From a virus (taxonomy: Duplodnaviria; Caudoviricetes): a stretch of 64,000 bases of DNA. Numbering within the stretch: position 1 is the first letter of the stretch; each line of letters starts with the position of its first letter. This document shows positions 1 to 64,000 of this stretch, piece after piece. Location of the stretch: the IMG/VR virus record IMGVR_UViG_3300042885_001472. The stretch is one strand, 5' to 3'. The position numbers and the translations under genes are program-made. The notes under the pieces were generated by a model. That model made no database searches. It had not been told where the DNA came from and saw nothing but the letters and a program-made list of their open reading frames with translations.

Positions 1-1
1 A

Positions 2-1699
2 TCTAATACAATAGGGAATGAGTATTATTCTAATACAATAGGGAATAACTTTCAATCTAATACAATAGGGAATGAGTATTATTCTAATACAATAGGGAAT
101 TACTTTCAATCTAATACAATAGGGGATAACTTTCAATCTAATACAATAGGGAATAACTATTATTCTAATACAATAGGGGATAACTTTCAATTTAATACAA
201 TAGGGAATTACTTTCAATCTAATACAATCACTAATAATTTTGGCTATAATAAAATTGGTAGTTATTTTAATAACAATACGATTGGTAGTGATTTTGGTTA
301 TGGTGGAAGTCAAGCACTAGGTAATGTTATTGGTGATACTTTTGTAAATAATATAATTGGTCAATATTGTTATAATAACGTTATAGGTAATTATTTTAAT
401 AATAATATAATTGGTATTGAATTTGAAGATAATCAAATACAAAATTATTTCATAGGTAATACAATTGGAACAGGGTTTACTTCAAACCAAATAGGTAATT
501 ACTTCGGTAACAATGGTTCTGGTGGTGGTACTCCACTTCAAAATACTATATCTAATGATTTTAAATATAATAAAATTGGTAACTTCTTTGGTAATGATAC
601 TAATTTCCCATCAATTGGTGTTGGTACAAATGGTGATGGTGGTAATCTTATAAATGATGGGTTCCAATATAATCAAATTGGTGATAATTTTATTTTTAAT
701 GGTATAGATTTATCATTTAATAATAATAAAATAGGTAATGATTTTTGGTTTAATGTTTTTGGTCTTAACACTACTGATAATGTTATTGGTAATCTATTTG
801 TTGGTAATGGTGGTGTTGGAGGTTTTCCAAATCCAATCGGTGACGGATTTAGTTCAAATAAACTTGGTAATTATAGTGGTTTTAATATCATTGGAGCTGA
901 CTTTAAAAATAATGAAATAGGTGATTTCTTTGGTAATGCTGGTACTTCAAATACTATAGTTGATAATTTTAATAATAATAATATTGGTAACTACTTTGGT
1001 AATGATGGTTCAAATGATGGTGGTAATAATATAGGTCAAGATTTTTTTGGTAATTTAATTGGTAATTACTTTTATCTTAATACAATAGGGGATAACTCTT
1101 ATTCTAATACAATAGGGAATTACTTTACTTCTAATACAATAGGGGATTACTATTTTTCTAATACAATAGGGGATGAGTATTATTCTAATACAATAGGGAA
1201 TAACTATTATTCTAATACAATAGGGGATGACTTTTATTCTAATACAATAGGGAATTACTTTGGTTCTAATAAAATTAAAACGCAGATTAATAGTATTGAT
1301 TTCACAGACTTCTATGGTAATATAACTGGATTTACATATTCAGCTACAGGTTCTACGGCTAGTGATAATACATATATAGGTTTTTATCAAGATTCAACGA
1401 CAGGTATTGGTGTTAACGCCACTTTTGATATTGAAGTTTCTGGTGGAACTGTTGTCGGTGTTACTGGAAATACTCAAGGTAAATTATACGTAATTAGTGA
1501 GGAATTAACGATATTAGGTACTCAAATAGGTGGTACTGATGTTGATGATGATGTAGTTATTACAGTAACTGGTATTAGTCAATTACCATCTGTTTATGAA
1601 TCTTATACTTGTGATATTTTTGAAAGACAAGGTGGAACTAAACGATTATCATACTACGATAGTAGTGATATATTAACAATAACAAATATTAACGAATAA
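2..1699 (+). CDS. 5'-partial repeat protein (S-N-T-I-G-N-x-F/Y-x 9-aa repeats), probable beta-solenoid tail fibre/structural protein
   Basis: Frame from base 2 (tct aat aca ata ggg aat gag tat tat) open to TAA 1697-1699; absent from ORF track because the start is outside the window; 27-bp tandem repeats at 1-230 and 1075-1270. Confidence 0.75.
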   Translation, partial: SNTIGNEYYSNTIGNNFQSNTIGNEYYSNTIGNYFQSNTIGDNFQSNTIGNNYYSNTIGDNFQFNTIGNYFQSNTITNNFGYNKIGSYFNNNTIGSDFGYGGSQALGNVIGDTFVNNIIGQYCYNNVIGNYFNNNIIGIEFEDNQIQNYFIGNTIGTGFTSNQIGNYFGNNGSGGGTPLQNTISNDFKYNKIGNFFGNDTNFPSIGVGTNGDGGNLINDGFQYNQIGDNFIFNGIDLSFNNNKIGNDFWFNVFGLNTTDNVIGNLFVGNGGVGGFPNPIGDGFSSNKLGNYSGFNIIGADFKNNEIGDFFGNAGTSNTIVDNFNNNNIGNYFGNDGSNDGGNNIGQDFFGNLIGNYFYLNTIGDNSYSNTIGNYFTSNTIGDYYFSNTIGDEYYSNTIGNNYYSNTIGDDFYSNTIGNYFGSNKIKTQINSIDFTDFYGNITGFTYSATGSTASDNTYIGFYQDSTTGIGVNATFDIEVSGGTVVGVTGNTQGKLYVISEELTILGTQIGGTDVDDDVVITVTGISQLPSVYESYTCDIFERQGGTKRLSYYDSSDILTITNINE

Positions 1700-1703
1700 A
1701 AAT

Positions 1704-2060
1704 ATGACAACAAAATATATAGTAAATAACTTAAGCGGTCAAACAATAACTAATGAACCAATATTACGTCCTTATAAAGTATATACTGCTTTATTAACAC
1801 AAACTGGTATTAATCCTCCTGTGGCTACTGTATTGGAAAATACTTTAGGTTTTATTCCTACTTATTCATATAATGGCACTGGTAATTATTCTATAAATTC
1901 ATCTAGTGGATTTACAAGTGATAAAACCGTTGTTTTTATAACATCAGAATCTACAGATATTATTTATTCCACACAAGTTAGCTCTAGTGAAATTATAATT
2001 GGTGGAGTTTCTGATGATTTAATGAGTAAAACATCAATAGAAATAAGAGTATATTTATGA
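1704..2060 (+). CDS. small virion/tail-associated protein
   Basis: YKVYTALLTQTG..P.ATVLENTLG, beta-rich; directly follows the fibre-like gene. Confidence 0.45.
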   Translation: MTTKYIVNNLSGQTITNEPILRPYKVYTALLTQTGINPPVATVLENTLGFIPTYSYNGTGNYSINSSSGFTSDKTVVFITSESTDIIYSTQVSSSEIIIGGVSDDLMSKTSIEIRVYL

Positions 2061-2554
2061 GTAATAATTGTGTATATTTCCATATTAATCCTGTAAAGCA
2101 AGAGATTTTTTATGTGGGTGTAGGTAATAAAAATAGACCAAATAGTAAACAAAATAGAAATAAATATTGGCATAATTCAGTTAATAAATATGGATATATT
2201 ATTGTAATTATAGAAAAAGATTTAGAATGGGTGAACGCAACAGAAAGAGAGAAATTTTATATTAAATTAATTGGAAGAAAAGATTTAGGATTAGGTACTC
2301 TTTTAAACATGACAGATGGGGGTGAAGGTAATCAAAATATTGTAATGACAAAAGAATCTAATATTAAAAGAAGTTTAGCTTCTAAGGGTGTACCTAAAAC
2401 TAATGCAAGGGTTAAAAGAAGTGGTCACAGTCAAGAAACTAAAGAGAAAATGAGATTATCAAAACTTGGTAAAAAAATTGGACCCCATAGTGAAGAAAGA
2501 AAATTAAACATGAAAAAATCAGCAGCTCTAAGAAAAATTAATAAGAGTATATAA
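2057..2554 (+). CDS. GIY-YIG-like homing endonuclease with NUMOD3 motifs
   Basis: VYFH..FYVGVG N-terminus, LLNMTDGGEG, HSQETKEKMRLSKLG and HSEERKLNM. Confidence 0.8.
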   Translation: MSNNCVYFHINPVKQEIFYVGVGNKNRPNSKQNRNKYWHNSVNKYGYIIVIIEKDLEWVNATEREKFYIKLIGRKDLGLGTLLNMTDGGEGNQNIVMTKESNIKRSLASKGVPKTNARVKRSGHSQETKEKMRLSKLGKKIGPHSEERKLNMKKSAALRKINKSI

Positions 2555-2577
2555 TTAAAAATTAAAATATAAAAAAT

Positions 2578-2985
2578 ATGGCAACAGCAACATTTAATAC
2601 AGCAATAGAAGCACCAATTGGTGAAGATAATATATACGATTTAGATAGTATTATAACTACTGATATAGTATTTGATAAAGGTAAGACTTATAAGTTTGAC
2701 AAAGAACCTAATTTGAATATTAGCTTAAAAGAAAATCTATTAACCTTATCTGAAGGTGCTTATGGTCCAGTAGAAATATTAGTTTCTAGTGATATAACTG
2801 AAACAGCGGTAGCGACTACTAAGGTTTCTGGTTTTCAAGCTGGAAAAAATGAATATATGGATAATGCAACCTTACAAACAAATTTTAGTGACACACAAAA
2901 AAATTGGTCAAGTATTATTTCTCGTACACCTATTAAAGGTGGTGAGGCTGGTCCTAAACCTCCATTTAATAAAAGTGATAAATAA
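2578..2985 (+). CDS. hypothetical protein
   Basis: ORF track. Confidence 0.6.
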   Translation: MATATFNTAIEAPIGEDNIYDLDSIITTDIVFDKGKTYKFDKEPNLNISLKENLLTLSEGAYGPVEILVSSDITETAVATTKVSGFQAGKNEYMDNATLQTNFSDTQKNWSSIISRTPIKGGEAGPKPPFNKSDK

Positions 2986-3022
2986 CAAAAAAATGTTATT
3001 AAATTAAAAAATTTATAAACTA

Positions 3023-3301
3023 TTACACAATCGTAACTGGTTTATATTTATTTAATTCAAATTCAATTGTTGGAATTATTTGACCAATCCATTTTACTAT
3101 TAACACATCTACCTCCTCTATTGTTAAATCAAAGGATATGGATAAAAAATCATAAAGTTCATTTATGTAATATTTGATGTGGTGTTTGGTGAAATATAGT
3201 TTATCAACATAACTTTCATCATCCTTAGAACAAATTATTAGATATAACGTATATTCTTTTTTTATTTGTTTTAAAAAAAAGTTGATCATTTTCTCATCCA
3301 T
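3023..3301 (-). CDS. hypothetical protein
   Basis: ORF track. Confidence 0.55.
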   Translation of the reverse strand: MDEKMINFFLKQIKKEYTLYLIICSKDDESYVDKLYFTKHHIKYYINELYDFLSISFDLTIEEVDVLIVKWIGQIIPTIEFELNKYKPVTIV

Positions 3302-3502
3302 AGTAAAATATAATTAAAAAAAATTTATTAGTCAATTTAATAGACCCATTGATTTGATGAAATTAATTAATTATATTTAATCAATGTTTGAAAAGTGTTT
3401 GGGGTTGTAACATAGGAAGACGATATTGAACTGATTTTAAATTTCTGAATTTTGTCACTCAAAAGGTTCGTAATTAAAAAAAGAATTCCAAAAAAACTTA
3501 TG

Positions 3503-3527
3503 AGGTGAGGTAAAACTCACCTTTTTT
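3503..3527 (+). terminator. rho-independent terminator
   Basis: AGGTGAG/CTCACCT hairpin followed by T-tract. Confidence 0.7.
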
Positions 3528-3558
3528 ATTTTATTGAAATATTTATCATAAAGTTATT

Positions 3559-4311
3559 ATGAAGACTATTTTTATAACATCAGATGGAAAAATGTACCGG
3601 ATGAACTATCTTGGTAGATTAGAACGAGAAGAGATTAAGTCAATTAAACATTATCTTAATTGTATATTACATTTAGAGGAAGGTATCACATTTGAAACTT
3701 TTTTTAACATTATATTGAAAGATAAGGATTTCCTTAATGAAGTGTTCAAAGATACCATGGGTGGGTTTGATTTAAATCAATTCACTAAAGAATGGAAGAA
3801 GAATATTAAAAATAAAGATGTTGAGAATATTCAATACCTAGAAGTTTATAGAGATATTAAGTTAAATGATATCACAGGGGTTATTACGTTAGATATAACG
3901 AATGTTTTTGAGGGTATAACTAAAATGGATAACTCAATAAAAGAAAGTGTCCCATTGGACTTTATCGCGATAAATGATTTAAAGAAGCTCCCGTTAAAAT
4001 TAAATGATGAATTCATTATACCAGGTCACATTATTGAGAATGTAAATTTAATAACATCAACCAAGGGAATGACATTATTTGAGGTTATTGAAACCATTCT
4101 ATATGATATTACATTCTATGGAGATCCCTCCAGTAGAGATAAGATAAAGGAGGATGTTATGAGTGTCAATAATAAGGATAATATGATACAATTATTAACT
4201 ATTGATATGGAAGATATGGTTTCAGATGAAAGGTATGAAGAAGCTATAGAATTATTGAGTCTTATAAAGAAATATAAAAAAACAAGTGTAGATGAAATAG
4301 AATTTGATTAA
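3559..4311 (+). CDS. hypothetical protein
   Basis: 250-aa ORF; C-terminal ERYEEAIEL resembles a UVR-type helix. Confidence 0.65.
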   Translation: MKTIFITSDGKMYRMNYLGRLEREEIKSIKHYLNCILHLEEGITFETFFNIILKDKDFLNEVFKDTMGGFDLNQFTKEWKKNIKNKDVENIQYLEVYRDIKLNDITGVITLDITNVFEGITKMDNSIKESVPLDFIAINDLKKLPLKLNDEFIIPGHIIENVNLITSTKGMTLFEVIETILYDITFYGDPSSRDKIKEDVMSVNNKDNMIQLLTIDMEDMVSDERYEEAIELLSLIKKYKKTSVDEIEFD

Positions 4312-4315
4312 AAAA

Positions 4316-4346
4316 TTTGTTTATATTAAAATAAACCTTACATTTG
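4316..4346 (+). promoter_or_regulatory. Bacteroidetes-type sigma70 promoter
   Basis: TTTG 4316-4319, 19-nt spacer, TACATTTG 4339-4346. Confidence 0.65.
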
Positions 4347-4483
4347 TCTAAAAAAAATATAAAAATGACATTTTTAAACAAAGTTAATAAATTCATTATG
4401 AAATATATTGGATTTATGTTATACCCAACCACTAAGTGTGGGAAAGAAGGTAAAAATTTAGAAATTAATAATAGATATGACAT

Positions 4484-4771
4484 ATGATTTTATTATCCTT
4501 ATTCATTGGTATCATTCTTGGTTATTTTATCAAAAAATATATACCTAAATTAATTAAACATTTTTTAGTAACTAGTAGGTATACTTATAGAGTTAAATTT
4601 AATATCTTTATGGTTGTTCATAAAGAAAACTGTATGGTTAATGAAGTTATCAGTACAAATAGTATTGAAATACTTGTTAAGGGTGAAAATGAAGAAGAAG
4701 TTATTGATTTTATTAATAAAATGGTTGAAAATGAAACCAGAGTTGAAATTGAATCCGTTGAAATCGTATGA
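4484..4771 (+). CDS. hypothetical protein with N-terminal TM helix
   Basis: ORF track; hydrophobic N-terminus. Confidence 0.55.
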   Translation: MILLSLFIGIILGYFIKKYIPKLIKHFLVTSRYTYRVKFNIFMVVHKENCMVNEVISTNSIEILVKGENEEEVIDFINKMVENETRVEIESVEIV

Positions 4772-5187
4772 TAAATAAAAAGGGTAGATATGAGTATGAA
4801 ATTCTTGAGGAATATACCGCTGGAATTGTTTTAACTGGCTCTGAGATAAAAAGTCTTAGGGAAGGTTTATGTGTGATCACCGATTCTTACTGTGTGTTAA
4901 TTAATAATGAATTAATCATCCGGAATATGTATATTGGTCAATATAACCATAACTTTACAACTGAACAAGAAACCAAGAGAGACCGGAAGTTATTAATCAC
5001 CAAAAAAGAAATAAAACGATTAACCACTAAGTTAATTGATAAGGGTATTACAATTATACCTTTAAAAGTTACTGTTGGTAAGTTGGCTAAAATTGAAATC
5101 GCCTTGGCCAAGGGTAAGAATGTTAGGGATAAAAAGATGTCCATAAAACTTCGTGACCTAGATCGGGAGTTTAAACGAAATATTTAA
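4768..5187 (+). CDS. smpB: SsrA-binding protein SmpB
   Basis: NKKGRYEYEILEEYTAGIVLTGSEIKSLREG, RKLL, KIEIALAKGK..DK. Confidence 0.93.
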   Translation: MINKKGRYEYEILEEYTAGIVLTGSEIKSLREGLCVITDSYCVLINNELIIRNMYIGQYNHNFTTEQETKRDRKLLITKKEIKRLTTKLIDKGITIIPLKVTVGKLAKIEIALAKGKNVRDKKMSIKLRDLDREFKRNI

Positions 5188-5374
5188 TAATTACGTAATA
5201 TTTATATAACATAATCAACTGTTAATTTAAATAAAATGAGTAATGAAGAACTATTAGAAGAAATTCATATTAAAGCCCATAAATTGGGTATCCATCAAGA
5301 AGTTTTAGTTATGTGTAATGAATTATCCGGTCAGTATGATATGATCACATCTTGTAGGATGTCAATTGAAAAAC

Positions 5375-5641
5375 TTACTTCTGGTTTGAATGTTTAAAAG
5401 GTTTACCATTCTGTGGTATTTTACCCATTAAACTTGATAACATATTAAGACTATTTTTTAATTGGTCTATATCATTATTTTTAGTTGTAGGTATCTTTTC
5501 ATTTAGTGAAGTTTTCATAGTACCAAGTTTGTCGAACAAACCAAATATTTTTTTACCATACTTTTTCCACCATAAAAATGTAAGTGTACCAAATGTGATG
5601 ATGGTTAATATAAGGATTGATAATAAAATTTGTGTTAACAT
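5375..5641 (-). CDS. small membrane protein
   Basis: N-terminal TM helix. Confidence 0.55.
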   Translation of the reverse strand: MLTQILLSILILTIITFGTLTFLWWKKYGKKIFGLFDKLGTMKTSLNEKIPTTKNNDIDQLKNSLNMLSSLMGKIPQNGKPFKHSNQK

Positions 5642-5702
5642 AATGTATAATTTTAACTAATTATAAACAATAAAAATAAAAAAATCAATATTTATTATAA
5701 GT

Positions 5703-6143
5703 ATGAGTAAATTTAAAGATAAAATAGATAAATCTTACTGGGTTAAAGTAGGATTGGAAAGTGGTTTTGATGACACAGAGACGGCCACATTACATTTAAA
5801 CCATATTTTAAGTATGATATCCTCACTTCCGGAAGAAGTGACATTGTATAGATTAGTTTTTTTAAATTCAAAGGAGGATTTAAATAAATTAAAACCAGGG
5901 TTACATTATGTCCTCAATAAAAAATCTTTAATCAATAATCATTATGATGATTTTATGTATGATCTCATATCAGCTCACGGACAAGGAGAAGAACCATATA
6001 TCATAACTATTAAAGTTGATAAGTCTAAACTTGATATTGAGAACACTATTGATAATAATATGAGATATCCTCACGAGAAAGAGATAACATTAAAAAATCA
6101 TGGTAGAGGTTGTAAAATAGTTAAGGTTGAAAAATTAAAATAA
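5703..6143 (+). CDS. putative ADP-ribosyltransferase-fold protein
   Basis: TLYR and late EKEI motif pattern. Confidence 0.4.
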   Translation: MSKFKDKIDKSYWVKVGLESGFDDTETATLHLNHILSMISSLPEEVTLYRLVFLNSKEDLNKLKPGLHYVLNKKSLINNHYDDFMYDLISAHGQGEEPYIITIKVDKSKLDIENTIDNNMRYPHEKEITLKNHGRGCKIVKVEKLK

Positions 6144-6212
6144 AAAAGAGGGGTAAAACAATATATTTTGTCTTATCCCCCCTCTTACTTTTATTCGGCT
6201 TTAAAAGTATTG

Positions 6213-6587
6213 TTAGTTCACAAATAATGATTTGTACTTATCTCTTCTATCAAAAATCAAATAACCATGAATCAGTGTTAAAACTACACTAATAATTAAA
6301 CCATTTTGATCTAAGGCTAAATGAAATCCTAAGATGTTGAATGTTATTGGTACTAATAAAAGTAAACTAAAGGTAACATATCTGTTTAATAACAGTGAAG
6401 CTCCACATACTACCTCTAAAATACCGATAGTTGGGAACATATAACCACTAGAACCCAGCGACATCATAAAATTATTGGCCACATCATTTAAAGGTGGTAA
6501 AGTAATAAACCCAGTAAATTTATTCATACCAAAAATTAGGAATACAAGTCCTAACAACATTTGTAATACAATTTGTAATTTTCTCAT
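6213..6587 (-). CDS. DoxX family membrane protein
   Basis: LLGLVFLIFGMNKF..GILEVVCGASLL, four TM segments. Confidence 0.8.
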   Translation of the reverse strand: MRKLQIVLQMLLGLVFLIFGMNKFTGFITLPPLNDVANNFMMSLGSSGYMFPTIGILEVVCGASLLLNRYVTFSLLLLVPITFNILGFHLALDQNGLIISVVLTLIHGYLIFDRRDKYKSLFVN

Positions 6588-6682
6588 TTTGTTTTTTTTT
6601 AAGTTATTATTATAATTAATTCAAATCTATGAATAATAATTGATAAAATCAAATTTTTTAAGTTAAAATGATATTTATTATT

Positions 6683-7633
6683 ATGAAGAATTTAAAAAAT
6701 AGGATTAAAAACCAATTATTAGAACATAGTAGGGGTAAATTATTTAAAGTTATTGAGTCTAAATATTATTATTCCATGTATCAAGATGTATTCTTTGTTG
6801 GTACTTATGACGAGTGTGTAGATTTTATCGTAAATGGAAGAAGACATGATCTGGAAATACAACCTTTTGGGGGTGGTAATGATGAAAATGAAATTGTTGA
6901 TGAAGGTGTAAGTAAAATAGATGATAAAATTGAGTTTGATTATGAAACCAATGATCAGGATAGTAATATCAATACCAGGTTAGGTATCACATCTAAGAAT
7001 TTTAAATTTAAACCAAGATTTAAGACTTTACCTAAGAGTGGTGTAAAAGTTTTATCTGTATATCAAAAAACTTCTAATAAAGAAACTACTGAAATAATTA
7101 AAGACCTTAAACGTAGTGAAGAGGAAAGGGGTGTAAGTGAAAATGATTACAATTCATTTTTAACTCGTACAGCGATATTTTATGGTAGGGTATTAAAAGA
7201 TATGGAAATTGATACCATATTCTTAATGGAATCAAAATCATCTTTATCAAAAGATCTTACAGTTAAAATTAAATCAATATTACCAAATACAACGATTAAG
7301 TTATTAGATAACTCAATAGTTAAAGATATTAAGAATATTAAATTAAATAGAGAAGGGGCTAAACTATCTGATTACGAATATGAATTATTAGGTAACATAC
7401 ATAATAATGTAAAAACCAAGGGTGAATTTAGTCTTAAGAAAATCCATCCAAAACATAGAGCTTTATTTACCGATTGGATTAAAATTAATGAAGATTCTAT
7501 TAGAGATGTCACCGATAAGAATATAATTGTTGTTGATGATTATATAACCAGTGGTGTAACATTGGATGAAGTGTGTACACAACTTTTAAAGTTATCACCA
7601 AAATCTATATTATGTTTAACCATTATTAAATAA
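6683..7633 (+). CDS. phosphoribosyltransferase-domain protein
   Basis: PRPP loop IIVVDDYITSGVTL at C-terminus; start placed at ATG 6683 after ATATTTAT. Confidence 0.7.
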   Translation: MKNLKNRIKNQLLEHSRGKLFKVIESKYYYSMYQDVFFVGTYDECVDFIVNGRRHDLEIQPFGGGNDENEIVDEGVSKIDDKIEFDYETNDQDSNINTRLGITSKNFKFKPRFKTLPKSGVKVLSVYQKTSNKETTEIIKDLKRSEEERGVSENDYNSFLTRTAIFYGRVLKDMEIDTIFLMESKSSLSKDLTVKIKSILPNTTIKLLDNSIVKDIKNIKLNREGAKLSDYEYELLGNIHNNVKTKGEFSLKKIHPKHRALFTDWIKINEDSIRDVTDKNIIVVDDYITSGVTLDEVCTQLLKLSPKSILCLTIIK

Positions 7634-7671
7634 TAATTGATTTGTTAATTTAATTTATTTATACTTACACA

Positions 7672-8574
7672 ATGGAAGTGATTATGAATAACATTAAAAA
7701 AGATATTATAAGTTGGTGGAGTGGAGGAATTACCTCACCGGTGGCTTGTAAGTTATCAATAGATATGTTCGGTATTGATCGGGTTAGAATTATAATGATT
7801 GATACTCAGAACGAACATCCGGATACATACCGGTTTAAAACTGATTGTGAGAAATGGTATGGTTTACCAATTGAAATTATTACTGGTATTGGTGAAAAAT
7901 ATGGTAATATTTTTGATGTCTGGAGAAAACATAAGTCATTGAATACAGCCACTGGTGCGATATGTTCTACAAATTTAAAAAGATTAGTTCGTGAAAAATG
8001 GGAGAAAGATAATCCTAATTATACACATCAAGTATTTGGGTTTGAATTTGAAAAGAAAGAATTTAATAGAGCTTTATCAATGTCATTAAATCATGGTGAA
8101 AGGGTTAAAGCGATCTACCCTTTATTAATGTTTGGGTATGATAAAAAACAATGTCTTAAGATTGTTGATGACGCTAAGATTGAAGTTCCAAAAATGTATC
8201 AGTTAGGTTTCCAAAATAATAATTGTTTTTCAACTGGATGTGTTCAGGGTGGGATTGGTTACTGGTAAAAGATGTGTAGAGACTTCCCAGATAAATTTGA
8301 GGTTATGGCTAATTTAGAACATGAATTAACAGAATTAAAGGGTGAACCGGTAACAATGTTAAAAGATCAATCTAATTTAGCTAAAGAATCGTCTAAAATA
8401 GATAAAAAATCAAACTTAGTTTTTCTTAAAAAACATCCATTATATCCAAACCATAAATGTTTAGATGATATGTCCCAAAGGAGTGTTGAACCTCTTTTTG
8501 AGTGTAATGGGATGTGTGGTATAAATGATATGAATGAAAGAACCAGTACTGAAAAAGAGATCAATTACGATTAA
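7672..8574 (+). pseudogene. PAPS-reductase-like (PP-loop) protein interrupted by in-frame TAA at 8266-8268
   Basis: SWWSGGITS, NNNC..GCVQGGIGYW*KMCRDFPDKF; the two track ORFs are in the same frame. Confidence 0.7.
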
Positions 8575-8650
8575 TTTTGGAAAAATATTTTTTTATATGA
8601 AATAAAGTTTATATATTTGTAGAATATTTTAAAACTTAAATTTTATTATT

Positions 8651-8908
8651 ATGACTACAAGAGCCTTACAATTAAGATTAGCTAGATATCAATCTGAACT
8701 TCTTAGTACTAAACACAAATTACTTCGTAGTAACGCTGATAAAAGTGTTATAAAAATTATTGATGACAGAATCTTAAATATTAAGAAAACTAGATTTGAT
8801 TTATCCGTTAATAAAGATAAGGATAAATGTCACCGAGCTAATGTATCTTTTGGTAGTTTTTTTTGGGATAAAAATAAAGAAGAACTTAAAAATATATTTA
8901 CTTATTAA
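8651..8908 (+). CDS. hypothetical protein
   Basis: ORF track; TATATTTG at 8612-8619 upstream. Confidence 0.55.
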   Translation: MTTRALQLRLARYQSELLSTKHKLLRSNADKSVIKIIDDRILNIKKTRFDLSVNKDKDKCHRANVSFGSFFWDKNKEELKNIFTY

Positions 8909-8910
8909 TT

Positions 8911-9060
8911 ATGACAGTAAAACAATTAATTGATAACTTATCAAATATTGATGGTGAAAAGATTAGTCGTAAAAATATTCAAGCACATTCTTTTAAAGAA
9001 ATACGAAAATCTCACAATATTCACAAAATGCTCGTGGTGGGTTCTTTTAATTGGTTATAA
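8911..9060 (+). CDS. 49-aa ORF ending in the first attC core; eroded distal cassette or junction
   Basis: Manual translation MTVKQLIDNLSN..GSFNWL*; stop lies in TTATAAC. Confidence 0.35.
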   Translation: MTVKQLIDNLSNIDGEKISRKNIQAHSFKEIRKSHNIHKMLVVGSFNWL

Positions 9061-9110
9061 CGTTTTGCGGCTAATAGACGTTTCTTAATGTTTATTAGGT
9101 GCGGTTATAA
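9055..9110. repeat. attC-like site 1 (56 bp)
   Basis: TTATAAC gttttgcgg ctaata..tattag gtgcg GTTATAA. Confidence 0.85.
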
Positions 9111-9167
9111 GCTGACGGTTACGAATGTTACTATGAAAAATTAATTTAAAAAAAAACAAATATAAAA

Positions 9168-9446
9168 ATGGAAAATAAGACAGCATTAATTGCAAAAAGA
9201 GATGAGTTACAAAAAGAAATTTATCTTTTAAATACTAAAATAAAAGAGCTTAATAAGATTGAATTATTTGAAAAATACAATGTTAAAATGGGGGACGAAA
9301 TTACTATTGTAGGTAAAAAAGGAGTAATAACAAATAACTGTGGTAGTTATCTTTACTATACCGCTTATAAAAAAGATGGGACTTTAGGCACTAGAGAAAG
9401 TAGGATTTGGAGTTTTGACACGTTTACAAAAACCGTTTCAAAGTAG
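9168..9446 (+). CDS. cassette 1 hypothetical protein
   Basis: ORF between sites 1 and 2. Confidence 0.75.
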   Translation: MENKTALIAKRDELQKEIYLLNTKIKELNKIELFEKYNVKMGDEITIVGKKGVITNNCGSYLYYTAYKKDGTLGTRESRIWSFDTFTKTVSK

Positions 9447-9457
9447 CTACCGTTTGC

Positions 9458-9554
9458 TTATAACGTTTTGCAGCTTTAAGAAGTGGCTGCCTAAAAATTA
9501 CTTCATTTGACAAACAATGCTTATGGCAGACATTTTTTAAAGGTGCTGTTATAA
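9458..9554. repeat. attC-like site 2 (97 bp)
   Basis: TTATAAC gttttgcag ctttaa..ttaaag gtgct GTTATAA. Confidence 0.85.
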
Positions 9555-9574
9555 GCTGATAAAAATTACGGATT

Positions 9575-9772
9575 ATGACCGCAAAAGAATTTGTTTTAGA
9601 AAAATGTCCAAAGGCAAGAGCTGAAAGGCAAGTGTCAGGTAGAATTAAAGGTATGCAGACTGTATATTATTTAATTCGTGAACGAGGGCAAACAATGTAT
9701 ATGGCAGAAGGCAAGAGCGAAAGTAACGCTTGGGTAAATGCTAAAAAGTTTCTATTGGAACGTGAACAGTAG
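9575..9772 (+). CDS. cassette 2 hypothetical protein
   Basis: ORF between sites 2 and 3. Confidence 0.75.
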   Translation: MTAKEFVLEKCPKARAERQVSGRIKGMQTVYYLIRERGQTMYMAEGKSESNAWVNAKKFLLEREQ

Positions 9773-9786
9773 TAATTTTTATTTCC

Positions 9787-9871
9787 CTATAACGGACGGA
9801 GCTTGTGGCTTAAATAAACCAAACAATGCTATTTTAACACTTCCGCTTTTTGCCACAAGGTTGTGTTAGTT
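9787..9871. repeat. attC-like site 3 (85 bp)
   Basis: CTATAAC ggacggag cttgtggc..gccacaag gttgt GTTAGTT; nearly identical to site 10. Confidence 0.85.
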
Positions 9872-9901
9872 TTTAGGCACTTAATTAAACATAAAAAGAA
9901 A

Positions 9902-10276
9902 ATGGAAAAAATAGAAATAGAATTATCAGAAAGCAAATTAAACACATTAAAAAGTGTAGAATATTTAAAAATAAATGATTTAGAGTTTGTTTCAAAAAAT
10001 AAATGCGCTCAATTATGTGCTGATTTTGCAATTGAACATCAAAAAAAGTCACTTAGGAAAACAGCATTAATCGGCTTAATCATAATGTTTTCATCATTTA
10101 TTTTTGCAATAATTGAAACGTTATACTTTGGCTCAAATTGGTATCCACAATCAAAAAATGAAGTAGTGTGTGATTATATAGCTTTATACACTTGCGGATT
10201 AGGCACTTCTTTATTTGGTTTTTGTATCATTAAGCAATTCATAATTGAAGTGTCTGAGAATATTAAGAGTGCTTGA
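9902..10276 (+). CDS. cassette 3 membrane protein (2 TM)
   Basis: ATG 9902 preferred over the track GTG at 9863, which overlaps the attC core. Confidence 0.7.
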   Translation: MEKIEIELSESKLNTLKSVEYLKINDLEFVSKNKCAQLCADFAIEHQKKSLRKTALIGLIIMFSSFIFAIIETLYFGSNWYPQSKNEVVCDYIALYTCGLGTSLFGFCIIKQFIIEVSENIKSA

Positions 10277-10363
10277 AACTAACGGACGAAGCTAACATAC
10301 GTTTGTAAACCACACCTAGCATTTAACCATTATAACTCAAATGTTTGTTAGGTTGTGTTACCA
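10277..10363. repeat. attC-like site 4 (87 bp)
   Basis: AACTAAC ggacgaag ctaaca..tgttag gttgt GTTACCA. Confidence 0.85.
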
Positions 10364-10415
10364 CACGTTTTGAATACTTAAATTAAATATCAATAGAAAA
10401 TTAAAATAAAAAATT

Positions 10416-10670
10416 ATGACACCAAAAGAGAAAGCAACCGAATTATATCAAAAATATTACAATAACTATGGTTACTATGGAATACCAGTAGATGCCGTTA
10501 AACATAGTAAAGAATGTGCTAATATTTGTATTGATGAAATACTGAAATCACAACCAATTGAACCAAATAATAGTAAACCCTTTGGAGTTAAAATACAATC
10601 TGTTAGGCAAAACTTTACTGATGCTGATGAATATTGGAAATTAGTTAAACAAGAACTTGAACTTCTTTAG
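10416..10670 (+). CDS. cassette 4 phage-type hypothetical protein (MTPKEKA.EL)
   Basis: ORF between sites 4 and 5. Confidence 0.75.
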   Translation: MTPKEKATELYQKYYNNYGYYGIPVDAVKHSKECANICIDEILKSQPIEPNNSKPFGVKIQSVRQNFTDADEYWKLVKQELELL

Positions 10671-10690
10671 AATATCCAAAACAAAATGAG

Positions 10691-10821
10691 TGGTAACGTT
10701 TTGCAGCCTTATTTAGTGCGGGCTTAAAAGCACTATGTTAATTTAAAACTGAATATTATGAATAGTAAAAATGTTTCCAACGAAGCCGAAAAACCCGCAT
10801 TGAATAAGGGTGCTGTTAGTG
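10691..10821. repeat. attC-like site 5 (131 bp)
   Basis: TGGTAAC gttttgcag ccttatt..aataagg gtgct GTTAGTG. Confidence 0.85.
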
Positions 10822-10985
10822 GCAGTTATTGTGTGAGAAAACACGATTTGTTTGCTGTAACATATCAAAAAGTAGCTGAAAATTTAAGTAAAGATGAAGC
10901 TGAAAGTATTAAAAACGAAATGCAAACAAAGTCAATAGAGGAGTGTGGTTGCCCTGTACCTGTATTTTTTGTAAGTGAAGTATAA
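10758..10985 (+). CDS. cassette 5 protein starting inside attC 5
   Basis: MNSKNVSNEAEKPALNKGAVS is encoded by the attC. Confidence 0.7.
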   Translation: MNSKNVSNEAEKPALNKGAVSGSYCVRKHDLFAVTYQKVAENLSKDEAESIKNEMQTKSIEECGCPVPVFFVSEV

Positions 10986-10989
10986 TTAC

Positions 10990-11069
10990 CACTAACGGCT
11001 GGATATTTAATCTGTTTGGCTGTCTGAGCAATTATGTAATAGCCAAATTGATTGAATATTTTGTTAGTT
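10990..11069. repeat. attC-like site 6 (80 bp)
   Basis: CACTAAC ggctggatatttaatc..gattgaatatttt GTTAGTT. Confidence 0.8.
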
Positions 11070-11107
11070 TACAGTAAAATAAACCAAATAAATTAAAATA
11101 AAAAAAT

Positions 11108-11497
11108 ATGAACAGAGAAATTAAGTTTAGAGCATGGAATGGTAAGGAAATGCGATGCGATGTTAATATAAATGATGGCAAACCTGTAAGGAAAGGCTAT
11201 CAATGGTTTAATGAATCAAATGATATTCATAACTCAGAGCCTATGCAACTTATAGGGTTAAAGGACAAAAATGGAGTTGAAATTTATGAAGGTGATATTT
11301 TAGAAGATAAAAATAAAAACTTTATGTATAATGTATTTAGGGTTGCAGGAGGTTTTGCAATAAATACGCATCAAAATGACTTTAATAGAAAAACTCCATT
11401 TTACACATCTTTTGATATGCAAACATCTTCATATATTAATGGAAATTGTGAGGTAAAAGGTAATATTTATCAACCTATATTAACATTAGAAAAGTAA
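11108..11497 (+). CDS. cassette 6 YopX family protein
   Basis: REIKFRAW..MQLIGLKDKNGVEIYEGDI..EVKGNIY. Confidence 0.9.
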   Translation: MNREIKFRAWNGKEMRCDVNINDGKPVRKGYQWFNESNDIHNSEPMQLIGLKDKNGVEIYEGDILEDKNKNFMYNVFRVAGGFAINTHQNDFNRKTPFYTSFDMQTSSYINGNCEVKGNIYQPILTLEK

Positions 11498-11520
11498 ACA
11501 TCAATGGTTTATTTTATTGA

Positions 11521-11600
11521 AACTAACGGCATCAAGCTAAAAGCTGACCGCCTTTATAAGCGGTTTGGTGATGGCGGTTTGATTTTAGGTTGGGTTATAA
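11521..11600. repeat. attC-like site 7 (80 bp)
   Basis: AACTAAC ggcatcaag ctaaaa..ttttag gttgg GTTATAA. Confidence 0.85.
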
Positions 11601-11651
11601 GCTGACGGTTACGAATGTTACTATGGAAAATTAATTTAAAAAAACATACAG

Positions 11652-11996
11652 ATGGAAAACAAAGGAGAATATTTGGGTTTATGTAATTTAAGCTCTTGTA
11701 CAACACACAAACCAGCAACTTATTATAATTACGGTACATCAAAATACTATTGTAAAGAATGTGCTGAAAGATTAAATTCTGATGAATATAATCAACGTGA
11801 TGCAATGCGTATGTTTGGACATGATTTATGTATTGAGGAATCAGTAAGACCTAAACCATTAAATGAAATTATTGAAAAACAAAATTACCTTCAATTTACT
11901 GAACCTTACATTATGGAATTAGCTTCTGATTTTAGACCAACAGTTAGACATAGCCCTTATATTAAATCTGAACCAAGTCAACAAAATATAATTTAG
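11652..11996 (+). CDS. cassette 7 Cys-containing hypothetical protein
   Basis: CNLSSC..YCKEC..HDLC. Confidence 0.7.
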   Translation: MENKGEYLGLCNLSSCTTHKPATYYNYGTSKYYCKECAERLNSDEYNQRDAMRMFGHDLCIEESVRPKPLNEIIEKQNYLQFTEPYIMELASDFRPTVRHSPYIKSEPSQQNII

Positions 11997-12087
11997 CTAA
12001 TCCAGACGAAGGATATGCTGATTTTGATAATGCACAAAAAGAGTGTAATAAGCTAAACAAAAATGTTTCAAAGTAGCTACCGTTTGC

Positions 12088-12141
12088 TTATAACGTCTGA
12101 TGATAAACAATCGTTTTAATGTTGTTTATCATTTGTTATAT
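12088..12141. repeat. attC-like site 8 (54 bp)
   Basis: TTATAAC gtctg atgataaacaa..ttgtttatcat tt GTTATAT. Confidence 0.8.
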
Positions 12142-12164
12142 TTAGTAAAAAATAATTTATACAT

Positions 12165-12344
12165 ATGAAATACCAAGCACTTAAAAAAGAATATTTTGCA
12201 GTTTATGAAAAAGAACCAAGACATCAGAATGAAAAAAATGGTGTAATACTTTCACCATATAATACGAAAGAAGATGCTGAAAAAGCGAGAGTTAAATATG
12301 GTTATGGTGATGATAATTATTATGTAGATAAACTCATAAATTAA
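12165..12344 (+). CDS. cassette 8 hypothetical protein (59 aa)
   Basis: Manual translation MKYQALKKEYFAVYEKE..YVDKLIN*. Confidence 0.65.
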   Translation: MKYQALKKEYFAVYEKEPRHQNEKNGVILSPYNTKEDAEKARVKYGYGDDNYYVDKLIN

Positions 12345-12354
12345 TTTTTATTGA

Positions 12355-12410
12355 ATATAACGTTTTGCAGCTAATAGCCGTTTCTTAATGGATATTAGGT
12401 GCGGTTATAT
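12355..12410. repeat. attC-like site 9 (56 bp)
   Basis: ATATAAC gttttgcag ctaata..tattag gtgcg GTTATAT; near copy of site 1. Confidence 0.85.
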
Positions 12411-12466
12411 TTAGTTGCCTAGAATAGCAATGCGGAGTGATAATTTAATAATTAAAAATAAAACAA

Positions 12467-12868
12467 ATGAAAACATTAACCATAAAACAACCGTGGGCTA
12501 GTTTGATTGCAAACGGAATAAAGGACATTGAAAATAGAACTTGGAAAACAAATCATAGAGGTAAAATTTATATTCATGCTGCTCAAATAAATTCAAAGGA
12601 TTGGGAGGACTTAATAAATTTACCCGATAATCAAAGAAATGAATTTTTTGAATTTGTTAAACACAAAATACTTAACACAAAATCGAATAGTAGCATTATT
12701 GGCGAAGTTGAAATAGTAGATTGTGTTCAAGATAGTAAATCAATTTGGGCTTTACCAAACCATTATCATTGGGTTTTAAAAAATGCTATAATTTACGATG
12801 AGCCTATTTTAAACGTAAAAGGTAAATTATCATTGTGGGAGTACACAGGTGCGGTGGGAGGCAATTGA
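12467..12868 (+). CDS. cassette 9 ASCH domain protein
   Basis: LTIKQPWASLIANGIKDIENRTW..RGKIYIHAA..VKGKLSLW. Confidence 0.9.
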   Translation: MKTLTIKQPWASLIANGIKDIENRTWKTNHRGKIYIHAAQINSKDWEDLINLPDNQRNEFFEFVKHKILNTKSNSSIIGEVEIVDCVQDSKSIWALPNHYHWVLKNAIIYDEPILNVKGKLSLWEYTGAVGGN

Positions 12869-12953
12869 ATATAACGGACGGAGCTTGTGGCTGAAATAAA
12901 CCTAACAATGCTATTTTAACACTTCCGCTTTTTGCCACAAGGTTGTGTTAGTT
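12869..12953. repeat. attC-like site 10 (85 bp)
   Basis: ATATAAC ggacggag cttgtggc..gccacaag gttgt GTTAGTT. Confidence 0.85.
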
Positions 12954-12987
12954 TACAGTAAAATAAACCAAATTAAAATAAAAAAAT

Positions 12988-13377
12988 ATGAATAGAAAAA
13001 TTAAATTTAGAGCTTGGGATAGTTTTTATAAAATGATGATACATTCATCTTATAAAGATTTTTCGGTATTATCAGAATTTTTTAAAGAATTAGAAGATAG
13101 AAAAGACAATGATTGCAAAATAATGCAATTTACAGGATTAAAGGATAAAAATGGAGTTGATATTTATGAGGGCGACATTATTAAATGCTCATTAGCTACT
13201 GAACCCGAAGATAAAGGATTTATTTGTTTATGGCGAAATTTTAAATGGGAATTTTGTAATGTTAGATTTAAAGATGACGAATCATTTAATTTAACCGACT
13301 TTGATTATTTAACTGTAAAAACAGAAGTAATTGGAAACATATATGAGAATGCGGATATGTTAACATCAGAAAAGTAA
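12988..13377 (+). CDS. cassette 10 YopX family protein
   Basis: RKIKFRAWD..MQFTGLKDKNGVDIYEGDI..EVIGNIYEN. Confidence 0.9.
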   Translation: MNRKIKFRAWDSFYKMMIHSSYKDFSVLSEFFKELEDRKDNDCKIMQFTGLKDKNGVDIYEGDIIKCSLATEPEDKGFICLWRNFKWEFCNVRFKDDESFNLTDFDYLTVKTEVIGNIYENADMLTSEK

Positions 13378-13400
13378 ACATCAATGGTTTATTTTATTGA

Positions 13401-13479
13401 AACTAACGGTTGGATATTGGCTTAGTTTGGCTTTCTAACCACTTATATAATGCCAAATTGAGCCAATATTTTGTTAGTA
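13401..13479. repeat. attC-like site 11 (79 bp)
   Basis: AACTAAC ggttggatattggct..agccaatatttt GTTAGTA. Confidence 0.85.
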
Positions 13480-13561
13480 TTTCGTTTACTTTTACTTTTT
13501 TAGGGTAGCATTAGAAAATTAAACTATCTGATTTATAGCACTTTACAAAAATAATGTAAAA

Positions 13562-13597
13562 TATATTTGTGTCCATCAAATACATTATGTACATTTA
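13562..13597 (+). promoter_or_regulatory. cassette 11 internal promoter
   Basis: TTTG 13566-13569, 20 nt, TACATTTA 13590-13597; TATATTTG at 13562 also fits. Confidence 0.5.
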
Positions 13598-13629
13598 CAC
13601 TCAGATAACAACAACTAAAAAATAAGATT

Positions 13630-13785
13630 ATGAAATTATTAAATTTAACAGTAAGAAACATTAAAGGAGAATTAGCAACTGGATGTTATAGCCACACTAA
13701 AAATAAGGTTAAATTTTACGTTGTTGTTTGGAATAATACTCAATTTTTTGGTACTGATTTAGAAACAATTTTTAACACTTTATAA
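13630..13785 (+). CDS. cassette 11 ORF a (51 aa)
   Basis: Manual translation MKLLNLTVRNIKGELATG..TIFNTL*. Confidence 0.55.
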   Translation: MKLLNLTVRNIKGELATGCYSHTKNKVKFYVVVWNNTQFFGTDLETIFNTL

Positions 13786-13786
13786 T

Positions 13787-14011
13787 ATGAAGATTAAACA
13801 AGAAAAAATAGAAATAAAAGTAAATATATTTTTTTTAGAAGAAAATGAAGATGTTTTATCTGAGATAAATAAAGCAATTAATAAAAAAACATTTACAGTA
13901 ATTGTAAAAAATAAAGTTTATCATGTTGCTGGACATGGAATGTTAAAAGATTTAGATAATTTAAAAGATGCTTTATTAGATATTAAGTTTTTAACAAATG
14001 CCTTATTATGA
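13787..14011 (+). CDS. cassette 11 ORF b, hypothetical
   Basis: ORF track. Confidence 0.65.
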   Translation: MKIKQEKIEIKVNIFFLEENEDVLSEINKAINKKTFTVIVKNKVYHVAGHGMLKDLDNLKDALLDIKFLTNALL

Positions 14012-14250
14012 AAACTCCAATATCACAAACAACAGCTAAAACAAACGCTAAAAAATACAATGATTATTTCACAGCTAATGAACAAACTTATAAAACAATG
14101 AAAAGAAGTAAACGCATAGAATTAACGGAAAGCACTATTAAGTATTTAGCAAAAAAAGCTATTGACGAAGGGACAAGTTTTAAACCTTATGTCGAACAAA
14201 TTTTGGAAAGTTTAGCCAATACACAGGTGGGCAGGAAAAAAGAAAAGTAA
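14008..14250 (+). CDS. cassette 11 ORF c, ribbon-helix-helix-like regulator
   Basis: KRIELTESTIKYLAKKAIDEGTSFKPYVEQILE. Confidence 0.55.
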   Translation: MKTPISQTTAKTNAKKYNDYFTANEQTYKTMKRSKRIELTESTIKYLAKKAIDEGTSFKPYVEQILESLANTQVGRKKEK

Positions 14251-14255
14251 ATGGA

Positions 14256-14349
14256 TACTAACAGTCGGCAATATGAAACGGTTGCCTTATAAGACGTTTC
14301 AAAATATAACTCAGTTTTCTGGCAACTGTTTTTATATTGCTTGTTATAG
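14256..14349. repeat. attC-like site 12 (94 bp)
   Basis: TACTAAC agtcg gcaatat..atattgc tt GTTATAG with inner gttgcc/ggcaac stem. Confidence 0.85.
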
Positions 14350-14367
14350 CCAGTTAATTTTAACGAT

Positions 14368-14598
14368 ATGTACAAAATAGTAAAAGAAATTCACACTTAT
14401 AAACAAGGTAGGATAAAATTTAGAATACACGAAAGATTTTTATGGAGATGGATACCAAGTGAAAGTTTTTCTGAATATGAAACCTATGAATTGGCAGAAA
14501 AAGCAATTATAGAAAAACTGAACGGCAAACATGGTGGTATTGTTGAATTGAAAAATGATGTTTATAAATTTTATCCGTATTCATTACCGATGCCTTAA
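14368..14598 (+). CDS. cassette 12 hypothetical protein
   Basis: ORF between sites. Confidence 0.75.
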   Translation: MYKIVKEIHTYKQGRIKFRIHERFLWRWIPSESFSEYETYELAEKAIIEKLNGKHGGIVELKNDVYKFYPYSLPMP

Positions 14599-14602
14599 TT
14601 GG

Positions 14603-14678
14603 CTATAACGGTTTGCAGCTAATAGACGGGCGGTTGAAACATAGTAGATGTCCGCCTGTTTATTAGGTGCTGTTATAG
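14603..14678. repeat. attC-like site 13 (76 bp)
   Basis: CTATAAC ggtttgcag ctaata..tattag gtgct GTTATAG. Confidence 0.85.
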
Positions 14679-14731
14679 GTAGGTTGTAACGAATGTTTAA
14701 TTAATACACAATATAAAAAAATAATAATAAT

Positions 14732-14914
14732 ATGATAGAAATAATAATTTGGCTAATTTTTTTCCCATTAGCAACAACAATAAATAGATACTTTTTAGAT
14801 AGAAATAAAAAGGATAGAAATGAGGAAGTAACATCTAAAGAAGTAAAAGACAAATTAGATTTTTTTGAGCTTGCCGTTTTTGTGATAGTGCTTATAATTT
14901 TAATCAAACGCTAA
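14732..14914 (+). CDS. cassette 13 small membrane protein
   Basis: two hydrophobic segments. Confidence 0.65.
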   Translation: MIEIIIWLIFFPLATTINRYFLDRNKKDRNEEVTSKEVKDKLDFFELAVFVIVLIILIKR

Positions 14915-14942
14915 AATGTTTCTAAATGATACCACAACTTAC

Positions 14943-15023
14943 CTATAACGTTAAGAAGCCTTGCTTAGTTTGGCTTTTTAACACACATAGCACTTGCCAA
15001 ATTGAGCAAGGGTTGTGTTAGTA
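14943..15023. repeat. attC-like site 14 (81 bp)
   Basis: CTATAAC gttaagaag ccttgct..agcaagg gttgt GTTAGTA. Confidence 0.85.
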
Positions 15024-15068
15024 TTAGGTGGCTTAAAAGTGAATATTAATTTTAAATAAAAATAAAAA

Positions 15069-15278
15069 ATGGAATACGGAATATTAAAAGTAGGTTGCAA
15101 AGTAAAATATACTGATGAAGCTAAAAAAGAATTGCCAACAGTTTTTAAAGATATAACAAAGGATAAAGTAAAAACTGTAAAATGGATTAGTAAAAATCAA
15201 GAGAACTGTGATTTTGTGGATGGTGACAGTTGTGATATTTACTGGTTAGAACTCGTAGAAGATTCTAAAGCCACTTGA
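15069..15278 (+). CDS. cassette 14 hypothetical protein
   Basis: ORF between sites; stop lies in the terminal inverted repeat. Confidence 0.75.
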   Translation: MEYGILKVGCKVKYTDEAKKELPTVFKDITKDKVKTVKWISKNQENCDFVDGDSCDIYWLELVEDSKAT

Positions 15279-15367
15279 TACTAACGGTATCAAGCTAAAA
15301 GCAGTTGCTAAACCAACCTAATATATTTGAGCGTTAACTCGCAAATTGATTTTAGGTTGTGTTAGGA
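15279..15367. repeat. attC-like site 15 (89 bp)
   Basis: TACTAAC ggtatcaag ctaaaa..ttttag gttgt GTTAGGA. Confidence 0.85.
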
Positions 15368-15394
15368 TTAGTTAAATTTTAAAAATAAAAAATT

Positions 15395-15589
15395 ATGTAT
15401 ATAACAAAAAGCGGTAAAGTTGTAATGTATAATAATGATGGTTACGATTATACTGAAGTTTTTAATAGTGATAGAAATTGGGAAGATAAATCAGGTATGT
15501 ACTTAAACTACTGTAAAAATTGCGAAAAACATTTTTTTGGTAATAAGTATAGAATAATATGCAAAAAATGTAGTAACGGTAAAATTTAA
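15395..15589 (+). CDS. cassette 15 zinc-ribbon protein
   Basis: CKNC..CKKC. Confidence 0.7.
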   Translation: MYITKSGKVVMYNNDGYDYTEVFNSDRNWEDKSGMYLNYCKNCEKHFFGNKYRIICKKCSNGKI

Positions 15590-15593
15590 TTGA

Positions 15594-15653
15594 ACCTAAC
15601 GGTTTGCAGCTAATAGACGTTTTTCTTAAAATGGATATTAGGTGCTGTTATAG
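15594..15653. repeat. attC-like site 16 (60 bp)
   Basis: ACCTAAC ggtttgcag ctaata..tattag gtgct GTTATAG. Confidence 0.85.
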
Positions 15654-15696
15654 GTAGGTTGTAACGAATGTTTAATTAATACACAATATAAAAAAT

Positions 15697-16044
15697 ATGG
15701 AAATAAGCGAATTAAGATTAGGTAATTATGTAATGTATATTGATAATTATATATTGCCAGTTACTACCGATACATTTTATTGGATATCCGAATGTGTTAG
15801 AACTGAAGATGATTACAAACCAATAGAATTAACAGAAGATATACTTTTTAAATGCGGGTTTAAATTGGCTATTGATGAAAATGTTTATACGTTAGATGAT
15901 ACAATTGAATTAACGCAAACTGATTATGGAAATAGTTTTTATTTTATGGGCAATTTTATAAAATCAGATATAAAATATTTACACCAATTACAGAACTTGT
16001 ATTTTGCAATAACTGATATTGAGTTAAATGTATCAAAAATATAA
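15697..16044 (+). CDS. cassette 16 'ELRxGN' phage family protein
   Basis: ELRLGNY..KPIELTE..HQLQNLYF; paralogue of 55436-56606 genes. Confidence 0.8.
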   Translation: MEISELRLGNYVMYIDNYILPVTTDTFYWISECVRTEDDYKPIELTEDILFKCGFKLAIDENVYTLDDTIELTQTDYGNSFYFMGNFIKSDIKYLHQLQNLYFAITDIELNVSKI

Positions 16045-16064
16045 ATAACAAAGCACCAACTTAC

Positions 16065-16140
16065 TTATAACGTTTTGCAGCTAATGGCTGGCGGCTCTAA
16101 GCGGTTATATAATGCCGCTTGACATTAGGTGCTGTTATGT
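16065..16140. repeat. attC-like site 17 (76 bp)
   Basis: TTATAAC gttttgcag ctaatg..cattag gtgct GTTATGT. Confidence 0.85.
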
Positions 16141-16201
16141 TGGTGTGTCGGAATGTGTGTGAGGCAGTTTTATTTTATTAATTTTTAAAAAAGCGAAGGA
16201 A

Positions 16202-16384
16202 ATGAATATACCAAATAGTTACGCAAAAGCAATAGTAGCCGACATGAAGGCTAAAATAAAAAAACATGAAAAGACTTGTTATTACAATGATAATTTATGT
16301 GAAGGTAAAGTTAGTAGAGTAAATTCACATCATGTTTTTTTATGTGAAAAATGCTTGAATGAATACAATAATATAAAAGATTAA
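16202..16384 (+). CDS. cassette 17 ORF a, Cys-rich
   Basis: ORF track. Confidence 0.65.
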   Translation: MNIPNSYAKAIVADMKAKIKKHEKTCYYNDNLCEGKVSRVNSHHVFLCEKCLNEYNNIKD

Positions 16385-16387
16385 ACT

Positions 16388-16660
16388 ATGAAAAAAGCAG
16401 AAGAAATACTAAAACAAAACTGCATAAAGCAACAATGGGACAAACAAATACTAACAGATGACTTTACATTGGAAGTTACTATACCATCAATGGAAGAATA
16501 CGCTAATCAATTCAAAGTAAAAATGTGGGGTTGCTATGCTTGTGGTAAATTACTTAGAATTTATGCTACACAAAAAGAAGCGGATGAAGCAAGAACAAGA
16601 TGGAGTACCGAATGTATTGTTATAGTAAAGGAAGTAGTTGTTGGTGACGGGGGTGCGTAG
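16388..16660 (+). CDS. cassette 17 ORF b, hypothetical
   Basis: ORF track. Confidence 0.7.
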   Translation: MKKAEEILKQNCIKQQWDKQILTDDFTLEVTIPSMEEYANQFKVKMWGCYACGKLLRIYATQKEADEARTRWSTECIVIVKEVVVGDGGA

Positions 16661-16689
16661 GCTTTTAAAAATTAATAAAATAAAATTGA

Positions 16690-17008
16690 ACATAACGGTT
16701 GCGGATATATGAATGTAAAAAATTAATAATCAGAACGATGATAACAACACAAAATTTAACAGAATTAGGTTTTAGTGAGATACTTAATGTATTCACTGGA
16801 AAACAAGTTTGGGTTTTAGGTGAAGAAGATAGAGAGATATGTGGAAACCCTTGTAGATTACCAATACTTTATTACAACATAGAAACCCAAACTTGTAAAG
16901 TAGTTAGGGGTGAATTTTGTGTTGTTCAACGAGAATGTAAATCAGAAGAAGAAATTAGAAAGTTTGTAGAATCTATTAATTTTTTATTTCATATATCCGT
17001 TGTTATAA
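16690..17008. repeat. attC-like site 18 (319 bp, mostly coding)
   Basis: ACATAAC ggtt gcggatatatgaa..ttcatatatccgt t GTTATAA. Confidence 0.75.
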
Positions 17009-17097
17009 ATAGTAAAAAACCTATCGAACAAGTATTATCCGAAGCGATTAAAGAATCTTATGATAAGATAAAAGACAATTTAGAACCACCACTTTAA
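16738..17097 (+). CDS. cassette 18 protein encoded mainly inside attC 18
   Basis: ATG 16738; reads through GTTATAA 17002 as HISVVINSKK. Confidence 0.7.
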   Translation: MITTQNLTELGFSEILNVFTGKQVWVLGEEDREICGNPCRLPILYYNIETQTCKVVRGEFCVVQRECKSEEEIRKFVESINFLFHISVVINSKKPIEQVLSEAIKESYDKIKDNLEPPL

Positions 17098-17110
17098 GGT
17101 TTTTTATTGT

Positions 17111-17187
17111 TTATAACGGTTTGCAGCTAATAAATCGGGCGATGGAAATATATGTAATTTCCGCCTGTTTATTAGCTGCTGTTATAG
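17111..17187. repeat. attC-like site 19 (77 bp)
   Basis: TTATAAC ggtttgcagctaata..tattagctgct GTTATAG. Confidence 0.85.
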
Positions 17188-17231
17188 GTAGGTTGTAACG
17201 AATGTTTAATTGAAACTTTAATATAAAAAAT

Positions 17232-17510
17232 ATGGAAAATATAAGTTTAAAAGATAAAGTAAGCGATATACTTGAATATTGGGAAAATGATTATGATGAA
17301 ACTTGTGATGCTACCGCTATTTCAAAAATAGAAGCATTGATAAAAGAGGAAAATCAAAAATTGAAAAAAGAAAATGATATTTATAAATCTTTTATATGTC
17401 ATGTAAAAAATAGTTTTAAAATGATTAATGATGATATAAGTGAAATAGATGTTTATAGAAGTTTAAGGACAAGAGCTGATGATATTTTAAATAACAATTT
17501 TCCTTTTTAA
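17232..17510 (+). CDS. cassette 19 hypothetical coiled-coil protein
   Basis: ORF between sites. Confidence 0.75.
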   Translation: MENISLKDKVSDILEYWENDYDETCDATAISKIEALIKEENQKLKKENDIYKSFICHVKNSFKMINDDISEIDVYRSLRTRADDILNNNFPF

Positions 17511-17548
17511 TTAACACAAAAAATGTTTCTAAATGATACACAACTTAC

Positions 17549-17657
17549 CTATAACGCTTTGCAGCTTTGAGCCGTTTACCAAATATTAATAACAAAAAAA
17601 TAAATAACGAATATGAATAACAGAAAAATAAAAAATGGCTTAAAGGTGTTGTTAGTG
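17549..17657. repeat. attC-like site 20 (109 bp)
   Basis: CTATAAC gctttgcag ctttgagcc..ggcttaaag gtgtt GTTAGTG. Confidence 0.85.
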
Positions 17658-17843
17658 GCTGTTTTATTTGTAAAATGTACTACAAATAAATTGATTATTA
17701 CTGAATGTCAAAGAGCTAATTTAACAAGCCTTTTTATTCAAAAAATGGAAATTGGAAAAGTTTATAAAATCAATTTATGTGATGAGTATTTTAACTACTC
17801 ATTTGATGGCGAAAAATATACTTTGGAACGATATAAAAAATAG
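17613..17843 (+). CDS. cassette 20 putative lipoprotein starting inside attC 20
   Basis: MNNRKIKNGLKVLLVAVLFVKC signal-peptide-like N-terminus. Confidence 0.6.
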   Translation: MNNRKIKNGLKVLLVAVLFVKCTTNKLIITECQRANLTSLFIQKMEIGKVYKINLCDEYFNYSFDGEKYTLERYKK

Positions 17844-17844
17844 C

Positions 17845-17929
17845 CACTAACGTTCCTCAAATATGAGTAGTAAATTTTTCTATTGAGATTTGGAAAATCA
17901 AAATTTATTTCTTATATTTGTTGTTATAT
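17845..17929. repeat. attC-like site 21 (85 bp)
   Basis: CACTAAC gttcct caaatatgag..cttatatttg tt GTTATAT. Confidence 0.8.
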
Positions 17930-17968
17930 TTAGTTTTCAGTTTGTTTTACCTTAAAAAAATATAAATT

Positions 17969-18214
17969 ATGATTAAAAAGAATGAAGAACAATTTGATAG
18001 TGGTGGTATAATACTTAAACACACTTTTCTTTTAGGTTTCGATGAACTAAGAATACCAACCGAAGATATTACAGAAGATATGATAGATACATATGTAAAA
18101 GAAAAATCATCAGAATTTGAATGGGAATTTAAGTTTTTTCTGATGATGAAATTAGGTTATATTGGGAAAGAAGGTGATATTTGGATAAAAGAACCAAAAC
18201 AAACTGAAAATTGA
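17969..18214 (+). CDS. cassette 21 hypothetical protein
   Basis: C-terminal KQTEN* is encoded by the cassette terminal inverted repeat. Confidence 0.75.
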   Translation: MIKKNEEQFDSGGIILKHTFLLGFDELRIPTEDITEDMIDTYVKEKSSEFEWEFKFFLMMKLGYIGKEGDIWIKEPKQTEN

Positions 18215-18344
18215 ATATAACGTTTTGTATTGGCGAAGAAGCGGAATTTTACCACTGAAGTTGATACGAAGCACCAATGCTTATTTACCTACAAATGTTC
18301 ATACGAAGCACTAAAACCGCTTTTTTGCCAATACTTTGTTAGTG
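18215..18344. repeat. attC-like site 22 (130 bp)
   Basis: ATATAAC gtttt gtattggc gaagaagcgg..ccgcttttttgccaatac ttt GTTAGTG. Confidence 0.85.
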
Positions 18345-18412
18345 GCTGATGCGGATTTTTAGCACTCATTTTCAGTAAGTTAGAAAATATTTTCAAAATA
18401 AAAGAAAATAAA

Positions 18413-18444
18413 TTTGGTTTGTATTGTTTTTGTATATACATTTG
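18413..18444 (+). promoter_or_regulatory. cassette 22 promoter facing the integrase
   Basis: TTTG 18413-18416, 20 nt, TACATTTG 18437-18444 (Bacteroidetes consensus). Confidence 0.7.
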
Positions 18445-18470
18445 CGTTACAATAATTAAATAAAAACAAA

Positions 18471-18749
18471 ATGACAAACGAACAATTAAACGCTATGAGC
18501 GTATCAGATTTAAGAGAATTAAATTCAAGAGTAATAGCTTATATTAAGTTTAAAAACTCAATGGCTAGTGGTGAAAACAAATCCAAAATATCAGTAGGTA
18601 TGACGGTAACGATTAAAACCAATAATCCTCTATTATTAGATTCTGTTTTTACTTTGGAAAAGATAAATAAAAAAAATGCTGTTTGTAGAGATATTAAAAC
18701 TCAACAAACTTGGAATGTTTTAATTTGTAACGTTATAGAAAAACCATAA
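18471..18749 (+). CDS. cassette 22 ORF a, hypothetical
   Basis: ORF track. Confidence 0.75.
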   Translation: MTNEQLNAMSVSDLRELNSRVIAYIKFKNSMASGENKSKISVGMTVTIKTNNPLLLDSVFTLEKINKKNAVCRDIKTQQTWNVLICNVIEKP

Positions 18750-18916
18750 TGGAAAAGAAAAAACGAGATGTAAGCCTTCCAAAAAGGTTTAATTCAGAAG
18801 ATGTAAATAAATGGCAAGAACAAGCTAATTTAACAACTGGTGGTAATCTTACCTTATGGATGGAAAACACATTGAATAACGCTGTAAAGAAGCAAAATGT
18901 CAAATCGAAGCAGTAA
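18749..18916 (+). CDS. cassette 22 ORF b (55 aa), RHH/CopG-like
   Basis: Manual translation MEKKKRDVSLPKRFNSEDVNKWQEQAN..GNLTLWMENTLN; TAATG coupling. Confidence 0.55.
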   Translation: MEKKKRDVSLPKRFNSEDVNKWQEQANLTTGGNLTLWMENTLNNAVKKQNVKSKQ

Positions 18917-18928
18917 CGTAGCATTTGC

Positions 18929-18960
18929 CACTAACTATTATATATAAACAAGTATAGTCT
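18929..18960 (-). other. attI-like site
   Basis: Lone CACTAAC core with no partner arm, about 46 bp upstream of the integrase; bottom strand GTTTATATATAATA-GTTAGTG. Confidence 0.6.
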
Positions 18961-18981
18961 AAACCCTTTAATAACAATACT

Positions 18982-19782
18982 TTGAACCAAAAAATTATAA
19001 AGATTTGTGAAGAAAAGTTTATATATTTAAACTATTCTCCAAGAACAAAGGATAACTATTTAATCCACATAAAATACTTTCTAAAATCTTTAGGGGATAA
19101 ACAAATCATCCATTGTAACTCTAAAGACTTCCAGTCTTATTTGGATAATTATAACTTCACATCTGTTTCACAACAAAACCAGATTATTAACTCAATCAGA
19201 TTCTTATATAAATTTGGGTTAAATAAAAAATACGATAAAGTTTCATTCAAACGACCAAAATCTGAAAAGAAGTTACCCCAGGTAATTGATCATTATCATA
19301 TAAAAGAGTCGTTATCTAAAATTAATAATCTTAAACACAAAACAATCTTATCTATAACATATTCAGTTGGGTTAAGAGTTTCTGAGGTTATAAATCTAAA
19401 AATAGAAGATATTGATTCAAGGAGAATGATCATCCATATTAAAAACGCTAAAGGTAGGAAAGATAGGATAGTTCCACTTTCTCAAAACATATTAGATTTA
19501 TTGAGGGTTTACTATAAAGAATATAGACCGGTGGAATACTTATTTAATGGTCAAAATAATCTACAATATACTTCTACTAGTTGTAATCAAATTGTTAAAA
19601 AACATTTAGGTGAAAAATATCATATCCACCAGTTAAGACATAGTTGTGCGACAAATCTCCTTGAAAATGGTACTGATTTAAAATTAATACAAAAAATATT
19701 AGGTCATTCTTCAGTAAAAACGACAGAAATTTATACACACGTTTCAAATCAAATGTTGAGTAAAATAAATCTACCAATTTAG
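18982..19782 (+). CDS. tyrosine recombinase (integron-integrase-like, no IntI insertion)
   Basis: TTG start; YSPRTKDNY SAM-like N-terminus; GLRVSE (R), AKGRKDR (K), HQLRH, LGHSS, TEIYT catalytic set. Confidence 0.92.
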   Translation: MNQKIIKICEEKFIYLNYSPRTKDNYLIHIKYFLKSLGDKQIIHCNSKDFQSYLDNYNFTSVSQQNQIINSIRFLYKFGLNKKYDKVSFKRPKSEKKLPQVIDHYHIKESLSKINNLKHKTILSITYSVGLRVSEVINLKIEDIDSRRMIIHIKNAKGRKDRIVPLSQNILDLLRVYYKEYRPVEYLFNGQNNLQYTSTSCNQIVKKHLGEKYHIHQLRHSCATNLLENGTDLKLIQKILGHSSVKTTEIYTHVSNQMLSKINLPI

Positions 19783-19784
19783 AA

Positions 19785-19816
19785 TTTGTTTTTTTAAATA
19801 AAATATATTATATTTG
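19785..19816 (+). promoter_or_regulatory. Bacteroidetes-type promoter after the element
   Basis: TTTG 19785-19788, 20 nt, TATATTTG 19809-19816. Confidence 0.65.
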
Positions 19817-19820
19817 TTGG

Positions 19821-20231
19821 ATGAAAATAGAAATACCATTATACGATATTAAAATTAAGTTTTACTTTGACTATGATTTAGGTAAACCCATTAAAAAGAT
19901 AAAGAAAAAACATAATAAGAAAAAACTTTATAATGTAAGAAGTAAAATTGATTTTTATGGAATTGTTATTGGTGAGTTTATACCAAAGAATAAGTTAATT
20001 TATGTTTTAATAGAAAAAACTAAAAATGGTATTAATGTGGATACATTAACTCACGAAATATATCATTTAACAACCAAAATAATGGAACACAATAACTTCA
20101 AATTTAATAAAACAGATGAACCTTTTGCGAATTTAAATGGGAAGTTAAATTCAATTATTATGTGTGAATTAATTAAACGAAAGGTGAAATTATATTACCC
20201 AATTGAAACTAAAAAAATAAAAATAAAATAA
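19821..20231 (+). CDS. HExxH-motif protein
   Basis: TLTHEIYH. Confidence 0.55.
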   Translation: MKIEIPLYDIKIKFYFDYDLGKPIKKIKKKHNKKKLYNVRSKIDFYGIVIGEFIPKNKLIYVLIEKTKNGINVDTLTHEIYHLTTKIMEHNNFKFNKTDEPFANLNGKLNSIIMCELIKRKVKLYYPIETKKIKIK

Positions 20232-20234
20232 ATT

Positions 20235-20441
20235 ATGAAAAAATCAGAACAAATTGAAGAAATTGGGACTGCGATTAGTGAATGTTTGAATAAGTTGTAT
20301 GAAACTAAAGAACATTTATCATTTAACCCATTCCCTAAGATGTATCACCCAACAGAGGATTCTTTAAACATACCATTGATTGTTGATGGTAACAAAATTA
20401 TTATTGAAGTAAAATCAGTTTTAGATTATAATATGGTGTGA
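20235..20441 (+). CDS. hypothetical protein
   Basis: ORF track. Confidence 0.6.
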   Translation: MKKSEQIEEIGTAISECLNKLYETKEHLSFNPFPKMYHPTEDSLNIPLIVDGNKIIIEVKSVLDYNMV

Positions 20442-20626
20442 AAAAAACTTGTAAGGAATGTCCTTGGGTTATTAGGAATAAACATAATGATGTGATCATT
20501 AAATTTTCTGAACAAACCGGTAAGAACCATAATTGTCATATGAGTAATGAGGGTAAAATTAACTTATGGTTGGTTAAAAAAAATAGTGAATGTATTGGTA
20601 GAAAACAATTTAATAATTTAAAATAA
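20438..20626 (+). CDS. Cys-rich hypothetical protein
   Basis: CKECPW..CHM..CIG. Confidence 0.6.
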   Translation: MKKTCKECPWVIRNKHNDVIIKFSEQTGKNHNCHMSNEGKINLWLVKKNSECIGRKQFNNLK

Positions 20627-20632
20627 ATAAAC

Positions 20633-20962
20633 ATGAGCGGTGGTCACTGGGACTACATCCAGTATAGATTTACTGATGTAGTGGAAGACATTAAAAGTCT
20701 TATTGAAAAAAATGGTAGAGAGAAAACCAAAGAAGAGATGAAAGATGAAGGGTGGGGAGATCCTAACTGGTATGAAAAGTATCCAGAAGATAAGTTCCAC
20801 ACCAAATATCCGGATGAAGTGATTGAAGAGTTTAAAAATGGGGTTGAAGTTATTGGGAAAGCTCAAGTTTACTTACAGAGAATGGATTGGTTATTGAGTG
20901 GTGATGATGGTGAAGAATCATTTATAAGACGATTAAAAAAAGATTTAGATAACTTAAAATAA
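20633..20962 (+). CDS. conserved phage hypothetical protein (MSGGHWDY)
   Basis: ORF track. Confidence 0.7.
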   Translation: MSGGHWDYIQYRFTDVVEDIKSLIEKNGREKTKEEMKDEGWGDPNWYEKYPEDKFHTKYPDEVIEEFKNGVEVIGKAQVYLQRMDWLLSGDDGEESFIRRLKKDLDNLK

Positions 20963-20968
20963 ATAATA

Positions 20969-21286
20969 ATGTCTAATACATATTACAATCCCTGGTACTA
21001 TTATATTGATAAAACTTTAATTAAAAAGAAAAAACCTTGTGTACCTGGGAATCAAATACATTTACACAATCTTAATGGTTGTTATACCGTACACCATGTG
21101 GAAGTTGGTGGGTTCTATATTCTTAAGGATAGAGTTTATATTAAAAAACCTTGGAGTGAATTTAAATGTCTTAAGGGTTATGGTGAGAGTGTTGAATCAA
21201 AAATGAAAAAAAATATTAAATCATTATTACGTTATAATGATGAGATAAGAACTAATCTTAATTGTATGTTAAATTTAATAAGATAA
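20969..21286 (+). CDS. hypothetical protein
   Basis: ORF track. Confidence 0.6.
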   Translation: MSNTYYNPWYYYIDKTLIKKKKPCVPGNQIHLHNLNGCYTVHHVEVGGFYILKDRVYIKKPWSEFKCLKGYGESVESKMKKNIKSLLRYNDEIRTNLNCMLNLIR

Positions 21287-21978
21287 ATATGATAAATATG
21301 ATAAATATGATAAAAAACAAAACACCCTATGTGGGTAAAATAAAGTTAAAATTTGAGAAATATCCTCACTACACTGGTAGAAGTGTCTTGAATAAAGTAC
21401 ATATCAATTTGGGGTTTACTAAACTGGTTTCAAGGATGTATCCCAAAAGAACAAAATATGGTTGGGTTGTTGACACCTATAAACTTAGATTAATTGAGAA
21501 TTTTACCGGTGGTATTGTTGATGAACATTGGGTTGATAAACGTCAACCTAAAGAGGAATTTACACTCCACAACTCATTTTTAAGTAAAGATGGTAATTAT
21601 ATAGGTGACATTGAAAAGGGTTGGTGGTATTATGAAAATAATTTTAAAGTTTGTGATGATTATCCTCACGGTGTGGCTGAAGTCTGGGGTTCTGGAGAAC
21701 TAAAGAGTTATTATGGTTACACCCATAGAGGTGGTAGTTATTTCACCATTAATGATAGATTGTTTGATGAAAACTGGTTACCACAGGTTTTTGAAATTAG
21801 AACCAAATGGGTTGATGATTATGAAGAATTCAGTAATACTAAATTAGAAGGATTTGATCAGGAAACTATAGGTAAATTGATTAGCTACGTACCATTTAAA
21901 GAACGTGGTGATAAGGTTATAGAAACTATGGAAGAAGCTAAACAAGCTGCTAAAAATCTTTCTAAATATTTATCATAA
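21262..21978 (+). CDS. hypothetical protein
   Basis: ORF track; start uncertain because ATAAATATG is repeated three times at 21283-21309. Confidence 0.65.
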   Translation: MYVKFNKINMINMINMIKNKTPYVGKIKLKFEKYPHYTGRSVLNKVHINLGFTKLVSRMYPKRTKYGWVVDTYKLRLIENFTGGIVDEHWVDKRQPKEEFTLHNSFLSKDGNYIGDIEKGWWYYENNFKVCDDYPHGVAEVWGSGELKSYYGYTHRGGSYFTINDRLFDENWLPQVFEIRTKWVDDYEEFSNTKLEGFDQETIGKLISYVPFKERGDKVIETMEEAKQAAKNLSKYLS

Positions 21979-21985
21979 AGTTACT

Positions 21986-22312
21986 ATGGATAAATTAAAA
22001 GATGTATTTTACCGAATTCAATATTTGGATAATAAAAACGAAAGGGAGTTTCAAAAGAAAATTATTAAAACAATGGAAGAACTTGGTGAACTGGCCGCGG
22101 TTTACCTTGAGGAAGATGGTTATAAATTGGTTGAGGAAAAACGTACACCGGAAGAAATTGATAAACATAAATTGGAAGAGGGTTGTGATGTATTGATCCA
22201 GGCCTTTTCATTATTAGCTCATATGGGTTATAGTCTTAGTCAGATTACTGAAATGTGTGATCATAAATGTGATGTTTGGGAACAAAAACTAAAAAAAATC
22301 AAAAAGGTGTGA
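21986..22312 (+). CDS. MazG-like nucleotide pyrophosphohydrolase
   Basis: KTMEELGELA..EEGCDVL. Confidence 0.75.
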   Translation: MDKLKDVFYRIQYLDNKNEREFQKKIIKTMEELGELAAVYLEEDGYKLVEEKRTPEEIDKHKLEEGCDVLIQAFSLLAHMGYSLSQITEMCDHKCDVWEQKLKKIKKV

Positions 22313-22370
22313 ATAACTCATAGTTGATCATATTTATATTTAAAATAATTAAACTTTAACAAATATTATA

Positions 22371-22883
22371 ATGGAGCCAATTAAAATTTTAACACCTATA
22401 AAATTAAACGAATCTATCATTACATTACTAACAGAAAGACTTAAAGATGAGTATACAGCTCATTATTTCTATAGAAACGCAGCTAATTGGTGTAGAGACG
22501 CTAATTATGTTAAAGCAACAGCTTTTTTTGAAGGTGAGGCTAATAACGAACTTGAACACGCTAAAATGTTACAAGATTATATTACCAGTTGGAATGTAGT
22601 TCCTATGATACCACCGGTAACACCTGATACAACTAAATTTGATAATTTAATTCAAATCGTTAATGGTGGTTATAAATTAGAATATAATTTATTAGTTGAT
22701 TACAATGAAACATCAAGTAAATTATTTACTATTGATTTAACAACATTTGATTTTTTACAACAATTTAGAAAAATTCAGAATGATTCTGTCGCTGAATATA
22801 GTGATTTATTAAACGCGGCTAACTTAGTTAATGTTAATAATAAATTTGAAGTACTTTATTTTGAAGGTAAATATTTTAAATAA
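22371..22883 (+). CDS. ferritin-like protein
   Basis: EYTAHYFY..FFEGEANNELEHAKML..FLQQFRKIQ. Confidence 0.8.
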   Translation: MEPIKILTPIKLNESIITLLTERLKDEYTAHYFYRNAANWCRDANYVKATAFFEGEANNELEHAKMLQDYITSWNVVPMIPPVTPDTTKFDNLIQIVNGGYKLEYNLLVDYNETSSKLFTIDLTTFDFLQQFRKIQNDSVAEYSDLLNAANLVNVNNKFEVLYFEGKYFK

Positions 22884-22900
22884 TCTTTATAATATTTAAT

Positions 22901-23311
22901 ATGAAATTTTTAATTAAAAAGCTATTAAAAGAAAGTGTTGATAATAGAGGTTATCAAGTAATTAAAAAATTGTTTACAATTAATGATGATATAGAATTCC
23001 ACATTCAAATTTTTATTGATAACTGGGCTTCTGGTATGGAAATGTCCAATTTATATGGAGAAGAAATTACTTCAGTACAAATGTGTAAAGATGATAATGA
23101 ATGTATCTGTGAATTCTATAGAGATATGGTTGACTGGTGTAAAATAATGTTACAAAAAGATGATTTTTTAAAAAAATTAGTATTTGATGAAGATGACACT
23201 TTATTTTATTTAAGGCCTTATAGTTATATGGAATTAGGTTTTTCTGGGGAAGAAGTGATGAATTACTATCGTAGATTGTTTATTGAATTAAGTGAAAAAA
23301 ATGATTGTTAA
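22901..23311 (+). CDS. leader-family hypothetical protein (MKFLIKKLLKES)
   Basis: ORF track; shared N-terminal leader. Confidence 0.65.
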   Translation: MKFLIKKLLKESVDNRGYQVIKKLFTINDDIEFHIQIFIDNWASGMEMSNLYGEEITSVQMCKDDNECICEFYRDMVDWCKIMLQKDDFLKKLVFDEDDTLFYLRPYSYMELGFSGEEVMNYYRRLFIELSEKNDC

Positions 23312-23377
23312 AAATAATAATTAAAATTTGTTTATATTAAAAATATTTCATACCTTTACGTCCTAAAGATATAAAAT

Positions 23378-24079
23378 ATGATAAATACACCCTTACAAAA
23401 AATTCTATTCATTGACATTGAGACAGTTGGTATTGAAGCTAACTGGAGTTCATTCACACAATACCATAAAGAATTATCCCTAAAATTTGAGGGTTATATG
23501 GATTGGTTTAAGAAAAGATTTCCTGAATGTAACGACATGCGTCCCGCTGAAATGTTTACAAGTAAAGCCGCTTTAGTACCGGAATTCGCTAAAATTGTTT
23601 GTGTCAGTGTTTGTTTTGTGACACCAGAAGGTGAACCAAAAGTTCAATCTTTCCATAATGATGATGAATCTAAAATGTTAGTTGAAGTTAGAGATCTATT
23701 GAATAAAGTTCATAAATTAGATTTCCAATTATGTGGTCATAACCTTAAAAACTTTGACATACCTATGATGACAAAACGTATGGTTATCCATGGTATTTTA
23801 CCACCAAAAATATTCCCATCGTATGATACTAAACCATGGGATGTTAAAGTGATTGACACTAAAGATATTTGGCAGTTTGGTAGTTTCGCAGCCCTTTCAT
23901 CACTTGAATTAGCTTGTGTTAGTTTGGGTATTAGTTCTTCAAAAAATACTGGTGTATCTGGTGATCAGGTTCATAATGTTTATTGGAATGAAAAGGGTAT
24001 TGATCGTATTGTTACTTATTGTGAGGAAGATGTTAAAGTTTTAATAGAGTTAATACAAAAATTAAAAGATTTGAAGTAA
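23378..24079 (+). CDS. DnaQ/PolB-like 3'-5' exonuclease
   Basis: FIDIET, GHNLKNFDIP, YCEEDV; promoter TTTG-N20-TACCTTTA at 23327-23358. Confidence 0.85.
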   Translation: MINTPLQKILFIDIETVGIEANWSSFTQYHKELSLKFEGYMDWFKKRFPECNDMRPAEMFTSKAALVPEFAKIVCVSVCFVTPEGEPKVQSFHNDDESKMLVEVRDLLNKVHKLDFQLCGHNLKNFDIPMMTKRMVIHGILPPKIFPSYDTKPWDVKVIDTKDIWQFGSFAALSSLELACVSLGISSSKNTGVSGDQVHNVYWNEKGIDRIVTYCEEDVKVLIELIQKLKDLK

Positions 24080-24366
24080 TGGGTAGAGTAGCTGCTAAAT
24101 TAAATTATAATCCAGAGACGATGGAATGTTGTTTAACATTACCAACTTACCACCCCAATAAAGAAGGTTTAATGACTAATTACATACCTTCTAATAACCT
24201 TGGTCTAATAAAAGATGATCAACATATGGATTTACCTATTATGTATTATAATTTAACACCTTATTTCGTTAAAAATAATAAAAATAAGGGTAATAAATGT
24301 TACATTGATTTAGATGAGGTTGGTAGGATAAAAGAAATTGAAGGTAAAGTTATAATAACATTTTAA
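24079..24366 (+). CDS. hypothetical protein
   Basis: ORF track. Confidence 0.6.
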   Translation: MGRVAAKLNYNPETMECCLTLPTYHPNKEGLMTNYIPSNNLGLIKDDQHMDLPIMYYNLTPYFVKNNKNKGNKCYIDLDEVGRIKEIEGKVIITF

Positions 24367-24414
24367 AATATATGTTTTTTATTAATCTAACTATATTTAT
24401 AATAAAAACGAAAT

Positions 24415-24771
24415 ATGAAAAAAGTAATTAAATTAAAAGAAAGTGATTTGGCCAGAATGGTTAAACAAATTATGAAAGAATCTAAATATGATTTTGATTA
24501 TGAACCACAAATCATGGAACCAGATACTGATACCGATACACAAGTTGATGTTCCGGATAGAGGTAGAGAAACTAGAAAAAATCCTTTCATTATGCCAAGA
24601 AGAAATGATGAAGAAGATCCATTACCAGATTTAGAACCACAAGGTCGTTTTAAAAATAGAGAAAGAATGAAACCAAGTTTCAAAAGTGAAAGTATGAAAA
24701 AATTAAGAGGAGAGTCTAAAGATCTTGAATCTATTATGTCTAAATACCTTAAAAATAAAAGAGAAAAATAA
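24415..24771 (+). CDS. leader-family protein (MKKVIKLKESDLARMVKQIMKES)
   Basis: ORF track; shared leader. Confidence 0.7.
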   Translation: MKKVIKLKESDLARMVKQIMKESKYDFDYEPQIMEPDTDTDTQVDVPDRGRETRKNPFIMPRRNDEEDPLPDLEPQGRFKNRERMKPSFKSESMKKLRGESKDLESIMSKYLKNKREK

Positions 24772-25748
24772 TGAAAAGAAGTTTAATTGAAAGAGCTTTA
24801 TCTGATTTCTTACCTGACGAATTTAAAAAAAAATCTAAGGAAAGTGCGTTAGAAAGAGTTAGGGAGAAAGGTGCGTCTAGTAGTAAATTTGTTAATTCTA
24901 TGTTTACCGCACCACAACTTGAAGGTGCTGATAAACAAAAATTAGTTAGTTTAGCTAAAAAAGCTTTATTCAGAATTTATCCTGATCTTAAAGAAGCTGT
25001 TAAAGGTGGTCATGTTATAATTGACGCTGATTTATCCGGTGGTAGTGGTGGTAGAACAACCCCACAAAAAATCAGTCCTTCAGAAGTAGAAAGAGTTTCT
25101 ACTAAGTATCCTCAGTTCGCTGAATTAAAAAAGAAAAGAGAATATACTAACGCTATGACACAAGGTAAATCTTGGGATACTGGTTTTAATTATATCTACG
25201 CTCTTAGAGACGAATTGGAGAATATTAATCCAGAGTTATATGATACCTATGTAGATTTCATTGAAGGTGCGTCTGAGTACTACTTTAATAATACTGAACA
25301 ATTAGAAAGGATGGCTTCTCAGACATCTGGTAGGGTAGCTTATGTTGATGTTAGTAGAGATGAAGATGGTACTGTTAGAATTGAAGCTAGAGCCCCATTA
25401 TTTCCATTATTATTACATGAACTAGTTAAGGGGGCTGAATACTTTAGAAGTAGTCATTCTTTACCTAAAGAAAAAGAATTACGTCAAACTTTATTAAAAA
25501 CTACTGATACACATAAAGGTGAGATTCAAAGTATGAATTATGGTAGATTTATCGTAAGAAAAATGAGAGAATTTTTAGGTGATAACGTATCTGAGTATCA
25601 ACCAAGTATGGAGGTTAATATTGTTAATGAATTAGAATCTCTACCTGAACGTGAGTTTAATGAATTGATGGATGGATTTTTAAATAATGAACAAGCCGCG
25701 TATAATAAACTTAAACGTTTGGCTGAAGATGTCATTAAAGACTTATAA
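24771..25748 (+). CDS. hypothetical protein with HELVKG motif
   Basis: 325-aa ORF. Confidence 0.7.
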   Translation: MKRSLIERALSDFLPDEFKKKSKESALERVREKGASSSKFVNSMFTAPQLEGADKQKLVSLAKKALFRIYPDLKEAVKGGHVIIDADLSGGSGGRTTPQKISPSEVERVSTKYPQFAELKKKREYTNAMTQGKSWDTGFNYIYALRDELENINPELYDTYVDFIEGASEYYFNNTEQLERMASQTSGRVAYVDVSRDEDGTVRIEARAPLFPLLLHELVKGAEYFRSSHSLPKEKELRQTLLKTTDTHKGEIQSMNYGRFIVRKMREFLGDNVSEYQPSMEVNIVNELESLPEREFNELMDGFLNNEQAAYNKLKRLAEDVIKDL

Positions 25749-25751
25749 ATT

Positions 25752-25778
25752 AAAAACCCTCTAAATGAGGGTTTTTTT
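25752..25778. terminator. bidirectional terminator
   Basis: AAAAACCCTC..GAGGGTTTTTTT between convergent genes. Confidence 0.75.
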
Positions 25779-25785
25779 ATGTCTT

Positions 25786-26154
25786 TTAATTTAAGAATAC
25801 ATCTGATATTTCATCATAATAAAGTTTTGAGACATCACTATCATCCATATCTTTAACTTCATCAAAACCTAACGCGTAAAGTAAATCCCTCATTTCATCA
25901 TAATAATATGGAATGTCTAACCAACTAGGTAAACCTTGGATATACTCAATAAAAGCTTTCTTTAAACCATATCGTTTTATAATAAAACCATATTCACTTT
26001 CAAAAGTTTCTAAACCAACATTTATTTTATCTTTGTCACTAACATCTTTATCTTCAAATTCAATTGAGTCTAATACAAAATTCTTTAATTCTTTATACTT
26101 GTCTGAATAGTTTTCTTTTAATAGAGTTTTAATTATTTTTTTAAGTTCTTTCAT
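25786..26154 (-). CDS. leader-family hypothetical protein (MKELKKIIKTLLKEN)
   Basis: ORF track. Confidence 0.7.
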   Translation of the reverse strand: MKELKKIIKTLLKENYSDKYKELKNFVLDSIEFEDKDVSDKDKINVGLETFESEYGFIIKRYGLKKAFIEYIQGLPSWLDIPYYYDEMRDLLYALGFDEVKDMDDSDVSKLYYDEISDVFLN

Positions 26155-26174
26155 ATTAGTAAATATTTATAGTT

Positions 26175-27077
26175 ATGAAAAAATCAAACATTAATGAGAT
26201 AATCACAAAAGAATTGAATAAATTATATGTGATTAAGGAAGATACTTTTCTTCAAAAAATATTATCCACTATCAAATCTAAATTATCTGATGATGATGAA
26301 ACTAATGATGACGATGATAGTTTTTTTGGTGAGTTAGGGGATAAAATTAAGAAAACTATTAAAAATTTTATTGGTGATGAAGATAAACCTAATGATGAAG
26401 AAAATGATGTTGATTTAAGTAAAGTGAATGTTGTTGGTGAGATTGATTTATCTGGTGGTGGATTTGATTCTAAACAAAAACAAATTATCAAGTACTTGAT
26501 AGAATCAATGGAAGAAAAGGGTATTACTAACCCATATACACAAATAGGTATACTTTCAGTTATCTCTAAAGAAACTGGGTTTAAATTAGTTCCAGAGTAT
26601 GGTTATAGTCATACATCTAATAATCATATTAGAGAAATTTTTGGTAGAAGAGCTAATAGGTATAGTGATGATGAATTAAATCAATTGAAAAAAAGTGATT
26701 ATGACTTTTTTGAAGCGATGTATGGGATGAATTCTGGTATTAAATTGGGTAATGATGAACCTGGTGATGGGTACAAATATTTGGGGCGGGGTTTAAATGG
26801 TTTAACAGGAAAGGGTAATTATAGAAAATATGGTCAAAAAATTGGGGTTGATTTGGTAGGGAATCCAGATCTATTAAATGATCCTAAAATAGCGACTAAA
26901 GTGGCCTTAACGTTTTTAACTAAAGGTAAGAGTGGTTCATCACTACCTGAATTTACTGATAAAGAAGAGGCGGCATCTTATTTCGCGGATATCAACGCTG
27001 GTGGTGATAGTGATTCACATAGAGGTAAAGCTATCGCTGCGTCAAATAGATTTGACGTTAATTTTAATGTAACTTAA
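26175..27077 (+). CDS. GH19 chitinase/lysozyme-like muramidase with N-terminal extension
   Basis: GDGYKYLGRGLNGLTGKGNYRKYG..DLVGNPDLLNDP. Confidence 0.8.
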   Translation: MKKSNINEIITKELNKLYVIKEDTFLQKILSTIKSKLSDDDETNDDDDSFFGELGDKIKKTIKNFIGDEDKPNDEENDVDLSKVNVVGEIDLSGGGFDSKQKQIIKYLIESMEEKGITNPYTQIGILSVISKETGFKLVPEYGYSHTSNNHIREIFGRRANRYSDDELNQLKKSDYDFFEAMYGMNSGIKLGNDEPGDGYKYLGRGLNGLTGKGNYRKYGQKIGVDLVGNPDLLNDPKIATKVALTFLTKGKSGSSLPEFTDKEEAASYFADINAGGDSDSHRGKAIAASNRFDVNFNVT

Positions 27078-27274
27078 TGGTTAAAAAAAAATATAAAAAA
27101 AATGGTTTAAGGATGGTAGAATCTTTACTCACATTTTTATGTCATACAATATCCCCGGATATGAGTCAATGTCCCTTCACGATTGATTATCTAATGAGTT
27201 ATGTTAAAATAACTAATGTTAGTATTAAAAATATAAGGCAAAGAATATACAAAAATAAAATAAAAAGTAAATGA
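27077..27274 (+). CDS. hypothetical protein
   Basis: ORF track. Confidence 0.4.
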   Translation: MVKKKYKKNGLRMVESLLTFLCHTISPDMSQCPFTIDYLMSYVKITNVSIKNIRQRIYKNKIKSK

Positions 27275-27308
27275 TTTCAATATATTAATATATTTATTAT
27301 TAAAAAAA

Positions 27309-28379
27309 TTGGACCCAACATTGACAAATTATTTTAATCTTGAAGAATTCATAAATGAGGCTGTTATTGTTTCCAAAACAGATAGTAATGGTAAAATAAT
27401 TTACGCTAATAAAAAATTTGTTGACATATCTGGTTACCCATTAGAAGAGATTTTAGGTAAAGATCATAACATAGTTAATTCTGGGGAGCATTCAAATGAA
27501 ATTTGGTCTGGAATGTATGAAAAAACGATCAAACAAAAAGGGATTTGGAATATGATTGTGACTAATCGTTCTAAAAATGGTGAACTATATTATGTTGACA
27601 CATTCATTAAGGCTATGTTTGATACAGATGGTAAGTTATCCGGTTTTATGTCAATCAGACAAGATGTTACAGATATTATTAAAAGTTCTGTTGAGATAGA
27701 AAAGAAAAATTCATACCTTGAACACGCGGCTAAAATTCTTCGTCACGATATGCACAGTGGCATTAACACATACATACCTAGAGGTATAAGTTCTTTAGAG
27801 AGAAGGTTAAGTGAAGAGCAAATTAAAACATTAAAAATAGAATCTCCTTTAAAAATGTTGAAGGATGGTTTAAAACACACTCAAAAAGTTTATAAAGGTG
27901 TTTATGAATTTACAAATTTAGTTAAAAAAGATGTTTTTTTACATAAAGAAATTTGTGATGTTGAATCAATCCTCAATAATTATTTATTACTTACAGCTTA
28001 TAAAAGTCAAGTAACTATAGAACCACTATTAAATTTAGAGGTTAATGAACCTTTATTTTGTACAGCTATTGATAATTTAATTCGTAATGGTTTAAAATAT
28101 AATGACTCATTAACAAAATTTGTTAGAATATATTTTGAAAAAGAAAGGAAACAATTTGGTTTATCAAAAAAATATATAGTTATACAAGATAATGGTAGGG
28201 GTATGTCGCAAGAAGAATTTAATTACCTTTCAAAACCATATGTAAGAAAAGATGGTCAAAAAGAGGGTGGTACTGGTCTTGGATTAAACATATGCGTAGC
28301 CATTTTAAATGAACATAAATTTTCAATGACTTGTGAAAAAAATAGTATTGGAACTAAAATAAAAATAAAAATTAAATAA
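27309..28379 (+). CDS. PAS-domain sensor histidine kinase
   Basis: VSKTDSNGKIIYAN..NRSKNGELYYV PAS/PAC; H-box LRHD; NLIRNGLKYN, DNGRG, GTGLGL. Confidence 0.88.
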   Translation: MDPTLTNYFNLEEFINEAVIVSKTDSNGKIIYANKKFVDISGYPLEEILGKDHNIVNSGEHSNEIWSGMYEKTIKQKGIWNMIVTNRSKNGELYYVDTFIKAMFDTDGKLSGFMSIRQDVTDIIKSSVEIEKKNSYLEHAAKILRHDMHSGINTYIPRGISSLERRLSEEQIKTLKIESPLKMLKDGLKHTQKVYKGVYEFTNLVKKDVFLHKEICDVESILNNYLLLTAYKSQVTIEPLLNLEVNEPLFCTAIDNLIRNGLKYNDSLTKFVRIYFEKERKQFGLSKKYIVIQDNGRGMSQEEFNYLSKPYVRKDGQKEGGTGLGLNICVAILNEHKFSMTCEKNSIGTKIKIKIK

Positions 28380-28380
28380 A

Positions 28381-28824
28381 ATGAAAAATGTAATAGAATC
28401 TATTTTGTTAGTTGATGACGAAAATTTATTTCACCTAATTTTTGAAGACGCTTGTTCTTTACTAGATATTAGTTTATCACTTAAATCATTAAATAGCTCT
28501 GATGAGGCTGCTAAAATGTTTAAAAAATGGTTTGAAGATGGTGGTAATGGTAAACCTGAATGTGTGTTTGTTGATTTAAACATTGTGGGATCTTCATTTG
28601 ATGGGATTGAATTGATACGTAAAATAAATTTTGAATATGGTAACCATGTTGTAATTGGTATTATTTCTTCATCTAATGAACCAACTGAACAATCTAAAGC
28701 TATACAAGCCGGTGCTCAATTTTGGATCATCAAATCAGATGAAATTGAACCCAGATTAGAAGAATTTGTTAAAGATTATAAAGGTTATAAAAATAAAACC
28801 TTACCATTTAAAATTTATAAGTGA
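28381..28824 (+). CDS. single-domain response regulator (REC)
   Basis: ILLVDDE, FVDLN, IISSS, AGAQFWIIK. Confidence 0.88.
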   Translation: MKNVIESILLVDDENLFHLIFEDACSLLDISLSLKSLNSSDEAAKMFKKWFEDGGNGKPECVFVDLNIVGSSFDGIELIRKINFEYGNHVVIGIISSSNEPTEQSKAIQAGAQFWIIKSDEIEPRLEEFVKDYKGYKNKTLPFKIYK

Positions 28825-29498
28825 TGATTAAAATAGATAGTGTTACTAAGAATCAACTAAAAGAAGTATATAAAACAAAAAATGTGGGTATAGAAGGTAA
28901 TATACTTAAATTGATTGATACTGAAGATGATATTGAATTTAAAAAGTATATTAAAGATTGTTCGGAAAAAGATAAAGATAATAGAAGGAAACGTTTAGAG
29001 GTGACTAAACAAGTTCAGAATCAAAATAATGAACTTGTTAAATTAAATTCAGAAAATAAAAATATCTTATTAGAATTACAAACCACTTTAACTAATGTTG
29101 AATTATCTAAACAACAAATTGAAATTCAAAATCAAGAATTAATTGACTGGAAAGAAGATAATCAACGATTGACCACTCAGTTACAAGAAGAGATGGTTAA
29201 ATCTGAAGTCGCTAGAGTTGAAGCTGAAAAGTCAAAAGAAAGTGCTTTAAATGATTTGGATATATTACAGAAAAAAACACAAACAGAATTAATTGGAACA
29301 GTTGTTAAAGTCGCCTTAATTGTGATATTAAGTGTGGGTATAATAACAACCGGTATGTATTGTGTTGCTTTATATAATGGGAAAGATACTCAAATAATAG
29401 GATCTACTTGGTCAAATATGTTTGGAATACTTTTAACTAACGCCTTTAGTATTATAGGTACTATAATGGGTGTTAAGTACGCTTCTGAAAAAAAATAA
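28821..29498 (+). CDS. coiled-coil protein with two C-terminal TM helices
   Basis: Q/E/N-rich heptads followed by two hydrophobic segments. Confidence 0.7.
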   Translation: MMIKIDSVTKNQLKEVYKTKNVGIEGNILKLIDTEDDIEFKKYIKDCSEKDKDNRRKRLEVTKQVQNQNNELVKLNSENKNILLELQTTLTNVELSKQQIEIQNQELIDWKEDNQRLTTQLQEEMVKSEVARVEAEKSKESALNDLDILQKKTQTELIGTVVKVALIVILSVGIITTGMYCVALYNGKDTQIIGSTWSNMFGILLTNAFSIIGTIMGVKYASEKK

Positions 29499-29527
29499 CT
29501 CCCCTAATAGAAAGAGAGTTATTATAA

Positions 29528-29773
29528 TTACACTTCAGTAGTTGTAGTAGATTCAGGTTTATTAGTTAAGAATTTCTCTACTACATTACCACCTATACAA
29601 ACTAATACTATCACTTTAACCGCGTCAACTAAATCTTCAGAAGGTTTAATTGATTCATGTTGGTAAGAATTAAGTAACATTGTTACTGATAAGAATAGGA
29701 ATCCTAAAAAAGCGATTACTCTTTTAATTGATACGTCACCACCACCAAACATATTTTTTATAAATTTTTTCAT
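29528..29773 (-). CDS. small 2-TM protein, holin-like
   Basis: SIKRVIAFLGFLFL and VKVIVLVCIG; divergent from the amidase. Confidence 0.45.
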   Translation of the reverse strand: MKKFIKNMFGGGDVSIKRVIAFLGFLFLSVTMLLNSYQHESIKPSEDLVDAVKVIVLVCIGGNVVEKFLTNKPESTTTTEV

Positions 29774-29831
29774 ATTGTTTTTAATATAAATATTTGTAAT
29801 TATACATTTTTCCCAATATTTATTAAAAGAT

Positions 29832-30494
29832 ATGAAATTAACTCAAACAGATTTCTCCACTAGTCAATACTTTAGTGAAGAACATAAAAAAACTCAAATT
29901 TACTTACACCACACCGCTGGTAACCCTGATCCTTTTGGGACATTTGGTTGGTGGTCAAATAATCCGGAAAGAATCGCCACATGTGTAAGTGTTGGTGGTA
30001 AACCAAAAACTGGTTCTAGATGGGAAGATGGTGAAGTCGTACAAGGTTTCTCTAGTAAACATTGGGCTTACCATTTAGGTTTAAAACAAGATATATTCAC
30101 TTATAATGGTGTACCATATAAATCATTAGATAAAATATCTATTGGTGTTGAAATATGTAATTGGGGACAATTATCGTATAAAGATGGTAAATATTATAAC
30201 TATGTGGGTGGTACTGTTCCAGCGGATGAAGTATGTGAATTACAGACACCATTTAAAAAATATAAATTCTACCATAACTATACAGACGCTCAAATCAGTG
30301 CGGTTAAAGAATTGTTAGTGTTATGGAACACTAAATATGGTATTCCATTAACATATAATGAAGATATTTGGGATATCAGTAAAAGAGCTTTAAAGGGTGA
30401 TCCTGGTGTTTATACACATAATAGTGTACGTAAAGATAAAGTTGATATTTACCCTCATCCTAAGATGGTTGAGATGTTAAAATCATTCAAATAA
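29832..30494 (+). CDS. N-acetylmuramoyl-L-alanine amidase (endolysin)
   Basis: IYLHHTAG, SIGVEICNWG, YTDAQI, VYTHNSVRKDKVD. Confidence 0.85.
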   Translation: MKLTQTDFSTSQYFSEEHKKTQIYLHHTAGNPDPFGTFGWWSNNPERIATCVSVGGKPKTGSRWEDGEVVQGFSSKHWAYHLGLKQDIFTYNGVPYKSLDKISIGVEICNWGQLSYKDGKYYNYVGGTVPADEVCELQTPFKKYKFYHNYTDAQISAVKELLVLWNTKYGIPLTYNEDIWDISKRALKGDPGVYTHNSVRKDKVDIYPHPKMVEMLKSFK

Positions 30495-30530
30495 CCTTTA
30501 ATTTTAAGGGATTTATATTAAATTAAAAAG

Positions 30531-31811
30531 ATGAAAAAGAAAATAATTATAACTGAAGAACAATTAAAATATATTGTAAATTTTATCGGTAAAGAATCTG
30601 ATATTAATGAACAAGTTAAGGTTGATCTTGAAGGACCAAAAAAAAGTCTTAACGTAAAAACACCTGTAGGTGGTTTAAGTATAAGTCATACTGCGGGTCA
30701 TGATAAAAGTGGAAGTATTAAAAAACCAAATACTTTTGTAAATAGGATTGAAAAAGCTAAAGAAACTAATAATAAAGCTGGTTTGAATGTTATAAATAAA
30801 ACGGTTAATGAGGATATATTACCAAAGGCGAATATTGTTAGAAAAACATTATCCGATGAAAATCAGATTAAACTTTGGGATGAAATATTAAAAACTGAAG
30901 TATATTTCGCCGCAGATATTATTGATTATGTGATGAAACGTAGTTGGGTTAAACAAACAGTTTTAGGTAAAAATGATGATAAAGGTGAAGAAGTAGATCC
31001 AGGTGTACCTGGTGAAAAAGAACCAAAGTTTCCGGGATTAAATATAACAACACCAATTGAAACTAATACTAGTGATTATTACCCAGATAATAGTTGGACA
31101 TTAACACCCGCTGGTGTTAAAGACATTGAAGAGTCATTTGTTCAACCAATTTTAGAACAGAAAAAAAACTCTAAAAAATCTTGTGTTAACTATATTAAAA
31201 TTGATACTAGTGCTAGTAGATTTAGAAATACAAAGGGAGCTTCTGATTTGACATTTGAGGAATTATCTAAAAAGAGAAATGAATCTACATACCAATATTT
31301 AATGGGTAGACTTAAAGAAATCGGTATCACTGAATGGTGTAGTACACAAAAAGTTGTGTTAAATTATGATGGTGAAAATGGTGATGGTACGTCTGGACCA
31401 AATCCTCCAAGTGGTAATTATTACGTACCTAAAGGTGGTGTTTCTTCACAAGCTGTATTAGATAATAAAAATAGAAATGAATTTGGTGCTCCACATAACT
31501 CTAAAGTGGAATATGATGTTCATAAGTATAATAGAGTAAATATAGGGTTAGCCTTTGACTTTTCAACACCACCAGTGGATGGTACTGAAATACCACCTGA
31601 ACCTGAAGAACCAACTCCTACGGGTAGTAAAAAATATAATGTTAAATTTTATGGTAAAACTAAAGGTAAGTGGGATATTGATTGGAATAAAATTTTTTAT
31701 AAACCAAGTGGTGGTAGACCTAGAAAGGCTTCAAAAAGTGTGGTCGCCTGTCCTAAATGGAGTGGTGGTAATGTACAAAATTGGATTGATAGAGGATTAA
31801 AACAAAAGTAA
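30531..31811 (+). CDS. leader-family protein (MKKKIIITEEQL), possible virion protein
   Basis: 426-aa ORF. Confidence 0.6.
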   Translation: MKKKIIITEEQLKYIVNFIGKESDINEQVKVDLEGPKKSLNVKTPVGGLSISHTAGHDKSGSIKKPNTFVNRIEKAKETNNKAGLNVINKTVNEDILPKANIVRKTLSDENQIKLWDEILKTEVYFAADIIDYVMKRSWVKQTVLGKNDDKGEEVDPGVPGEKEPKFPGLNITTPIETNTSDYYPDNSWTLTPAGVKDIEESFVQPILEQKKNSKKSCVNYIKIDTSASRFRNTKGASDLTFEELSKKRNESTYQYLMGRLKEIGITEWCSTQKVVLNYDGENGDGTSGPNPPSGNYYVPKGGVSSQAVLDNKNRNEFGAPHNSKVEYDVHKYNRVNIGLAFDFSTPPVDGTEIPPEPEEPTPTGSKKYNVKFYGKTKGKWDIDWNKIFYKPSGGRPRKASKSVVACPKWSGGNVQNWIDRGLKQK

Positions 31812-31814
31812 ATT

Positions 31815-31839
31815 AAAAAACCACCTATTGGTGGTTTTT
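31815..31839. terminator. bidirectional terminator
   Basis: AAAAAACCACC/GGTGGTTTTT. Confidence 0.75.
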
Positions 31840-31841
31840 AT

Positions 31842-32519
31842 TTATTTTAACATTTCTCTGTATTTGGAAAAAACACCTATACCAATCATAGAACCAAATT
31901 TATTATACCCAAACTTAAAATTATAAAACTTTAATCTTTTGTCATCAATAATTTTTCTATGACCTTTTGATTTTAACCAACGATCAAAAAAGTTTTTAGC
32001 TACTTCACATTCATCAGACCCTTGACGAGTTAAAATTAATATTTCCCCTATATTAAATTGTGTTACATATTCTGTAAAGTATTTAAACCTATCAAGTGAA
32101 GTTTTAAATTTATCATTATCTTGTATGTGTGATATACTATCATATTTAAAATTAAGTAAGTAATTTAATTGACAATTACTCGCACTATCTAAAAAATCAC
32201 CATATTCTTTTTTCAAATGAAAAACACTATCTTGGTAATTAAGGTAAAGTTTATTAAACTCACGTTCTATAACTTTTAAATCTAAGTCTTTAGATAATGG
32301 TGTGTATTTTTTAACTACTGGAGTTCTTTTACGTAAAACTTCCATCGCTTCTTCTATGGTATTAGTATAAAACACACTATCAGGTCTACCAGGAAGGGTT
32401 AGGGTAGCTCTATGTTTACCAACTTTAACTTGTGATAATCCCACTAAAGAAACCATCAACATCAGATATACAAATAATTTTTTCATAGTAATTGTTTTTA
32501 TTAAGACAAAGATAAACAT
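31842..32519 (-). CDS. secreted CAP/SCP-domain-like protein
   Basis: signal peptide; NIGEI..FFDRWLKSKGHRKII. Confidence 0.6.
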   Translation of the reverse strand: MFIFVLIKTITMKKLFVYLMLMVSLVGLSQVKVGKHRATLTLPGRPDSVFYTNTIEEAMEVLRKRTPVVKKYTPLSKDLDLKVIEREFNKLYLNYQDSVFHLKKEYGDFLDSASNCQLNYLLNFKYDSISHIQDNDKFKTSLDRFKYFTEYVTQFNIGEILILTRQGSDECEVAKNFFDRWLKSKGHRKIIDDKRLKFYNFKFGYNKFGSMIGIGVFSKYREMLK

Positions 32520-32627
32520 TTATTTTTAATTACCAAACAAAAAGTCAAGTGTTTTAACATTTTTTAACAAATAATTATTTTTCATCAAGTTATTGAATTA
32601 ATGATTCTTTTTAACTATATTTAATGT

Positions 32628-32864
32628 ATGGAGTATAAAACACTAAAAGAACAGTACTATGATTTAGTTCTGGATAAGATTATTGTTAGTCTTGAAGATC
32701 TTAATGAGACTGAAAAAACGATAATTGATACTGGATATTATTTGATGATTGAAAAACTTGAAGATATTAAACTATTAACCGAAGAAAATTATAGACTTAA
32801 GATTGAAATAGCCAACTTAAAATCGTATCAAGATGATAATGATTATAATGAAGAAGAAGATTAA
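32628..32864 (+). CDS. hypothetical protein
   Basis: ORF track. Confidence 0.6.
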   Translation: MEYKTLKEQYYDLVLDKIIVSLEDLNETEKTIIDTGYYLMIEKLEDIKLLTEENYRLKIEIANLKSYQDDNDYNEEED

Positions 32865-32874
32865 ATAAAAAAAT

Positions 32875-33189
32875 ATGAAAATGAAAAGTAAAGAAGAACG
32901 TATTTTATGGAAATGTTACGTTGAATTGTTTAAACATTCAACACCATCCGTAGATTTTGATTGGTTAGTGGAGACAGCTCCTACCAATGAGTTCGGTCAA
33001 AAAGAAATTGATTTTATGTCTTATGAGATTGACCCCAAAAAATTTGATGAAATCGTTGATTCAATTCTAACTGAACATAAAGTTAATAAAATGAAGAAAA
33101 AAATGTTTAAAACGACAATTTTATTGGGTTGTTCACCAAAGTACTCAAGTAATGTGGTGAATAGTATTACCACTGAAATTAAAAAATAA
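32875..33189 (+). CDS. hypothetical protein
   Basis: ORF track. Confidence 0.65.
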   Translation: MKMKSKEERILWKCYVELFKHSTPSVDFDWLVETAPTNEFGQKEIDFMSYEIDPKKFDEIVDSILTEHKVNKMKKKMFKTTILLGCSPKYSSNVVNSITTEIKK

Positions 33190-33318
33190 TATGGAATTTT
33201 TACACATAATTGGTATTTGTCCGGATAGTATATCACATATTGATATTTTGGACATAATTATGGTGAATTATAATGAAATTCAAATAATGATTAGTAAATT
33301 AAAAAACAAATTTAATAA

Positions 33319-33621
33319 ATGATAAATGAAGTTATATTCATCAATGATGATGATCGTAAAAGTGTTACTAAAGTACAACCAAAAACTATTGAAGAGTGGT
33401 GTGACGATTCCTTAAAGAAAGAAGACATTGAAGAGTACGTTAAATACCGTGTCAACTTTGAATTAAGTATTGATAAGGTTAAATTGACATCTAACAGAAC
33501 TACCAAAGAATTTGGTAAAATAGTTTATTTGGGTAAGACTAATAATTATGATACGTTTGTTTGTTATAATGGTATTACCTGGGAATTAATCTATGGTGAA
33601 CTAAATAGTGGTACTTATTAG
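33319..33621 (+). CDS. hypothetical protein
   Basis: ORF track. Confidence 0.6.
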   Translation: MINEVIFINDDDRKSVTKVQPKTIEEWCDDSLKKEDIEEYVKYRVNFELSIDKVKLTSNRTTKEFGKIVYLGKTNNYDTFVCYNGITWELIYGELNSGTY

Positions 33622-33666
33622 ATTTAATCTTTAGAATTTTTTTACTTAGTCTTTATATTTATTGTT

Positions 33667-33855
33667 ATGAGTAAAAACATTAAAAATTTGGTGAGTAGAG
33701 TTCTTAATGAGAGTATTGACGAAAGAATATACGATATGTTAAGAAAAAAAGAATTTAATACATTTAATCGATATTCTATAACAAAGTGGTTAGTTGATAT
33801 TGGTTTTACTGATCAGGAAGCTTACCATCAAAAACAATTATTAAAAAATTTCTGA
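33667..33855 (+). pseudogene. 5' half of a leader-family phage gene interrupted at GCTTA 33820-33824
   Basis: After DQEAY the DNA matches the end of the T9SS gene at about 35770-35820. Confidence 0.6.
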
Positions 33856-36043
33856 TTCTAAACTAATCAACACTTTTTATACACAATAAATAGTATAATA
33901 CATTATAAATGAAAAAATTAATACCCTATAAATTTTTAGTTATTACAATTTTGTTTTTGCAAAATGTGTTGCATTGCCAAACTACTATCTTAGGTAGTGC
34001 GGTAAATTTTGTTGTTTTTACAGGAGATGGTGATATCGCAAATACAGGAAGTTCACTTATAGCTGGTGATATTGGTACCAATTTAGGTGGTGTTAGCGGT
34101 TTAGCACCAGCAACATCAACCGTTACAGGAAATACTCATATTGCAAATTCTACTACAAATCAAGCAAAAATAGATTTGATTGCGGGCTTTACACTTTTAA
34201 TTTCTGTCCATGCAACTAACTCAATTCACCCACCTGCTTTTGGTATTGGAGAAACGGTATTACCAGGTATTTATGCCATTAGTGGTGCTGGTTCAGTTGG
34301 GGGTAACTTAACTTTAGATGCTCAAAATGATACAAATGCCGTATTTGTTTTTAGGTTTACGGGCGCATTTAATATTGGTGCAGCGGCAAATATTATATTA
34401 GCTAATAAGGCAAAAATATGCAATGTTTATTGGGTTTCTTATGGAGCAATCGGCATTGGCGCAGCAGCCTTTGTAAAAGGTAATTTTATAAGTAATTCGG
34501 CGGCTGTTTTTGTTGGAGCTACAACCTTGGTTGAAGGTAGATTGTTTAGTATTAGTGGTGCCATTACTTTTGGCCCATCACAATTAAAAATACCCCAATT
34601 ATGTGTTCCATCTTATTTTAGCAATTTTAATGCAACTTATAATTGTTTAGTGAGTGCAAAACCCAAATTTATGTTGTTTACATCAAGTGGTGCTGTTACA
34701 TTTCTTGGTAGTTCAAATTTAACAGGTGATATTGGTACAAATGCAGGAGGTATTACAGGTTATGGAACATCAACGGTTGTAGGAACTTATCATGCCTCAG
34801 ATTCTGTAACAAATCAAGCAAAATCAGATTTACAAACAACTTATGGTTATCTTACAGCTTTACCTGTTACAAACGCATTCCATACACCTGCATTGGTAGT
34901 TCTGAAGTTCTTAACCCTGGAGTATATTCCGTTGCTGGCGCTGGCTCTGTTAATGGTACCCTTACCTTAAATGCACAATGTGATACAAATGCCGTATTTG
35001 TTTTTAAGTTTGGTGGCGCATTTTCAGCTGCTGCCTCAAGCAAAGTAATTTTAATAAATAGTGCAAGAGCTTGTTCCGTTTATTGGATTGCAGAAGGTGC
35101 CATAACTTTTGCAGCCTCAACTACTTTTATAGGTAGTTTAATTTCGCATAACGGGGCTGTTAACATCGATAATTTTTGCAGTCTTGATGGCAGATTGCTT
35201 GCAATGAATGGCGCTATTTCAATTACTACTTCAACTGGGACATCAGTAGGAAATTGTGAAATTAATGAATGCAGTTTTTTGTCAATACAGTTGGTTTCGT
35301 TTAAAGCCAAATGTGAAAATAAAACTATAAAATTAGACTGGAGTACAGCCTCAGAAACTAATAATAATTATTTTTTAATTGAACGAAGTATAGATGCTAT
35401 TACCTGGCAAGTAGCTGCTAAAGTTGAAGGAGCGCTTAACTCATTACGTAATACGTATTATACTTATAATGATTTAAATAATAGTGCGGCACTTTTATAT
35501 TACCGTTTAAAACAGACAGATGTTGATGGGCAATTTAACTATTCACCAATCATTGATGTAAAAAATTGTGCAGAAGATGACACTGAAATATCTGTTTATC
35601 CAAACCCTGCCTACGAAATTTTAAACATAATTGTTAACCAGCCTGATGTAAAAATAGTTTCAGTAGCCATTTATAATATATTGGGAGAAGTAGTTTATTA
35701 TACTGAAAAATATCAATCACAAATTGTATTCGAAAATAAAGTATCAGGCGTTTATTTTCTGCATGTAAACTTACCATCAAAAACAATTATCAAAAAATTT
35801 TTAACCCTAAACTAACCAACACTTGTAATACATAATTATTTGAACAAAAAAATTATAAATGAAAAAATTAATACCCTATAAATTTTTAATTATTGCCATT
35901 TTGCTTTGGCAAAATGCGGTGTACGGTCAAGTAATTAACTTAGGTTCGGCGGCAAATTTTGCGCTCTTTACTGGTAGCGGAGCTGTTGCAAATACAGGTT
36001 CATCTACTATTACTGGCGATATTGGTTCTAATTTAGGCGCTTA
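33820..36043 (+). other. host-derived insertion (tandem ice-binding protein genes) flanked by GCTTA
   Basis: Different codon usage; internal duplication of gene end, spacer and MKKLIPYKFL start at 33821-33960 and 35770-35910. Confidence 0.7.
33909..35815 (+). pseudogene. ice-binding-like protein (2x DUF3494) with T9SS type-A sorting domain, frameshifted near 34892
   Basis: LGSAVNFVVFTG..GDIGTN, PGIYAISGAGSVGGNLTLDAQ..VYWV; 'cct gca ttg gta' lacks one T of PAFGSSE; C-terminal ISVYPNPA..YNILGE..GVYFL. Confidence 0.8.
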
Positions 36044-36296
36044 TGAGGGATATTCCGGTTATGGTGGTAAACCAGAGATTACTATAACACCAAGTGGTAA
36101 AAATAGGTATGATGTTGAATACACAATTCAGTTTGGAGATACTTTAATCAAACTTAATGGTGAATTAATACCATTTAATGATGGTAGACATATTGATTAT
36201 GAATTTGAGATAGGTTGGTCCCAGGATAAAGAATCTGAAGAATTTTATGATTTTAACTGGGAAATGGTTGAATATCAAATTAAAAGTGAATTATAA
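35859..36296 (+). CDS. chimeric ORF: IBP signal/N-terminus fused to phage gene 3' half
   Basis: IBP-like to GDIGSNLGA, then unrelated YEGYSGYGGKPEI. Confidence 0.65.
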   Translation: MKKLIPYKFLIIAILLWQNAVYGQVINLGSAANFALFTGSGAVANTGSSTITGDIGSNLGAYEGYSGYGGKPEITITPSGKNRYDVEYTIQFGDTLIKLNGELIPFNDGRHIDYEFEIGWSQDKESEEFYDFNWEMVEYQIKSEL

Positions 36297-36310
36297 TATA
36301 TTTATATTAT

Positions 36311-36877
36311 ATGAAATCATTAATTAAAAAGATATTACAAGAAGTTAGAGTTCCCAGAGAAGAAAGGGTAGAACTATATAAAGATGATAACATTATTGTT
36401 GTTGTTCCTTTAACACATAGAGCTTTACAAAAGTACGCGAGTTTCTGTCAGTGGTGTATTAATGATGATAAACATGAATGGGAAGATTATCATAAAGGAT
36501 TACACGCGATCATCATTCAAAGAAAACCTAAAAAAGAGAGGATAGGTATAAGTGGTCACCCAACTGCGAGTGAAATTGTAACGTTTGAAAGATGGAGTGA
36601 AGGTGGTTACACTTTTAATGATTTTCAAGATATTTTAGGTTACGAATTTGATGGTGAAAATAAGGGACAAGCGATTAAAGAAGCTGAAAAATATTTTTTA
36701 CCATTGATTAAGGATATTGATAATTTCGCCACTAATATAACTTATTATTCACCCACAAATGGTATATATGATATGGAAGATAATAATTTATGGGGTTTTG
36801 ATTTTAAAATATCTGATATACCAAATGTAACCGATGAAGTTATAAATATAATGGATGATTATTTAACTGAAGGATAA
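36311..36877 (+). CDS. leader-family hypothetical protein (MKSLIKKILQE)
   Basis: ORF track. Confidence 0.7.
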   Translation: MKSLIKKILQEVRVPREERVELYKDDNIIVVVPLTHRALQKYASFCQWCINDDKHEWEDYHKGLHAIIIQRKPKKERIGISGHPTASEIVTFERWSEGGYTFNDFQDILGYEFDGENKGQAIKEAEKYFLPLIKDIDNFATNITYYSPTNGIYDMEDNNLWGFDFKISDIPNVTDEVINIMDDYLTEG

Positions 36878-36878
36878 T

Positions 36879-37241
36879 ATGAACCTAAAAGAATCTATAA
36901 GAAGAATATTGAAAGAAGAAACTGAAGATTTATCATCATTCATAGAAAATATGTTAACTAAAACATTAGTTAATGACAATAAAGATATTTTATGTGGTGT
37001 TAAGGTCATTCACCCCAATCATAGGGAAAGTTTACCAGACGCTTTTGGAAATAATATTAAATTCACTAGTTATAAAGTGACATTCATATTTATTGGGGGG
37101 TATGGGACAAAAAATTGGCCTAAAACACAAAGTGTTGTGGGTAAATACGAGACTATTATGAATAAAGGTTGGGAATTGATTTACGATTATACAGACTTGG
37201 CTGTTGATGTATATTCAACGGAAGTTAAAAAATGTGATTAG
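36879..37241 (+). CDS. leader-family hypothetical protein (MNLKESIRRILKE)
   Basis: ORF track. Confidence 0.7.
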   Translation: MNLKESIRRILKEETEDLSSFIENMLTKTLVNDNKDILCGVKVIHPNHRESLPDAFGNNIKFTSYKVTFIFIGGYGTKNWPKTQSVVGKYETIMNKGWELIYDYTDLAVDVYSTEVKKCD

Positions 37242-37245
37242 TTTT

Positions 37246-37704
37246 ATGAACCTACAAGAATCCATAAGAAGAATATTAAGAGAATCCAGATTTGAAAAAA
37301 TGGGTGAAGAAAGGTATAAATCTTGTTCTATGTCTGATATAACCAGAATGGAAATTATTGATAATTTTTTTAAAAAAATAGAAGAAAATCCAAATTATAG
37401 TATTGAAAAACCTAATTATGAAATGTTAATTGATGATTGGGATGGTTATGATGATCAAGTTTATATTCAAAACTTATTAGATGATAATAAAATTGTTTTT
37501 TATGAAGGATGGGTTGATTCTTGTTGGGAAGCGGTTTATAATAAACCCCAATACAAAGGTATGGGTAAGGAAGAGGTTATTGAAGACATTGTATTAAAAA
37601 GATTCCCAAGAATTGGTGAAGAATTTAATATGGGTTTATTGGATTATGGGTATTTTAATGACGGTGATGGATATATAATGTATGTGATATTTAAGAAATT
37701 ATGA
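37246..37704 (+). CDS. leader-family hypothetical protein (MNLQESIRRILRE)
   Basis: Start moved to ATG 37246 by analogy with neighbours. Confidence 0.7.
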   Translation: MNLQESIRRILRESRFEKMGEERYKSCSMSDITRMEIIDNFFKKIEENPNYSIEKPNYEMLIDDWDGYDDQVYIQNLLDDNKIVFYEGWVDSCWEAVYNKPQYKGMGKEEVIEDIVLKRFPRIGEEFNMGLLDYGYFNDGDGYIMYVIFKKL

Positions 37705-38108
37705 ACCTACGAGAATCCATAAAAAGAATATTAAAAGAAGATTATAGTCCAGCCGGTAAAGAAGTTACACCAAACAAAATTGTTATCCACAAATCAACCC
37801 CAATTTTTAGGGAAAGTATTCTAAAAAATGGTTTACAAGTAAAGACTGGTGAATGTTATAAAATATACGTTGGTTGGGGAACCAAGTGTGAACCCGCCAT
37901 TTTCGCTACCAACTCAATAAATAAAAGGGCTTGGTTTGATTCAACATATGATGATGATATTTGGGAAATAAATACAGAAATGATTCCTAACGTTAAGTGG
38001 TACAAAGATAGACATTATGATTCAAAATCAAAACATATTGTAACATTTCAAGATATACCAAAAGAAGCTATAAGATTAATTTATAAAGGTACAGGTGAAG
38101 ATGATTAA
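37701..38108 (+). CDS. leader-family protein, KptA/Tpt1-like ART fold
   Basis: IHKST..SILKNGL..IFATN..IPKEAI. Confidence 0.5.
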   Translation: MNLRESIKRILKEDYSPAGKEVTPNKIVIHKSTPIFRESILKNGLQVKTGECYKIYVGWGTKCEPAIFATNSINKRAWFDSTYDDDIWEINTEMIPNVKWYKDRHYDSKSKHIVTFQDIPKEAIRLIYKGTGEDD

Positions 38109-38171
38109 AATACTTTTAACTAATAGTAGGGTTTTACGTTTAGTAAGATATTTATCTTTAAACTTTTTAAT

Positions 38172-38654
38172 ATGAAATACAAGATAACCGAAAGTCAATA
38201 TAGAAGATTAATTAAAGAAAATGTTGATGACATTTTAGATAGAATGTCAGCTGGTGAAAATTTAAGACCTTCCGATAAAAGAAAGATGGACGCTTATAGT
38301 AAATATTTAAATACTGGTGGTAGAGAAAGTGATTTTGAGTACTCAGATCACCCAGAGTATGTTGAAAAAGAGGGTGAAGTTATTAAATCTACTTTAGCTG
38401 ATCAACCCATAGAATTTATATTTTCTGAAGAGAATGAATTGGAAGATGGTATCATTGAGTACTCTGGTAAAATATGGTTTGGTGGTAATCAATATATTGG
38501 TGTGATAGCGACAGATAAAAGTGGTTATTTAATTGATTACGATTTTTATGATGTAGATACTCCGGATGAAAGGTTACGTTATGTGATTGAAGGTTTGGAA
38601 CACGAACTTGATAATTTTTTTCAAACAGAGGTAATACCTACCCTACAGAAGTAG
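38172..38654 (+). CDS. leader-family hypothetical protein (MKYKITESQY)
   Basis: ORF track. Confidence 0.7.
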   Translation: MKYKITESQYRRLIKENVDDILDRMSAGENLRPSDKRKMDAYSKYLNTGGRESDFEYSDHPEYVEKEGEVIKSTLADQPIEFIFSEENELEDGIIEYSGKIWFGGNQYIGVIATDKSGYLIDYDFYDVDTPDERLRYVIEGLEHELDNFFQTEVIPTLQK

Positions 38655-38655
38655 T

Positions 38656-39282
38656 ATGAAATATTTAATAACAGAATCACAATATAATTTATTACTAGAA
38701 CAAATTTCTGGTTTGGATGGTTTAATTGATAAAATATCTCAAACCTATAAGGAAATTGGTGAAAGTGATAAAAAACAAGAATATATTGATATGATTGATA
38801 AATTCATATCTGATTCTGGTGTTAAGAATATATTGGTTGAAGAAATCAAAATGGGTCTTGGTTTATCATTATCTGATAGGGTTATTATAAATACTAAAGC
38901 TTTCTCATTAACGTTACCAATGTTAACGTATGTGATTTTTCACGAAATAGCTCACCAATATCAATTTAAAAAATATGGTGCGGAAAAAATGTATGACTGT
39001 TATACTGGTGAAATAACTACAACACAAGGGGCTGAATTAATGAAATATATTGAAGAAGTGGCCGATGATTTCGCTTTAAGAAAGATTAGACAATTAGTTA
39101 AAATGGGATTTCCTATTAACCCTTCAGAACTTAGTGGTATTAAACCTATGTATAAAAATGTACCTTTATATCATTTTGTTTCATTAGTAGAAAATGTTAG
39201 GGGTATGATTGAGAATAAAAATATAACTACACCGGATAAGATTAGTGAATTCTTTTACAACTGGGTGAAAATTAATTTGTAA
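38656..39282 (+). CDS. leader-family protein with HExxH metallopeptidase motif
   Basis: YVIFHEIAHQYQ..E.VADDFA. Confidence 0.6.
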   Translation: MKYLITESQYNLLLEQISGLDGLIDKISQTYKEIGESDKKQEYIDMIDKFISDSGVKNILVEEIKMGLGLSLSDRVIINTKAFSLTLPMLTYVIFHEIAHQYQFKKYGAEKMYDCYTGEITTTQGAELMKYIEEVADDFALRKIRQLVKMGFPINPSELSGIKPMYKNVPLYHFVSLVENVRGMIENKNITTPDKISEFFYNWVKINL

Positions 39283-39286
39283 GATA

Positions 39287-39351
39287 AACGGTTTAGGACC
39301 GTTGTAGTTTCGGCTACAAGAAAGGTGTCAGCTCGCTACTAGACACCTTTC
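39287..39351 (+). terminator. triple-hairpin element ending in a terminator
   Basis: AACGG/CCGTT, TGTAG-TTTCGG-CTACA, AAGGTGTC/GACACCTT. Confidence 0.55.
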
Positions 39352-39601
39352 ATATTAATACATCTAACCAATATCTTTTAAAGGTTATCCACAAACCAAA
39401 TATTTTTACTTGTAATTTACATCTATAACTTTCATAACTCTTAGGTCCAATGTCATTTACTGACCAAGACAATGTCACATAATTAGTATTTTTATGGATT
39501 CTTCTAAACAACATATTTTTTTTATTTAAATATAGTAAATATTTTTCAAATAAAAATTGTTTTATAGAAAAAAAATGTTTATTTTTGTAAAAAAATTATA
39601 T

Positions 39602-39943
39602 ATGAAAAAATTTTTATTATTAACATTAATGATAATACCTTTATTATCAACCTCACAAAATGAATTAAGAAATTTTGAAACACTTAAAGTAACCTTTGAT
39701 GATACCATTACCAATAAATATTTTCTTTACAAAATATCATTTGATAACATAACGACACTAGAGTTATCAAAAACGATTATACCAGAGTTAATGGATATTT
39801 TTAAATCCAAACCCCATTTTTTTGTGGAACTAAGTGAATACAATATAATATCTAATATTGATGTAGGTGATTTTGAATTGTATCAAATGTTTAATGGTAA
39901 ACATTATAAACCCACTTACTTTAGAAAAGAAAATATAAATTAA
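39602..39943 (+). CDS. secreted hypothetical protein
   Basis: MKKFLLLTLMIIPLLSTS signal peptide; ATG 39602. Confidence 0.6.
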   Translation: MKKFLLLTLMIIPLLSTSQNELRNFETLKVTFDDTITNKYFLYKISFDNITTLELSKTIIPELMDIFKSKPHFFVELSEYNIISNIDVGDFELYQMFNGKHYKPTYFRKENIN

Positions 39944-39967
39944 TAATAACCCATAAAACCAAATCTA

Positions 39968-40267
39968 ATGAGTAAATCAAAAGGAATTAAACAACAGATT
40001 GAATTAAACCCTAGAGGGTTGACTAAAAGAGTTTATAACAGAATTCTTAAAATGAATAAATTAAAGGGATTATCTGATATCAAGACAACTTCAGGTAAAG
40101 TCATCAATGTTGGTGATAATTTATTGTTTGGTGTTCTTTTAGAACCGGAAAATGTTTCTAGGGTAGTTTCCTTTTTACCGGAAGAATATGGTACAATTTA
40201 CAAGTATGGTGGTAGAACATCCAAAACAAGATATCCATTCTTAAAATTAAAAACTCCCTCAATTTAG
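39968..40267 (+). CDS. hypothetical protein
   Basis: ORF track. Confidence 0.6.
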   Translation: MSKSKGIKQQIELNPRGLTKRVYNRILKMNKLKGLSDIKTTSGKVINVGDNLLFGVLLEPENVSRVVSFLPEEYGTIYKYGGRTSKTRYPFLKLKTPSI

Positions 40268-40298
40268 AGGTTTTTTTTATTGTAAGATATTTATACTT

Positions 40299-40970
40299 AT
40301 GGAAGGTTTAATTAAAAAAATTTTAAAGGAAAACATTGAGGAGAAGTTATACAATATAACCTTAAAAGATCTTAAAATTAAGGGTCTTAGTTTTGAATTT
40401 GAAACAAGTTCTTTTGATACTGGTGGTGAGATGTATGACGAATATACTGAATTATTTGATGATTATATAAACGATAATTGGGAAAATTATTTTACAAATG
40501 TAAGTTTAGATGACGATGATGAACCATCATCATTCACCAAAGTAGATGATCCGGATGGACCTGAATACGATTATGATGAAATGAACCACGAAATGATTTA
40601 TATATTCATTGATGAGATGAAAAAAAAGGGTTTTATTACTGAAACTAGTTTAAGTAAATATGAATCAACTTATACTATAATAACCGATACTTTAAAAGTT
40701 AACTTACCCAATAAGGGTTCATATACCTTACATATTAATGAAAAACCAGATGGTACTGTAGGGTTAAATATTAGAGATCTTGACGCACAATTATTATTCA
40801 CAGATTTAATACAAATTACAATGGATTATGGTTATGAATATCTTACAGAAATGAATGATTTTAAAAAAAGATTTTATAACGATATTATGAATAAATTAAA
40901 TGAATATAAGATTGAATTTTCTGATTCATTTATAAAATTAACACCAAATGTATTGAAATTTACGATATGA
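40299..40970 (+). CDS. leader-family acidic protein (MEGLIKKILKE)
   Basis: ORF track. Confidence 0.7.
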   Translation: MEGLIKKILKENIEEKLYNITLKDLKIKGLSFEFETSSFDTGGEMYDEYTELFDDYINDNWENYFTNVSLDDDDEPSSFTKVDDPDGPEYDYDEMNHEMIYIFIDEMKKKGFITETSLSKYESTYTIITDTLKVNLPNKGSYTLHINEKPDGTVGLNIRDLDAQLLFTDLIQITMDYGYEYLTEMNDFKKRFYNDIMNKLNEYKIEFSDSFIKLTPNVLKFTI

Positions 40971-41206
40971 AAAAAATAATTAAATTAACGGAATCGGATT
41001 TAAATAGAATAGTTAAAAAGATAATTAACGAATCTTATGATCCAGATAGGTTATATGACCGAGGTAAGGTTGTTAGTTCATTAAAGAATGGACCACCAAT
41101 GGTTAGAAAATTCATTAAGAATTTACCCATCATTGAATGTGATAATAAAATATGTACAAAAATACCAGAATTTTTATATGTTTATTTAAGTGGTAAACTC
41201 TATTAA
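40967..41206 (+). CDS. leader-family protein (MKKIIKLTESDLNRIVKKIINE)
   Basis: ORF track. Confidence 0.7.
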   Translation: MKKIIKLTESDLNRIVKKIINESYDPDRLYDRGKVVSSLKNGPPMVRKFIKNLPIIECDNKICTKIPEFLYVYLSGKLY

Positions 41207-41209
41207 GAA

Positions 41210-41755
41210 ATGAAAATATTGATAAAAAAGATATTATTAGAACAGAATGAATCTGTTGATAATAAGGTTAAAGAACTTATGTTTAACTCAGATGATTGGG
41301 ATGGATTCATTGAAGCCTTAAAAGTTAAGTATGGTAATATAATTTCACTTTATCACGCCACAACCATTAAAAATTCTAATATAATTGATCAAGAAGGTTT
41401 TAGATTAACATTTGGTAAAAATAAAAAGTCCTGGGCACATGAACCATTAATCTATTTTCAAATAGGTAAATCTGATTATATTGATGATGATAGAAGTGTT
41501 CTTTATCGTTTAGATGTACCAGTAGAATTTATAGAACAATATGGTTATATTGATATGGATAATGTTATCATTAGTGATGAAGAATTGATGTCCTCCGGTG
41601 TTGAATTTGAAGGTATGAGTTCTGATATGAAAGAGGCTGTAGAGTATTTTATATGGAATGATATGAGTTTAGATGGTATGGAAATAATGATCCAGGATAG
41701 GGATGGTGAGGGTAATATTTTCAAGGGGTTAATACCAACCAAAATAAGTGGTTAA
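41210..41755 (+). CDS. leader-family protein, ART-like
   Basis: LYHATT..IDQEGF..IYF. Confidence 0.5.
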   Translation: MKILIKKILLEQNESVDNKVKELMFNSDDWDGFIEALKVKYGNIISLYHATTIKNSNIIDQEGFRLTFGKNKKSWAHEPLIYFQIGKSDYIDDDRSVLYRLDVPVEFIEQYGYIDMDNVIISDEELMSSGVEFEGMSSDMKEAVEYFIWNDMSLDGMEIMIQDRDGEGNIFKGLIPTKISG

Positions 41756-42270
41756 CGTTTAAGATTTAATATTACTTTAGGTATTAAACTAGTTTCCTCT
41801 GGATATTTTTCAATATAACTACTAAGATCTCCATCTTTAGTGTAACCCATTTCTTTTGTGTTCCATACTCTACAAGTATCTGAAATACTATTCGCGATTA
41901 AAACCATAGTGTCATCATCAAGTAGTGTTTTATATCTACCACCCCAAGATGATCCACCATCACCCCCACCCCAACAATTAATTTTATGATGTCTTCCAAC
42001 TTCAATATGAACATTTCGGTTAATACCCATACTATTATAACCTCTCTGTGATTTACCACATTCAACAAAAGATTCGTGGATGGTCAATAAACCTATCTCA
42101 CCTTTTTCAAGATAATTTTCATCAATAATTTTTGAGTAGGGTATATATAGTTCTGGTAATGATAAACTATCACCTTGTACAAATGGCATCATATTACATT
42201 TGATACCGGTCAATTTTGGGAATTTAATTTTATTTACTATCATTTTATTATATTTAAAGTTTCTATACAT
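41752..42270 (-). CDS. conserved phage hypothetical protein
   Basis: ORF track. Confidence 0.6.
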   Translation of the reverse strand: MYRNFKYNKMIVNKIKFPKLTGIKCNMMPFVQGDSLSLPELYIPYSKIIDENYLEKGEIGLLTIHESFVECGKSQRGYNSMGINRNVHIEVGRHHKINCWGGGDGGSSWGGRYKTLLDDDTMVLIANSISDTCRVWNTKEMGYTKDGDLSSYIEKYPEETSLIPKVILNLKR

Positions 42271-42878
42271 TCTTCAAAGGCACAATTAAAAACATATTCA
42301 CCAACAAATGGATCAACACAATTACGGATAACCTGGTCTTTTCTATGTTTCATTTTAAATGGTCGTAAGTCAAAATATCCTTTATCAGAAGTACCTCTTT
42401 CATTGTGTGTTAAACCATCTTTCATATCAATTTGAGGTATGTTAAAGTTTGACCAGAATAAATGTCTACCAAGTTTTGTTGTTGGTTTTACAAGTGGATC
42501 ATAGTATGGTTTTACATTTTCAATAACAAATTTTATATCAGTATTCTTGGTAAAGTTTTGTAAAAATATTATTTCAGACCATAATTTCATATCCGGCATC
42601 ACCGCATCATAACTACCACCCTTACTGGCCATCATCCTCACTTTACTATGACTTTGACACGGAGGACTAGACCATATAAAGTCAAATTCTCTCCAATGTT
42701 TAGCTAAATATTCGTGTGCGTCAGTAACTATAACAGTATCATTTGGGTGTAATTGGTTATAAACATTCGCAATCTCTTCATTGTATTCTATGGCAGTAAC
42801 TTCAACATCTTCCCAGTGTTTTCTATTACCACCAATTCCAGCGTATAAATTTAATACTTTTTTCATTATTTTATTCAA
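42240..42878 (-). CDS. C5 cytosine DNA methyltransferase (short type)
   Basis: LNLYAGIGG, WSSPPCQ, FVIENV, RHLFWSN, RNCV. Confidence 0.85.
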   Translation of the reverse strand: MNKIMKKVLNLYAGIGGNRKHWEDVEVTAIEYNEEIANVYNQLHPNDTVIVTDAHEYLAKHWREFDFIWSSPPCQSHSKVRMMASKGGSYDAVMPDMKLWSEIIFLQNFTKNTDIKFVIENVKPYYDPLVKPTTKLGRHLFWSNFNIPQIDMKDGLTHNERGTSDKGYFDLRPFKMKHRKDQVIRNCVDPFVGEYVFNCAFEECIETLNIIK

Positions 42879-43884
42879 TAGTTAAAGGGACATAATTTTC
42901 TAAATTACTTGTTGTTTCAACAATCTTATATTCACTAAAGAATTGTTCAAATAAAGCCATCATTACCGGTACACAAATTGAGTTACCAGCTAAGGCGATA
43001 TGTTGAATAGTTGAAATTTTCACTGTTAATAAATTATCAATGTCATCATCTTTAACACCCATAAAACGATAACCCTCACGAGCCGTTAAAGTTCTAATTC
43101 TACCATCAACCATAATTTGTGGCGATCCAGAAGTTGTAAGACAAGGAGAACAACCACTAGTACCATATATTCTTCTAGACTGATCGTATTTAATATCTGT
43201 TCGTTTGGCTACTAAGTTACAAACTGATTTCTTTTTAACTTCATTTAATTCATATGGTGGTGTGATGTATAAAGATTCATCAACATCTTTTTCAATAAAA
43301 TTATCCATAGGAACTCTATCTTGTTTTAATGAAATAACATTTAACATTTTACTTTTTACACTCTCACTATCTTCACCCAATACAGAAAACATAAAAACTC
43401 GTTCTCTATTTTGGGGACAACCATAATCCGCACCATTAATGACCATCCACGAATTACCATAACCCAAAGATTCTAGTTTAGTAATATATTCCTTAAACGG
43501 TTGGATGTGGTTATTAGAAACTAAGTTTTTCACATTTTCCATTAAAAGAAATTTGGGTTTATTATACTCAACAATCCTTTCAACTTCATATAGTAAACCT
43601 GATCTAGTACCCACTTTAATACCCTTCTGAAGTCCAGCTATAGACAGATCCTGGCAAGGATACGAATAAAATAATAAATCACATTCCGGAAATGTTTTCT
43701 CATCAATTTTTTTAATATCACCCAAGTTACCAAGAATTGTTTTATGTAATGTATTATACGCTAAATTCGCTGAGTTTAGAATATCACAATGGGCGATAAC
43801 TTTATAGTTAATACCAGAATATTTTAAAGCTAATTCTTGAGTTCCATAACCGGAAAAAAGTGATATGATTTTTAATTCTTTCAT
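42871..43884 (-). CDS. C5 cytosine DNA methyltransferase
   Basis: LFSGYG, YPCQDLS, ENVKNL, QNRERVF, AGNSICV. Confidence 0.92.
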   Translation of the reverse strand: MKELKIISLFSGYGTQELALKYSGINYKVIAHCDILNSANLAYNTLHKTILGNLGDIKKIDEKTFPECDLLFYSYPCQDLSIAGLQKGIKVGTRSGLLYEVERIVEYNKPKFLLMENVKNLVSNNHIQPFKEYITKLESLGYGNSWMVINGADYGCPQNRERVFMFSVLGEDSESVKSKMLNVISLKQDRVPMDNFIEKDVDESLYITPPYELNEVKKKSVCNLVAKRTDIKYDQSRRIYGTSGCSPCLTTSGSPQIMVDGRIRTLTAREGYRFMGVKDDDIDNLLTVKISTIQHIALAGNSICVPVMMALFEQFFSEYKIVETTSNLENYVPLTIE

Positions 43885-43904
43885 TTGTTTAAGATTGATT
43901 GTTA

Positions 43905-44252
43905 TTAATTGATTTTTTTATTTGATTCATATGTTGTTAGGAAGAGAGCCATAAAACCGAAATTATCTAAATCAGGATTAGCTTCTTCCCATAAGATACC
44001 TTCACCATCATACCACCCTTTAAAGTTGTTGTAAACCTTTTCATAATCAGTCTCACCATACTCTAAATACAATTTCCTTATTAATGGGATAAATAATATC
44101 CCAAAGTCACATTTACCCCAAGTTAATGATGATTCCAATGGTAATAAAAAACGAGTAAAATCTTCATATAATTGACTTAGGGGTAACTTATCTTTTTCTT
44201 CAACATTAACTAAGAATTGTAACTTTTCGTACTTGGTAATTAATTCATTCAT
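43905..44252 (-). CDS. hypothetical protein
   Basis: ORF track. Confidence 0.6.
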   Translation of the reverse strand: MNELITKYEKLQFLVNVEEKDKLPLSQLYEDFTRFLLPLESSLTWGKCDFGILFIPLIRKLYLEYGETDYEKVYNNFKGWYDGEGILWEEANPDLDNFGFMALFLTTYESNKKIN

Positions 44253-44299
44253 TTATTTAATTTTTACAAATTTAAAATAATATTTTTAAATAAACAAAT

Positions 44300-44653
44300 T
44301 TATTTTACATCAATTAAAAATAATTCATCCAGTTCTTCAGTAAGTAAATCTAACTTACCCTTATATTTTATTTTTTGAGTTTCAGTTAGGGGTTCAGAAA
44401 TCCTATACCCACCTTCAATTTTAATCCTTTCAGTCTTCGTTTGTTTTAATTTATAGGTTGTATGATCTATTTTCTCAATTAAGGATTTAATATTCATATC
44501 AATACACCATCTAACTTCCATAATGTTTGTTTTTGAAATGTCTTCAACAACACCATTCCATTTGGTAATCTTTTTATTAACTAAATCTACCTTTAACCCA
44601 CGTTGACCACCTTGGACACCATTTTCTTCAAACCATTCAATTTCATTTTTCAT
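44300..44653 (-). CDS. hypothetical protein
   Basis: ORF track. Confidence 0.6.
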   Translation of the reverse strand: MKNEIEWFEENGVQGGQRGLKVDLVNKKITKWNGVVEDISKTNIMEVRWCIDMNIKSLIEKIDHTTYKLKQTKTERIKIEGGYRISEPLTETQKIKYKGKLDLLTEELDELFLIDVK

Positions 44654-44675
44654 ATTATATTGTTTTTTTTATTAT

Positions 44676-44897
44676 TTAAATTGAGTTAATATAGAATTCA
44701 ATTCTATCCACAATCCTTTTTAATCTGTTATGGTCTTCATCCTGGTGATATTTTTCCTCATTTACCTTGTAAATGTCATAATTCCTACCAAGTTCTCGAT
44801 CAACGTCTGATTTCTTATTTCTTAACCTATTTTCAATCATTAATTTCAATTCTTTTAAATCAATTAATGATAACGATTCTATCTTTATTTTCTCCAT
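44676..44897 (-). CDS. hypothetical protein
   Basis: ORF track. Confidence 0.6.
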   Translation of the reverse strand: MEKIKIESLSLIDLKELKLMIENRLRNKKSDVDRELGRNYDIYKVNEEKYHQDEDHNRLKRIVDRIEFYINSI

Positions 44898-44946
44898 TTA
44901 CCAATTATAAACATAATTTTTTAATAAATCAAATATATTTATGGTT

Positions 44947-46548
44947 ATGAAAAGTTTAATTAAGGAACATTTAAAAAGATTGATATTAGAAGTATCAAAA
45001 AAAGATATTTTAATTAATAAAGTGGGTTTATCAATAGATAACGCTACATTAATAGATCAGTTATGTGGATCATTATCAATCTGGATGGCCAATAAATTAA
45101 TTGACTATCAATTGGTAATTAGTAAAGGTCACAACCCTAATGTTGATTTAACTAAACAGGATTTAATAACAAAAATGAATGGTAATAATCTTCCAACTGT
45201 ACAAAGAACTAAAATTACTAGTATAATGGATTTTATTAGAATTGGTTTAAATGGTAATATCTCATTAATTAAAGATTTACCATTTAAGGAATTATATGAC
45301 CAATCTCAAGAATGGCACGATTCCTTAGAACTTGGTACTGGTCAAATTAATTATACTGAAGAAAACCCCATAGTATTAGATTTTAGAAATGAAGATGGTA
45401 TTGGCTTTTATTGGGTAAACTTAGAAACTAAAAATTCAACAGAAGAGTGTAAAAGAATGGGTCATTGTGGAACATCTCATTATGGTATACTTTATTCATT
45501 AAGAGAGACTAAAAAGTTACCCGGAACTAAGTATACCATTAATAATAGTATTTCAACAGCCGCGATTGGTGAAGATAATATATTATATCAATTGAAGGGT
45601 CCTAGGAATTCAAAACCTAAAGAAGAATACCACCAGTATATATTACCATTATTTTATGTGGAAGAAGATGGTGAGTATTTAATCCAAGGTTTTGGTAGTG
45701 AGTACCGGTCAGATCAGGATTTTAAACTATCAGATCTACCCAATAATGTCCTTATTAATTTATATAAGAATAGACCAGAATTATTTGATACAAGAAGGTT
45801 ACAAAAAAAATTAGTTGATTTGGGTATTATTGAAAAACCGGAAATTAATTATATGATTACTCTTGAGATAAGTCCAGATGATGTTGGTAGATATGTAGAT
45901 GGTGATTATTTAGTTAGTAGAAGAAGAAAAAACAAAGAAGGTAATTATGTGGGTAGAGACATTGGTTTATTTGAAACAATTTTATCCGGTGATGTTTGGG
46001 ATTTATGGGAACGTTATAGTGATAATGATAGTTGGAAATATGATATAGATTATTGTGATAAGGAGAATGATGTTAAAATTGAGGAACTTATTAAAAAAAT
46101 GGCGATGGAAGAAATGGGTGAAGATTTTGATGAAGAAGAGTTTGATTTCTTGAGTATTGAGGATAAATTAAAGGAATATGATAGTAATTGGGATATAAGG
46201 AGTGCGATAAGTAGTGCCAGTAATGACGCCCAAGCCGATGATTATGTTAGTCACTTATTGAAAGAATTGAGAAGTGCTTTAAATGAGTTGGGTACTGTTG
46301 AAAAAATGGATGATACTGGAGTTACATTACATGTTGATGTGAGAAATTATCTTGATAGTGTTAGTGAAGAATATCTTGATGAATATATGGATAATTGTAA
46401 TGATGATTTAAAATGTGTATTCAATGAAATTATAAGTCAAGAATTTGATCTACTACCCAAATTTAGTATTGATGATAGATGGACACCGGATATTGAGGAG
46501 AGACTTTTTAATGAAATGTTAAGTGATAGATTATCTGAAATAGGATAA
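44947..46548 (+). CDS. large leader-family protein (MKSLIKEHLKRLILE) with RMGHCG motif
   Basis: ATG 44947 after ATATTTAT; lone + gene in a - block. Confidence 0.7.
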   Translation: MKSLIKEHLKRLILEVSKKDILINKVGLSIDNATLIDQLCGSLSIWMANKLIDYQLVISKGHNPNVDLTKQDLITKMNGNNLPTVQRTKITSIMDFIRIGLNGNISLIKDLPFKELYDQSQEWHDSLELGTGQINYTEENPIVLDFRNEDGIGFYWVNLETKNSTEECKRMGHCGTSHYGILYSLRETKKLPGTKYTINNSISTAAIGEDNILYQLKGPRNSKPKEEYHQYILPLFYVEEDGEYLIQGFGSEYRSDQDFKLSDLPNNVLINLYKNRPELFDTRRLQKKLVDLGIIEKPEINYMITLEISPDDVGRYVDGDYLVSRRRKNKEGNYVGRDIGLFETILSGDVWDLWERYSDNDSWKYDIDYCDKENDVKIEELIKKMAMEEMGEDFDEEEFDFLSIEDKLKEYDSNWDIRSAISSASNDAQADDYVSHLLKELRSALNELGTVEKMDDTGVTLHVDVRNYLDSVSEEYLDEYMDNCNDDLKCVFNEIISQEFDLLPKFSIDDRWTPDIEERLFNEMLSDRLSEIG

Positions 46549-46550
46549 AA

Positions 46551-46901
46551 TTATTTCCAAAATAATTGTACCATCAATATTAGGAACGCTAAAAATAAAC
46601 ATATAAATGTCTTCAATGTTATTGGTTCATTAAATATTAACCAACTTAAACATATAAATACAATAGAACCAACACTGAAACCTATTAACCTAGAAGGCCA
46701 TAGTTGTCCGTTAAAAGCTATTACCATATTTTTAACAGAATACATAAATAACATTGATATGGGTATGCCAATTAAAACTACAACCCAATAGTTATTCTTG
46801 AACCATTCCCATTTCAATTGACCTTGTAGTTGTAGGAAAGTTAATATTTGAGCCATAGCTCCAAACAATATTCCAACTAATAATAGTTTTATATTTATCA
46901 T
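46551..46901 (-). CDS. 4-TM membrane protein (DMT-like)
   Basis: four hydrophobic helices. Confidence 0.6.
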   Translation of the reverse strand: MINIKLLLVGILFGAMAQILTFLQLQGQLKWEWFKNNYWVVVLIGIPISMLFMYSVKNMVIAFNGQLWPSRLIGFSVGSIVFICLSWLIFNEPITLKTFICLFLAFLILMVQLFWK

Positions 46902-47101
46902 TTTTTAAACATTATTTTATCACATACTATAAAATAGTATGTCTGGTTAGATTCTATTAAATAGTAATCTATAATTTGTGGGGAATGGTCTTGAGACCTT
47001 CTTATCTTATCTCTGATGATCCCAGTCTTACGTACCCAATCTTCATTATATGTCAGTGGATTCGTAACTTTTACATCAAATAATACTTCTGTTCCTATCA
47101 T
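46898..47101 (-). CDS. hypothetical protein
   Basis: ORF track. Confidence 0.55.
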   Translation of the reverse strand: MIGTEVLFDVKVTNPLTYNEDWVRKTGIIRDKIRRSQDHSPQIIDYYLIESNQTYYFIVCDKIMFKK

Positions 47102-47107
47102 ATTGTT

Positions 47108-47494
47108 TTAGTTTAAGTCCCAATAAATATCTGTTAAGTATTTATCAGTTCCATTTACTTTAGAGATTTCATTTTTATGTAATATAGATGATTCCAACAT
47201 TTTTTGTTTATCTTCATCTGTTCGTGGTATCCATAAATTAGGTTGATCAAAGTGATTTATTTTAGCTAGTCTAATAAATTCATTATAATGTTTATCATCT
47301 ATCTTCCCTTTTAAAGGTACAATACCCCCAACACAAGTATTCCACTTAGTTTCTCTACCATTATAAGTTATATAGTAATAATCATCATCATCCGATCCAA
47401 TACCAATAAACCTTTCAACTACATTGTGATTGATTACAAATTGACCTTTTAGTTCTTCAAACTCTTGAAGTATTAATTTTAAGTTACTATCCAT
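47108..47494 (-). CDS. hypothetical protein, paralogue of 50447-50812
   Basis: MDSNL.LIL.EFEELKGQFVINHNVVERFI. Confidence 0.7.
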   Translation of the reverse strand: MDSNLKLILQEFEELKGQFVINHNVVERFIGIGSDDDDYYYITYNGRETKWNTCVGGIVPLKGKIDDKHYNEFIRLAKINHFDQPNLWIPRTDEDKQKMLESSILHKNEISKVNGTDKYLTDIYWDLN

Positions 47495-47513
47495 TTATTT
47501 TTAATTATATCTA

Positions 47514-47726
47514 TTACTTTATATCATCATTTTGTTTATTACCAGTCCCAGTAATTGTATATGGATTAATGGTTGATGGTGGAAATATTCCAAACCAGGG
47601 ATTTGGGTGATATGTTGGGTATGTCTTTTCAAGTTCCAAATTAATCCCTGATAATAATACCACAGCTTCTTCCGCAGTGATTTGTTGTTTATCTAATAAT
47701 CTTTGTACTATATCCGCTTTTGTCAT
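47514..47726 (-). CDS. hypothetical protein
   Basis: ORF track. Confidence 0.6.
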   Translation of the reverse strand: MTKADIVQRLLDKQQITAEEAVVLLSGINLELEKTYPTYHPNPWFGIFPPSTINPYTITGTGNKQNDDIK

Positions 47727-47727
47727 A

Positions 47728-47958
47728 TTAGTCTTGTTTGTTTAGTGAGTTAATAAATACTTTTAAAGTTCTGTCATCGTCTTGGTATGATAGTTCTACT
47801 TTACAATCTTTTTGAGTATATACCCTACCATTTTCATCAATTACTTCAAACCTTGTTACTTTTGAAGTATCAACCATATCTTCTTGAGATTGAGTGTACC
47901 CTTTTTTATAAGCAACTCCGTATGTGGTTAACGCTATTTCTAATTCTTTAGTTTTCAT
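47728..47958 (-). CDS. hypothetical protein
   Basis: VTRFEVIDENGRVY. Confidence 0.65.
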   Translation of the reverse strand: MKTKELEIALTTYGVAYKKGYTQSQEDMVDTSKVTRFEVIDENGRVYTQKDCKVELSYQDDDRTLKVFINSLNKQD

Positions 47959-47973
47959 AGTATTATTTTTTTA

Positions 47974-48174
47974 CTAATCCCATTTATATTTACTTGATTG
48001 TGTTAATTTGGTTAATTCATTTTTCAAATCTAAAGCACCTCTTTTACAACTAGCAAAGTCTTTACGTGAATAAGTTTTTTCATCTGATTGTTCTTTAATC
48101 GCTTTATTTAGTTTTTTATCAAATCTATTTAATTCAATTTTTACTTCTTTTAATATTTCAATATTTGTTTTCAT
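47974..48174 (-). CDS. hypothetical protein
   Basis: ORF track. Confidence 0.6.
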   Translation of the reverse strand: MKTNIEILKEVKIELNRFDKKLNKAIKEQSDEKTYSRKDFASCKRGALDLKNELTKLTQSSKYKWD

Positions 48175-48175
48175 A

Positions 48176-48829
48176 TTACTTGTTTTCTACTTTAACATTT
48201 GTATATCCTAATTTAGTTAGCACTGCTGTAAGTAATTGGTGAGAACTAGTTCCGTCTTCATCTTCAATCTGTTCTCCATTAATGTATATATTTACACCAT
48301 AAGTATGACAACAACCATCATTACAAGTATGATCCCATTCCTCTAACTCTATTAATAGTTCCTCATCTTTATTAACCTCTAATGAGTTTCCACCCCTATT
48401 TTCAAAATCCTCATCCACATAATCTTCATCTATAAAGTCTTCTGGGTCATGAGCTTCAAATAGTTCATCCAATGTTTCTTTACTTACTGTATGTTTATAG
48501 AACAAATAATCTTTAAAGATATAGTCAGCGACAAACCCAATAGTACCTGGTGATTGGTTTTGATATTTATTATATAACTCTCTAATCTCTTTCTTTTCAA
48601 CAATATCTGTAATGTCTATTGGTGGAGCATCGTGAGCACAATTATCAAAATTATAAACTTTATTTTTAACTACTTCTAATTCATCTTCATTTATATCAAC
48701 TTCAACTAAATGTCTCTCCCAATACATCATATCCTCATAGTAAAAATTACTAAATGTAGCGTATGATGACTTATTAGGTATTTCCTCTTTACTCTCGTAA
48801 CATTTTCCTTTTATTAAGTAGTATTTCAT
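48176..48829 (-). CDS. hypothetical protein
   Basis: ORF track; C-terminal HTCNDGCC. Confidence 0.6.
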   Translation of the reverse strand: MKYYLIKGKCYESKEEIPNKSSYATFSNFYYEDMMYWERHLVEVDINEDELEVVKNKVYNFDNCAHDAPPIDITDIVEKKEIRELYNKYQNQSPGTIGFVADYIFKDYLFYKHTVSKETLDELFEAHDPEDFIDEDYVDEDFENRGGNSLEVNKDEELLIELEEWDHTCNDGCCHTYGVNIYINGEQIEDEDGTSSHQLLTAVLTKLGYTNVKVENK

Positions 48830-49086
48830 ATTTTGTGTATTAATTTAGCGTATTTAATCATTTTAGTACTATGTGGATCAGTGGCAACCATATCTACTAT
48901 TTCAAACTCTACTTCCGGATTACTATTGATCCTACCTTCAATATTATCAAACACCATTGACCATTCAGTAATTTCTTTTATATTATATGGATGTAGTGGT
49001 ATAGATTGTAATAATGGACCATTTAAAGTGGCTTGAACGTGTATGACTTCCCACCCACTTTCTATTTTTAACATAGTTCCTTTCAT
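48826..49086 (-). CDS. hypothetical protein
   Basis: ORF track; similar to N-terminus of 54789-55244. Confidence 0.6.
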   Translation of the reverse strand: MKGTMLKIESGWEVIHVQATLNGPLLQSIPLHPYNIKEITEWSMVFDNIEGRINSNPEVEFEIVDMVATDPHSTKMIKYAKLIHKI

Positions 49087-49087
49087 A

Positions 49088-49480
49088 TTATTTTACCTTA
49101 TCTTTATATCTAACTGAGAACTTTGGGAAGTCAACCCTTAACATATTGTAGTAACCATCTTTAGTGTAATTTAGATAGATATCTTCTTTTGTTATTTCAT
49201 TCCTTGATTTATATTTCCAGTTAAATACTTTATTTTGTGTTTCATAAATCTTATAAAAAACAAAATCACTACTATCACTAAGGTTTTGTATTACAAAGAT
49301 ATTTTGTTCATAGTTCATAAGAAACTCATAACATGTATCAGGTGATAGTTTAATCCAACCACCTTCATTCCAATCAAATATTTCTAATTCACAAAATGTT
49401 TCATAATGGAAATATCGTTCTGGTTGTGAGTAAGTGGAAGTACTAAATAGTATTACCAATATAATTAATAAATGTTTCAT
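49088..49480 (-). CDS. secreted hypothetical protein
   Basis: signal peptide MKHLLIILVILFSTS. Confidence 0.6.
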   Translation of the reverse strand: MKHLLIILVILFSTSTYSQPERYFHYETFCELEIFDWNEGGWIKLSPDTCYEFLMNYEQNIFVIQNLSDSSDFVFYKIYETQNKVFNWKYKSRNEITKEDIYLNYTKDGYYNMLRVDFPKFSVRYKDKVK

Positions 49481-49740
49481 ACTTTCACCCCTTTATTTAA
49501 TATTTTTAATATTTTACCGATTAAATTAGATTTATAGATGTTATCTCGTCTTAATCTAAGTTCAACACAATTATCACATTTACAATATTCTTTAACATTG
49601 TGAGAACCAAAACCCTCAACAGTCAACTCTCTATTATGAGTCCAAGTTTTTGGTATTATACTTTTCATTGTTTTAACGATTTGATAAATATATGTACGCT
49701 CTATGGTATTTTTCAATCCTATCCAGATCCTTTTTACCAA
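49477..49740 (-). CDS. hypothetical protein
   Basis: ORF track; start uncertain. Confidence 0.45.
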   Translation of the reverse strand: MVKRIWIGLKNTIERTYIYQIVKTMKSIIPKTWTHNRELTVEGFGSHNVKEYCKCDNCVELRLRRDNIYKSNLIGKILKILNKGVKV

Positions 49741-50098
49741 GTCCTTTAAGTCTAGTGATATCTGAATTATCTCGTAAGTCAGCTAATTTAATTTCAGTGG
49801 CTTCATTACTTACCGCAATAGCTTTAATGTACTCATCGTATGGGGTATTCTTTTGATGTGTAACTAAATGTAATAAACCAATTGTTTTATCTGAGAACCC
49901 AAGTTTAGTTAGTTGTTCAAATGTATAATCTGTATCCTCAACCAAATCGTGCATAATTGCGGCACATTTCACACATTCATCCCCTTTTGTCCCCATCATA
50001 ACTCTTATACAATGTAAAATGTATGGTTCTCCAGCCTTATCTAGTTTATTTTCAAAAGCTTTTGATGTAATTGATATCGCCAACGCTAATTTATTCAT
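49673..50098 (-). CDS. HD-domain hydrolase, (p)ppGpp hydrolase/Mesh1-like
   Basis: DKAGEPYILH..AAIMHDLVEDT..IKLADLRDNSD. Confidence 0.8.
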   Translation of the reverse strand: MNKLALAISITSKAFENKLDKAGEPYILHCIRVMMGTKGDECVKCAAIMHDLVEDTDYTFEQLTKLGFSDKTIGLLHLVTHQKNTPYDEYIKAIAVSNEATEIKLADLRDNSDITRLKGLGKKDLDRIEKYHRAYIYLSNR

Positions 50099-50125
50099 AT
50101 TTTTAAGTATTAGATTGTAAAGGTA

Positions 50126-50440
50126 TTAATTATTTTCCACACCACCAAAATTTAACCCATTTTTTAATTTATTAATTAAAAATTGTTCTCGTTCAATCAT
50201 CGTTTCTAATTCCACGATTACCATATTTTTTAGTTTGGTATTTGTGATAAGTTTACCACCGTTAATTTTAAACCCATTAAACCATTCACCCTGGGTATCA
50301 GAACCTATGGAGTAATCAATTGTGATTAAAGGGTTAGTCCATTCAAGACTAAACTCTTCCATTTCTGATTTACTTAAATAACTATCTATAGTTATTGTCC
50401 CACCATCTCGGATGGAATCTATTTTTCTTATTACTATCAT
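50126..50440 (-). CDS. hypothetical protein
   Basis: ORF track. Confidence 0.6.
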   Translation of the reverse strand: MIVIRKIDSIRDGGTITIDSYLSKSEMEEFSLEWTNPLITIDYSIGSDTQGEWFNGFKINGGKLITNTKLKNMVIVELETMIEREQFLINKLKNGLNFGGVENN

Positions 50441-50446
50441 CTTATT

Positions 50447-50812
50447 TTAGTTTAAGTCCCAACAAATGTCTGTTAGGTATTTGTCATTATTCTCACCTAG
50501 TTCAGTTATCTCTAGTTTATGATTAGTCGCCCATTCATCATCACGTCCCCAAGTACCAGCTTGATCATAGTGATTTAGTTTAGCTAATCTAATAAACTCC
50601 TTATAATGTTTTTCGTCAATCTTTCCTTTAAGTGGTATGATTCTACCTACACAAGTATTCCACTTTGTTTCCCTACCATTATATGTTACGTAATAGTAAT
50701 CTTGGTCATCTGTCCCAATCGCAATAAACCTTTCAACTACATTGTGATTGATTACAAATTGGCCTTTTAGTTCCTCAAATTCCTTGAGTATTAATGTTAA
50801 GTTACTGTCCAT
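50447..50812 (-). CDS. hypothetical protein, paralogue of 47108-47494
   Basis: near-identical N-terminal DNA. Confidence 0.7.
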   Translation of the reverse strand: MDSNLTLILKEFEELKGQFVINHNVVERFIAIGTDDQDYYYVTYNGRETKWNTCVGRIIPLKGKIDEKHYKEFIRLAKLNHYDQAGTWGRDDEWATNHKLEITELGENNDKYLTDICWDLN

Positions 50813-50813
50813 T

Positions 50814-51221
50814 TTATTTGTATTCTATTTGTTTTAATATTCTTTTTAGTTCCGATATATTTTTACAATTACCAAAAAATCCGGTGTCATACTCATCCCT
50901 ACCTATTTCAACGAGAGGGGTAGAACTATTGTACCAGAAGTTTAAAAACCAGTCATTATGTTTAAAATTAAGTACGTGTGTACCATCACCAGCATACTGA
51001 TCATGAATCCAATCTAATGATTCAATATCTGATTGATCTAGGTATTTAACTCTAACTAATGGGTATTCATCAAAAGCTTCCCACAATTCATTCTTATCAC
51101 TAATAACCCATTTATAATATTCTTTAGTATCAGGATCTAATACCTCATATTCAAATCCTACATAAAACTCTTCTATTGTTGGTGTGTAATATTTACCACC
51201 TTCCACCTTCTGATTCTCCAT
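50814..51221 (-). CDS. phage hypothetical protein (YYTPTIEEFYVGFEYE)
   Basis: ORF track. Confidence 0.65.
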   Translation of the reverse strand: MENQKVEGGKYYTPTIEEFYVGFEYEVLDPDTKEYYKWVISDKNELWEAFDEYPLVRVKYLDQSDIESLDWIHDQYAGDGTHVLNFKHNDWFLNFWYNSSTPLVEIGRDEYDTGFFGNCKNISELKRILKQIEYK

Positions 51222-51402
51222 CTTTTTTATATATCTTGTTTAAGTCGTAGTGTTTAAAAAAATCATTAATACCATTACGTTCATCTTCTGATAAAGTAAC
51301 TTTTACCGACTCTTTAGGGTTTTGTTTTAGATATTCCACCGCGTCATTTAATGACATTTCTTTTAAAAATCTTTGTTGTTCATATTCGTTATTTGATCCC
51401 AT
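51193..51402 (-). CDS. hypothetical protein (MGSNNEYEQQ)
   Basis: Start moved to 51402; the track's upstream extension overlaps a tRNA-like RNA. Confidence 0.5.
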   Translation of the reverse strand: MGSNNEYEQQRFLKEMSLNDAVEYLKQNPKESVKVTLSEDERNGINDFFKHYDLNKIYKKDGESEGGRW

Positions 51403-51420
51403 ATTTATATTTTTTAATTC

Positions 51421-51510
51421 TGTAGTCAGGACAAGATTCGAACTTGTATGGATAAGCGTACCGCGCCAGCAGTTATCCTCTGTAGCGTCTACCAATTCCG
51501 CCACCTGACT
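51421..51510 (-). tRNA. tRNA-like RNA, anticodon undetermined (degenerate)
   Basis: AGTCAGG/CCTGACT acceptor, GCGGAATTGGTAGACGC D-arm, ACAAG-TTCGAAT-CTTGT T-arm; no canonical anticodon loop. Confidence 0.55.
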
Positions 51511-51519
51511 ATTTTAAAA

Positions 51520-51640
51520 ATTAACCTACCGAAATGTAATCTATTCACGCTTGAATTACATCTCCCAATCTCCATAGTGATACTTCGTAACAATCTCACC
51601 CCTTACAGCTTACTACTACTTCAGCGCCTCGGTTAATTTA
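51520..51640 (-). ncRNA. possible structured RNA between the two tRNA-like elements
   Basis: TTAACCGA..TCGGTAGGTTAA end pairing and ATGTAAT/ATTACAT stem. Confidence 0.3.
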
Positions 51641-51642
51641 GT

Positions 51643-51714
51643 ATTCAGGGTGAGATTCGAACTCACATCTTGCTTTGACTCACAAAGCGTATTCTACCAT
51701 TGAACTAGCTGATT
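51643..51714 (-). tRNA. tRNA-like RNA with non-canonical anticodon loop
   Basis: TCAG/CTGA acceptor, GTTCAATGGTAGAAT D-arm, GCTTT/AAAGC stem with GTGAGTC loop, GTGAG-TTCGAAT-CTCAC T-arm. Confidence 0.55.
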
Positions 51715-51734
51715 ATTTGAAATAAAAAAATAAA

Positions 51735-52142
51735 TTATAAAATTGTTATTAACTCATAAGTTGAATTTTGTGTTTTAAATTTAATATAATCTTCTCTTTG
51801 TTCTACTATCTCAGTAATACTGGTTGTTAACCAAGTGTATTGCATCCTCGGTTCAAGTATTAATGAACGACCTATTTTTATATCATCATGTGACGATTTA
51901 CCACCCTTATTCTCATCCCATTCAATATACTGGACTATGTAACCAGTTTTAGTTAAACCATCATTTAATCTTTTAAGACTATACTTTGATTTTGGTTCTT
52001 CATTAGGGATTATGTTTCCAGCGTCATATTTATGTTTCTCACAAAATAATTCGTTACTATATCCGGTATTGATAATTACACTACATTTATGACAAAGTGT
52101 AGCCCCATTTCCATTATTAAATTTATGTATTGGTTTTCTCAT
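51735..52142 (-). CDS. hypothetical protein with N-terminal Zn-finger
   Basis: HKFNNGNGATLCHKC..LFCEKH. Confidence 0.65.
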   Translation of the reverse strand: MRKPIHKFNNGNGATLCHKCSVIINTGYSNELFCEKHKYDAGNIIPNEEPKSKYSLKRLNDGLTKTGYIVQYIEWDENKGGKSSHDDIKIGRSLILEPRMQYTWLTTSITEIVEQREDYIKFKTQNSTYELITIL

Positions 52143-52159
52143 ATTATTTTATTAAAAAT

Positions 52160-52354
52160 TTAATCCGGTAATTCACCAGGTTGTTTGATTCGTACTTCAT
52201 TAATGTGTTCAAAATCGGAATCTTGTAAAAGAGTTGGGTCACAACATACAAACCAATGAGATTTAATAGTTTCATATAATTTGAAAATAGAATATTTAGC
52301 TATTTTAAATTCTCCTTTATACTTAACCCAATAATACCCCTCTTGTCTATTCAT
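52160..52354 (-). CDS. hypothetical protein (MNRQEGYYWVKY)
   Basis: Internal ATG of track ORF 52160-52510. Confidence 0.55.
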   Translation of the reverse strand: MNRQEGYYWVKYKGEFKIAKYSIFKLYETIKSHWFVCCDPTLLQDSDFEHINEVRIKQPGELPD

Positions 52355-52549
52355 ATTATTTGTTTTTTGTTTTTTTATAAAATTCCCAATACCCTTTAAA
52401 TAATTTGGTCTTATCCTCAACCCATCTAATATCAATACCATCGTCTCTAAGTCTTTTAGAAACATAAGGTTTTTCATTTGGTCCAATACCACCTCTTGGG
52501 ATACCATCACCTGGTGAATAAATATTCATTTTCTATTGTCTTTAGTTTA

Positions 52550-53248
52550 TTAATAAATGTATTCTCCAACCCATAAAACCATCCCATCCATAGTTAAAGT
52601 TTCATAGTGTATGTGAGTTTGTAACCCAGGAGGTTGTGATTCATCCCCAGTTCTTAAACCACCAGATATAACAAATCCACCCTCTTTTCTTCTAAACCCA
52701 GTAGGAATATTTGGTTTTTTTAGAAACTTTTCATTTTTAATTCTTTGAACTATTTGTCCCTTATATTTGATATCATGATCACATTCTCTTAAATAACATT
52801 TTTCTACACGCCATAAATCTTTATCCGTAAATTGATAGATATCATCACCAGAGTAAAATCCTAACCCAACTACTTCTTCCCATAATTGAATCATAGTAGT
52901 TCTAATGTGATCTTGTTGTTCTTTACTTAATAACCCAAAATCGTGTCTATATCTCATACCCATTGAATCTATAAGTTTAGGGTTGGGATTAATATTTTCT
53001 GTAGGGAGTAAATCGGGTAATAAATCCACACCTTCAAGTATTGGTGAGTTGTTGAGTGGTAAGTGAGCTAATATAATTTTGTCTTTGTAACCATTTCTAT
53101 TACAATCCCAATCACCTGATATTTCACTTATGGTATTTGGGTTTGTATAGTTATGTGTTTCTAATACCCATTGACCTTTTGTTGCCATTATTGAGTTATC
53201 ATCAACTATTAACAGATAATCACCTATGTTTATAATTTTATGTTCCAT
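52550..53248 (-). CDS. phage hypothetical protein
   Basis: IILAHLPLNNSPILEGVDLLP. Confidence 0.65.
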   Translation of the reverse strand: MEHKIINIGDYLLIVDDNSIMATKGQWVLETHNYTNPNTISEISGDWDCNRNGYKDKIILAHLPLNNSPILEGVDLLPDLLPTENINPNPKLIDSMGMRYRHDFGLLSKEQQDHIRTTMIQLWEEVVGLGFYSGDDIYQFTDKDLWRVEKCYLRECDHDIKYKGQIVQRIKNEKFLKKPNIPTGFRRKEGGFVISGGLRTGDESQPPGLQTHIHYETLTMDGMVLWVGEYIY

Positions 53249-53249
53249 A

Positions 53250-53555
53250 TTACTTTATATTATTTTTAATATAATCATTCCAGTCTTTATTCATTTTATC
53301 TAATTCCTCACTTATTAATCTAAGTGAATATGAATTCCAATAACCATCATTATCCTTTGAGAACCAAAAATTGTAATATCCACTTTCATCTTGTTCAGCG
53401 TCACCTAAAAAGATGTCATTATAATAGACATGAAATGATGGAGTATTTGATGTTGTTTTTTCAGTTCTAATCATTAATAATTTTTTTAAAATCGTTAAAC
53501 ATATCTTCCACATATTTTTTGGCCTCTTCAATGGTATCAAATTTTTCATACCCAA
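53250..53555 (-). CDS. hypothetical protein
   Basis: ORF track; true start probably at MIRTEK. Confidence 0.55.
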   Translation of the reverse strand: MGMKNLIPLKRPKNMWKICLTILKKLLMIRTEKTTSNTPSFHVYYNDIFLGDAEQDESGYYNFWFSKDNDGYWNSYSLRLISEELDKMNKDWNDYIKNNIK

Positions 53556-53808
53556 CTATACCTTGTGAGCTGGTGGGGAAATAAGGACTAACATGGAATG
53601 AATTACATACACCAGTCCTTCTATTATCCAAAATCGGCATTTCATCCTGTTTCACAAAACCGGTTATCCAAGCGATCTGTAAACCATTATAATAACCTAT
53701 TCTCGCCCAACGACCAATGTCATCGGTATTTTCATTATCTGAATACCTTATACTCCAAGAAAAACCTTTTTTATCAAGAAGGAGTTTTTTATTTATCTTG
53801 TGTTTCAT
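53467..53808 (-). CDS. hypothetical protein
   Basis: ORF track. Confidence 0.6.
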   Translation of the reverse strand: MKHKINKKLLLDKKGFSWSIRYSDNENTDDIGRWARIGYYNGLQIAWITGFVKQDEMPILDNRRTGVCNSFHVSPYFPTSSQGIVGYEKFDTIEEAKKYVEDMFNDFKKIIND

Positions 53809-53827
53809 TGTCTGGTTTGTTTAGTTT

Positions 53828-54037
53828 TTATATAAATTTACCACATAAAGTACATTCAAAATTAACATCTGACTTTGCTAATCTATAAGGTAATGGATGA
53901 TAACACATATCTTTTTGGTATTGAGTAGCATATTCTTCCATAGCATTTAATATTCCTTGATGAGTAACATTATATTTTACACTACACTTTGCAATTGCTT
54001 CAACATTTCTTTTTAATATTTCTTCTTTAGTTTTCAT
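53828..54037 (-). CDS. hypothetical protein (MKTKEEIL..AMEEYA)
   Basis: N-terminus resembles cassette ORF 16388-16660. Confidence 0.6.
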   Translation of the reverse strand: MKTKEEILKRNVEAIAKCSVKYNVTHQGILNAMEEYATQYQKDMCYHPLPYRLAKSDVNFECTLCGKFI

Positions 54038-54320
54038 TGTTTGGTTTGTTTAGTGATTTTAATATTACCCTAATACTTTCTTCAACTTGTTGGTATAATA
54101 TATCATCAGCTTCATCTCTACCATGTCCATACGCTTCTTGTATCGCCCATATAATATCCTTTTCACTATATTTTTTATCCTTATTATCTTCTTGACATTG
54201 AGTGTAACCATTTATAAATACTATGTTTTCTAAAGTATGTTCTTTAAATGTTAAACCAGCTTCTTTTCCAATTTCTGAATATTCATCAGCTAACTTTTCT
54301 ATTTCTTGTTTAGTTTTCAT
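54027..54320 (-). CDS. phage hypothetical protein
   Basis: GYTQCQED..KKYSEKD. Confidence 0.65.
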   Translation of the reverse strand: MKTKQEIEKLADEYSEIGKEAGLTFKEHTLENIVFINGYTQCQEDNKDKKYSEKDIIWAIQEAYGHGRDEADDILYQQVEESIRVILKSLNKPNNEN

Positions 54321-54386
54321 ACCTCAAAAGTAAATAATTAATTCTTTATAACCAAATATTTCATCATTTATTTTACACACATAACA

Positions 54387-54584
54387 TTATTTGTTAGGTG
54401 TACCATTATAATTAACTTCAATATCTTTCATATTATTTAGAGCATTCTTCGCATATTCTAACGCTGATCGTACTTGTCGATCATGGGATGTTAATCCTTT
54501 ACTACTATTATGGATATTACTGGTAATCCTTAACGCTTCAATTATATTTTCTAATTGGAACTTGTAAATTGTAATTTCTTCCAT
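54387..54584 (-). CDS. hypothetical protein
   Basis: ORF track. Confidence 0.6.
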   Translation of the reverse strand: MEEITIYKFQLENIIEALRITSNIHNSSKGLTSHDRQVRSALEYAKNALNNMKDIEVNYNGTPNK

Positions 54585-54787
54585 TATATATTTTTGGTTA
54601 CTTTATTATTATAAATCCATTCACGATGGAATCGATCTTGTACATTAATTATACTTTTTTCTATCTCTTTAAAATACTCAACATATTCCGGTCTTTCGGA
54701 AATATCAAGTGTACACATTTCTAATTCAACACAATCTTTCAAATTAGATAACGCTTTTTGTGTGTTAATAACTGTTTTTATTTTCAT
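54584..54787 (-). CDS. hypothetical protein
   Basis: ORF track. Confidence 0.55.
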   Translation of the reverse strand: MKIKTVINTQKALSNLKDCVELEMCTLDISERPEYVEYFKEIEKSIINVQDRFHREWIYNNKVTKNI

Positions 54788-54788
54788 T

Positions 54789-55244
54789 TTATTTGTTTAG
54801 TAAATATTTAAAAAATTCATCCATATCCATACTATATTCAACATCACCTTCTTTAAATGTATCCCATCTAGTGGCCATAGACATTAATTTAATAACTTCA
54901 TGTTCAGTGTACATTCTTTTAATGTTGTTTTCAGACATTACATTAGTGTATTTCTTTTGTTTACTATGTTTTGTATTTTTTTCTTCGTTAATTAGTTTAG
55001 CAAACCAAGTAACTTTATAATCGTTATATACACCACTTTCTTCTTGTACTTTTTCAAAATCTATAGTAGTAAACTCATCACCATCTTTAATGTAATGTAG
55101 TATATGGTCTGGATGCATAGGAATATAGTTTGATTCAGGTATTCTACTATGACTACCCATTACTCCTTTTATACCTGGTATTGTTTTGTAGGTGGTGTAT
55201 TTAACCAACCACTTACCTTCTGATTTATGTAATATTCCTTTCAT
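54789..55244 (-). CDS. hypothetical protein
   Basis: ORF track. Confidence 0.6.
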   Translation of the reverse strand: MKGILHKSEGKWLVKYTTYKTIPGIKGVMGSHSRIPESNYIPMHPDHILHYIKDGDEFTTIDFEKVQEESGVYNDYKVTWFAKLINEEKNTKHSKQKKYTNVMSENNIKRMYTEHEVIKLMSMATRWDTFKEGDVEYSMDMDEFFKYLLNK

Positions 55245-55245
55245 A

Positions 55246-55434
55246 TTAGTCTGTTAGTATTTTATTGTAGTAGTCCTCTGCTAAATGTTCAAAACTATTC
55301 ATTCCGTAATTCATTGATTTCTGTCCTTCAATGTGTGTTTTAATTATTAACTCTTTTTCTTTTAAAAGCATTTGATTTCTAAGTGGATTTTGTACTTGAA
55401 GCATATCCATTAATTCATGCATTGGTGTTTTCAT
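55246..55434 (-). CDS. phage hypothetical protein (MKTPMHEL)
   Basis: ORF track. Confidence 0.65.
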   Translation of the reverse strand: MKTPMHELMDMLQVQNPLRNQMLLKEKELIIKTHIEGQKSMNYGMNSFEHLAEDYYNKILTD

Positions 55435-55435
55435 A

Positions 55436-55849
55436 TTAATCTTCTTTATCTGTTATTTCTTTATGTAGTAATCCAAACCATAAGTTCTGTATCTGATGAA
55501 CAAACTCAATATCAAATGATACAACGTAATACATTCCATCATCATGTTCAAAAGCACTATCAGTATATTCTTGATAGAAAGCCCAATTTTTAGCCCAGTC
55601 TCTATACTTAAAACAATAGTTATTATCTTCTATACCCCTACACCAGTAATCATCTTTTTTAAAGAATCCCCATTCAATGAAGTGATCGTCTGTTAGAACA
55701 ATACCTTTGGTTCTTTCATAACTTTCCAATGTGTCTTGAGTTTCCTCTAAGTCAACGACAGTACATGAATTATGTCCTATATCTATTACCTTAGTGATTC
55801 TATTACCTAAATCTACTAAATTTCCTATTCTAAGTTCTTGTGGTTTCAT
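55436..55849 (-). CDS. 'ELRxGN' family protein, copy 1
   Basis: ELRIGN..VHQIQNLWF. Confidence 0.75.
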   Translation of the reverse strand: MKPQELRIGNLVDLGNRITKVIDIGHNSCTVVDLEETQDTLESYERTKGIVLTDDHFIEWGFFKKDDYWCRGIEDNNYCFKYRDWAKNWAFYQEYTDSAFEHDDGMYYVVSFDIEFVHQIQNLWFGLLHKEITDKED

Positions 55850-55851
55850 AT

Positions 55852-56190
55852 CTATTTTAATTTAAGTTCTTCTCCTGTTAATACAAAGTATAAGTTCTGT
55901 AATTGATGGACATATTCAATTTTAATGTTAAGTAAATCTCCAAGGTCAAATGTTTTATTATCTTTATCATAAACTAAAGAACTATCTAATACTTGTTTTC
56001 TAAGAGTTGAGTGAACATCCCAATCTGATGTCCAAAATTCAAATTTCAACAACCATTCCTCAGTTAATGGAATTGGTTTACACCAACTCCTTTCAGCCTC
56101 AAATACTTCTTGTATAGTCCATGGGGTAACAATACAAGGTTCTCCATTATTATCATAAAAATTTCCTACCCTTAATTCTTGTACTTTCAT
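55852..56190 (-). CDS. 'ELRxGN' family protein, copy 2
   Basis: ELRVGN..PIPLTEEWLLKF..VHQLQNLYF. Confidence 0.75.
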   Translation of the reverse strand: MKVQELRVGNFYDNNGEPCIVTPWTIQEVFEAERSWCKPIPLTEEWLLKFEFWTSDWDVHSTLRKQVLDSSLVYDKDNKTFDLGDLLNIKIEYVHQLQNLYFVLTGEELKLK

Positions 56191-56192
56191 AT

Positions 56193-56606
56193 CTATTTTA
56201 ATTTAAGTTCTTTCTTTAAAACATAAAACAAGTTCTGAAGTTCATGTACATAATCTATATCATTATCTCCTAATGTAAAAGTAATACCATTTCCATTTTG
56301 TCTAAATGGAAATCCATTTATATTCCAGGATTTCCATTCATTATCCCCATAACCATAAGACTTATAAGTACCACCAAACTTCAATAACCATTCTTCTGTT
56401 AATGGGATTGGTTCATACTGACTAATAACATCCATGTATGGATTTTCTACTTGAGTACCACTAACATCTTTAGCTTCGTATTCAATTACTGGTTCTCCAT
56501 CTTTTACCCACCATGAATATATGTTGTTACCCATTATTCCACTTATGATATGAGTGGTGTGTTCATAATAAACATAGTTTCCTATTCTAAGATCTGTCGG
56601 TGTCAT
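56193..56606 (-). CDS. 'ELRxGN' family protein, copy 3
   Basis: DLRIGN..PIPLTEEWLLKF..VHELQNLFY. Confidence 0.75.
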   Translation of the reverse strand: MTPTDLRIGNYVYYEHTTHIISGIMGNNIYSWWVKDGEPVIEYEAKDVSGTQVENPYMDVISQYEPIPLTEEWLLKFGGTYKSYGYGDNEWKSWNINGFPFRQNGNGITFTLGDNDIDYVHELQNLFYVLKKELKLK

Positions 56607-57349
56607 ACGTTAATTATTTTATTTATTTTTCTAACTTTGAATGGGTGAAATATTTGAAGCCATAATTTTGTAAATCTCACATAAAATCTATTATCAACCT
56701 GATCACAAATATCTAAACCCATAACTCTTTGTTTAAGTTTTTTTAATTGTCTTTGATTACCATTGATTATACAATTTTTATATTCTTTTTTAAATTCTTT
56801 AACAGAGAATTTAACCATTCTCCAGAAGGGGATAATATGTACGTATGAGTATTCTCCGGATAACTTCCAAAATTCTAATTTCCACTTCCACCAAGAAGGT
56901 TGATATTCTTTTTCAATTGGGAATTTATGACCAAGTTCTTTAGGTATTAAATTAATTTTGTATTTTAATAGTTTTATCGTAATGGTTCTTTCTTTAATTT
57001 TATCTTTACCTAATTGGTAATGATAATTCCATGAATTAATGGCGAATGAATGACCGGTAGTTTGTTCTAAAGATTTAACTAGATCAGTATACGTTATACT
57101 ATCTGGTCGTTCACCGAAAAAACAATCACCATCTTCAATCCAGGAAACATCACATTGATTGGCGACACATTCTTCATTAGGACATTGATACCCATCTTTA
57201 AGTGAGGGAATTCCATTTGGATTTGAAACATGTTCACTCAAATCTTGATAATGATCTTTATGAGTAATACTTAATTTACTTCCACAAGAAGGACAATATA
57301 ATTCTCTTTTCATTAGTTTTATTTTTCTGGGTTTCCAAACATTATCCAC
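56603..57349 (-). CDS. hypothetical protein with CPSC motif
   Basis: ORF track; start probably at MKRELYCP. Confidence 0.65.
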   Translation of the reverse strand: MDNVWKPRKIKLMKRELYCPSCGSKLSITHKDHYQDLSEHVSNPNGIPSLKDGYQCPNEECVANQCDVSWIEDGDCFFGERPDSITYTDLVKSLEQTTGHSFAINSWNYHYQLGKDKIKERTITIKLLKYKINLIPKELGHKFPIEKEYQPSWWKWKLEFWKLSGEYSYVHIIPFWRMVKFSVKEFKKEYKNCIINGNQRQLKKLKQRVMGLDICDQVDNRFYVRFTKLWLQIFHPFKVRKINKIINV

Positions 57350-57504
57350 GCAAATACACTTAATCCTTCAATTACTATTGTAAGCATCCACCAACCAACA
57401 GTTTCTCCTTTAGGATCGTACATACAAGCAATACACGGCCATATTAATAATGTTGTTACTATTACGAACAATAGTACTCTAAATAATATTTTTAAACCTT
57501 TCAT
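57319..57504 (-). CDS. small membrane protein
   Basis: 2 TM. Confidence 0.6.
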   Translation of the reverse strand: MKGLKILFRVLLFVIVTTLLIWPCIACMYDPKGETVGWWMLTIVIEGLSVFAWIMFGNPEK

Positions 57505-57507
57505 AAA

Positions 57508-57753
57508 TTAGTTATTATAGTTAATAATGTAACAAGTGTATATAATTGTGTACGTAAAGTAAAGAAAGAATACTACCCCCACAACAAATGTTGTAATAAA
57601 CAATCCAAATCCCCAAGTTTCACCAGGAGTCTCATCTTGATCACCTATAAAAATATTAGTCACTTTACCTATTAACCACGGGAGAAAAACTATACCTAAT
57701 AATGTTAGTATTGTTAGTACATGTACTTGTAATGTCGTAAATTCTGTTGTCAT
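57508..57753 (-). CDS. small membrane protein
   Basis: 2 TM. Confidence 0.6.
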   Translation of the reverse strand: MTTEFTTLQVHVLTILTLLGIVFLPWLIGKVTNIFIGDQDETPGETWGFGLFITTFVVGVVFFLYFTYTIIYTCYIINYNN

Positions 57754-57754
57754 A

Positions 57755-58444
57755 TTATTTATTTAATTCGTTATAGGTATTAATGATTTGTTCTATTTCA
57801 CTTATTTCAAAATCAGAACAGCCAATTCTAACTCCTTTAGGAAATGATACGGTGTAGCTTGTTCCAGAACCAGTTATCTTAGTGTTATTATCTGTCATAA
57901 TTCTATATACATTAAGTAGGTCTTTGTATACAATTACATTCTCACCATCAACAACAACACCATTACCAATCACAACCTTGATTCTACCAGTACCTAACAC
58001 TAATGTTTTGGTTTGGTCTTCTTTATAGATAGGCTCCCATGTTTCAACTATTTCTTTAGGTACTGAATAAGTGTTTTTGATTGTGTTGTTGGGTATATAT
58101 AAATCATTATTTCCACTATATTTGATATATAATGTTCCTTTTGGATGGTCACCCATAGTTATTGGTGATTTGTAACCGATTATTTCTTTTTTCATATTTG
58201 TTTTATTCTTTAAGATATATTTTTCAAATTGTTCAAATGTGATTAATGTTCCTACACTATTACCATACACATTACCTGGTGATACGCCACCATAGACATC
58301 TAGGTCACCTTCTGTTTCATAAAAATTAGGTGTCTGGGAACAAGCAAATTCACTCTGGTCAAACCATCTTCCTACTATCTTGGCTTGTTCTTTGGTGGTG
58401 ACATTAATATACCATTGTTTAGGTATTACAAATTCTTTATTCAT
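57755..58444 (-). CDS. hypothetical protein
   Basis: ORF track. Confidence 0.65.
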   Translation of the reverse strand: MNKEFVIPKQWYINVTTKEQAKIVGRWFDQSEFACSQTPNFYETEGDLDVYGGVSPGNVYGNSVGTLITFEQFEKYILKNKTNMKKEIIGYKSPITMGDHPKGTLYIKYSGNNDLYIPNNTIKNTYSVPKEIVETWEPIYKEDQTKTLVLGTGRIKVVIGNGVVVDGENVIVYKDLLNVYRIMTDNNTKITGSGTSYTVSFPKGVRIGCSDFEISEIEQIINTYNELNK

Positions 58445-58627
58445 CTTATTTATTTATATTAGTTTATTTATTATATTCCCAACCAACCCAAAACATTAAA
58501 CAAAGACAAGTTAATTGTATCCCAAGTAAAACTATATTGATTGGGAATATTGGAATTATCGCGGCCGTTGGGATAAAGGATATTAACCTGACCAACTCTT
58601 TTCGTTTTTTAATTTCTTCTTTCATCA

Positions 58628-58918
58628 TTATCTATATTTTCTAATTAATTTAAAGATCTCTCCAATGTCGGTAAACCTTAATTCTTCACCAAGTTTAACC
58701 GGTAAGAACGCGATGGTGAATCCGTGATTGGCCATAAATTGTTCAGTGACACGAACACCATTAATAGTGTGAATATATATCCAAGGATAGTTACCACTTA
58801 ACTTAACCTCAATACCAAGTTTTTTCATCCGGTCAACGAATACTGTTAAAATATCTTTTCCCATAACTTTAGAATAATACCACAGTGACATTAAGTTTAT
58901 TGGTATGACCCAAATCAA
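58628..58918 (-). CDS. hypothetical protein
   Basis: GNYPWIYI..HGFTIAF; start probably at MGKDIL. Confidence 0.6.
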   Translation of the reverse strand: MIWVIPINLMSLWYYSKVMGKDILTVFVDRMKKLGIEVKLSGNYPWIYIHTINGVRVTEQFMANHGFTIAFLPVKLGEELRFTDIGEIFKLIRKYR

Positions 58919-59210
58919 TCATATGTTTAGTACCCTTAGATTTTCCGTCCCAGAACACAATTAATGTGTCAGCGTATTCGGCCATCTCCTTGTTTCTAAG
59001 AAACCCAGCGGACTTACCGAACTTAGCCCAATTAGGTAAAAACTTTTTAATGGGGATATTATTCTCAATAGCGTAACGTTCACCTAATAGATCAGCTCCC
59101 TTAGCTGTACCACTAACTATTTCAGTGATGGTATCAAGATTAGTAACATTAGTTTTAAGGAGGTCGTAGTCATTAAATGTTCTACTTCCAGCGATGATAA
59201 GTTTAGACAT
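58869..59210 (-). CDS. SLOG family (YspA/DUF2493-like) protein
   Basis: LIIAGSRTFNDY, IVSGTAKGADLLG, AGFLRN..FWDGKSKGTKHMI. Confidence 0.85.
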   Translation of the reverse strand: MSKLIIAGSRTFNDYDLLKTNVTNLDTITEIVSGTAKGADLLGERYAIENNIPIKKFLPNWAKFGKSAGFLRNKEMAEYADTLIVFWDGKSKGTKHMIDLGHTNKLNVTVVLF

Positions 59211-59264
59211 ATTTTTATTTTTTACGAAGATATGGAATATATTTTAAATAAACAAATTTATTAA

Positions 59265-59384
59265 GTGTGAGTTAGTAGCCAAACCCGGCCCATGACAACC
59301 AAACTACTAACCCAACACCTAATAACACTGGATGTGTTAATGTGGAAAACTATCAAATAAACCTCAATAACGTTTTACATCCAG
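59265..59384 (-). ncRNA. putative two-hairpin small RNA
   Basis: Stems 59265-59318 and 59328-59384; TACATTTG on - strand at 59403-59410; no ORF. Confidence 0.4.
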
Positions 59385-59506
59385 AGACAACAAACAATGT
59401 GACAAATGTAAGGATAATATTTTATAAAACAAAATAAAATATGTTAAAATTTAAAATATTTTTTATATTTAGCCGTAAGTGTAGTAATTGGTAGGGTTAT
59501 GGCCAA

Positions 59507-60145
59507 TTATAAGGCTTTTTTCATCAATAGTGAGGCTGTATACCCCTTTAAATTGAAAGTATCTTCTACCCAGGAACTTAGAACCACCTCTTTTTGATGA
59601 TATTTCATACCAAAAACAAATTCAAAAAATAACCAAATTTCATCATAATCAAACAAAAATTGTTTAGTTTTTTTATCCTGTTCTATAACAACTTTTCCAT
59701 CTTTTTTAAAAAAAATTGACTTAGGATAATATTCAGATTTAACAATTTCCAATTGATCAGGACTAAAGTAAAAGTTCATCCAGTTAGAGGGAGTTAATTT
59801 TAATCCACTAATGGATTTAAAGTAATTTGAATAGATTTCTTTAGTATAATGTTTAAATATTTTACTAATCTCATCATCACTAAAACCAATACCTTTTAAA
59901 TAAAGTACACTACCAAAAAGGTCTTCCATAGGGTTGGGATATTTTTTTTGTAATATACCTATCACTTTATTTAAATGAGGTTCTCTGATGGTTTTAAAAA
60001 TTTCTTTAATTTCATTTTCATCATAACCAGCTTCCTCTAAAAAGTTCTTAATATCTTTGTAAGAAGTTAAATTCATTTTAATCAACACATCAACAATTCT
60101 ATTATCAACGGTTTCTTTTAATATTTGTTTAATTAGTTTTTTCAT
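59507..60145 (-). CDS. leader-family tandem paralogue 1 (MKKLIKQILKE)
   Basis: VDNRIVDVLIK..LTPSNWMNFYF. Confidence 0.75.
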   Translation of the reverse strand: MKKLIKQILKETVDNRIVDVLIKMNLTSYKDIKNFLEEAGYDENEIKEIFKTIREPHLNKVIGILQKKYPNPMEDLFGSVLYLKGIGFSDDEISKIFKHYTKEIYSNYFKSISGLKLTPSNWMNFYFSPDQLEIVKSEYYPKSIFFKKDGKVVIEQDKKTKQFLFDYDEIWLFFEFVFGMKYHQKEVVLSSWVEDTFNLKGYTASLLMKKAL

Positions 60146-60179
60146 TTAATATAAATAGTTGATAACTACATTAACTTTA

Positions 60180-60665
60180 TTAATACCATCCACCGGTAAG
60201 GGGATTAATTTTACTATTTTCTATACCCATATAATTTTTTAACCACCTATCTAAATGAGATCTCATTTCATGTAGATCTAAATCAAATATTATTTGAATC
60301 GGTGACCATATACTACTTTTATCAACCCAAAAACCATTATTTGGTGGATGATATTCCATAACAATTTTACCATCTTTTGAATAATAAATGGAATCCATAT
60401 CAAGAACTGGTACAACATCATTATCAATAATATCAAGTTGATCAGGATTAAAATAAAAATTCATCCAATTGGATGGTGTCAAATCCATACCACTAATGGT
60501 TTTAAAGTAACTATTATAAATCTCATCAATTTCTTTAGAATCATATCCAACTTTTTTTAAAAACTCTTCAATTTCTTTAGTATTGGTCAAATTTAATTTA
60601 ATTAATACATCAATAATTCTATTATCAAAGGATTCTTTTAATATTTTCTTAATTAGTTGTTTCAT
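60180..60665 (-). CDS. leader-family tandem paralogue 2 (MKQLIKKILKE)
   Basis: same domain. Confidence 0.75.
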   Translation of the reverse strand: MKQLIKKILKESFDNRIIDVLIKLNLTNTKEIEEFLKKVGYDSKEIDEIYNSYFKTISGMDLTPSNWMNFYFNPDQLDIIDNDVVPVLDMDSIYYSKDGKIVMEYHPPNNGFWVDKSSIWSPIQIIFDLDLHEMRSHLDRWLKNYMGIENSKINPLTGGWY

Positions 60666-60713
60666 TTAATATAAATATCTTTTTTAATTTAAAACTTCAC
60701 ACAAAATGTGTGA

Positions 60714-60812
60714 TGTATAACCCTTTAATTTGAGAGTCTCCTCCAACGTTACCAGCGATAGCCGTTGGTTGATTTGGGTGTATAACCCTTTAATTTGAGA
60801 GTCTCCTCCAAC
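60714..60812. repeat. 34-bp direct repeat (60714-60747 and 60779-60812)
   Basis: TGTATAACCCTTTAATTTGAGAGTCTCCTCCAAC occurs twice. Confidence 0.85.
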
Positions 60813-61222
60813 CAGTATCTCAAAACTTCCCGCATTTGTTCGTATTCCATACCAAAAAACGATTCAAAAAATGACCAAATTTCTTTATAACTAAACCAAA
60901 AATACCTACTTTTTTTATTCTCTTCCATCACAACTTTCCCATCTTTCTTAAAGAAAATAGAATTTTTATATTCATCATCTTTAACAACTTCTAGTTTATC
61001 TGGACTAAAATAATAATTCATCCAGTTCATAGGTGTCAATTCTAATCCACTGATGGATTTAAAGTAACTATAATAAATTTCATTAATTTCTTTAGAATCA
61101 TATCCAGCTTCCTCTAAAAATTCTTTAATTTTCTTATAATCATTTAAATTTAATTTAATTAGGACATCAACGATTCTATTGTCAACGGTTTCTTTTAATA
61201 TGGTTCTAATAAGGTTTTTCAT
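60749..61222 (-). CDS. leader-family tandem paralogue 3 (MKNLIRTILKE)
   Basis: same domain. Confidence 0.75.
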   Translation of the reverse strand: MKNLIRTILKETVDNRIVDVLIKLNLNDYKKIKEFLEEAGYDSKEINEIYYSYFKSISGLELTPMNWMNYYFSPDKLEVVKDDEYKNSIFFKKDGKVVMEENKKSRYFWFSYKEIWSFFESFFGMEYEQMREVLRYWLEETLKLKGYTPKSTNGYRW

Positions 61223-61378
61223 CTATATTATAAATATGTTGGATTTTATATTAATTAACGGGGGTATAAATAAAAGAACCACAACCGGGGGAAATAATAC
61301 TAATAGTAATAATATAATACTATACCAATATAGTATAAATAATAAAGAAAGAGATAAAAGTATACAGAACTAGTATAA

Positions 61379-61813
61379 TTAAAAATAACCCATAGAGTAA
61401 TTATCCAATATGGAATCATCAAAAAAAGAATTATCCTTTATCCATATATGTAAAACAAAATTAACATCCTTAACAAAATACTCCAATGATGAAACAATGG
61501 AATGGTTAAACCATATTGTATGAACCCATGTATGATAATTTAAACTTAGGTCATAGGTAATAATAGTTAAATCATCATTTCTAATCATCATATCAAAATC
61601 ACTCTCAGAAGAAATGGTGGGAGAATCATAAACATAATTTAACCAGGTTACAGGAGTAAAATCTATACCGGTAATAAATTTAAAATACCCAAACCATATG
61701 GAAGTAATTTCAGATTCAGAATAACCACAATCAGATAGGAAGGTAAAAACTAATTTAACATCAGATACATTAAGTTTCATCTTAATCAGTATATCAAATA
61801 TTCGTATATCCAT
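61379..61813 (-). CDS. divergent paralogue 4 without leader
   Basis: IRIFDILIKM..DFTPVTWLNY. Confidence 0.55.
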   Translation of the reverse strand: MDIRIFDILIKMKLNVSDVKLVFTFLSDCGYSESEITSIWFGYFKFITGIDFTPVTWLNYVYDSPTISSESDFDMMIRNDDLTIITYDLSLNYHTWVHTIWFNHSIVSSLEYFVKDVNFVLHIWIKDNSFFDDSILDNYSMGYF

Positions 61814-62606
61814 ATATTAAATCTAAGAGAGGTAAAAGAAATATGAGGGGGTATAATGTGTATAAAAAGATAATGTCACTAAGAAAGAATCTGATATGTT
61901 AAATGTCATTTAAATGTACTTAATCGTCTGATAACCGCCTCTACCCCTAAAATGGGGGTATTGTGAGAATATCATAAAATGATAAAGATTACCGATAAAA
62001 ATAGGGGTAATTGATGGTACAATAGGGGGGTTATAGTTTACAGTAGTGGGTTTACCATTTACTGAAGGGGTATTACTTCTACAACTGGGGTATAAATACT
62101 CAATCCATATCGCCCCTTCCACAAACTCACGATAATTCCCCCCCGGAAAGTTTCAAAAAGTTATTAACAAATCCCCCTTTTTTGAGATGAGTTACCCCCT
62201 TTCCTCTATTTTGACTATGTACTATTCCTTATTTTATCATACTGTAAATGTACTAAATTAATTTTATATATCCTAATTTTATTTGTTAAATTATTATATT
62301 ATAATCGGAACTATTCCGGCCGTCCCCCTTTAATCTTACATTCCCTGATCGGGGGGGATTTTAATATTTCATTAATTATCCAAGTGGATTGATCCGGATA
62401 TGGATTATCTACACTCAATGTTTCTAAGTATTGGGGTATTATTTTCCATGACGCTTTTTCTCTTGACTTAACTTCTGTTACCATTCTTAATTGGGGGGGA
62501 TTTTAATACCATATTAACCATATAATCTCCACCCCACCTCACCTTAACGTTTTTAACAATTGTTCCGGTATCTAAGATCATATCAATCTTTGATATTTGA
62601 TCCAGA

Positions 62607-62813
62607 CTATGGGTTAATGTTGTAGTTATCATTTTCTATATGGATTGAGGTTTCTAATATTTTATTCACCACATTATTATATTGAAAATTATACTGGGGG
62701 TGACTACATCTAACTTCGTTAATTTTTATACCCCTATATAATACTTCTTGTTCAATGGTGAATATTTGTTTTAATTTACTATAACGTACTTTTTTAATAA
62801 ATCCTTTTTCCAT
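62607..62813 (-). CDS. hypothetical protein
   Basis: ORF track. Confidence 0.45.
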   Translation of the reverse strand: MEKGFIKKVRYSKLKQIFTIEQEVLYRGIKINEVRCSHPQYNFQYNNVVNKILETSIHIENDNYNINP

Positions 62814-62982
62814 TTCTTAATACTTCTAATAGTTTATACTTCTGGAATAGACCGGTATTGAAATCTGGTAATAGTCTCTTCACTTTTGATATCTGGGTTA
62901 TAATATGAGTTTCATTTACCCCTGACATCATTATGTCTGAAGATACTATTGATTTTACATTCTTTATCATATCTTTTCCCAT
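62794..62982 (-). CDS. hypothetical protein
   Basis: ORF track. Confidence 0.4.
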   Translation of the reverse strand: MGKDMIKNVKSIVSSDIMMSGVNETHIITQISKVKRLLPDFNTGLFQKYKLLEVLRNGKRIY

Positions 62983-63097
62983 TTTTTATTATTTCTTCCG
63001 TGGTTTGACATTTTATTATACCTGTGGTGGGGTTAATTATACATTGTTCTTTACCCCTATGTGTCCACTTTACAATTTTTATCAAATCTCTTTCCAT
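62912..63097 (-). CDS. hypothetical protein
   Basis: ORF track. Confidence 0.4.
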   Translation of the reverse strand: MERDLIKIVKWTHRGKEQCIINPTTGIIKCQTTEEIIKNGKRYDKECKINSIFRHNDVRGK

Positions 63098-63189
63098 TTT
63101 CTATTATACCTTCTATACTTTGACCTACTGTACCAGTTGATTTAAATTTTATTTTAAATGTAACTACTATGGACGATGATTTTACCTCT

Positions 63190-63573
63190 TTAACCATTAC
63201 TATCTTCTAATATTTTTTCTACATCCCCCTCCGGTTGAGTATCCAGTTTCGCTGTGACTGTGTGTTTAACATTGGTAATGATGTTGGTAACATATTCTTT
63301 GATTAGGTCTACAAACTCTGGTTCATCCGACCCGGTTAAACTCATAAAGGATGTCCCCCAGTTATAAGACCACCACAATGTTCCGGACACCTCAAACTCC
63401 AATCTCCATTCCTTTGTCGTGGGGTTAATCCACCACCAAGATTCCAAAAGTTCACTATAATAAAGTTCATAAGATGATAGATCTTTATGTAATCGATCCA
63501 ACATAAATTCTTGATATCTTTCTTCCTGTGTCATATTAATTAATTTACCACTAAGGTATGGATTATATTCCAT
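63190..63573 (-). CDS. hypothetical protein
   Basis: ORF track. Confidence 0.6.
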   Translation of the reverse strand: MEYNPYLSGKLINMTQEERYQEFMLDRLHKDLSSYELYYSELLESWWWINPTTKEWRLEFEVSGTLWWSYNWGTSFMSLTGSDEPEFVDLIKEYVTNIITNVKHTVTAKLDTQPEGDVEKILEDSNG

Positions 63574-63759
63574 ATAAACAAATTATTTATGTTAATTTTT
63601 CGGTGGGGGGTGAAATCCCTTATTTTTTAAAAAAAGGTAGGGTGGAGTCCACACTCCAAGAACCCCCTTGGTTTCCAGCCCGTCTCAATTTACATTACCG
63701 ACAGTACGAAATTACGGAAATTAATTGGATTATCCTAATATTTATTGTATATTTATATC

Positions 63760-64000
63760 ATGAAAGATTTTAGAATTATAATTTGGAAAGAAAAATCAAT
63801 GAACAGTCAACGAGAAATAGAGATGGATCAGGCCGTGGATAAGGTTTTTAAAATAAAAGATAACTTATACGACCTATTTAATGGTTTACATGACTCAGAT
63901 TACGATTTACCCACAGATGATAAAGATTATGATGATATGTGGAACTTAATGAAAAGAATGGCTCATTTAGTTGTTAATAAACATTTTGGTTTTGATGAGG
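63760..64000 (+). CDS. 3'-partial hypothetical protein
   Basis: ATG 63760 after ATATTTAT; open to the window end. Confidence 0.55.
   Translation, partial: MKDFRIIIWKEKSMNSQREIEMDQAVDKVFKIKDNLYDLFNGLHDSDYDLPTDDKDYDDMWNLMKRMAHLVVNKHFGFDE

Follow-up and report, generated by a model that had tools for sequence, protein, structure and literature searches.

An integron-like array of hairpin-bounded gene cassettes beside an Xer-like recombinase gene in a very large freshwater phage

The cassette array and the recombinase gene

The window analyzed here (the whole stretch of 64 kb, 64,000 nucleotides) belongs to a very large freshwater phage, in which 22 small gene units and hairpins with a fixed AAC/GTT core are found beside the gene of a short Xer-type recombinase. 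The whole cassette array (9058-18935, + strand) is composed of 22 imperfect hairpin sites of the form TAAC...GTTA, which span positions 9058 to 18341 and are all on the + strand, together with 22 units carrying 26 ORFs, and it ends at the recombinase-proximal core. An initial annotation of this DNA had described 22 such palindromes separating units of one to three short, co-oriented ORFs; all 22 were located, which confirms that observation, and the units were found as described, with ORFs of 51-133 aa. Measured from core to core, the sites are 48-125 nt long with one exception of 313 nt, and the 54-131 and 319 bp given in the annotation are these lengths with three flanking bases added on each side.

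The annotation had also proposed that a covariance model be built from the sites and used to scan phage genomes. Such a model (R1) was trained on 18 sites and run on both strands of the window with filters off. It gave 21 hits at E<=0.17, all on the + strand and inside 9054-18345, three of which are sites outside the training set (sites 5, 20 and 22); matches in the window are thus confined to the array, and 92 more were found in 42 related viral contigs. Beyond these, the + strand of the window gave no more than two weak hits, at 36.6-37.0 kb (E 0.2-0.8), and a weak - strand hit (E 0.63) falls on one training site. From left to right, all on the + strand and with R1 scores in brackets, the sites lie at 9058-9107 (site 1, 53.4 bits, with a fold of -10.3 kcal/mol on the + strand vs -2.3 kcal/mol on the - strand), 9461-9551 (site 2, 66.1 bits), 9790-9868 (site 3, 47.2 bits, repeat D5, of a class shared with site 10), 10280-10360 (site 4, 46.8 bits), 10694-10818 (site 5, 34.2 bits, with an ORF start in its loop), 10993-11066 (site 6, 64.7 bits), 11524-11597 (site 7, 63.9 bits), 12091-12138 (site 8, 35.2 bits, the 48-nt class), 12358-12407 (site 9, 60.2 bits), 12872-12950 (site 10, 49.1 bits), 13404-13476 (site 11, 66.0 bits), 14259-14346 (site 12, 45.8 bits), 14606-14675 (site 13, 57.9 bits), 14946-15020 (site 14, 63.7 bits), 15282-15364 (site 15, 61.9 bits), 15597-15650 (site 16, 56.6 bits), 16068-16137 (site 17, 56.2 bits), 17114-17184 (site 19, 52.3 bits), 17552-17654 (site 20, 48.3 bits, again with an ORF start in its loop), 17848-17926 (site 21, 44.9 bits) and 18218-18341 (site 22, 18.0 bits, E 0.17), which also folds. 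Site 18 (16693-17005) is the 313-nt exception; it exceeds the length range of R1, has arms of 12 bp, and its loop holds most of a 119-aa ORF.

The array is followed by an attI-like junction (18932-18981, + strand), made of the core TAAC at 18932-18935 and then a conserved platform, TATTATATATA..., which continues up to the recombinase start. This is the lone core that the annotation had placed about 46 bp ahead of the recombinase, and it begins 46 nt before the gene. The recombinase gene (18982-19782, + strand) has a TTG start and encodes a 266-aa, Xer-like tyrosine recombinase; the complete R-K-H-R-H-Y set claimed for it can be placed at R132, K157, H216, R219, H242 and Y251. Among proteins of solved structure it is closest to archaeal XerA (4a8e, E 1e-33; 5hxy) and XerD. 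Against TIGR02249 the protein reaches 151 bits, where the cut-off is 265; its score against archaeal XerA is higher, and it stays below every curated cut-off. The IntI-specific insertion (a segment of ~48 residues, the I2 helix) is absent from the 266-aa protein.

Pfam hits were obtained for three of the 26 cassette ORFs (YopX twice and ASCH), and PHROGs hits, to families of unknown function, for three of the ten that were scanned; the ASCH ORF matches in both. YopX and the matched PHROG families are phage-type. Could the region be chimeric, either through an assembly error or because a bacterial integron was wrongly joined to phage DNA? In metagenome assemblies, arrays of repeats are frequent places of breaks and false joins, and many of the related contigs do end at the array. 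Yet the base composition of the window is uniform (25-34% GC), and 10 of 24 runs, dated 2016-2024 and all from different studies, contained at least 0.9 of its sampled words. Viral contigs of 246-465 kb (CheckV completeness 92-98%) have the same architecture in their interior, and so do finished genomes from cultured phages. Among 185,579 species-representative genomes of bacteria and archaea the recombinase family is all but missing, with four hits, three of them in Bacteroidota records. We regard a chimeric origin as barely conceivable.

Structure and strand of the hairpin sites

At every site the TAAC/GTTA pair closes a hairpin, and the fold of the + strand is more stable than that of the - strand in 22 of 22 cases, which demonstrates a strand asymmetry. 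In the alignment of 18 sites, 84% of the cells are paired, a value that was reached by none of 500 shuffles, and 13 of the 19 pairs show changes on both sides. With 109 sites from 27 sources the paired fraction is 91.9%, compared with 71.5% after shuffling and 30-56% when the partner is slid, and the inner stem has compensatory changes at all 11 pairs. TAAC/GTTA is identical in 108-109 of the 109 sites and a G.T wobble comes next after the core in 103. The common structure of the sites and its covariation are thereby established.

One explanation for such elements is that they are regulatory or RNA-level stem-loops, of the terminator, processing or stability type, comparable to the promoter-early stem-loops (PeSLs) of T4-type phages, that cassettes are shuffled by ordinary homologous recombination between the repeats, and that the recombinase serves in lysogeny, as an integrase, or in dimer resolution, with an attP or dif-like site that is only by chance adjacent to a variable accessory region. 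It is the sense strand that folds, with G.U wobbles in many of the pairs; since the hairpins are G.U-rich and fold in the mRNA strand, selection at the RNA level is possible. However, there are four terminator-like hits among the sites where 3.4 are expected, with no T-tail, and sigma-70 promoter-like signals are not in excess at the hairpins. The hairpin sites are not terminators, and an invariant 4-nt core with covarying stems suits recognition by a protein better.

A different hypothesis takes the palindromes to be selfish miniature elements, of REP-, MITE- or IS200/IS605-derived type, whose insertion at TAAC-like targets would not depend on the recombinase, the array being a permissive intergenic landing zone. 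The 48-nt class of site 8 could be read in this way: about 30 copies, 78-100% identical (mostly 88% or more), are found in other phage contigs with otherwise unrelated arrays, and its depth in lake metagenomes is 30-440, compared with values of roughly 1-25 for most of the remaining bins. The hairpin bodies can also differ ahead of the same ORF. But the hairpins are not accompanied by any transposase, HUH or other, the cores delimit whole ORF-containing units and not hairpins alone, and the platform core stands without a hairpin and still forms a variable boundary. The sites are, in addition, restricted in their position, as described below, and we consider this hypothesis very improbable.

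Cassette boundaries and turnover in related phages

In the 42 related viral loci all 92 site hits lie upstream of the recombinase gene and are co-oriented with it (247 kb searched), and none was found downstream (365 kb searched). A site is present in 27 of the 32 loci with at least 1 kb of upstream DNA. Some of the related phages have several arrays per genome, and hairpins that are not upstream of the recombinase and in its orientation are found only in array-like clusters. This exclusive linkage, on one side and on one strand, is a direct observation, and it speaks against both the regulatory and the selfish-element explanations.

The cassette ORFs are almost never common to two loci, while the recombinase is 51-87% identical across them. 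In most loci with upstream DNA available, conservation begins at (N)TAAC and continues rightward up to the recombinase gene, with unrelated DNA on the left, and near-identical pairs of metagenomic phages (99.8-100%) diverge exactly at this recombinase-adjacent TAAC. For example, one pair (L012 and L013) is 99.84% identical over 10.85 kb from the recombinase-proximal TAAC and unrelated upstream, and another (L024 and L025) is 100% identical across 1,229 nt from it. The few units that are common to different loci have cores at their boundaries, where homology between arrays begins or ends. Three recent ones (96.7-100% identical) extend from one TAAC to the next, among them the unit of site 18 (16691-17119), which is 96.7% identical to L015:5307-5735 with the two TAAC cores as the limits of homology. 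The left end of an HSP falls within 8 nt of a TAAC in 59% of cases, vs 8.5% for random positions, and the 3' end of the cassettes has the conserved form ATT-N4-(A/C)-TAAC. The core is thus demonstrably a homology breakpoint, and its being a sharp boundary of variable and conserved DNA at the recombinase gene is not what regulatory hairpins would lead one to expect.

There are exceptions that favor the regulatory reading. Several older common units (87-93%) and one recent unit (98.7%) begin at the GTTA core or at an ORF start instead of TAAC, and hairpin-plus-leader modules (families D1-D4) recur ahead of unrelated ORFs. These units indicate that hairpin bodies and leaders are also exchanged separately, which calls for either a second point of crossover or homologous recombination of similar sites with one another.

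Turnover is also seen in cultured Polaribacter phages. In Freya_10 the gene of the integrase, which is 37.6% identical to the recombinase studied here, is immediately preceded by a block of 4,922 bp that holds 12 small ORFs. Freya_1 lacks the block, with flanks that are 100% and 99.8% identical, and Freya_6 has a different unit at its position. All of these junctions are of the form ATTG-N4/5-AAC|. Between near-identical phages, cassettes have demonstrably been gained, lost and replaced precisely at AAC. The published reading of the Freya gene as a lysogeny integrase, a marker of temperate potential (PMC8776804), agrees with the regulatory explanation, as does the documented shuffling with mini-circles at the PeSLs of T4-type phages (PMC2839356). 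The Freya junctions, though, share only AAC, which is far too short for homologous recombination. All things considered, the regulatory explanation appears unlikely, though it is the more serious of the rivals.

The annotation had suggested comparing the array order among relatives, and near-identical phages do differ at the recombinase-proximal core. Its larger claim, a large phage with its own cassette array, attC-like hairpins and a dedicated tyrosine recombinase, is supported by an architecture conserved in about 40 independent viral contigs, by the core breakpoints and by these cassette differences, with no recombination event directly observed. No recombination products (circle or empty site) were seen, and contigs from public runs break at the repeats. 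In the pieces recovered from public metagenome runs of 2020-2024 the cassette order is unchanged, which suggests that turnover in the lake population is not fast.

Proposed mechanism and comparison with known systems

The explanation that we favor, with a probability of about 0.75, is that the array is a site-specific platform for gene capture, integron-like in its working but with a different enzyme; recombination itself is inferred and not shown. On the + strand, a cassette unit would run from just past one AAC core to the next and include the hairpin body, GTTA, a leader, one to three ORFs and the 3' end. The TAAC(G)/(T)GTTA arms may form one recombinase-binding box and the stem with the conserved mismatch or wobble a second. 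Between the two there is an asymmetric, unpaired spacer of ~4-6 nt, in the 5' arm only, and the folded + strand site as a whole resembles a dif-type core site folded on itself. The 266-aa recombinase is proposed to cut at or beside AAC. Site x site recombination would release cassettes as circles, and insertion would take place at the attI-like junction (TAAC and the conserved platform), 46 nt upstream of the recombinase gene. The involvement of this recombinase, the folded single-stranded DNA substrate and the exact position of cleavage are all inferences. As the cassette genes read towards the recombinase, their transcription must start at phage promoters farther upstream or at promoters of their own and not at a platform promoter.

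The system shares with integrons (IntI integrase, attI and attC-bounded cassettes), the sedentary chromosomal ones included, the arrays of small, co-oriented, mostly promoterless-looking gene units, delimited by imperfect hairpins of variable sequence with conserved structure and AAC...GTT triplets. In both, the gene of a tyrosine recombinase points away from the array and has a lone core beside its 5' end, the junctions are at AAC, and cassette content varies between close relatives. With the recombinase as the starting point, the enzyme gene, the attI-like site and the cassettes follow one another as in a classical integron, and the strand that folds better is the counterpart of the integron bottom strand. 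In contrast to integrons, the 266-aa enzyme lacks the ~48-residue IntI segment, and the ORFs read towards the recombinase, which rules out their expression from a platform Pc promoter. Where classical sites have extrahelical bases, these have the asymmetric spacer, a G.T wobble that is conserved, and a G.G mismatch; a conserved ATT is found 8 nt upstream of the core, related phages have several arrays per genome, and the carrier is a phage. The I2 insertion is considered necessary for recombination of single-stranded attC (PMC7790495). With an Xer-like enzyme that lacks it, the system is not a canonical integron, and the enzyme is no integron integrase; 'integron-like' is the correct label and 'integron' is not.

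The annotation knew of no description of such a system in phages. This has to be corrected in one part: Qi et al. (2023; PMC9892861) report three complete integrons in temperate phages and 17 CALINs (attC clusters without an integrase), some of them in virulent phages, and one of the carriers is a flavobacterial (Polaribacter) phage. They describe clusters of at least two attC sites, with three in one array, and elements with a host-type IntI or no integrase, tested with the bacterial IntI1; detection by IntegronFinder or HattCI implies canonical attC sites. The likeness lies in attC-type hairpins and small cassette arrays within phage genomes, and the difference in a phage-encoded, non-IntI recombinase linked to arrays of up to 22 sites in a large phage family. 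A system with a non-IntI recombinase is not among the elements described there, and that part of the claim holds. Our literature search found no description of a phage system with hairpin arrays and its own Xer-like recombinase.

Gene units delimited by recombinase sites are also known from the pdif modules of Acinetobacter plasmids. The dif and pdif sites are double-stranded and 28 bp long (two arms of 11 bp each plus a spacer of 6 bp), and are served by the host XerC/D. The phage enzyme is of the Xer type and gene units again lie between recombinase sites, but here the sites are hairpins of 48-313 nt with covarying stems, in one orientation and with their own recombinase adjacent. The PeSL cassettes of T4-type phages are similar in being hyperplastic regions with small ORFan genes between conserved stem-loop motifs. 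PeSLs consist of a promoter and a terminator, and their modules shuffle at the stem-loop motifs by homologous recombination without a dedicated recombinase, with mini-circles detected (Arbiol et al., 2010, PMC2839356; PMC4122927). In contrast, the array described here has no terminator or sigma-70 promoter signal, has an invariant core of only 3-4 nt, and is strictly linked to a tyrosine recombinase and an attI-like junction.

Hairpin sites and the attI-like junction

Between positions 9058 and 18341 of the window every sizeable ORF lies on the + strand, and 22 imperfect palindromes stand in between. Each begins with (N)TAAC-G and ends in T-GTTA(N); we refer to TAAC and GTTA as cores and to the unit between cores as a cassette. 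The array, its sites and the tyrosine recombinase reported in the initial annotation are real, and the site lengths agree with it (48-125 nt core to core, plus one of 313 nt). By using DNA folding parameters, all 22 sites were predicted to form a hairpin closed by the TAAC/GTTA pairs, which are followed by an asymmetric unpaired spacer of ~4 nt (4-6 nt) on the 5' arm only. Most of the sites carry a single G.G mismatch three pairs into the inner stem. Due to this conserved mismatch and the many G.T pairs, the + strand folds more stably than the - strand in 22/22 sites. No classical extrahelical G or T could be identified in the sites.

Alignment of 18 window sites results in 84% of cells being paired, a value that none of 500 shuffles reached; sliding the partner lowers pairing to 37-50%, and changes on both sides are found in 13 of the 19 pairs. 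A larger alignment of 109 sites from 27 sources, which leans towards structure because it was fitted to the model, has identical TAAC and GTTA in 108-109 of 109 sites, a G.T wobble after the core in 103 and compensatory changes at all 11 inner-stem pairs, with 91.9% of cells paired vs 71.5% in shuffles. Overall, site lengths range from 47 to 188 nt, plus the one of 313. With flanks, the consensus reads ATT, N4, A/C, TAAC, G ... T, GTTA, T/G; 99% of sites have the T at position -7. Counted alone, TAAC-N(30-60)-GTTA is not significantly more frequent in the window than expected (85 vs 72 matches); the signal of the sites is their structure and position, not the bare motif. When the covariance model built from the 18 sites (R1) was run with filters off on both strands of all 64 kb, it gave 21 hits at E<=0.17, all on the + strand and within 9054-18345, three of them sites outside the training set. 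The other hits were two weak ones on the + strand at 36.6-37.0 kb (E 0.2-0.8) and a weak - strand match on one training site (E 0.63).

One possible option is that such hairpins are merely terminators or promoters. The sites have no T tails, and we rejected this reading because both site types occur at chance level: terminator-like sites number 4 vs 3.4 expected and sigma-70 promoter-like sites 72 vs 78.6 expected, in a scan that does not cover Bacteroidota-type promoters. Direct reading of the sequence found TAnnTTTG, the Bacteroidota-type promoter consensus, before the two multi-gene units at ~13560 and ~18440. Rfam returned tRNA only, and the sites are covered by no curated RNA family; a tRNA gene lies at 51642-51714 (-).

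Some sites differ in their content. Site 18 (16693-17005) is the 313-nt one, and its loop holds most of a 119-aa ORF; in L023, a related viral locus, the copy of this ORF has a different C-terminus, beginning 11 nt past the GTTA of the site. The ORFs at 10758 and 17613 begin within the loops of site 5 (10694-10818) and site 20 (17552-17654). One 48-nt hairpin class (12091-12138) has ~30 copies in other arrays, 78-100% identical (mostly 88% or more), and these arrays are otherwise diverged in their cassettes and recombinases. In lake metagenomes the bin with this class reaches a depth of 30-440 vs roughly 1-25 in most other bins, and the class may represent a 'standard' or empty site.

The array was said to end at a lone core in front of the recombinase gene, and such a core is found: a single TAAC (18932-18935) lies 46 nt upstream of it. 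In related loci the region starting there, which we call the platform, has in common TAAC, then TA(T/G)(T/A)ATATATA and ~45-60 more bases to the start codon. In most loci with upstream DNA, variable sequence gives way to conserved sequence precisely at the lone TAAC, and to its left the sequences are unrelated except for the cassette-end motif ATT-N4. The related loci L012 and L013 are 99.84% identical over 10.85 kb from the platform TAAC, and L024 and L025 100% identical over 1,229 nt; in both pairs the sequences before it are unrelated. Judged from sequence, the criterion for an attI, a single core at the 5' end of an integrase gene, is met; insertion itself was not observed.

The recombinase and its linkage to the arrays

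The recombinase ORF (18982-19782, +) has a TTG start and encodes 266 aa, with a SAM-like N-terminal domain followed by a tyrosine-recombinase catalytic domain. Its catalytic set is complete, as had been annotated (R132, K157, H216, R219, H242, and Y251). The protein reaches none of the curated NCBIfam cut-offs: archaeal XerA (XerA_Arch) gives 180.9 bits vs a cut-off of 220, XerD 156 vs 330, XerC 153 vs 335, the integron integrase TIGR02249 150.6 bits in two stretches vs 265, and PRK15417 92.7 vs 435. Since all curated cut-offs are missed, we rejected membership in IntI (the integron integrase), XerC, XerD, and XerA. The nearest solved structures are archaeal XerA (4a8e, 5hxy), IntI4 (2a3v), and XerD. 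In the alignment to IntI4 residues 173-214 of our protein stand opposite IntI4 176-265, so that an IntI-specific segment of ~48 residues is absent; the extra helix I2, which in IntI enzymes comes after the catalytic lysine hairpin and before the HxxR box, is not present in this alignment. We class the enzyme as Xer-like, not as an IntI. Unlike the Xer dimer-resolution recombinases, its gene is phage-borne and linked with hairpin arrays instead of a single dif site.

In metagenomes the recombinase family comprises hundreds of close clusters, and the contigs that carry it measure up to 566 kb. A search of 185,579 species-representative bacterial and archaeal genomes found four relatives only, three of them in Bacteroidota records. 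One of these is in the cultured Bacteroidota isolate Sunxiuqinia indica (NZ_WVEM01000012.1, 1-974), where a 144-kb contig opens with a TAAC-TAGTATATATA platform, as in phages, and a 52% identical recombinase; two further contigs of this genome have R1 hits. The locus may be a prophage or a chromosomal version.

In IMG/VR, a scan with the recombinase gave 42 viral loci with relatives at 51-87% identity; their contigs reach 465 kb. The covariance-model scan of phage genomes proposed in the initial annotation finds the sites linked to the recombinase gene in these loci: at E<=0.01 R1 detects 92 sites, all on the strand of the recombinase gene and all upstream of it (247 kb), with none downstream (365 kb). 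A site is present in 27 of the 32 loci with at least 1 kb of upstream DNA. Site clusters far from the recombinase gene also occur in five related contigs taken at full length (246-465 kb; CheckV completeness of 92-98% in four, IMG/VR provirus label in two). The size of these relatives backs the label 'jumbo phage'. The 246-kb contig G005 has two recombinase copies, at 77.4 kb (+) and 233.7 kb (-), each beside an array, together with clusters without a recombinase at about 14, 47-50, and 157-159 kb, and therefore carries several arrays per genome. The recombinase is broken in two giant relatives (G001:C1:61298-62096 and G002:C1:13324-14732): in one of the two a frameshift leaves two half-ORFs, and in the second residues 6-172 and 235-266 lie ~800 nt apart. 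Arrays beside broken recombinases may be frozen, or served by another copy.

It could be argued that the region is a chimeric assembly with a bacterial chromosome. The array is embedded in the phage genome and flanked by phage-type genes on either side, and the window, which is AT-rich throughout (25-34% GC), encodes a DNA methyltransferase, a protein with an endolysin-type domain and also an amidase. We rejected a chimera based on the uniform GC, on the finding of array DNA in 24 freshwater or lake metagenome runs (one per study, 2016-2024) and on the like architecture in large viral contigs. A megablast of the array with 24 kb of flank against 50,697 GenBank phage records gave no match.

Several neighboring genes can be mentioned here. 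A phosphoribosyltransferase-domain protein and a PAPS-reductase-like protein (6668-7633 and 7672-8268, +) are encoded just upstream of the array. A 238-aa ORF (21262-21978, +), 1.5 kb downstream of the recombinase, matches Tad6 (Pfam, type I Thoeris inhibitor, E 3e-16), and so a counter-defence gene adjoins the cassette platform. Unusual phage cargo includes a protein with PAS plus HATPase domains, histidine-kinase-like (27309-28379, +), and a protein with an ice-binding domain (33909-34970, +; Pfam Ice_binding, E 7e-34).

Cassettes as probable units of exchange

In the 42 loci, relatives (E<1e-5) were found for six of the 26 cassette ORFs, and the flanking genes differ too. Pfam matches were found for three of the 26 (YopX twice, and ASCH), and PHROG families of unknown function were matched by three of the ten ORFs scanned, the ASCH ORF being in both; the remaining ORFs had no match in Pfam, or in PHROG for the ten scanned.

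Cores delimit the shared pieces: between arrays, 59% of the 165 homology blocks of at least 100 nt begin within 8 nt of a TAAC, vs 8.5% of random positions. For example, window 16691-17119 equals L015:5307-5735 at 96.7%, with homology running from CATAACG to TTTATAACG, and two further recent pairs (99.4% and 100% identical) extend from one TAAC to the next. Other blocks have different limits. Window 12133-12362 and L016:7982-8211 match at 93.5%, in a stretch that begins at the GTTA of the site upstream and reaches the following TAAC, with different hairpin bodies on both sides; the two YopX cassettes of the window share sequence in the same way, again with differing hairpin bodies, and in one 98.7% pair the homology runs from the ORF to GTTA. 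One uniform crossover point was looked for in these blocks and was not found, the recent units being TAAC-TAAC and the older ones starting from GTTA or from ORF starts. In addition, leaders of ~50 nt are repeated in front of unrelated ORFs. As the boundaries of the shared blocks are not uniform, hairpin bodies, leaders, and ORFs are also reassorted separately, either via a second crossover point or by homologous exchange between similar sites.

The leaders occupy ~50-60 nt after GTTA (9104-9168 and 11594-11658; 14672-14733, 15647-15708, and 17181-17242) and contain a miniature core pair (TAAC/TTAC-GAAT-GTTA/GTTT), like a degenerate stemless site; they may be promoters, a context for ribosome binding or remnants of sites. 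The YopX cassettes (11108-11497 and 12988-13377) are paralogues, ~85% identical, with different upstream hairpins. The unrelated cassettes ending at 9429-9466 and 12059-12096 share a 38-nt stretch at their 3' ends (95% identity), which continues into the TAAC core.

An invariant gene order across relatives would have spoken against the initial annotation, and cassette content is found to differ among close relatives (L012/L013, L024/L025, and the cultured phages Freya_1/6/10). Among GenBank phage proteins, members of the recombinase family (37-40% identity) occur in flavobacterial isolates, namely Polaribacter phages Freya_1 to Freya_10 and Leef as well as Cellulophaga phage Ingeline; the Freya genomes measure 43,978 to 48,920 bp. 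Immediately upstream of its integrase, Freya_10 carries 12 small co-oriented ORFs in a block of 4,922 bp. Freya_1 is without this block, with flanks 100% and 99.8% identical to Freya_10, and Freya_6 has a different 442-nt unit at the same position. After the sequence ATTGTTTACAAC comes cassette DNA in the case of Freya_10 and the platform in that of Freya_1; the platform is preceded by ATTGTTGCTAAC in Freya_10 and by ...ACTACCAAC in Freya_6. Only AAC is common to the three phages' junctions, and therefore the exchange is placed within or right after AAC. In the literature the Freya integrase was read only as a sign of temperate potential (Bartlau et al., PMC8776804).

Assembly pieces from four lake runs (2020-2024) keep one local cassette order, and so the array is not turning over fast. 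These data are short contigs that break at repeats, in which rare events are not detectable; the joints found in them have short sides (21-64 nt), possibly come from related phages and were not counted as evidence of excision.

Proposed mechanism and comparison with known systems

The reading that best fits our data is an integron-like one, for which we estimate a probability of roughly 0.75. Since the order of the elements and the folding strand match those of the classical integron, we propose that the recombinase binds the folded + strand of a hairpin site. A first subunit would occupy the box that ATT-N4-M-TAAC makes with GTTA-K-N4-AGT and a second the inner stem, with the unpaired spacer between them acting as the central region. 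A cut at AAC would then release cassettes as circles, to be inserted at the attI-like site. Because the ORFs read towards the recombinase, they would be expressed from upstream or internal promoters. The role of the enzyme, the single-stranded substrate, the cleavage position, and integrase-dependent excision and integration are all inferred. A direct test is possible, since Freya_1 to Freya_10 are cultured with their host and show natural cassette differences.

A wider hypothesis, which we put forward tentatively and at slightly under even odds, is that a large phage clade of Xer-like enzymes recombines folded single-stranded DNA hairpins at AAC without I2, and that giant freshwater Bacteroidota phages use several arrays per genome for the community-wide exchange of small accessory genes. 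If true, integron-type chemistry was invented twice or is older than the acquisition of I2, and genes for host takeover or anti-defence may be among those exchanged. Integrons have been seen as devices of bacteria and, more recently, of archaea. Their recombination of single-strand hairpins is ascribed to the I2 helix, a domain peculiar to IntI enzymes (PMC7790495); here the integron layout appears to be run by a short Xer-type enzyme inside phages. If the proposed mechanism holds, there is a second, independent model of the way in which hairpin recombination can work or arose, site-specific capture and not illegitimate recombination would account for some of the hypervariable, ORFan-rich regions in large phages, and IntI-based tools would miss a whole class of cassette platforms.

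The initial annotation knew of no such system in phages, and this can be kept only in part. Qi et al. (2023), who screened 10,705 phage genomes with IntegronFinder, reported three complete integrons of the canonical type, carried by temperate phages, as well as 17 small clusters of attC sites; some of the clusters were in virulent phages, and a Polaribacter phage was among the carriers. The phage attC sites were assayed with the bacterial IntI1 (PMC9892861). Canonical integrons and attC clusters in phages have therefore been described (PMC9892861), whereas our literature search did not turn up any account of a phage-encoded recombinase that lacks I2 and has hairpin cassette arrays of its own. 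The nearest phage analogue is the promoter-early stem-loop (PeSL) cassettes of T4-type phages, but these move via homologous recombination (PMC2839356), and each PeSL motif has a strong sigma-70-type early promoter and a terminator, neither of which is in excess here. Xer recombinases act on a single 28-bp dif site, in contrast to the hairpin arrays described here.

The likeness to integrons is closer. The attC criterion is met by imperfect hairpins with AAC/GTT cores, in which structure is kept while sequence and length vary. Seen from the recombinase, the order is a gene reading away, an attI-like core and then the cassettes, and the strand that folds, + in the window, is the counterpart of the integron bottom strand and has AAC on its 5' arm. 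The differences are that the enzyme lacks the I2 segment, that no classical extrahelical bases were identified in the phage sites, which carry a conserved ATT flank, and that the cassette ORFs, all on the + strand in an array upstream of the recombinase gene, thus read towards attI and the recombinase, whereas integron ORFs read away, from Pc. By the sequence of its recombinase the system is placed outside the IntI-defined integron family. What is new is a variant of the integron-type system, in a giant phage, that is testable through its cultured relatives.

Follow-up and report, generated by a model that had tools for sequence, protein, structure and literature searches.

Complementary cassette ends in a phage-borne array of integron-type hairpin sites beside a Xer-like recombinase gene

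Classical integrons (IntI, attI and attC; class 1 and sedentary chromosomal) are among the closest described counterparts of the locus analysed here, and share with it AAC...GTT hairpins with an unpaired spacer and an inner stem, complementary ends within each cassette, and hybrid cores within the array; their conserved site between the integrase gene and the newest cassette has a candidate counterpart in the junction of the phage array. A hairpin site is also used by CTX-phi, in which XerC and XerD act on the folded single strand of attP, whose paired arms, about 11 bp long, imitate a double-stranded core site; this one site integrates the whole phage into dif, with no cassettes, array or dedicated enzyme. 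In phage genomes, attC-type sites and cassettes have been reported as bacterial integron fragments or integrase-less clusters of at least two attC, found using IntegronFinder, and for some of them recombination by IntI1 was demonstrated (Qi et al. 2023, PMC9892861). Small ORFans in the hyperplastic regions of T4-type phages are flanked by stem-loops (PeSLs), shuffled, and form mini-circles; PeSLs recombine by homology, with the crossover inside the element and with no integrase (PMC2839356, PMC4122927). Unlike the integron parts of Qi et al., the 22-cassette array described here adjoins a recombinase of its own phage family and a junction, a layout kept in about 35 contigs, and unlike classical integrons it is carried by a large, virulent-looking phage of lake water. 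No paper describing such phage arrays was found.

The window, by which we mean the whole 64-kb stretch of DNA that was analysed, holds the array, a junction and a recombinase gene (Table 1). Coordinates of 23 sites (start of AAC and start of GTT) were set by script and by eye, giving 22 units, each defined as running from the G of the opening GTT through the C of the next closing AAC. Sites have the form TAAC ... GTTA with an inner stem and measure 46–311 nt (22 sites); like attC, they are imperfect hairpins of the RYYYAAC ... GTTRRRY type with an unpaired central spacer, and 21 of the 27 matches in a scan of the window fall inside the 9.9-kb array. Generic hairpin ‘A’ (site 7) has near-identical copies, with 0–2 differences, in contigs L009, L010, L222 and L225–L227, and very deep coverage in lake metagenome contigs. 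The hairpin of site 19 recurs in contig L141 together with the N-terminus of its ORF, fused there to another gene body. The pairing of unit 21's arms is interrupted by a 3-nt TAG/TTG (G.T, A-T and G.T on the + strand).

Table 1. Features of the cassette array, the adjoining junction and the recombinase gene (positions in the window).
Feature	Position	Strand	Remarks
Cassette array	9055..18935	+	22 hairpin sites and 22 units (leader-ORF-trailer); every ORF on + strand
Site 0 (TTATAAC ... GTTATAA)	9055..9110	+	leftmost recognisable hairpin site
Site 1	9458..9554	+	
Site 2	9787..9871	+	interior almost the same as that of site 9
Site 3	10277..10363	+	
Site 4	10691..10821	+	ORF 10758-10985 begins within hairpin and continues through GTTA
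Site 5	10990..11069	+	interior co-travels with unit 6 (together 99% identical in L141)
Site 6	11521..11600	+	
Site 7	12088..12141	+	generic hairpin ‘A’
Site 8	12355..12410	+	
Site 9	12869..12953	+	
Site 10	13401..13479	+	
Site 11	14256..14349	+	
Site 12	14603..14678	+	
Site 13	14943..15023	+	
Site 14	15279..15367	+	
Site 15	15594..15653	+	
Site 16	16065..16140	+	
Unit 17 distal leader arm	16168..16190	+	perfect 23-nt complement of 16663-16685, beyond a 26-nt bulge
Unit 17 distal trailer arm	16663..16685	+	partner of 16168..16190
Site 17	16690..17008	+	311-nt site; most of ORF 16738-17097 within its loop
Site 18	17111..17187	+	
Site 19	17549..17657	+	ORF 17613-17843 begins inside
Site 20	17845..17929	+	hairpin ‘B’; co-travels with unit 21 in L225/L227
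Unit 21 leader arm	17923..17948	+	pairs with 18196-18221 over 26 nt
Unit 21 trailer arm	18196..18221	+	codes final five residues and TGA stop of ORF 17969-18214
Site 21	18215..18344	+	
attI-like junction	18929..18981	+	variable trailer of last unit ends TAAC (18932-18935), then conserved TATTATATATAAAC...
Xer-like tyrosine recombinase	18982..19782	+	266 aa; catalytic R, K, H-x-x-R, H and Y visible in alignment

Complementarity of the cassette ends was recounted by script. The earlier note had counted by hand 19 of 22 units whose opening and closing 7-mers are exact reverse complements, and 4 of 22 sites whose two cores match perfectly; both figures were reproduced, the three remaining units (2, 15 and 16) matching at 6/7, and its example pairs lie at 10357 and 10691–10697, at 16134 and 16690–16696, and at 17923–17948 and 18196–18221. 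When trailers and leaders were shuffled against one another, the mean was 2.95 perfect pairs and the maximum 12, with 0 of 100,000 permutations reaching 19; the excess of cassette-end over within-site complementarity is thus present and far beyond chance. An anchored score for complementarity beyond the GTT gave 11.3 for own-unit ends versus 2.7 when both flanks of a single site were compared. The result was replicated in 141 further cassettes from IMG/VR contigs of related phages carrying the homologous recombinase (110 perfect and 11 at 6/7; within-site perfect in 13 of 147), and an IntI control behaved in the same way (own ends 29/49, within-site 9/59). The ends had also been said often to encode the last residues and the stop codon, and this holds, for in the wider data set 99 of 148 units have the stop codon of their main ORF no more than 21 nt from the unit end. 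Since own-end pairing is textbook integron logic, the core of this finding is ordinary for an integron, and the novelty lies in the setting and in the quantitative additions.

The paired positions covary: at 6–9 and 13–15, each of the four Watson-Crick pair types is represented, and 74–97% of units are paired versus 28–41% in column shuffles. Position 11 is different from the classical sites in having a fixed G.T, a non-Watson-Crick pair 11 nt from each end (leader G in 107 and trailer T in 142 of 143 units of the wider set; 17 and 22, respectively, of the 22 units in the window).

The paired ends are longer than those of classical cassettes, as the earlier note remarked, with a median pairing length of 19 nt versus 10.5 nt (Mann-Whitney p 1e-11) in a small control of 32 cassettes from eight IntI-linked arrays found with our own heuristic. 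The three- to four-fold excess that it implied becomes about two-fold, because the classical own-end profile reaches background at position 13, with pairing to about 10–12 nt rather than 7. Predicted duplex stability is similar in the two groups (−12.88 kcal/mol for phage and −12.23 for classical arms, p 0.22; −4.3 for shuffled partners and −4.6 for in-array hybrid arms), these energies being nearest-neighbour predictions at 37 °C applied to a lake phage. Arm G+C is correlated with length in the phage units (Spearman rho −0.53, p 1e-11; control rho −0.13). Pairing past position 15 is limited to units with an AT-rich inner arm: at positions 16–30, own matches were 8.6 versus 6.1 where the inner arm has at most three G/C, and 5.8 versus 6.0 where it has at least five. 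Given equal stability and extension only at AT-rich inner arms, the extra length most likely compensates for a G+C content of 29%. In both systems, the R-arm duplex seems to be kept near −12 to −13 kcal/mol, low G+C being offset by length; this is a simple rule for integron-type sites that can be tested. An arm of 12–15 bp in the phage array is in keeping with the roughly 11-bp arms of CTX-phi attP.

The recombinase is of the Xer type and, unlike classical integron integrases, has no IntI-specific insert. Pfam Phage_integrase and a SAM-like N-terminal domain were both found, giving the two-domain build with the R-K-H-R-H-Y set; the nearest solved structures are XerA 4a8e and 5hxy, and XerA (4a8e) aligns unbroken. 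The TIGR02249 profile matches at 3–181 and 260–313 only, below its cut-off, and residues 174–213 (40 aa) lie opposite residues 177–264 (88 aa) of the VchIntIA chain (2a3v), which places the enzyme outside the IntI clade as defined by the insert. The conserved part of the junction lies 47 nt before the recombinase start. Among 43 sequences examined, 32 have TAAC followed by TA..ATATAT 37–94 nt upstream of the recombinase start, and four further diverged loci have a related form; by sequence conservation, TAAC followed by TAT(T/C)ATATAT, with a variable cassette side, occurs in about 35 loci.

Shuffling of the arrays is evident: related phages carry almost entirely different cassettes, the same cassette is met in different contexts, and homology between cassette copies ends exactly at TAAC and GTTA. 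The earlier note proposed that each unit had once been a circle, inserted by crossover in the opening GTT. The two ends of a unit do belong together (19/22 for own ends against 4/22 within sites), which is consistent with a circular past; the position of the crossover is another matter. Joints in assembled contigs from 24 public runs had short sides of 21–37 nt, lay at repeats and were not interpretable, and no circle junction was seen among them.

Four lines of evidence, namely the junction, ORF crossing, travelling hairpins and G:T pairs, place the crossover not in the opening GTT but probably in the closing 5'-AAC-3' of the + strand, and the hairpin would then belong to its downstream gene. 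ORFs cross GTTA in 43 of 148 units versus TAAC in 1 of 148, with starts assigned by a first-ATG rule that may overcall starts within hairpins. In new contexts, units 6, 8 and 21 retain the upstream hairpin, and the upstream neighbour and downstream hairpin differ. Hairpins are sometimes replaced: upstream of unit 8 stand different hairpins in L016 and L221, and the copy of unit 21 in L226 is likewise preceded by a different one. Arguments from linkage are weakened by the reuse of a few generic hairpins; of the site pairs with interiors at least 80% identical, 370 of 448 differ on both flanks. The + strand hairpin is the more stable in 160 of 167 sites, with 2.64 G:T pairs versus 0.46 on the other strand, and in the classical control (intI on the left) the bottom strand is favoured by 2.34 kcal/mol, with 1.34 versus 0.76 G:T pairs. 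The favoured, G:T-richer strand runs towards the integrase gene in both, in agreement with the published bottom-strand preference of classical sites (PMC5027507). A G:T excess on the mRNA-sense strand could also reflect RNA structure. In integrons, promoterless ORFs read from Pc point away from attI, with attC downstream of its gene; the phage ORFs are on the folding strand and all point towards the junction and recombinase, so that the hairpin precedes the gene and no Pc-type promoter can drive the ORFs. The extra unpaired bases of the phage sites lie on the 5' arm, a further difference from classical sites. On this polarity, the crossover lies at the opposite end of the unit and the hairpin before the gene, which changes the annotation of the array and the cassette to be excised in assays.

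An array of classical polarity is unlikely. There, the − strand would fold, crossover would follow the G of the opening GTT, the hairpin would belong to the upstream gene, and the recombinase-proximal junction would be the far, oldest end. Such an arrangement would suit the left hairpin arm, which after AAC has 3–4 more unpaired bases than the right, like classical top strands, and the fact that homology between copies of one unit begins exactly at GTTA too. It must be set against the lower stability of the − strand hairpin in those 160 sites, a conserved junction at the AAC end beside the recombinase, and 43 ORFs that begin in the upstream hairpin when only one ends in the downstream hairpin. 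Unit 21 in L225 and L226 has a common downstream hairpin and different upstream hairpins, as classical polarity would have it; however, this common hairpin is of the commonest generic type, and neither units 6 and 8 nor the copy of unit 21 in the window keep their downstream hairpin.

We also consider it improbable that no site-specific circle is involved, the hairpins being regulatory stem-loops (terminator or promoter modules, compare PeSLs) that are exchanged by homology, and end pairing being a 5'-3' mRNA stem that stabilises each cistron. The array resembles PeSLs in its small phage ORFs between repeated stem-loops shuffled among phages; the G.U-compatible pairs are on the mRNA-sense strand, homology is on offer in the generic hairpins, which many phages share at up to 100% identity, and PeSL-flanked ORFans make mini-circles without an integrase (PMC2839356). 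PeSLs, however, combine a sigma-70 promoter with a GC-rich stem-loop and exchange inside the element, whereas homology here breaks exactly at TAAC and GTTA and not within hairpins, the ends covary, and in about 35 contigs the array ends at a homologous tyrosine recombinase and a conserved junction. In addition, the invariant AAC/GTT cores are those of integron sites, and own ends 116–790 nt apart would be unusual for a conserved mRNA stem. Very improbable, finally, is that the pairing is a birth mark, left when templated fold-back copied the ORF end into the leader as the cassette was made, with length decaying later and no functional requirement. In two thirds of units the non-coding leader can pair with the closing codons and stop of its ORF, and some arms are perfect over 23 nt; these facts, together with the lack of an obvious selective route to at least 20 matched bases per new cassette, speak for such copying, which would bear on how cassettes are born. 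Length, however, follows arm G+C and stability equals that of classical sites, pointing to selection on stability, and unrelated ORFs are found between identical leader-trailer pairs (units 13 and 19, L141:720-1019), so that ends are not always ORF copies.

The reading we favour, and hold to be rather likely, is that of an integron-type folded site whose outer (R) arm is made up of the two complementary ends, the mobile unit being a hairpin with its downstream gene. In the excised circle, a unit's own trailer (...A-T-T-R-N4-TAAC) and own leader (GTTA-N4-Y-A-G-T...) would be brought together by the hairpin and pair as a duplex; each in-array site is a hybrid of two units, so that its matching bases are the invariant TAAC/GTTA alone. 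The strand that folds would be the + strand, which is sense for the ORFs and has its 3' end towards the recombinase gene. If integrons are a guide, it would be cut in 5'-AAC-3' between the second A and the C, and new units would then enter at the conserved TAAC, followed directly by TATTATATAT, that adjoins the recombinase. The arm is about 15 bp in almost all units and longer where AT-rich, because a duplex stability of about −13 kcal/mol would be held constant, as in classical integrons. For recognition or for marking the strand, the insert-less Xer-like enzyme may use the G.T fixed at position 11, whose invariant T and near-invariant G offer a single-base target for testing how such an enzyme might recognise a folded site.

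More tentatively, these arrays may mark a widespread family of large freshwater phages with their own integron-like gene capture, in which recognition and strand choice would depend on a long R arm of constant stability and a fixed G.T 11 nt from the cut rather than on extrahelical bases read by the IntI insert, with genes on the folding strand and each hairpin before its gene. If so, the integron mechanism works without the insert held to define integron integrases, its logic operating in a phage-borne array with a Xer-like enzyme, and the arm length of any integron-type site would be predictable from G+C.

An insert-less, Xer-like ‘integron integrase’ of the Bacteroidota, from Chryseobacterium sp. 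SNU WT5 plasmid NZ_CP041688 (L048), is 44% identical to and collinear with the phage enzyme, and its match to the integron-integrase profile, too, is confined to the parts flanking the insert. It differs in having about 70 extra N-terminal residues and in being bacterial, with the array downstream of the recombinase gene, which is transcribed towards it. There too the gene adjoins AAC...GTT hairpins, and the unit ends are complementary (GTTATAC/GTATAAC and GTTACCT/AGGTAAC).

The observation of the earlier note that a cassette's two ends are complementary to each other was confirmed by a scripted recount, for which the core coordinates of all sites were fixed beforehand. In 19 of the 22 units (leader, ORF and trailer, from an opening GTT to the next closing AAC), the opening and closing 7-mers were exact reverse complements of each other; the remaining three units matched at 6/7. 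Within a single site (the AAC...GTT hairpin between units), the two cores matched perfectly in 4/22. These counts are identical to the hand count, and the pairs quoted as examples were found in place. When trailers were dealt randomly among leaders, the mean was 2.95 perfect pairs with a maximum of 12, and none of 100,000 shuffles reached 19. Arrays upstream of homologous recombinases on related contigs contained 141 units, of which 110 were perfect and 11 matched at 6/7, with matching cores within just 13/147 sites. That the two ends of one cassette complement each other is established integron biology, owed to Hall, Stokes and colleagues. The interpretation in the earlier note is right in kind: the pairing is the footprint that shuffling by way of a circular intermediate would leave, and the ends are longer than classical ones.

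Features of the array, its recombinase and related loci (window coordinates unless a locus is named; L141, L222, L225 and L227 are other related phage loci or contigs)
Feature	Position	Description
SmpB	4768-5187	full-length, above NCBIfam cut-off
Hairpin array	9055-18935	22 imperfect hairpins, 46-311 nt, alternating with small + strand ORFs
ORFs starting inside the upstream hairpin	starts 10758, 16738, 17613	
Tyrosine recombinase gene	18982-19782	266 aa; + strand, same as array ORFs; downstream of array
Tad6-type Thoeris inhibitor	21262-21978	
Unit 6		upstream hairpin retained in L141
Unit 8		upstream hairpin retained in L222, placed directly on the attI-like junction
Unit 21		upstream hairpin retained in L225/L227
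L048 array (NZ_CP041688, Chryseobacterium sp. plasmid)	11743-17540 of L048	integron-like array downstream of insert-less Xer-like 'integron integrase'

The array hairpins open with NNNTAAC and close with GTTANNN. A strict stem score anchored inward from AAC detected no sites, because an unpaired spacer interrupts the stem, and unconstrained minimum-free-energy folding of each AAC...GTT pair was too noisy and was replaced by a spacer-tolerant stem scan. The anatomy of the paired ends was analyzed on 143 units with a core match of at least 6/7. Own-end pairing was 0.92–1.0 at positions 1–8 from the unit end, 0.74–0.76 at 9–10, 0.73–0.86 at 12–15 and ∼0.5 at 16–20, reaching background near position 24. 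All four Watson-Crick pair types occurred at positions 6–9 and 13–15, where column shuffles paired at 28–41%, so the helix is maintained by compensatory change. Position 11 was the exception, with T in the trailer (142/143; 22/22 in the window) and G in the leader (107/143; 17/22 in the window), so that the + strand has a G.T pair here where the − strand has a C.A mismatch. The arm consensus was A-T-T-R-N4-TAAC for the trailer and GTTA-N4-Y-A-G-T for the leader. In 99/148 units the stop codon was no more than 21 nt away from the end of the unit, so that the trailer arm is coding sequence there. Near-identical leader/trailer pairs (∼50 nt and 37 nt) were also found around unrelated ORFs (window 14672–14949, 17181–17555 and L141:720–1019; window 9104–9464 and 11594–12094), as if genes had been swapped within fixed ends, for which site-specific crossover at TAAC fails to account.

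The paired ends were described in the earlier note as longer than those of classical cassettes, and this held, though classical ends also exceed the canonical 7 bases. IntI1 was aligned with another integron integrase from a plasmid, and a search with this alignment yielded 80 genomic loci carrying true IntI genes. Eight arrays with at least four detectable sites supplied 32 cassettes with the expected own-end match. Control pairing was 0.91–1.0 through position 7, 0.72–0.81 at 8–10 and 0.5 at 11–12, with background from position 13; own-cassette complementarity in true IntI arrays reaches ∼10–12 nt, past the canonical 7-bp core. By gapped anchored alignment, the median paired extent was 19 nt in the phage units (quartiles 15–26) versus 10.5 nt in the control (9–12; p 1e-11). 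Arm G+C was 29% in the phage versus 51% in the control, and the predicted stability of the own-end duplexes was −12.9 versus −12.2 kcal/mol, respectively (p 0.22). Shuffled partners and the actual in-array hybrid arms of the phage were predicted at −4.3 and −4.6 kcal/mol.

Within the phage set, the median paired extent dropped with rising inner-arm G/C, from 26 nt to 14–15 nt (rho −0.53, p 1e-11). The possibility that this correlation was an artefact of chance matches in AT-rich sequence was rejected, as a control in which the first 15 nt were kept and the distal sequence was replaced by foreign sequence gave a rho of only −0.13. Own matches at positions 16–30 numbered 8.6 versus 6.1 in this control for inner arms with ≤3 G/C, and 5.8 versus 6.0 for those with ≥5 G/C; the excess was confined to the former class. 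The simplest reading is that stabilising selection acts on the predicted duplex stability, in which case arm length would compensate for AT-richness and an ordinary physical explanation would suffice for the extra length.

The earlier note placed the crossover in the opening GTT, a choice of core that is probably wrong: four independent observations favour the closing AAC of the + strand as its probable position. A conserved junction, consisting of a variable trailer and TAAC followed by TA..ATATAT, was found 37–94 nt before the recombinase start in 32 of 43 sequences (42 related loci and the window), with a related form in four further diverged loci; this junction at the recombinase end we regard as attI-like. 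The hairpin was more stable on the + strand in 160/167 sites, with 2.64 versus 0.46 G:T pairs. For classical sites, both the recombination point in AAC and the strand features are described in PMC5027507: it is the bottom strand, the one recombined, that has the higher stability and the excess of G:T pairs. This strand asymmetry was reproduced in the IntI control, in which the bottom strand was more stable by 2.3 kcal/mol. The phage array and classical integrons are thus alike in that the favoured strand runs toward the integrase gene and is cut, presumably so in the phage, in its 5′-AAC-3′. ORFs beginning in the upstream hairpin and reading through GTTA were found in 43/148 units, and only one ORF read past TAAC. 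Where the strand is cut, what the G.T pair does and that this enzyme acts on these sites are inferences.

Crossovers at both cores would let hairpin interiors and units assort independently. This reading was rejected: its signal came mostly from the reuse of a few generic hairpins. As the fourth observation on the crossover, three cassettes (units 6, 8 and 21) keep their upstream hairpin elsewhere with a different upstream neighbour and downstream hairpin, and such independent contexts favour linkage of a unit to its upstream hairpin. There are exceptions: other upstream hairpins precede unit 8 in two related phage loci, L016 and L221, and unit 21 in a third, L226. With a few generic hairpins also serving many cassettes, hairpins are sometimes replaced. 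A 40-nt hairpin interior (window 12095–12134) recurred with 0–2 differences and differing flanks in L009, L010, L222 and L225–L227; in three out of four contig sets from lake metagenomes, the bin containing it was 30–100x deeper than the bins beside it (482, 166 and 149 versus ∼5). No circle or excision junction was seen in the contigs of the 24 public runs with this DNA; these contigs end where hairpins are repeated, and with joint sides of 21–37 nt they speak neither for nor against circles or precise deletions. Another interior (window 17556–17650 and L141:1920–2015) encodes the beginning of an ORF, with the N-terminal sequence MNN(R/K)(K/E)IKNGLKVLL, and the gene body that follows differs between the two phages, so that the hairpin serves as a common, exon-like N-terminal piece.

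Both tyrosine-recombinase domains are present in the 266-aa enzyme; among solved structures, archaeal XerA proteins are its best relatives. The integron-integrase profile matched just the stretches flanking the IntI insert, and 40 enzyme residues stood opposite 88 in the alignment to VchIntIA. Close homologues, all ∼266 aa, are very numerous in metagenomes, and the 42 relatives fetched were all from IMG/VR viral contigs; no nucleotide match to the recombinase region was found in the GenBank phage collection. The nearest plasmid-borne relative, from Chryseobacterium, was 44% identical and collinear, also without the insert, and adjoins hairpin sites with complementary unit ends. Its array has one 138-nt site three times; an IS110 and a group II intron reverse transcriptase are located inside this array or next to it. 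The phage system belongs to the integron kind, as a new variant. Integron fragments and attC clusters in phages were already reported (PMC9892861); our literature search found no paper on large phages that carry such an array together with a recombinase of its own. The PeSL cassettes of T4-type phages, the nearest phage analogue, differ in recombining by homology (PMC2839356, PMC4122927).

The window is low in G+C (26–34%), with + strand transcription over 1 to ∼42 kb, and its phage-type functions include a repeat-rich fibre-like protein, SmpB, a Tad6-type Thoeris inhibitor and a PolB-type exonuclease. The open-ended ORF at 1–1699 holds many SNTIGN(N/D/E)Y-type repeat copies and had no match in Pfam or NCBIfam; a fibre or beta-helix protein is the probable product. 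Genes flanking the module (window 7672–9060 and 19821–20441) were not conserved across the 42 related loci, where the recombinase and array occupy differing neighbourhoods. Synteny therefore does not define the left boundary of the array, which may reach beyond 9055 on that side. The sole recurring flank ORF, 8911–9060, has 76% aa identity to L031:517–627 (one of the 42 loci), again directly before the first site. The 15-mer AAAGTTTATATATTT, present near 8607 and 19007, was rejected as an element boundary, with ∼27 repeated 15-mers expected by chance on a rough estimate for this AT-rich window. Within 16690–17117 of the window, one site is 311 nt in length, and its loop contains most of a 119-aa ORF (16738–17097) that terminates within a 116-nt unit, so this gene sits inside the variable loop of a recombination site.

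Follow-up and report, generated by a model that had tools for sequence, protein, structure and literature searches.

How are mobile gene cassettes made? For integrons, cassette formation has been called 'largely unknown' (PMC5371416), and the local building of cassettes by an unknown process has been linked to attC homogeneity (PMC8352920). The question is raised here by a 64,000-nt stretch of DNA (hereafter the window) from an uncultured lake phage with an integron-like array of small genes, in which unrelated genes lie between nearly identical ends. A view of cassette making is rare, and these shared ends, or frames, may show how cassettes arise.

The array contains 22 cassettes, and the boundaries that we derived independently match the numbering and coordinates of the initial annotation. 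A stem-alignment parser recovered 22/22 attC-like sites; a folding-energy scan for hairpins was too noisy.

9058-18341, plus strand: 22 attC-like hairpins (TAAC ... GTTA) between the cassettes
18982-19782, plus strand: Xer-like tyrosine recombinase at the array end

All 22 sites show the attC hallmark of TAAC...GTTA with paired inner boxes, and the hairpin spacers are unequal (5 nt versus 1-3 nt). The cassette ORFs all lie on the plus strand and are directed towards the recombinase. The classical integron orientation, with ORFs pointing away from attI/intI, a platform promoter and an attC 3' of each gene, is not found. Pairs of cassettes with the same cargo had the upstream attC in common and a different downstream attC in 17 cases, and the opposite in 3. 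ORFs cross the GTTA side of the sites and never the TAAC|G side, and the TAAC core of the last cassette (18932-18935) borders non-attC DNA. We read the cassettes as reversed, which the initial annotation had overlooked, each attC-like hairpin belonging to the cassette on its right, so that the mobile unit comprises the upstream attC and the body. As in integrons, discrete mobile units thus occur in differing contexts with exchange at one core. The recombinase (266 aa) aligns with TIGR02249 in two stretches at 150.6 bits, where the cutoff is 265; it matches the XerA/XerD type best and lacks the extra domain for folded attC that characterises IntI. Cassettes 11, 17 and 22 hold several genes each, with operon-like internal junctions. 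A homologue of the anti-Thoeris protein Tad6 adjoins the array, outside it. Megablast with the array and a neighbouring 12 kb as queries found no match among 50,697 phage records.

Three related frames, named A, B and C, were recognised by their 5' side, with an 18-nt stem, then GAATG (positions 19-23) and an A-rich leader, and by their 3' side, with a T1 or T2 tail followed by the complementary stem and TAAC. Cassettes 1 and 7 carry frame A and cassettes 13, 16 and 19 frame B; the remaining 17 cassettes of the window, including 6 and 10, have other frames.

9104-9154, plus strand: frame A leader of cassette 1 (whole cassette 9104-9464), 50/51 identical to 11594-11644
9435-9464, plus strand: frame A tail of cassette 1, 30/30 identical to 12065-12094
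11594-11644, plus strand: frame A leader of cassette 7 (11594-12094)
12065-12094, plus strand: frame A tail of cassette 7
14672-14721, plus strand: frame B leader of cassette 13 (14672-14949)
14913-14949, plus strand: frame B tail of cassette 13, type T1
15647-15696, plus strand: frame B leader of cassette 16 (15647-16071), 50/50 identical to the L013 copy
16032-16071, plus strand: frame B tail of cassette 16, type T2 (AAAAATATAAATAAC...)
17181-17231, plus strand: frame B leader of cassette 19 (17181-17555)
17520-17555, plus strand: frame B tail of cassette 19, type T1
11063-11137, plus strand: YopX frame leader of cassette 6 (11063-11527), with the first codons of the ORF
11483-11527, plus strand: YopX frame tail of cassette 6, with the last 4 codons, 44/45 identical to 13363-13407
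12947-13017, plus strand: YopX frame leader of cassette 10 (12947-13407)
13363-13407, plus strand: YopX frame tail of cassette 10

The initial annotation had described cassettes 1 and 7 as sharing both ends around unrelated proteins. Our alignments bear this out: the two differ at one of their first 51 nt and match throughout their last 30 nt, the interiors align at ~51%, which is the noise level, and BLASTP found no alignment between the proteins. The same was confirmed for cassettes 6 and 10, said to share ends around diverged YopX paralogues (leader 91%, tail 98% and interior 66% identical; proteins 33% identical). For cassettes 13, 16 and 19 the description was likewise confirmed. The common start holds, exactly over the first 31 nt and over ~50 nt overall; the common end holds for cassettes 13 and 19 (36-37 nt), whereas cassette 16 shares the last 15 nt only and has the other tail type. 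Chance is excluded as the source of the shared ends, because the 30-nt tail and the 31-nt leader, with 2 and 3 matches observed, were never matched in 100 shuffles.

A frame comprises about 50 bases before the gene and 30 bases after it, and has three parts. The core boxes (GTTA... at the start, ...TAAC at the end) and the adjoining 8-18 bases are inverted repeats of each other. Between these boxes and the gene lies a 5' leader of ~35 nt, in which the GAATG core is followed by an A-rich untranslated stretch that closes with an A-run 5-10 nt ahead of the ATG. The third part is a short 3' tail of type T1 (GTTTC[A/T]AA...) or T2, with stop codons in two of the three reading frames. Frames A, B and C have a common leader core and two interchangeable tail types, and AATGTT is present in leader core and T1 tail alike. 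Cassette 1 may serve as an example: its leader runs from the GTTA core through the stem extension and the GAATG core into the A-rich 5' UTR, and its tail consists of GTTTCAAAGTAG, a stem extension and the TAAC core, forming the inverted repeat of the leader stem and coding the final Val-Ser-Lys-stop of the cargo ORF at 9168-9446.

The frame ends are part of the recombination hairpin, a point that the initial annotation had missed. In 22 of 22 cassettes the start contains an inverted repeat of the cassette's own end, 8-26 nt long, and in 21 of them 15-26 nt long; in cassette 17 the pairing covers the 8-nt core only. When the cassette's own tail was added, the predicted hairpin energy went from -16.2 to -23.2 kcal/mol (p=1e-7), a gain of ~7 kcal/mol, and the top strand folded better than the bottom strand (-23.2 versus -17.2). 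In a looped-out or circular cassette the stem halves would pair into a longer attC-like hairpin, and hence leader and tail would have to stay matched. The clusters of leader stems and tail stems were concordant in 337 of 400 pairs. A sigma-70 consensus scan counted 57 promoter-like sites versus 62 expected, Bacteroidota-type promoters being outside the consensus of the tool, and the sigma-70 promoter and terminator scan tied no site to the leaders and revealed no enrichment.

The cargos, in contrast to the ends, are unrelated. BLASTP gave nothing meaningful for cassettes 16 and 19 either, and a profile-profile comparison (hhalign) of two frame-A cargo families returned a probability of 0.2%; the cargos are not remote homologues. 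They belong to distinct native families with differing lengths and cysteine patterns. The start MENK, shared by the proteins of cassettes 1 and 7, derives from the cargo and lies outside the frame, since the non-cassette homologues of cargo 1 begin with MET(K/I). The cargo of cassette 7 is itself a mosaic.

11652-12064, plus strand: mosaic cargo of cassette 7, interior with 81% nucleotide identity to L004

L004 has an intact homologue of 131 aa, to which the first ~105 codons of the cassette 7 cargo correspond; the last ~100 nt (the 3' third) have been replaced. The ORF stops at 11996, and another reading frame enters the tail and ends in ...NVSK-stop. A donor for the replaced portion was sought and not found.

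As the initial annotation had proposed, the same frames were gathered from metagenomes. The frame A leader of cassette 1 was found in more than 25 public contigs. In IMG/VR, frame A occurred in 15 instances on 14 contigs with 11 cargo families, rising to ~21 families with a metagenome scan, and frame B in 13 instances with at least 11 cargo families. L008 is a hybrid in which an A stem is joined to a B leader, tails of both types reassort between the three frames (T2 was seen in A and C too), and one cargo family is present in three different frames. No empty frame, with the leader directly on the tail, was found in all loci searched (~100 contigs); short cassette bodies turned out to be ORFs starting within the upstream attC loop. 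Within the arrays, the tail and leader flanking one attC never came from the same frame. All related sequences are metagenome assemblies, in which repeats of ~100 nt (type I attC plus leader) could misjoin neighbouring cassettes. Misassembly cannot yield a false leader-cargo-tail unit, however, because the same units recur in independent assemblies, as the MKDW cargo does in L002, L005, L009, L065 and L074. A lineage of uncultured phages, probably infecting Bacteroidota, makes prolific use of frames A, B and C as backbones.

Where, then, does the frame end and the cargo begin? Where pairs combine the same frame with different cargos, median breakpoint positions were +7 to +18 nt relative to the ATG and -1 to -2.5 nt relative to the stop codon; breakpoints fall within a few nt of the ORF boundaries and are not random. 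For three frame-A cargo families, homologues outside cassettes exist as ordinary genes of tightly packed phage operons, where the gaps between genes are 1-5 nt or the genes overlap. These native copies are L051 and L053 for the family of cassette 1, L054, L055 and L056 for the L007 family, and for the L006 family a gene of the same phage:

53467-53808, minus strand: ordinary non-cassette gene in a tightly packed operon, protein 76% identical to the frame-A cargo of L006

At this identity the gene can serve as a 'before' copy for mapping the junctions. A related-locus search with it recovered only the known cassette copy and one more copy thereof. Comparison with non-cassette copies, likewise suggested by the initial annotation, thus gave three before/after pairs. 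In all three families homology spans from the ATG to AAAA[ACT][CT] directly ahead of GTTTCAAAGTAG, which places the 3' junction within a 5-6 nt A-run; with protein identities of only 67-78% in these pairs, the junctions can be placed no more exactly than to within a few nt. All three have lost the native stop codon, and the frame provides Val-Ser-Lys-stop. In-frame ends of the type K[T/N]VSK-stop were found in ten frame-A and three frame-B cargo families, and the native homologues have different C-terminal ends without the VSK peptide. A run of the AAAA[ACT][CT] type occurs in the last 5 codons of only 22% of 102 non-array ORFs; A-runs as such are common in this DNA of 28% GC, with AAAA in the last 5 codons of 42% of ORFs.

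The explanation that we favour, with confidence that reaches about halfway, is that the cargo was replaced or captured within a reusable frame through the short homology of A-runs. A new cassette would arise when the segment between the leader A-run and the A-run before the tail is exchanged for an ordinary operon gene, by template switching or illegitimate recombination and probably independently of the integrase. In the process the gene would lose its own stop codon, and the frame would add the last three codons, Val-Ser-Lys, and a stop. Exchange at the TAAC core by the Xer-like recombinase would then mobilise the completed unit of upstream attC and body. The initial annotation had already suggested cargo replacement by short-homology recombination, and this is partly upheld: the A-run 3' junctions of the three pairs fit it, and neither of the outcomes that it had named as refuting, remotely homologous cargos or random breakpoints, was observed. 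The direction of the events, the role of microhomology and the enzymology are our inference. Capture by the integrase at secondary GTT sites, such as the AATGTT of leader core and T1 tail, was rejected, since the leader GTT is ~30 nt upstream of the 5' junction.

Alternatively, the ends might have been converted and the cargo left in place. Gene conversion or homologous recombination between cassettes would keep the ends identical, as with the PeSL elements of T4-type phages, leader and tail serving the hairpin and translation initiation; a successful frame would thereby spread onto pre-existing cassettes. We consider this unlikely, with a real chance of being right. In its favour, ends are 91-100% identical versus 81% or 66% for the interiors of the same cargo lineage, leader and tail modules hybridise and reassort, a single cargo family occupies three frames, and stems that stabilise the hairpin by several kcal/mol are plausibly selected. 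However, every cargo would then need a prior cassette, yet the closest other relatives of three families sit in hairpin-free operons. A conversion that reached one end alone would also disrupt the stem, and half-converted intermediates were not seen, in keeping with the concordant stem clusters; the loss of native stop codons is left unexplained. In another reading, cassettes were made in situ: an empty hairpin module, consisting of tail, attC and leader, would insert between tightly packed genes. Such a module, a circular ORF-less cassette opened at its A-run, would give the left gene a stop codon and the right gene a leader; two insertions would turn an operon gene into a cassette, and later shuffling would scramble the order. 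With native gaps or overlaps of a few nt, any insertion would clip the last codons, and a tail with stops in two frames would end the gene. The A-runs that end the leader and begin the tail would be adjacent in the empty module, and the multi-gene cassettes retain operon-like junctions. This scenario is nevertheless a doubtful one, given that there were zero empty frames and that tail and leader around one attC were never of the same frame. Moreover, the neighbours of native copies differ from those of cassette copies: some have homologues in related phages, and no adjacency was conserved with the array contigs.

The Val-Ser-Lys ending might also owe its frequency to selection for a C-terminal tag, and not to the junction mechanism. 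The tail might be kept for its product, a Lys-(Thr/Asn)-Val-Ser-Lys tag for stability, targeting or packaging, since 13 unrelated cargo families end in this peptide in the same reading frame, far above the expected one in three, and frames A and B use different codons for it. On balance this is improbable. Other cargos in these frames terminate ahead of the tail or pass through it in a different reading frame (...CF-stop), ...NID-stop is encoded by a variant tail, T2 tails lack the peptide, native homologues do so as well, and the shared leader would need another explanation. It is hardly credible that the cassettes simply diverged from a single ancestor or result from faulty assembly: small phage proteins do change fast and repeats may mislead assemblers, but the cargos are without sequence or profile similarity and belong to distinct native families, the flanks are 95-100% identical, and the same units were assembled independently from several samples.

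With ~20 unrelated genes in one frame and native copies of three of them, the question of cassette origin becomes testable by computation and at the bench. We suggest, tentatively and with more doubt than conviction, that the arrays preserve cassette genesis 'in the act', with a few self-complementary frames and an ORF-precise, integrase-independent capture by microhomology. Should the same logic apply to bacterial integrons, with reused frames of attC plus flanks and loss of the native stop, it would answer how their cassettes form, and the arrays would provide a natural test system that includes before/after pairs. The phages organise part of their accessory gene pool as exchangeable, expression-ready units, which bears on the turnover of phage accessory genes, and gene-swapping modules might usefully be designed on the natural model of the frame.

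Chromosomal integrons, such as those with the Vibrio cholerae repeats, likewise place a near-identical recombination-site module on many unrelated small ORFs, with imperfect hairpins, AAC/GTT cores and circular cassettes. The module described here exceeds the attC on both sides; it takes in 8-18 bp of additional stem, the complete 5' leader, and the final codons with the stop, and the inner attC is loosely linked to it. In addition, the genes are reversed, the recombinase lacks the IntI insertion and the host is a phage. In the group IIC-attC intron model, an intron-encoded reverse transcriptase joins an attC to the 3' end of a transcript. That model shares the aim of explaining how attC and gene are joined, whereas the junctions here are ORF-precise on both sides, and no gene for an intron-type reverse transcriptase was present among the window ORFs scanned. 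PeSL elements of T4-type phages are short conserved regulatory flanks around unrelated small ORFs in variable regions, and recombination between the flanks swaps the ORFs and yields mini-circles (PMC2839356, PMC4122927). In contrast to PeSL, which consist of sigma-70 promoters and terminators and use homologous recombination, the flanks in our array are halves of a folded site beside a tyrosine recombinase. Phage attC clusters (CALINs), with attC-like sites between small ORFs, have been described from virulent phages, including a phage of Polaribacter (Bacteroidota) (PMC9892861). These have 2-4 sites by classical attC models and no dedicated recombinase, whereas the present array combines 22 sites with reusable frames.

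The cassettes form an array followed by a recombinase gene, and the cassette numbering of the initial annotation coincides with the boundaries that we placed independently:

9058-18935: 22 attC-like hairpins (TAAC...GTTA) and 22 cassettes
18982-19782: Xer-like tyrosine recombinase, 266 aa, after the last cassette

The integron-integrase model matched this recombinase in two pieces, with a score below the cutoff. The window has a GC content of 27–30% and contains phage-type genes (lysin, DNA methyltransferase, a Tad6 homologue and YopX). A megablast search with the array and the neighbouring 12 kb against 50,697 deposited phage records found no near relative. Just past the recombinase, the ORF at 21262-21978 matches the Tad6 family of type I Thoeris inhibitors (E = 3e-16), and hence anti-defence genes adjoin the array. 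Furthermore, a PAPS-reductase-like gene at 7672-8574 is split by an in-frame TAA (8266-8268) into ORFs 7672-8268 and 8272-8574, which share one frame. An intact 281-aa homologue is a cassette cargo in the related contig L029, and the tblastn match spans the stop; either pseudogenisation or recoding could account for the split.

The central claim of the initial annotation was that unrelated genes (cargos) occupy shared frames; we call the two ends of a frame its leader and its tail. This was borne out. Cassettes 1 and 7 (frame A) are identical at 50 of their first 51 nt and at all of their last 30 nt, with interiors that align at noise level. Cassettes 13, 16 and 19 (frame B) share their start (first 31 nt exactly, ~50 nt overall). 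Cassettes 13 and 19 also have a tail of 36–37 nt in common; in cassette 16 the tail is of another type, and the match is confined to the last 15 nt. The ends of cassettes 6 and 10 are likewise alike (leaders 91%, tails 98% identical) around diverged YopX paralogues, with interior DNA 66% and proteins 33% identical. BLASTP found no similarity for the cargo pairs 1/7 and 16/19, and profile–profile comparison of two frame-A cargo families gave a probability of 0.2%. The observation of common frames therefore stands. Remote homology between the cargos, which the initial annotation had named as refuting its reading, does not apply, and simple divergence is excluded.

The frames also occur well beyond the window. 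Exact 24-nt leader patterns retrieved frame A from 9 and frame B from 10 IMG/VR contigs, and frame A from a further 20 metagenome contigs. After clustering, frame A comprised 15 instances on 14 contigs with 11 cargo families (~21 once the metagenome contigs were added), and frame B 13 instances with 11 cargo families. Identical frame–cargo units were assembled independently from several samples, which excludes an assembly artefact. Frames A and B and a third frame, C, have GAATG at leader positions 19–23, and two tail types, T1 (GTTTC[A/T]AA...) and T2 (AAAAATATAAATAAC...), reassort among the three. One contig holds a hybrid in which an A stem is joined to a B leader. The cargo family of cassette 16 was found in frames B and C and in one further type, with proteins ~30% identical. 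Private frames are the rule among the other cassettes, so that A, B and C are unusually prolific backbones. The commonest hairpin type, the type I attC, lies upstream of ~70–80% of the A and B cassettes, in a sample partly fetched with that attC. Its pattern was also seen among genome contigs, in three Bacteroidota MAG contigs and once in an uncultured Shewanella assembly; the MAG occurrences are compatible with a host in the Bacteroidota, or with MAG bins that took in phage contigs. The ATG within GAATG starts a mini-ORF that reads Met-Leu-Leu-stop or Met-Phe-Asn-stop (9122-9135, 14690-14703, and at the corresponding places in cassettes 7, 16 and 19); it could serve as a leader peptide or be coincidental. 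In L001 and L010 the mini-ORF stop is lost, and the ATG of GAATG opens the long ORF.

The two ends of a frame are related to each other. In 21 of the 22 cassettes, the start is an inverted repeat of the cassette's own end over 15–26 nt; in cassette 17 pairing is limited to the 8-nt core. Start base 11 is always G, facing T in the end, and base 9 is often T, facing G, which gives G.T pairs on the plus strand and would give A.C mismatches on the other. Each attC was folded with 26-nt flanks, using the cassette's own tail (circle context) or the previous cassette's tail (array context). The mean hairpin energy was −23.2 kcal/mol in the circle context versus −16.2 in the array context (p = 1e-7), and the plus strand folded better than the minus strand (−23.2 versus −17.2). 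According to these folds, the outer 15–26 nt of the frame are the outermost stem of the recombination hairpin in a looped-out or circular cassette. This accounts for each start always being accompanied by its own end: clusters of leader stems and of tail stems were concordant in 337 of 400 pairs. This adds to the initial proposal a structural reason for co-inheritance of both ends.

The mobile unit was examined in 173 parsed cassettes from the window and 48 IMG/VR contigs. Pairs with the same cargo shared the upstream attC and differed in the downstream one in 17 cases and showed the opposite in 3. As a caveat, many pairs differed in both, and ~100-nt repeats could mislead assemblers on the neighbour order of cassettes. 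ORFs such as 10758-10985, 16738-17097 and 17613-17843 begin in a hairpin loop and cross the GTTA side, passing through the right arm and on into the body of the following cassette; the 313-nt hairpin at 16693-17005 is mostly coding. Related contigs contain a whole class of cassettes with bodies of 110–190 nt, in which the ORF begins within a long loop of the upstream attC. No ORF in the window or the related contigs crosses the TAAC side, at the junction of TAAC and G, and at the array termini TAAC is joined directly to non-attC DNA. From these three patterns, the mobile unit consists of the body together with its upstream attC, and exchange takes place at TAAC.

The array ends themselves vary. 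In many related contigs (L004, L061, L066, L001, L044, L045 and others) TAAC is followed by a conserved TACT[C/T]GCTA..., and in the window by TATTATATATAAAC. Recombinase homologues (41–45% identical) occur in only some of the contigs with the TACT[C/T]GCTA end. Arrays may thus have two docking-site lineages. In L006, the end core of a frame-A cassette (about 7980-8240) is mutated from TAAC to TAAA, and this cassette is possibly no longer excisable.

Breakpoints between frame and cargo were not random, so that the other refuting condition set by the initial annotation does not apply either. In cassettes with the same frame and different cargos, 5′ identity extended to a median position of +7 to +18 nt relative to the ATG, a value inflated by A-rich first codons, and the median onset of 3′ identity was −1 to −2.5 nt relative to the end of the stop codon. 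The ORFs of many cargos extend into the tail. In ten families of frame A and three of frame B they end in frame with Lys-(Thr/Asn)-Val-Ser-Lys-stop, and another three families have a stop in the VSK-stop frame, 3 nt (one codon) upstream of the tail. Three frame-A families have non-cassette homologues, the comparison that the initial annotation had proposed.

Non-cassette copies of frame-A cargo families, with protein identity
Cassette 1 family: L051 and L053, 67–78%
L007 family: L054, L055 and L056, 72–77%
L006 family: window 53467-53808, minus strand, 76%

These copies lie in operons with 1–5 nt gaps or overlapping genes and have no hairpins. In all three families, homology to the cassette version is limited at the 5′ side by the ATG, within 0–4 codons, and at the 3′ side by an A-run, AAAA[ACT][CT], directly before GTTTCAAAGTAG in the cassette, in pairs too diverged for base-exact junctions. 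The native proteins end in ...KNQ-stop, ...KN-stop, ...KTK-stop, ...KKK-stop or ...KIIND-stop; the cassette versions have the frame's Val-Ser-Lys-stop instead. The frame's own upstream A-run ends 5–10 nt before the ATG. A comparable run occurs within the last five codons of 22% of 102 non-array window ORFs, which makes an A-run at three of three junctions suggestive of more than background (about 0.01), with few cases. On the minus strand, positions 47000-61500 of the window hold small genes in tight succession, with no hairpins, and among them are paralogues of cassette cargos (53467-53808, listed above, and 55852-56190, 33% to the cassette 16 family). Hence, the array and the non-array accessory genes draw on one pool.

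Recombination inside frames has left further signs. The tails of two homologous frame-A cargos differ by a 9-nt patch (...NID-stop versus ...NVSK-stop). Cassette 7 matches L004 in its leader and in ~105 codons of the cargo, which is an intact 131-aa protein in L004, and continues with ~100 nt of foreign sequence up to the common tail.

The most economical reading of these junctions is cargo replacement in a reusable frame through A-run homology, which in our judgement has an even chance of being correct. A few self-complementary frames would be reused, and an ordinary phage gene would take the place of the segment between two A-runs, by short-homology recombination or template switching. The gene would lose its native stop codon, the frame would supply the protein end, and the finished unit would then be moved by the recombinase. 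The initial annotation's idea of cargo exchange thereby gains junction evidence from three pairs; it falls short of proof, with junctions not fixed to the base, and we infer the direction of the event solely from the tail being common to many cargos. A search of all loci turned up neither an empty frame nor a half-converted intermediate.

Alternatively, gene conversion may have spread ends among existing cassettes. This has a precedent in PeSL elements, but we consider it improbable. Somewhat less probable still, given that no empty frame was found, is that empty hairpin modules were inserted between packed genes. The bias towards the VSK-stop reading frame could be due in part to a functional C-terminal tag.

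Among known systems, the nearest integron analogue is the homogeneous attC of chromosomal arrays, which has long been read as pointing to an unknown process that forms cassettes locally (PMC5371416, PMC8352920). Among phages, the PeSL system comes closest (PMC2839356), and phage attC clusters have been published without recombinase or frame analysis (PMC9892861). The frames and native copies described here make cassette genesis testable. Four features set the present case apart from the known systems: a conserved module that continues past the attC on either side of the gene and takes in its last codons, reversed cassettes, a Xer-like integrase, and native copies that allow comparison.
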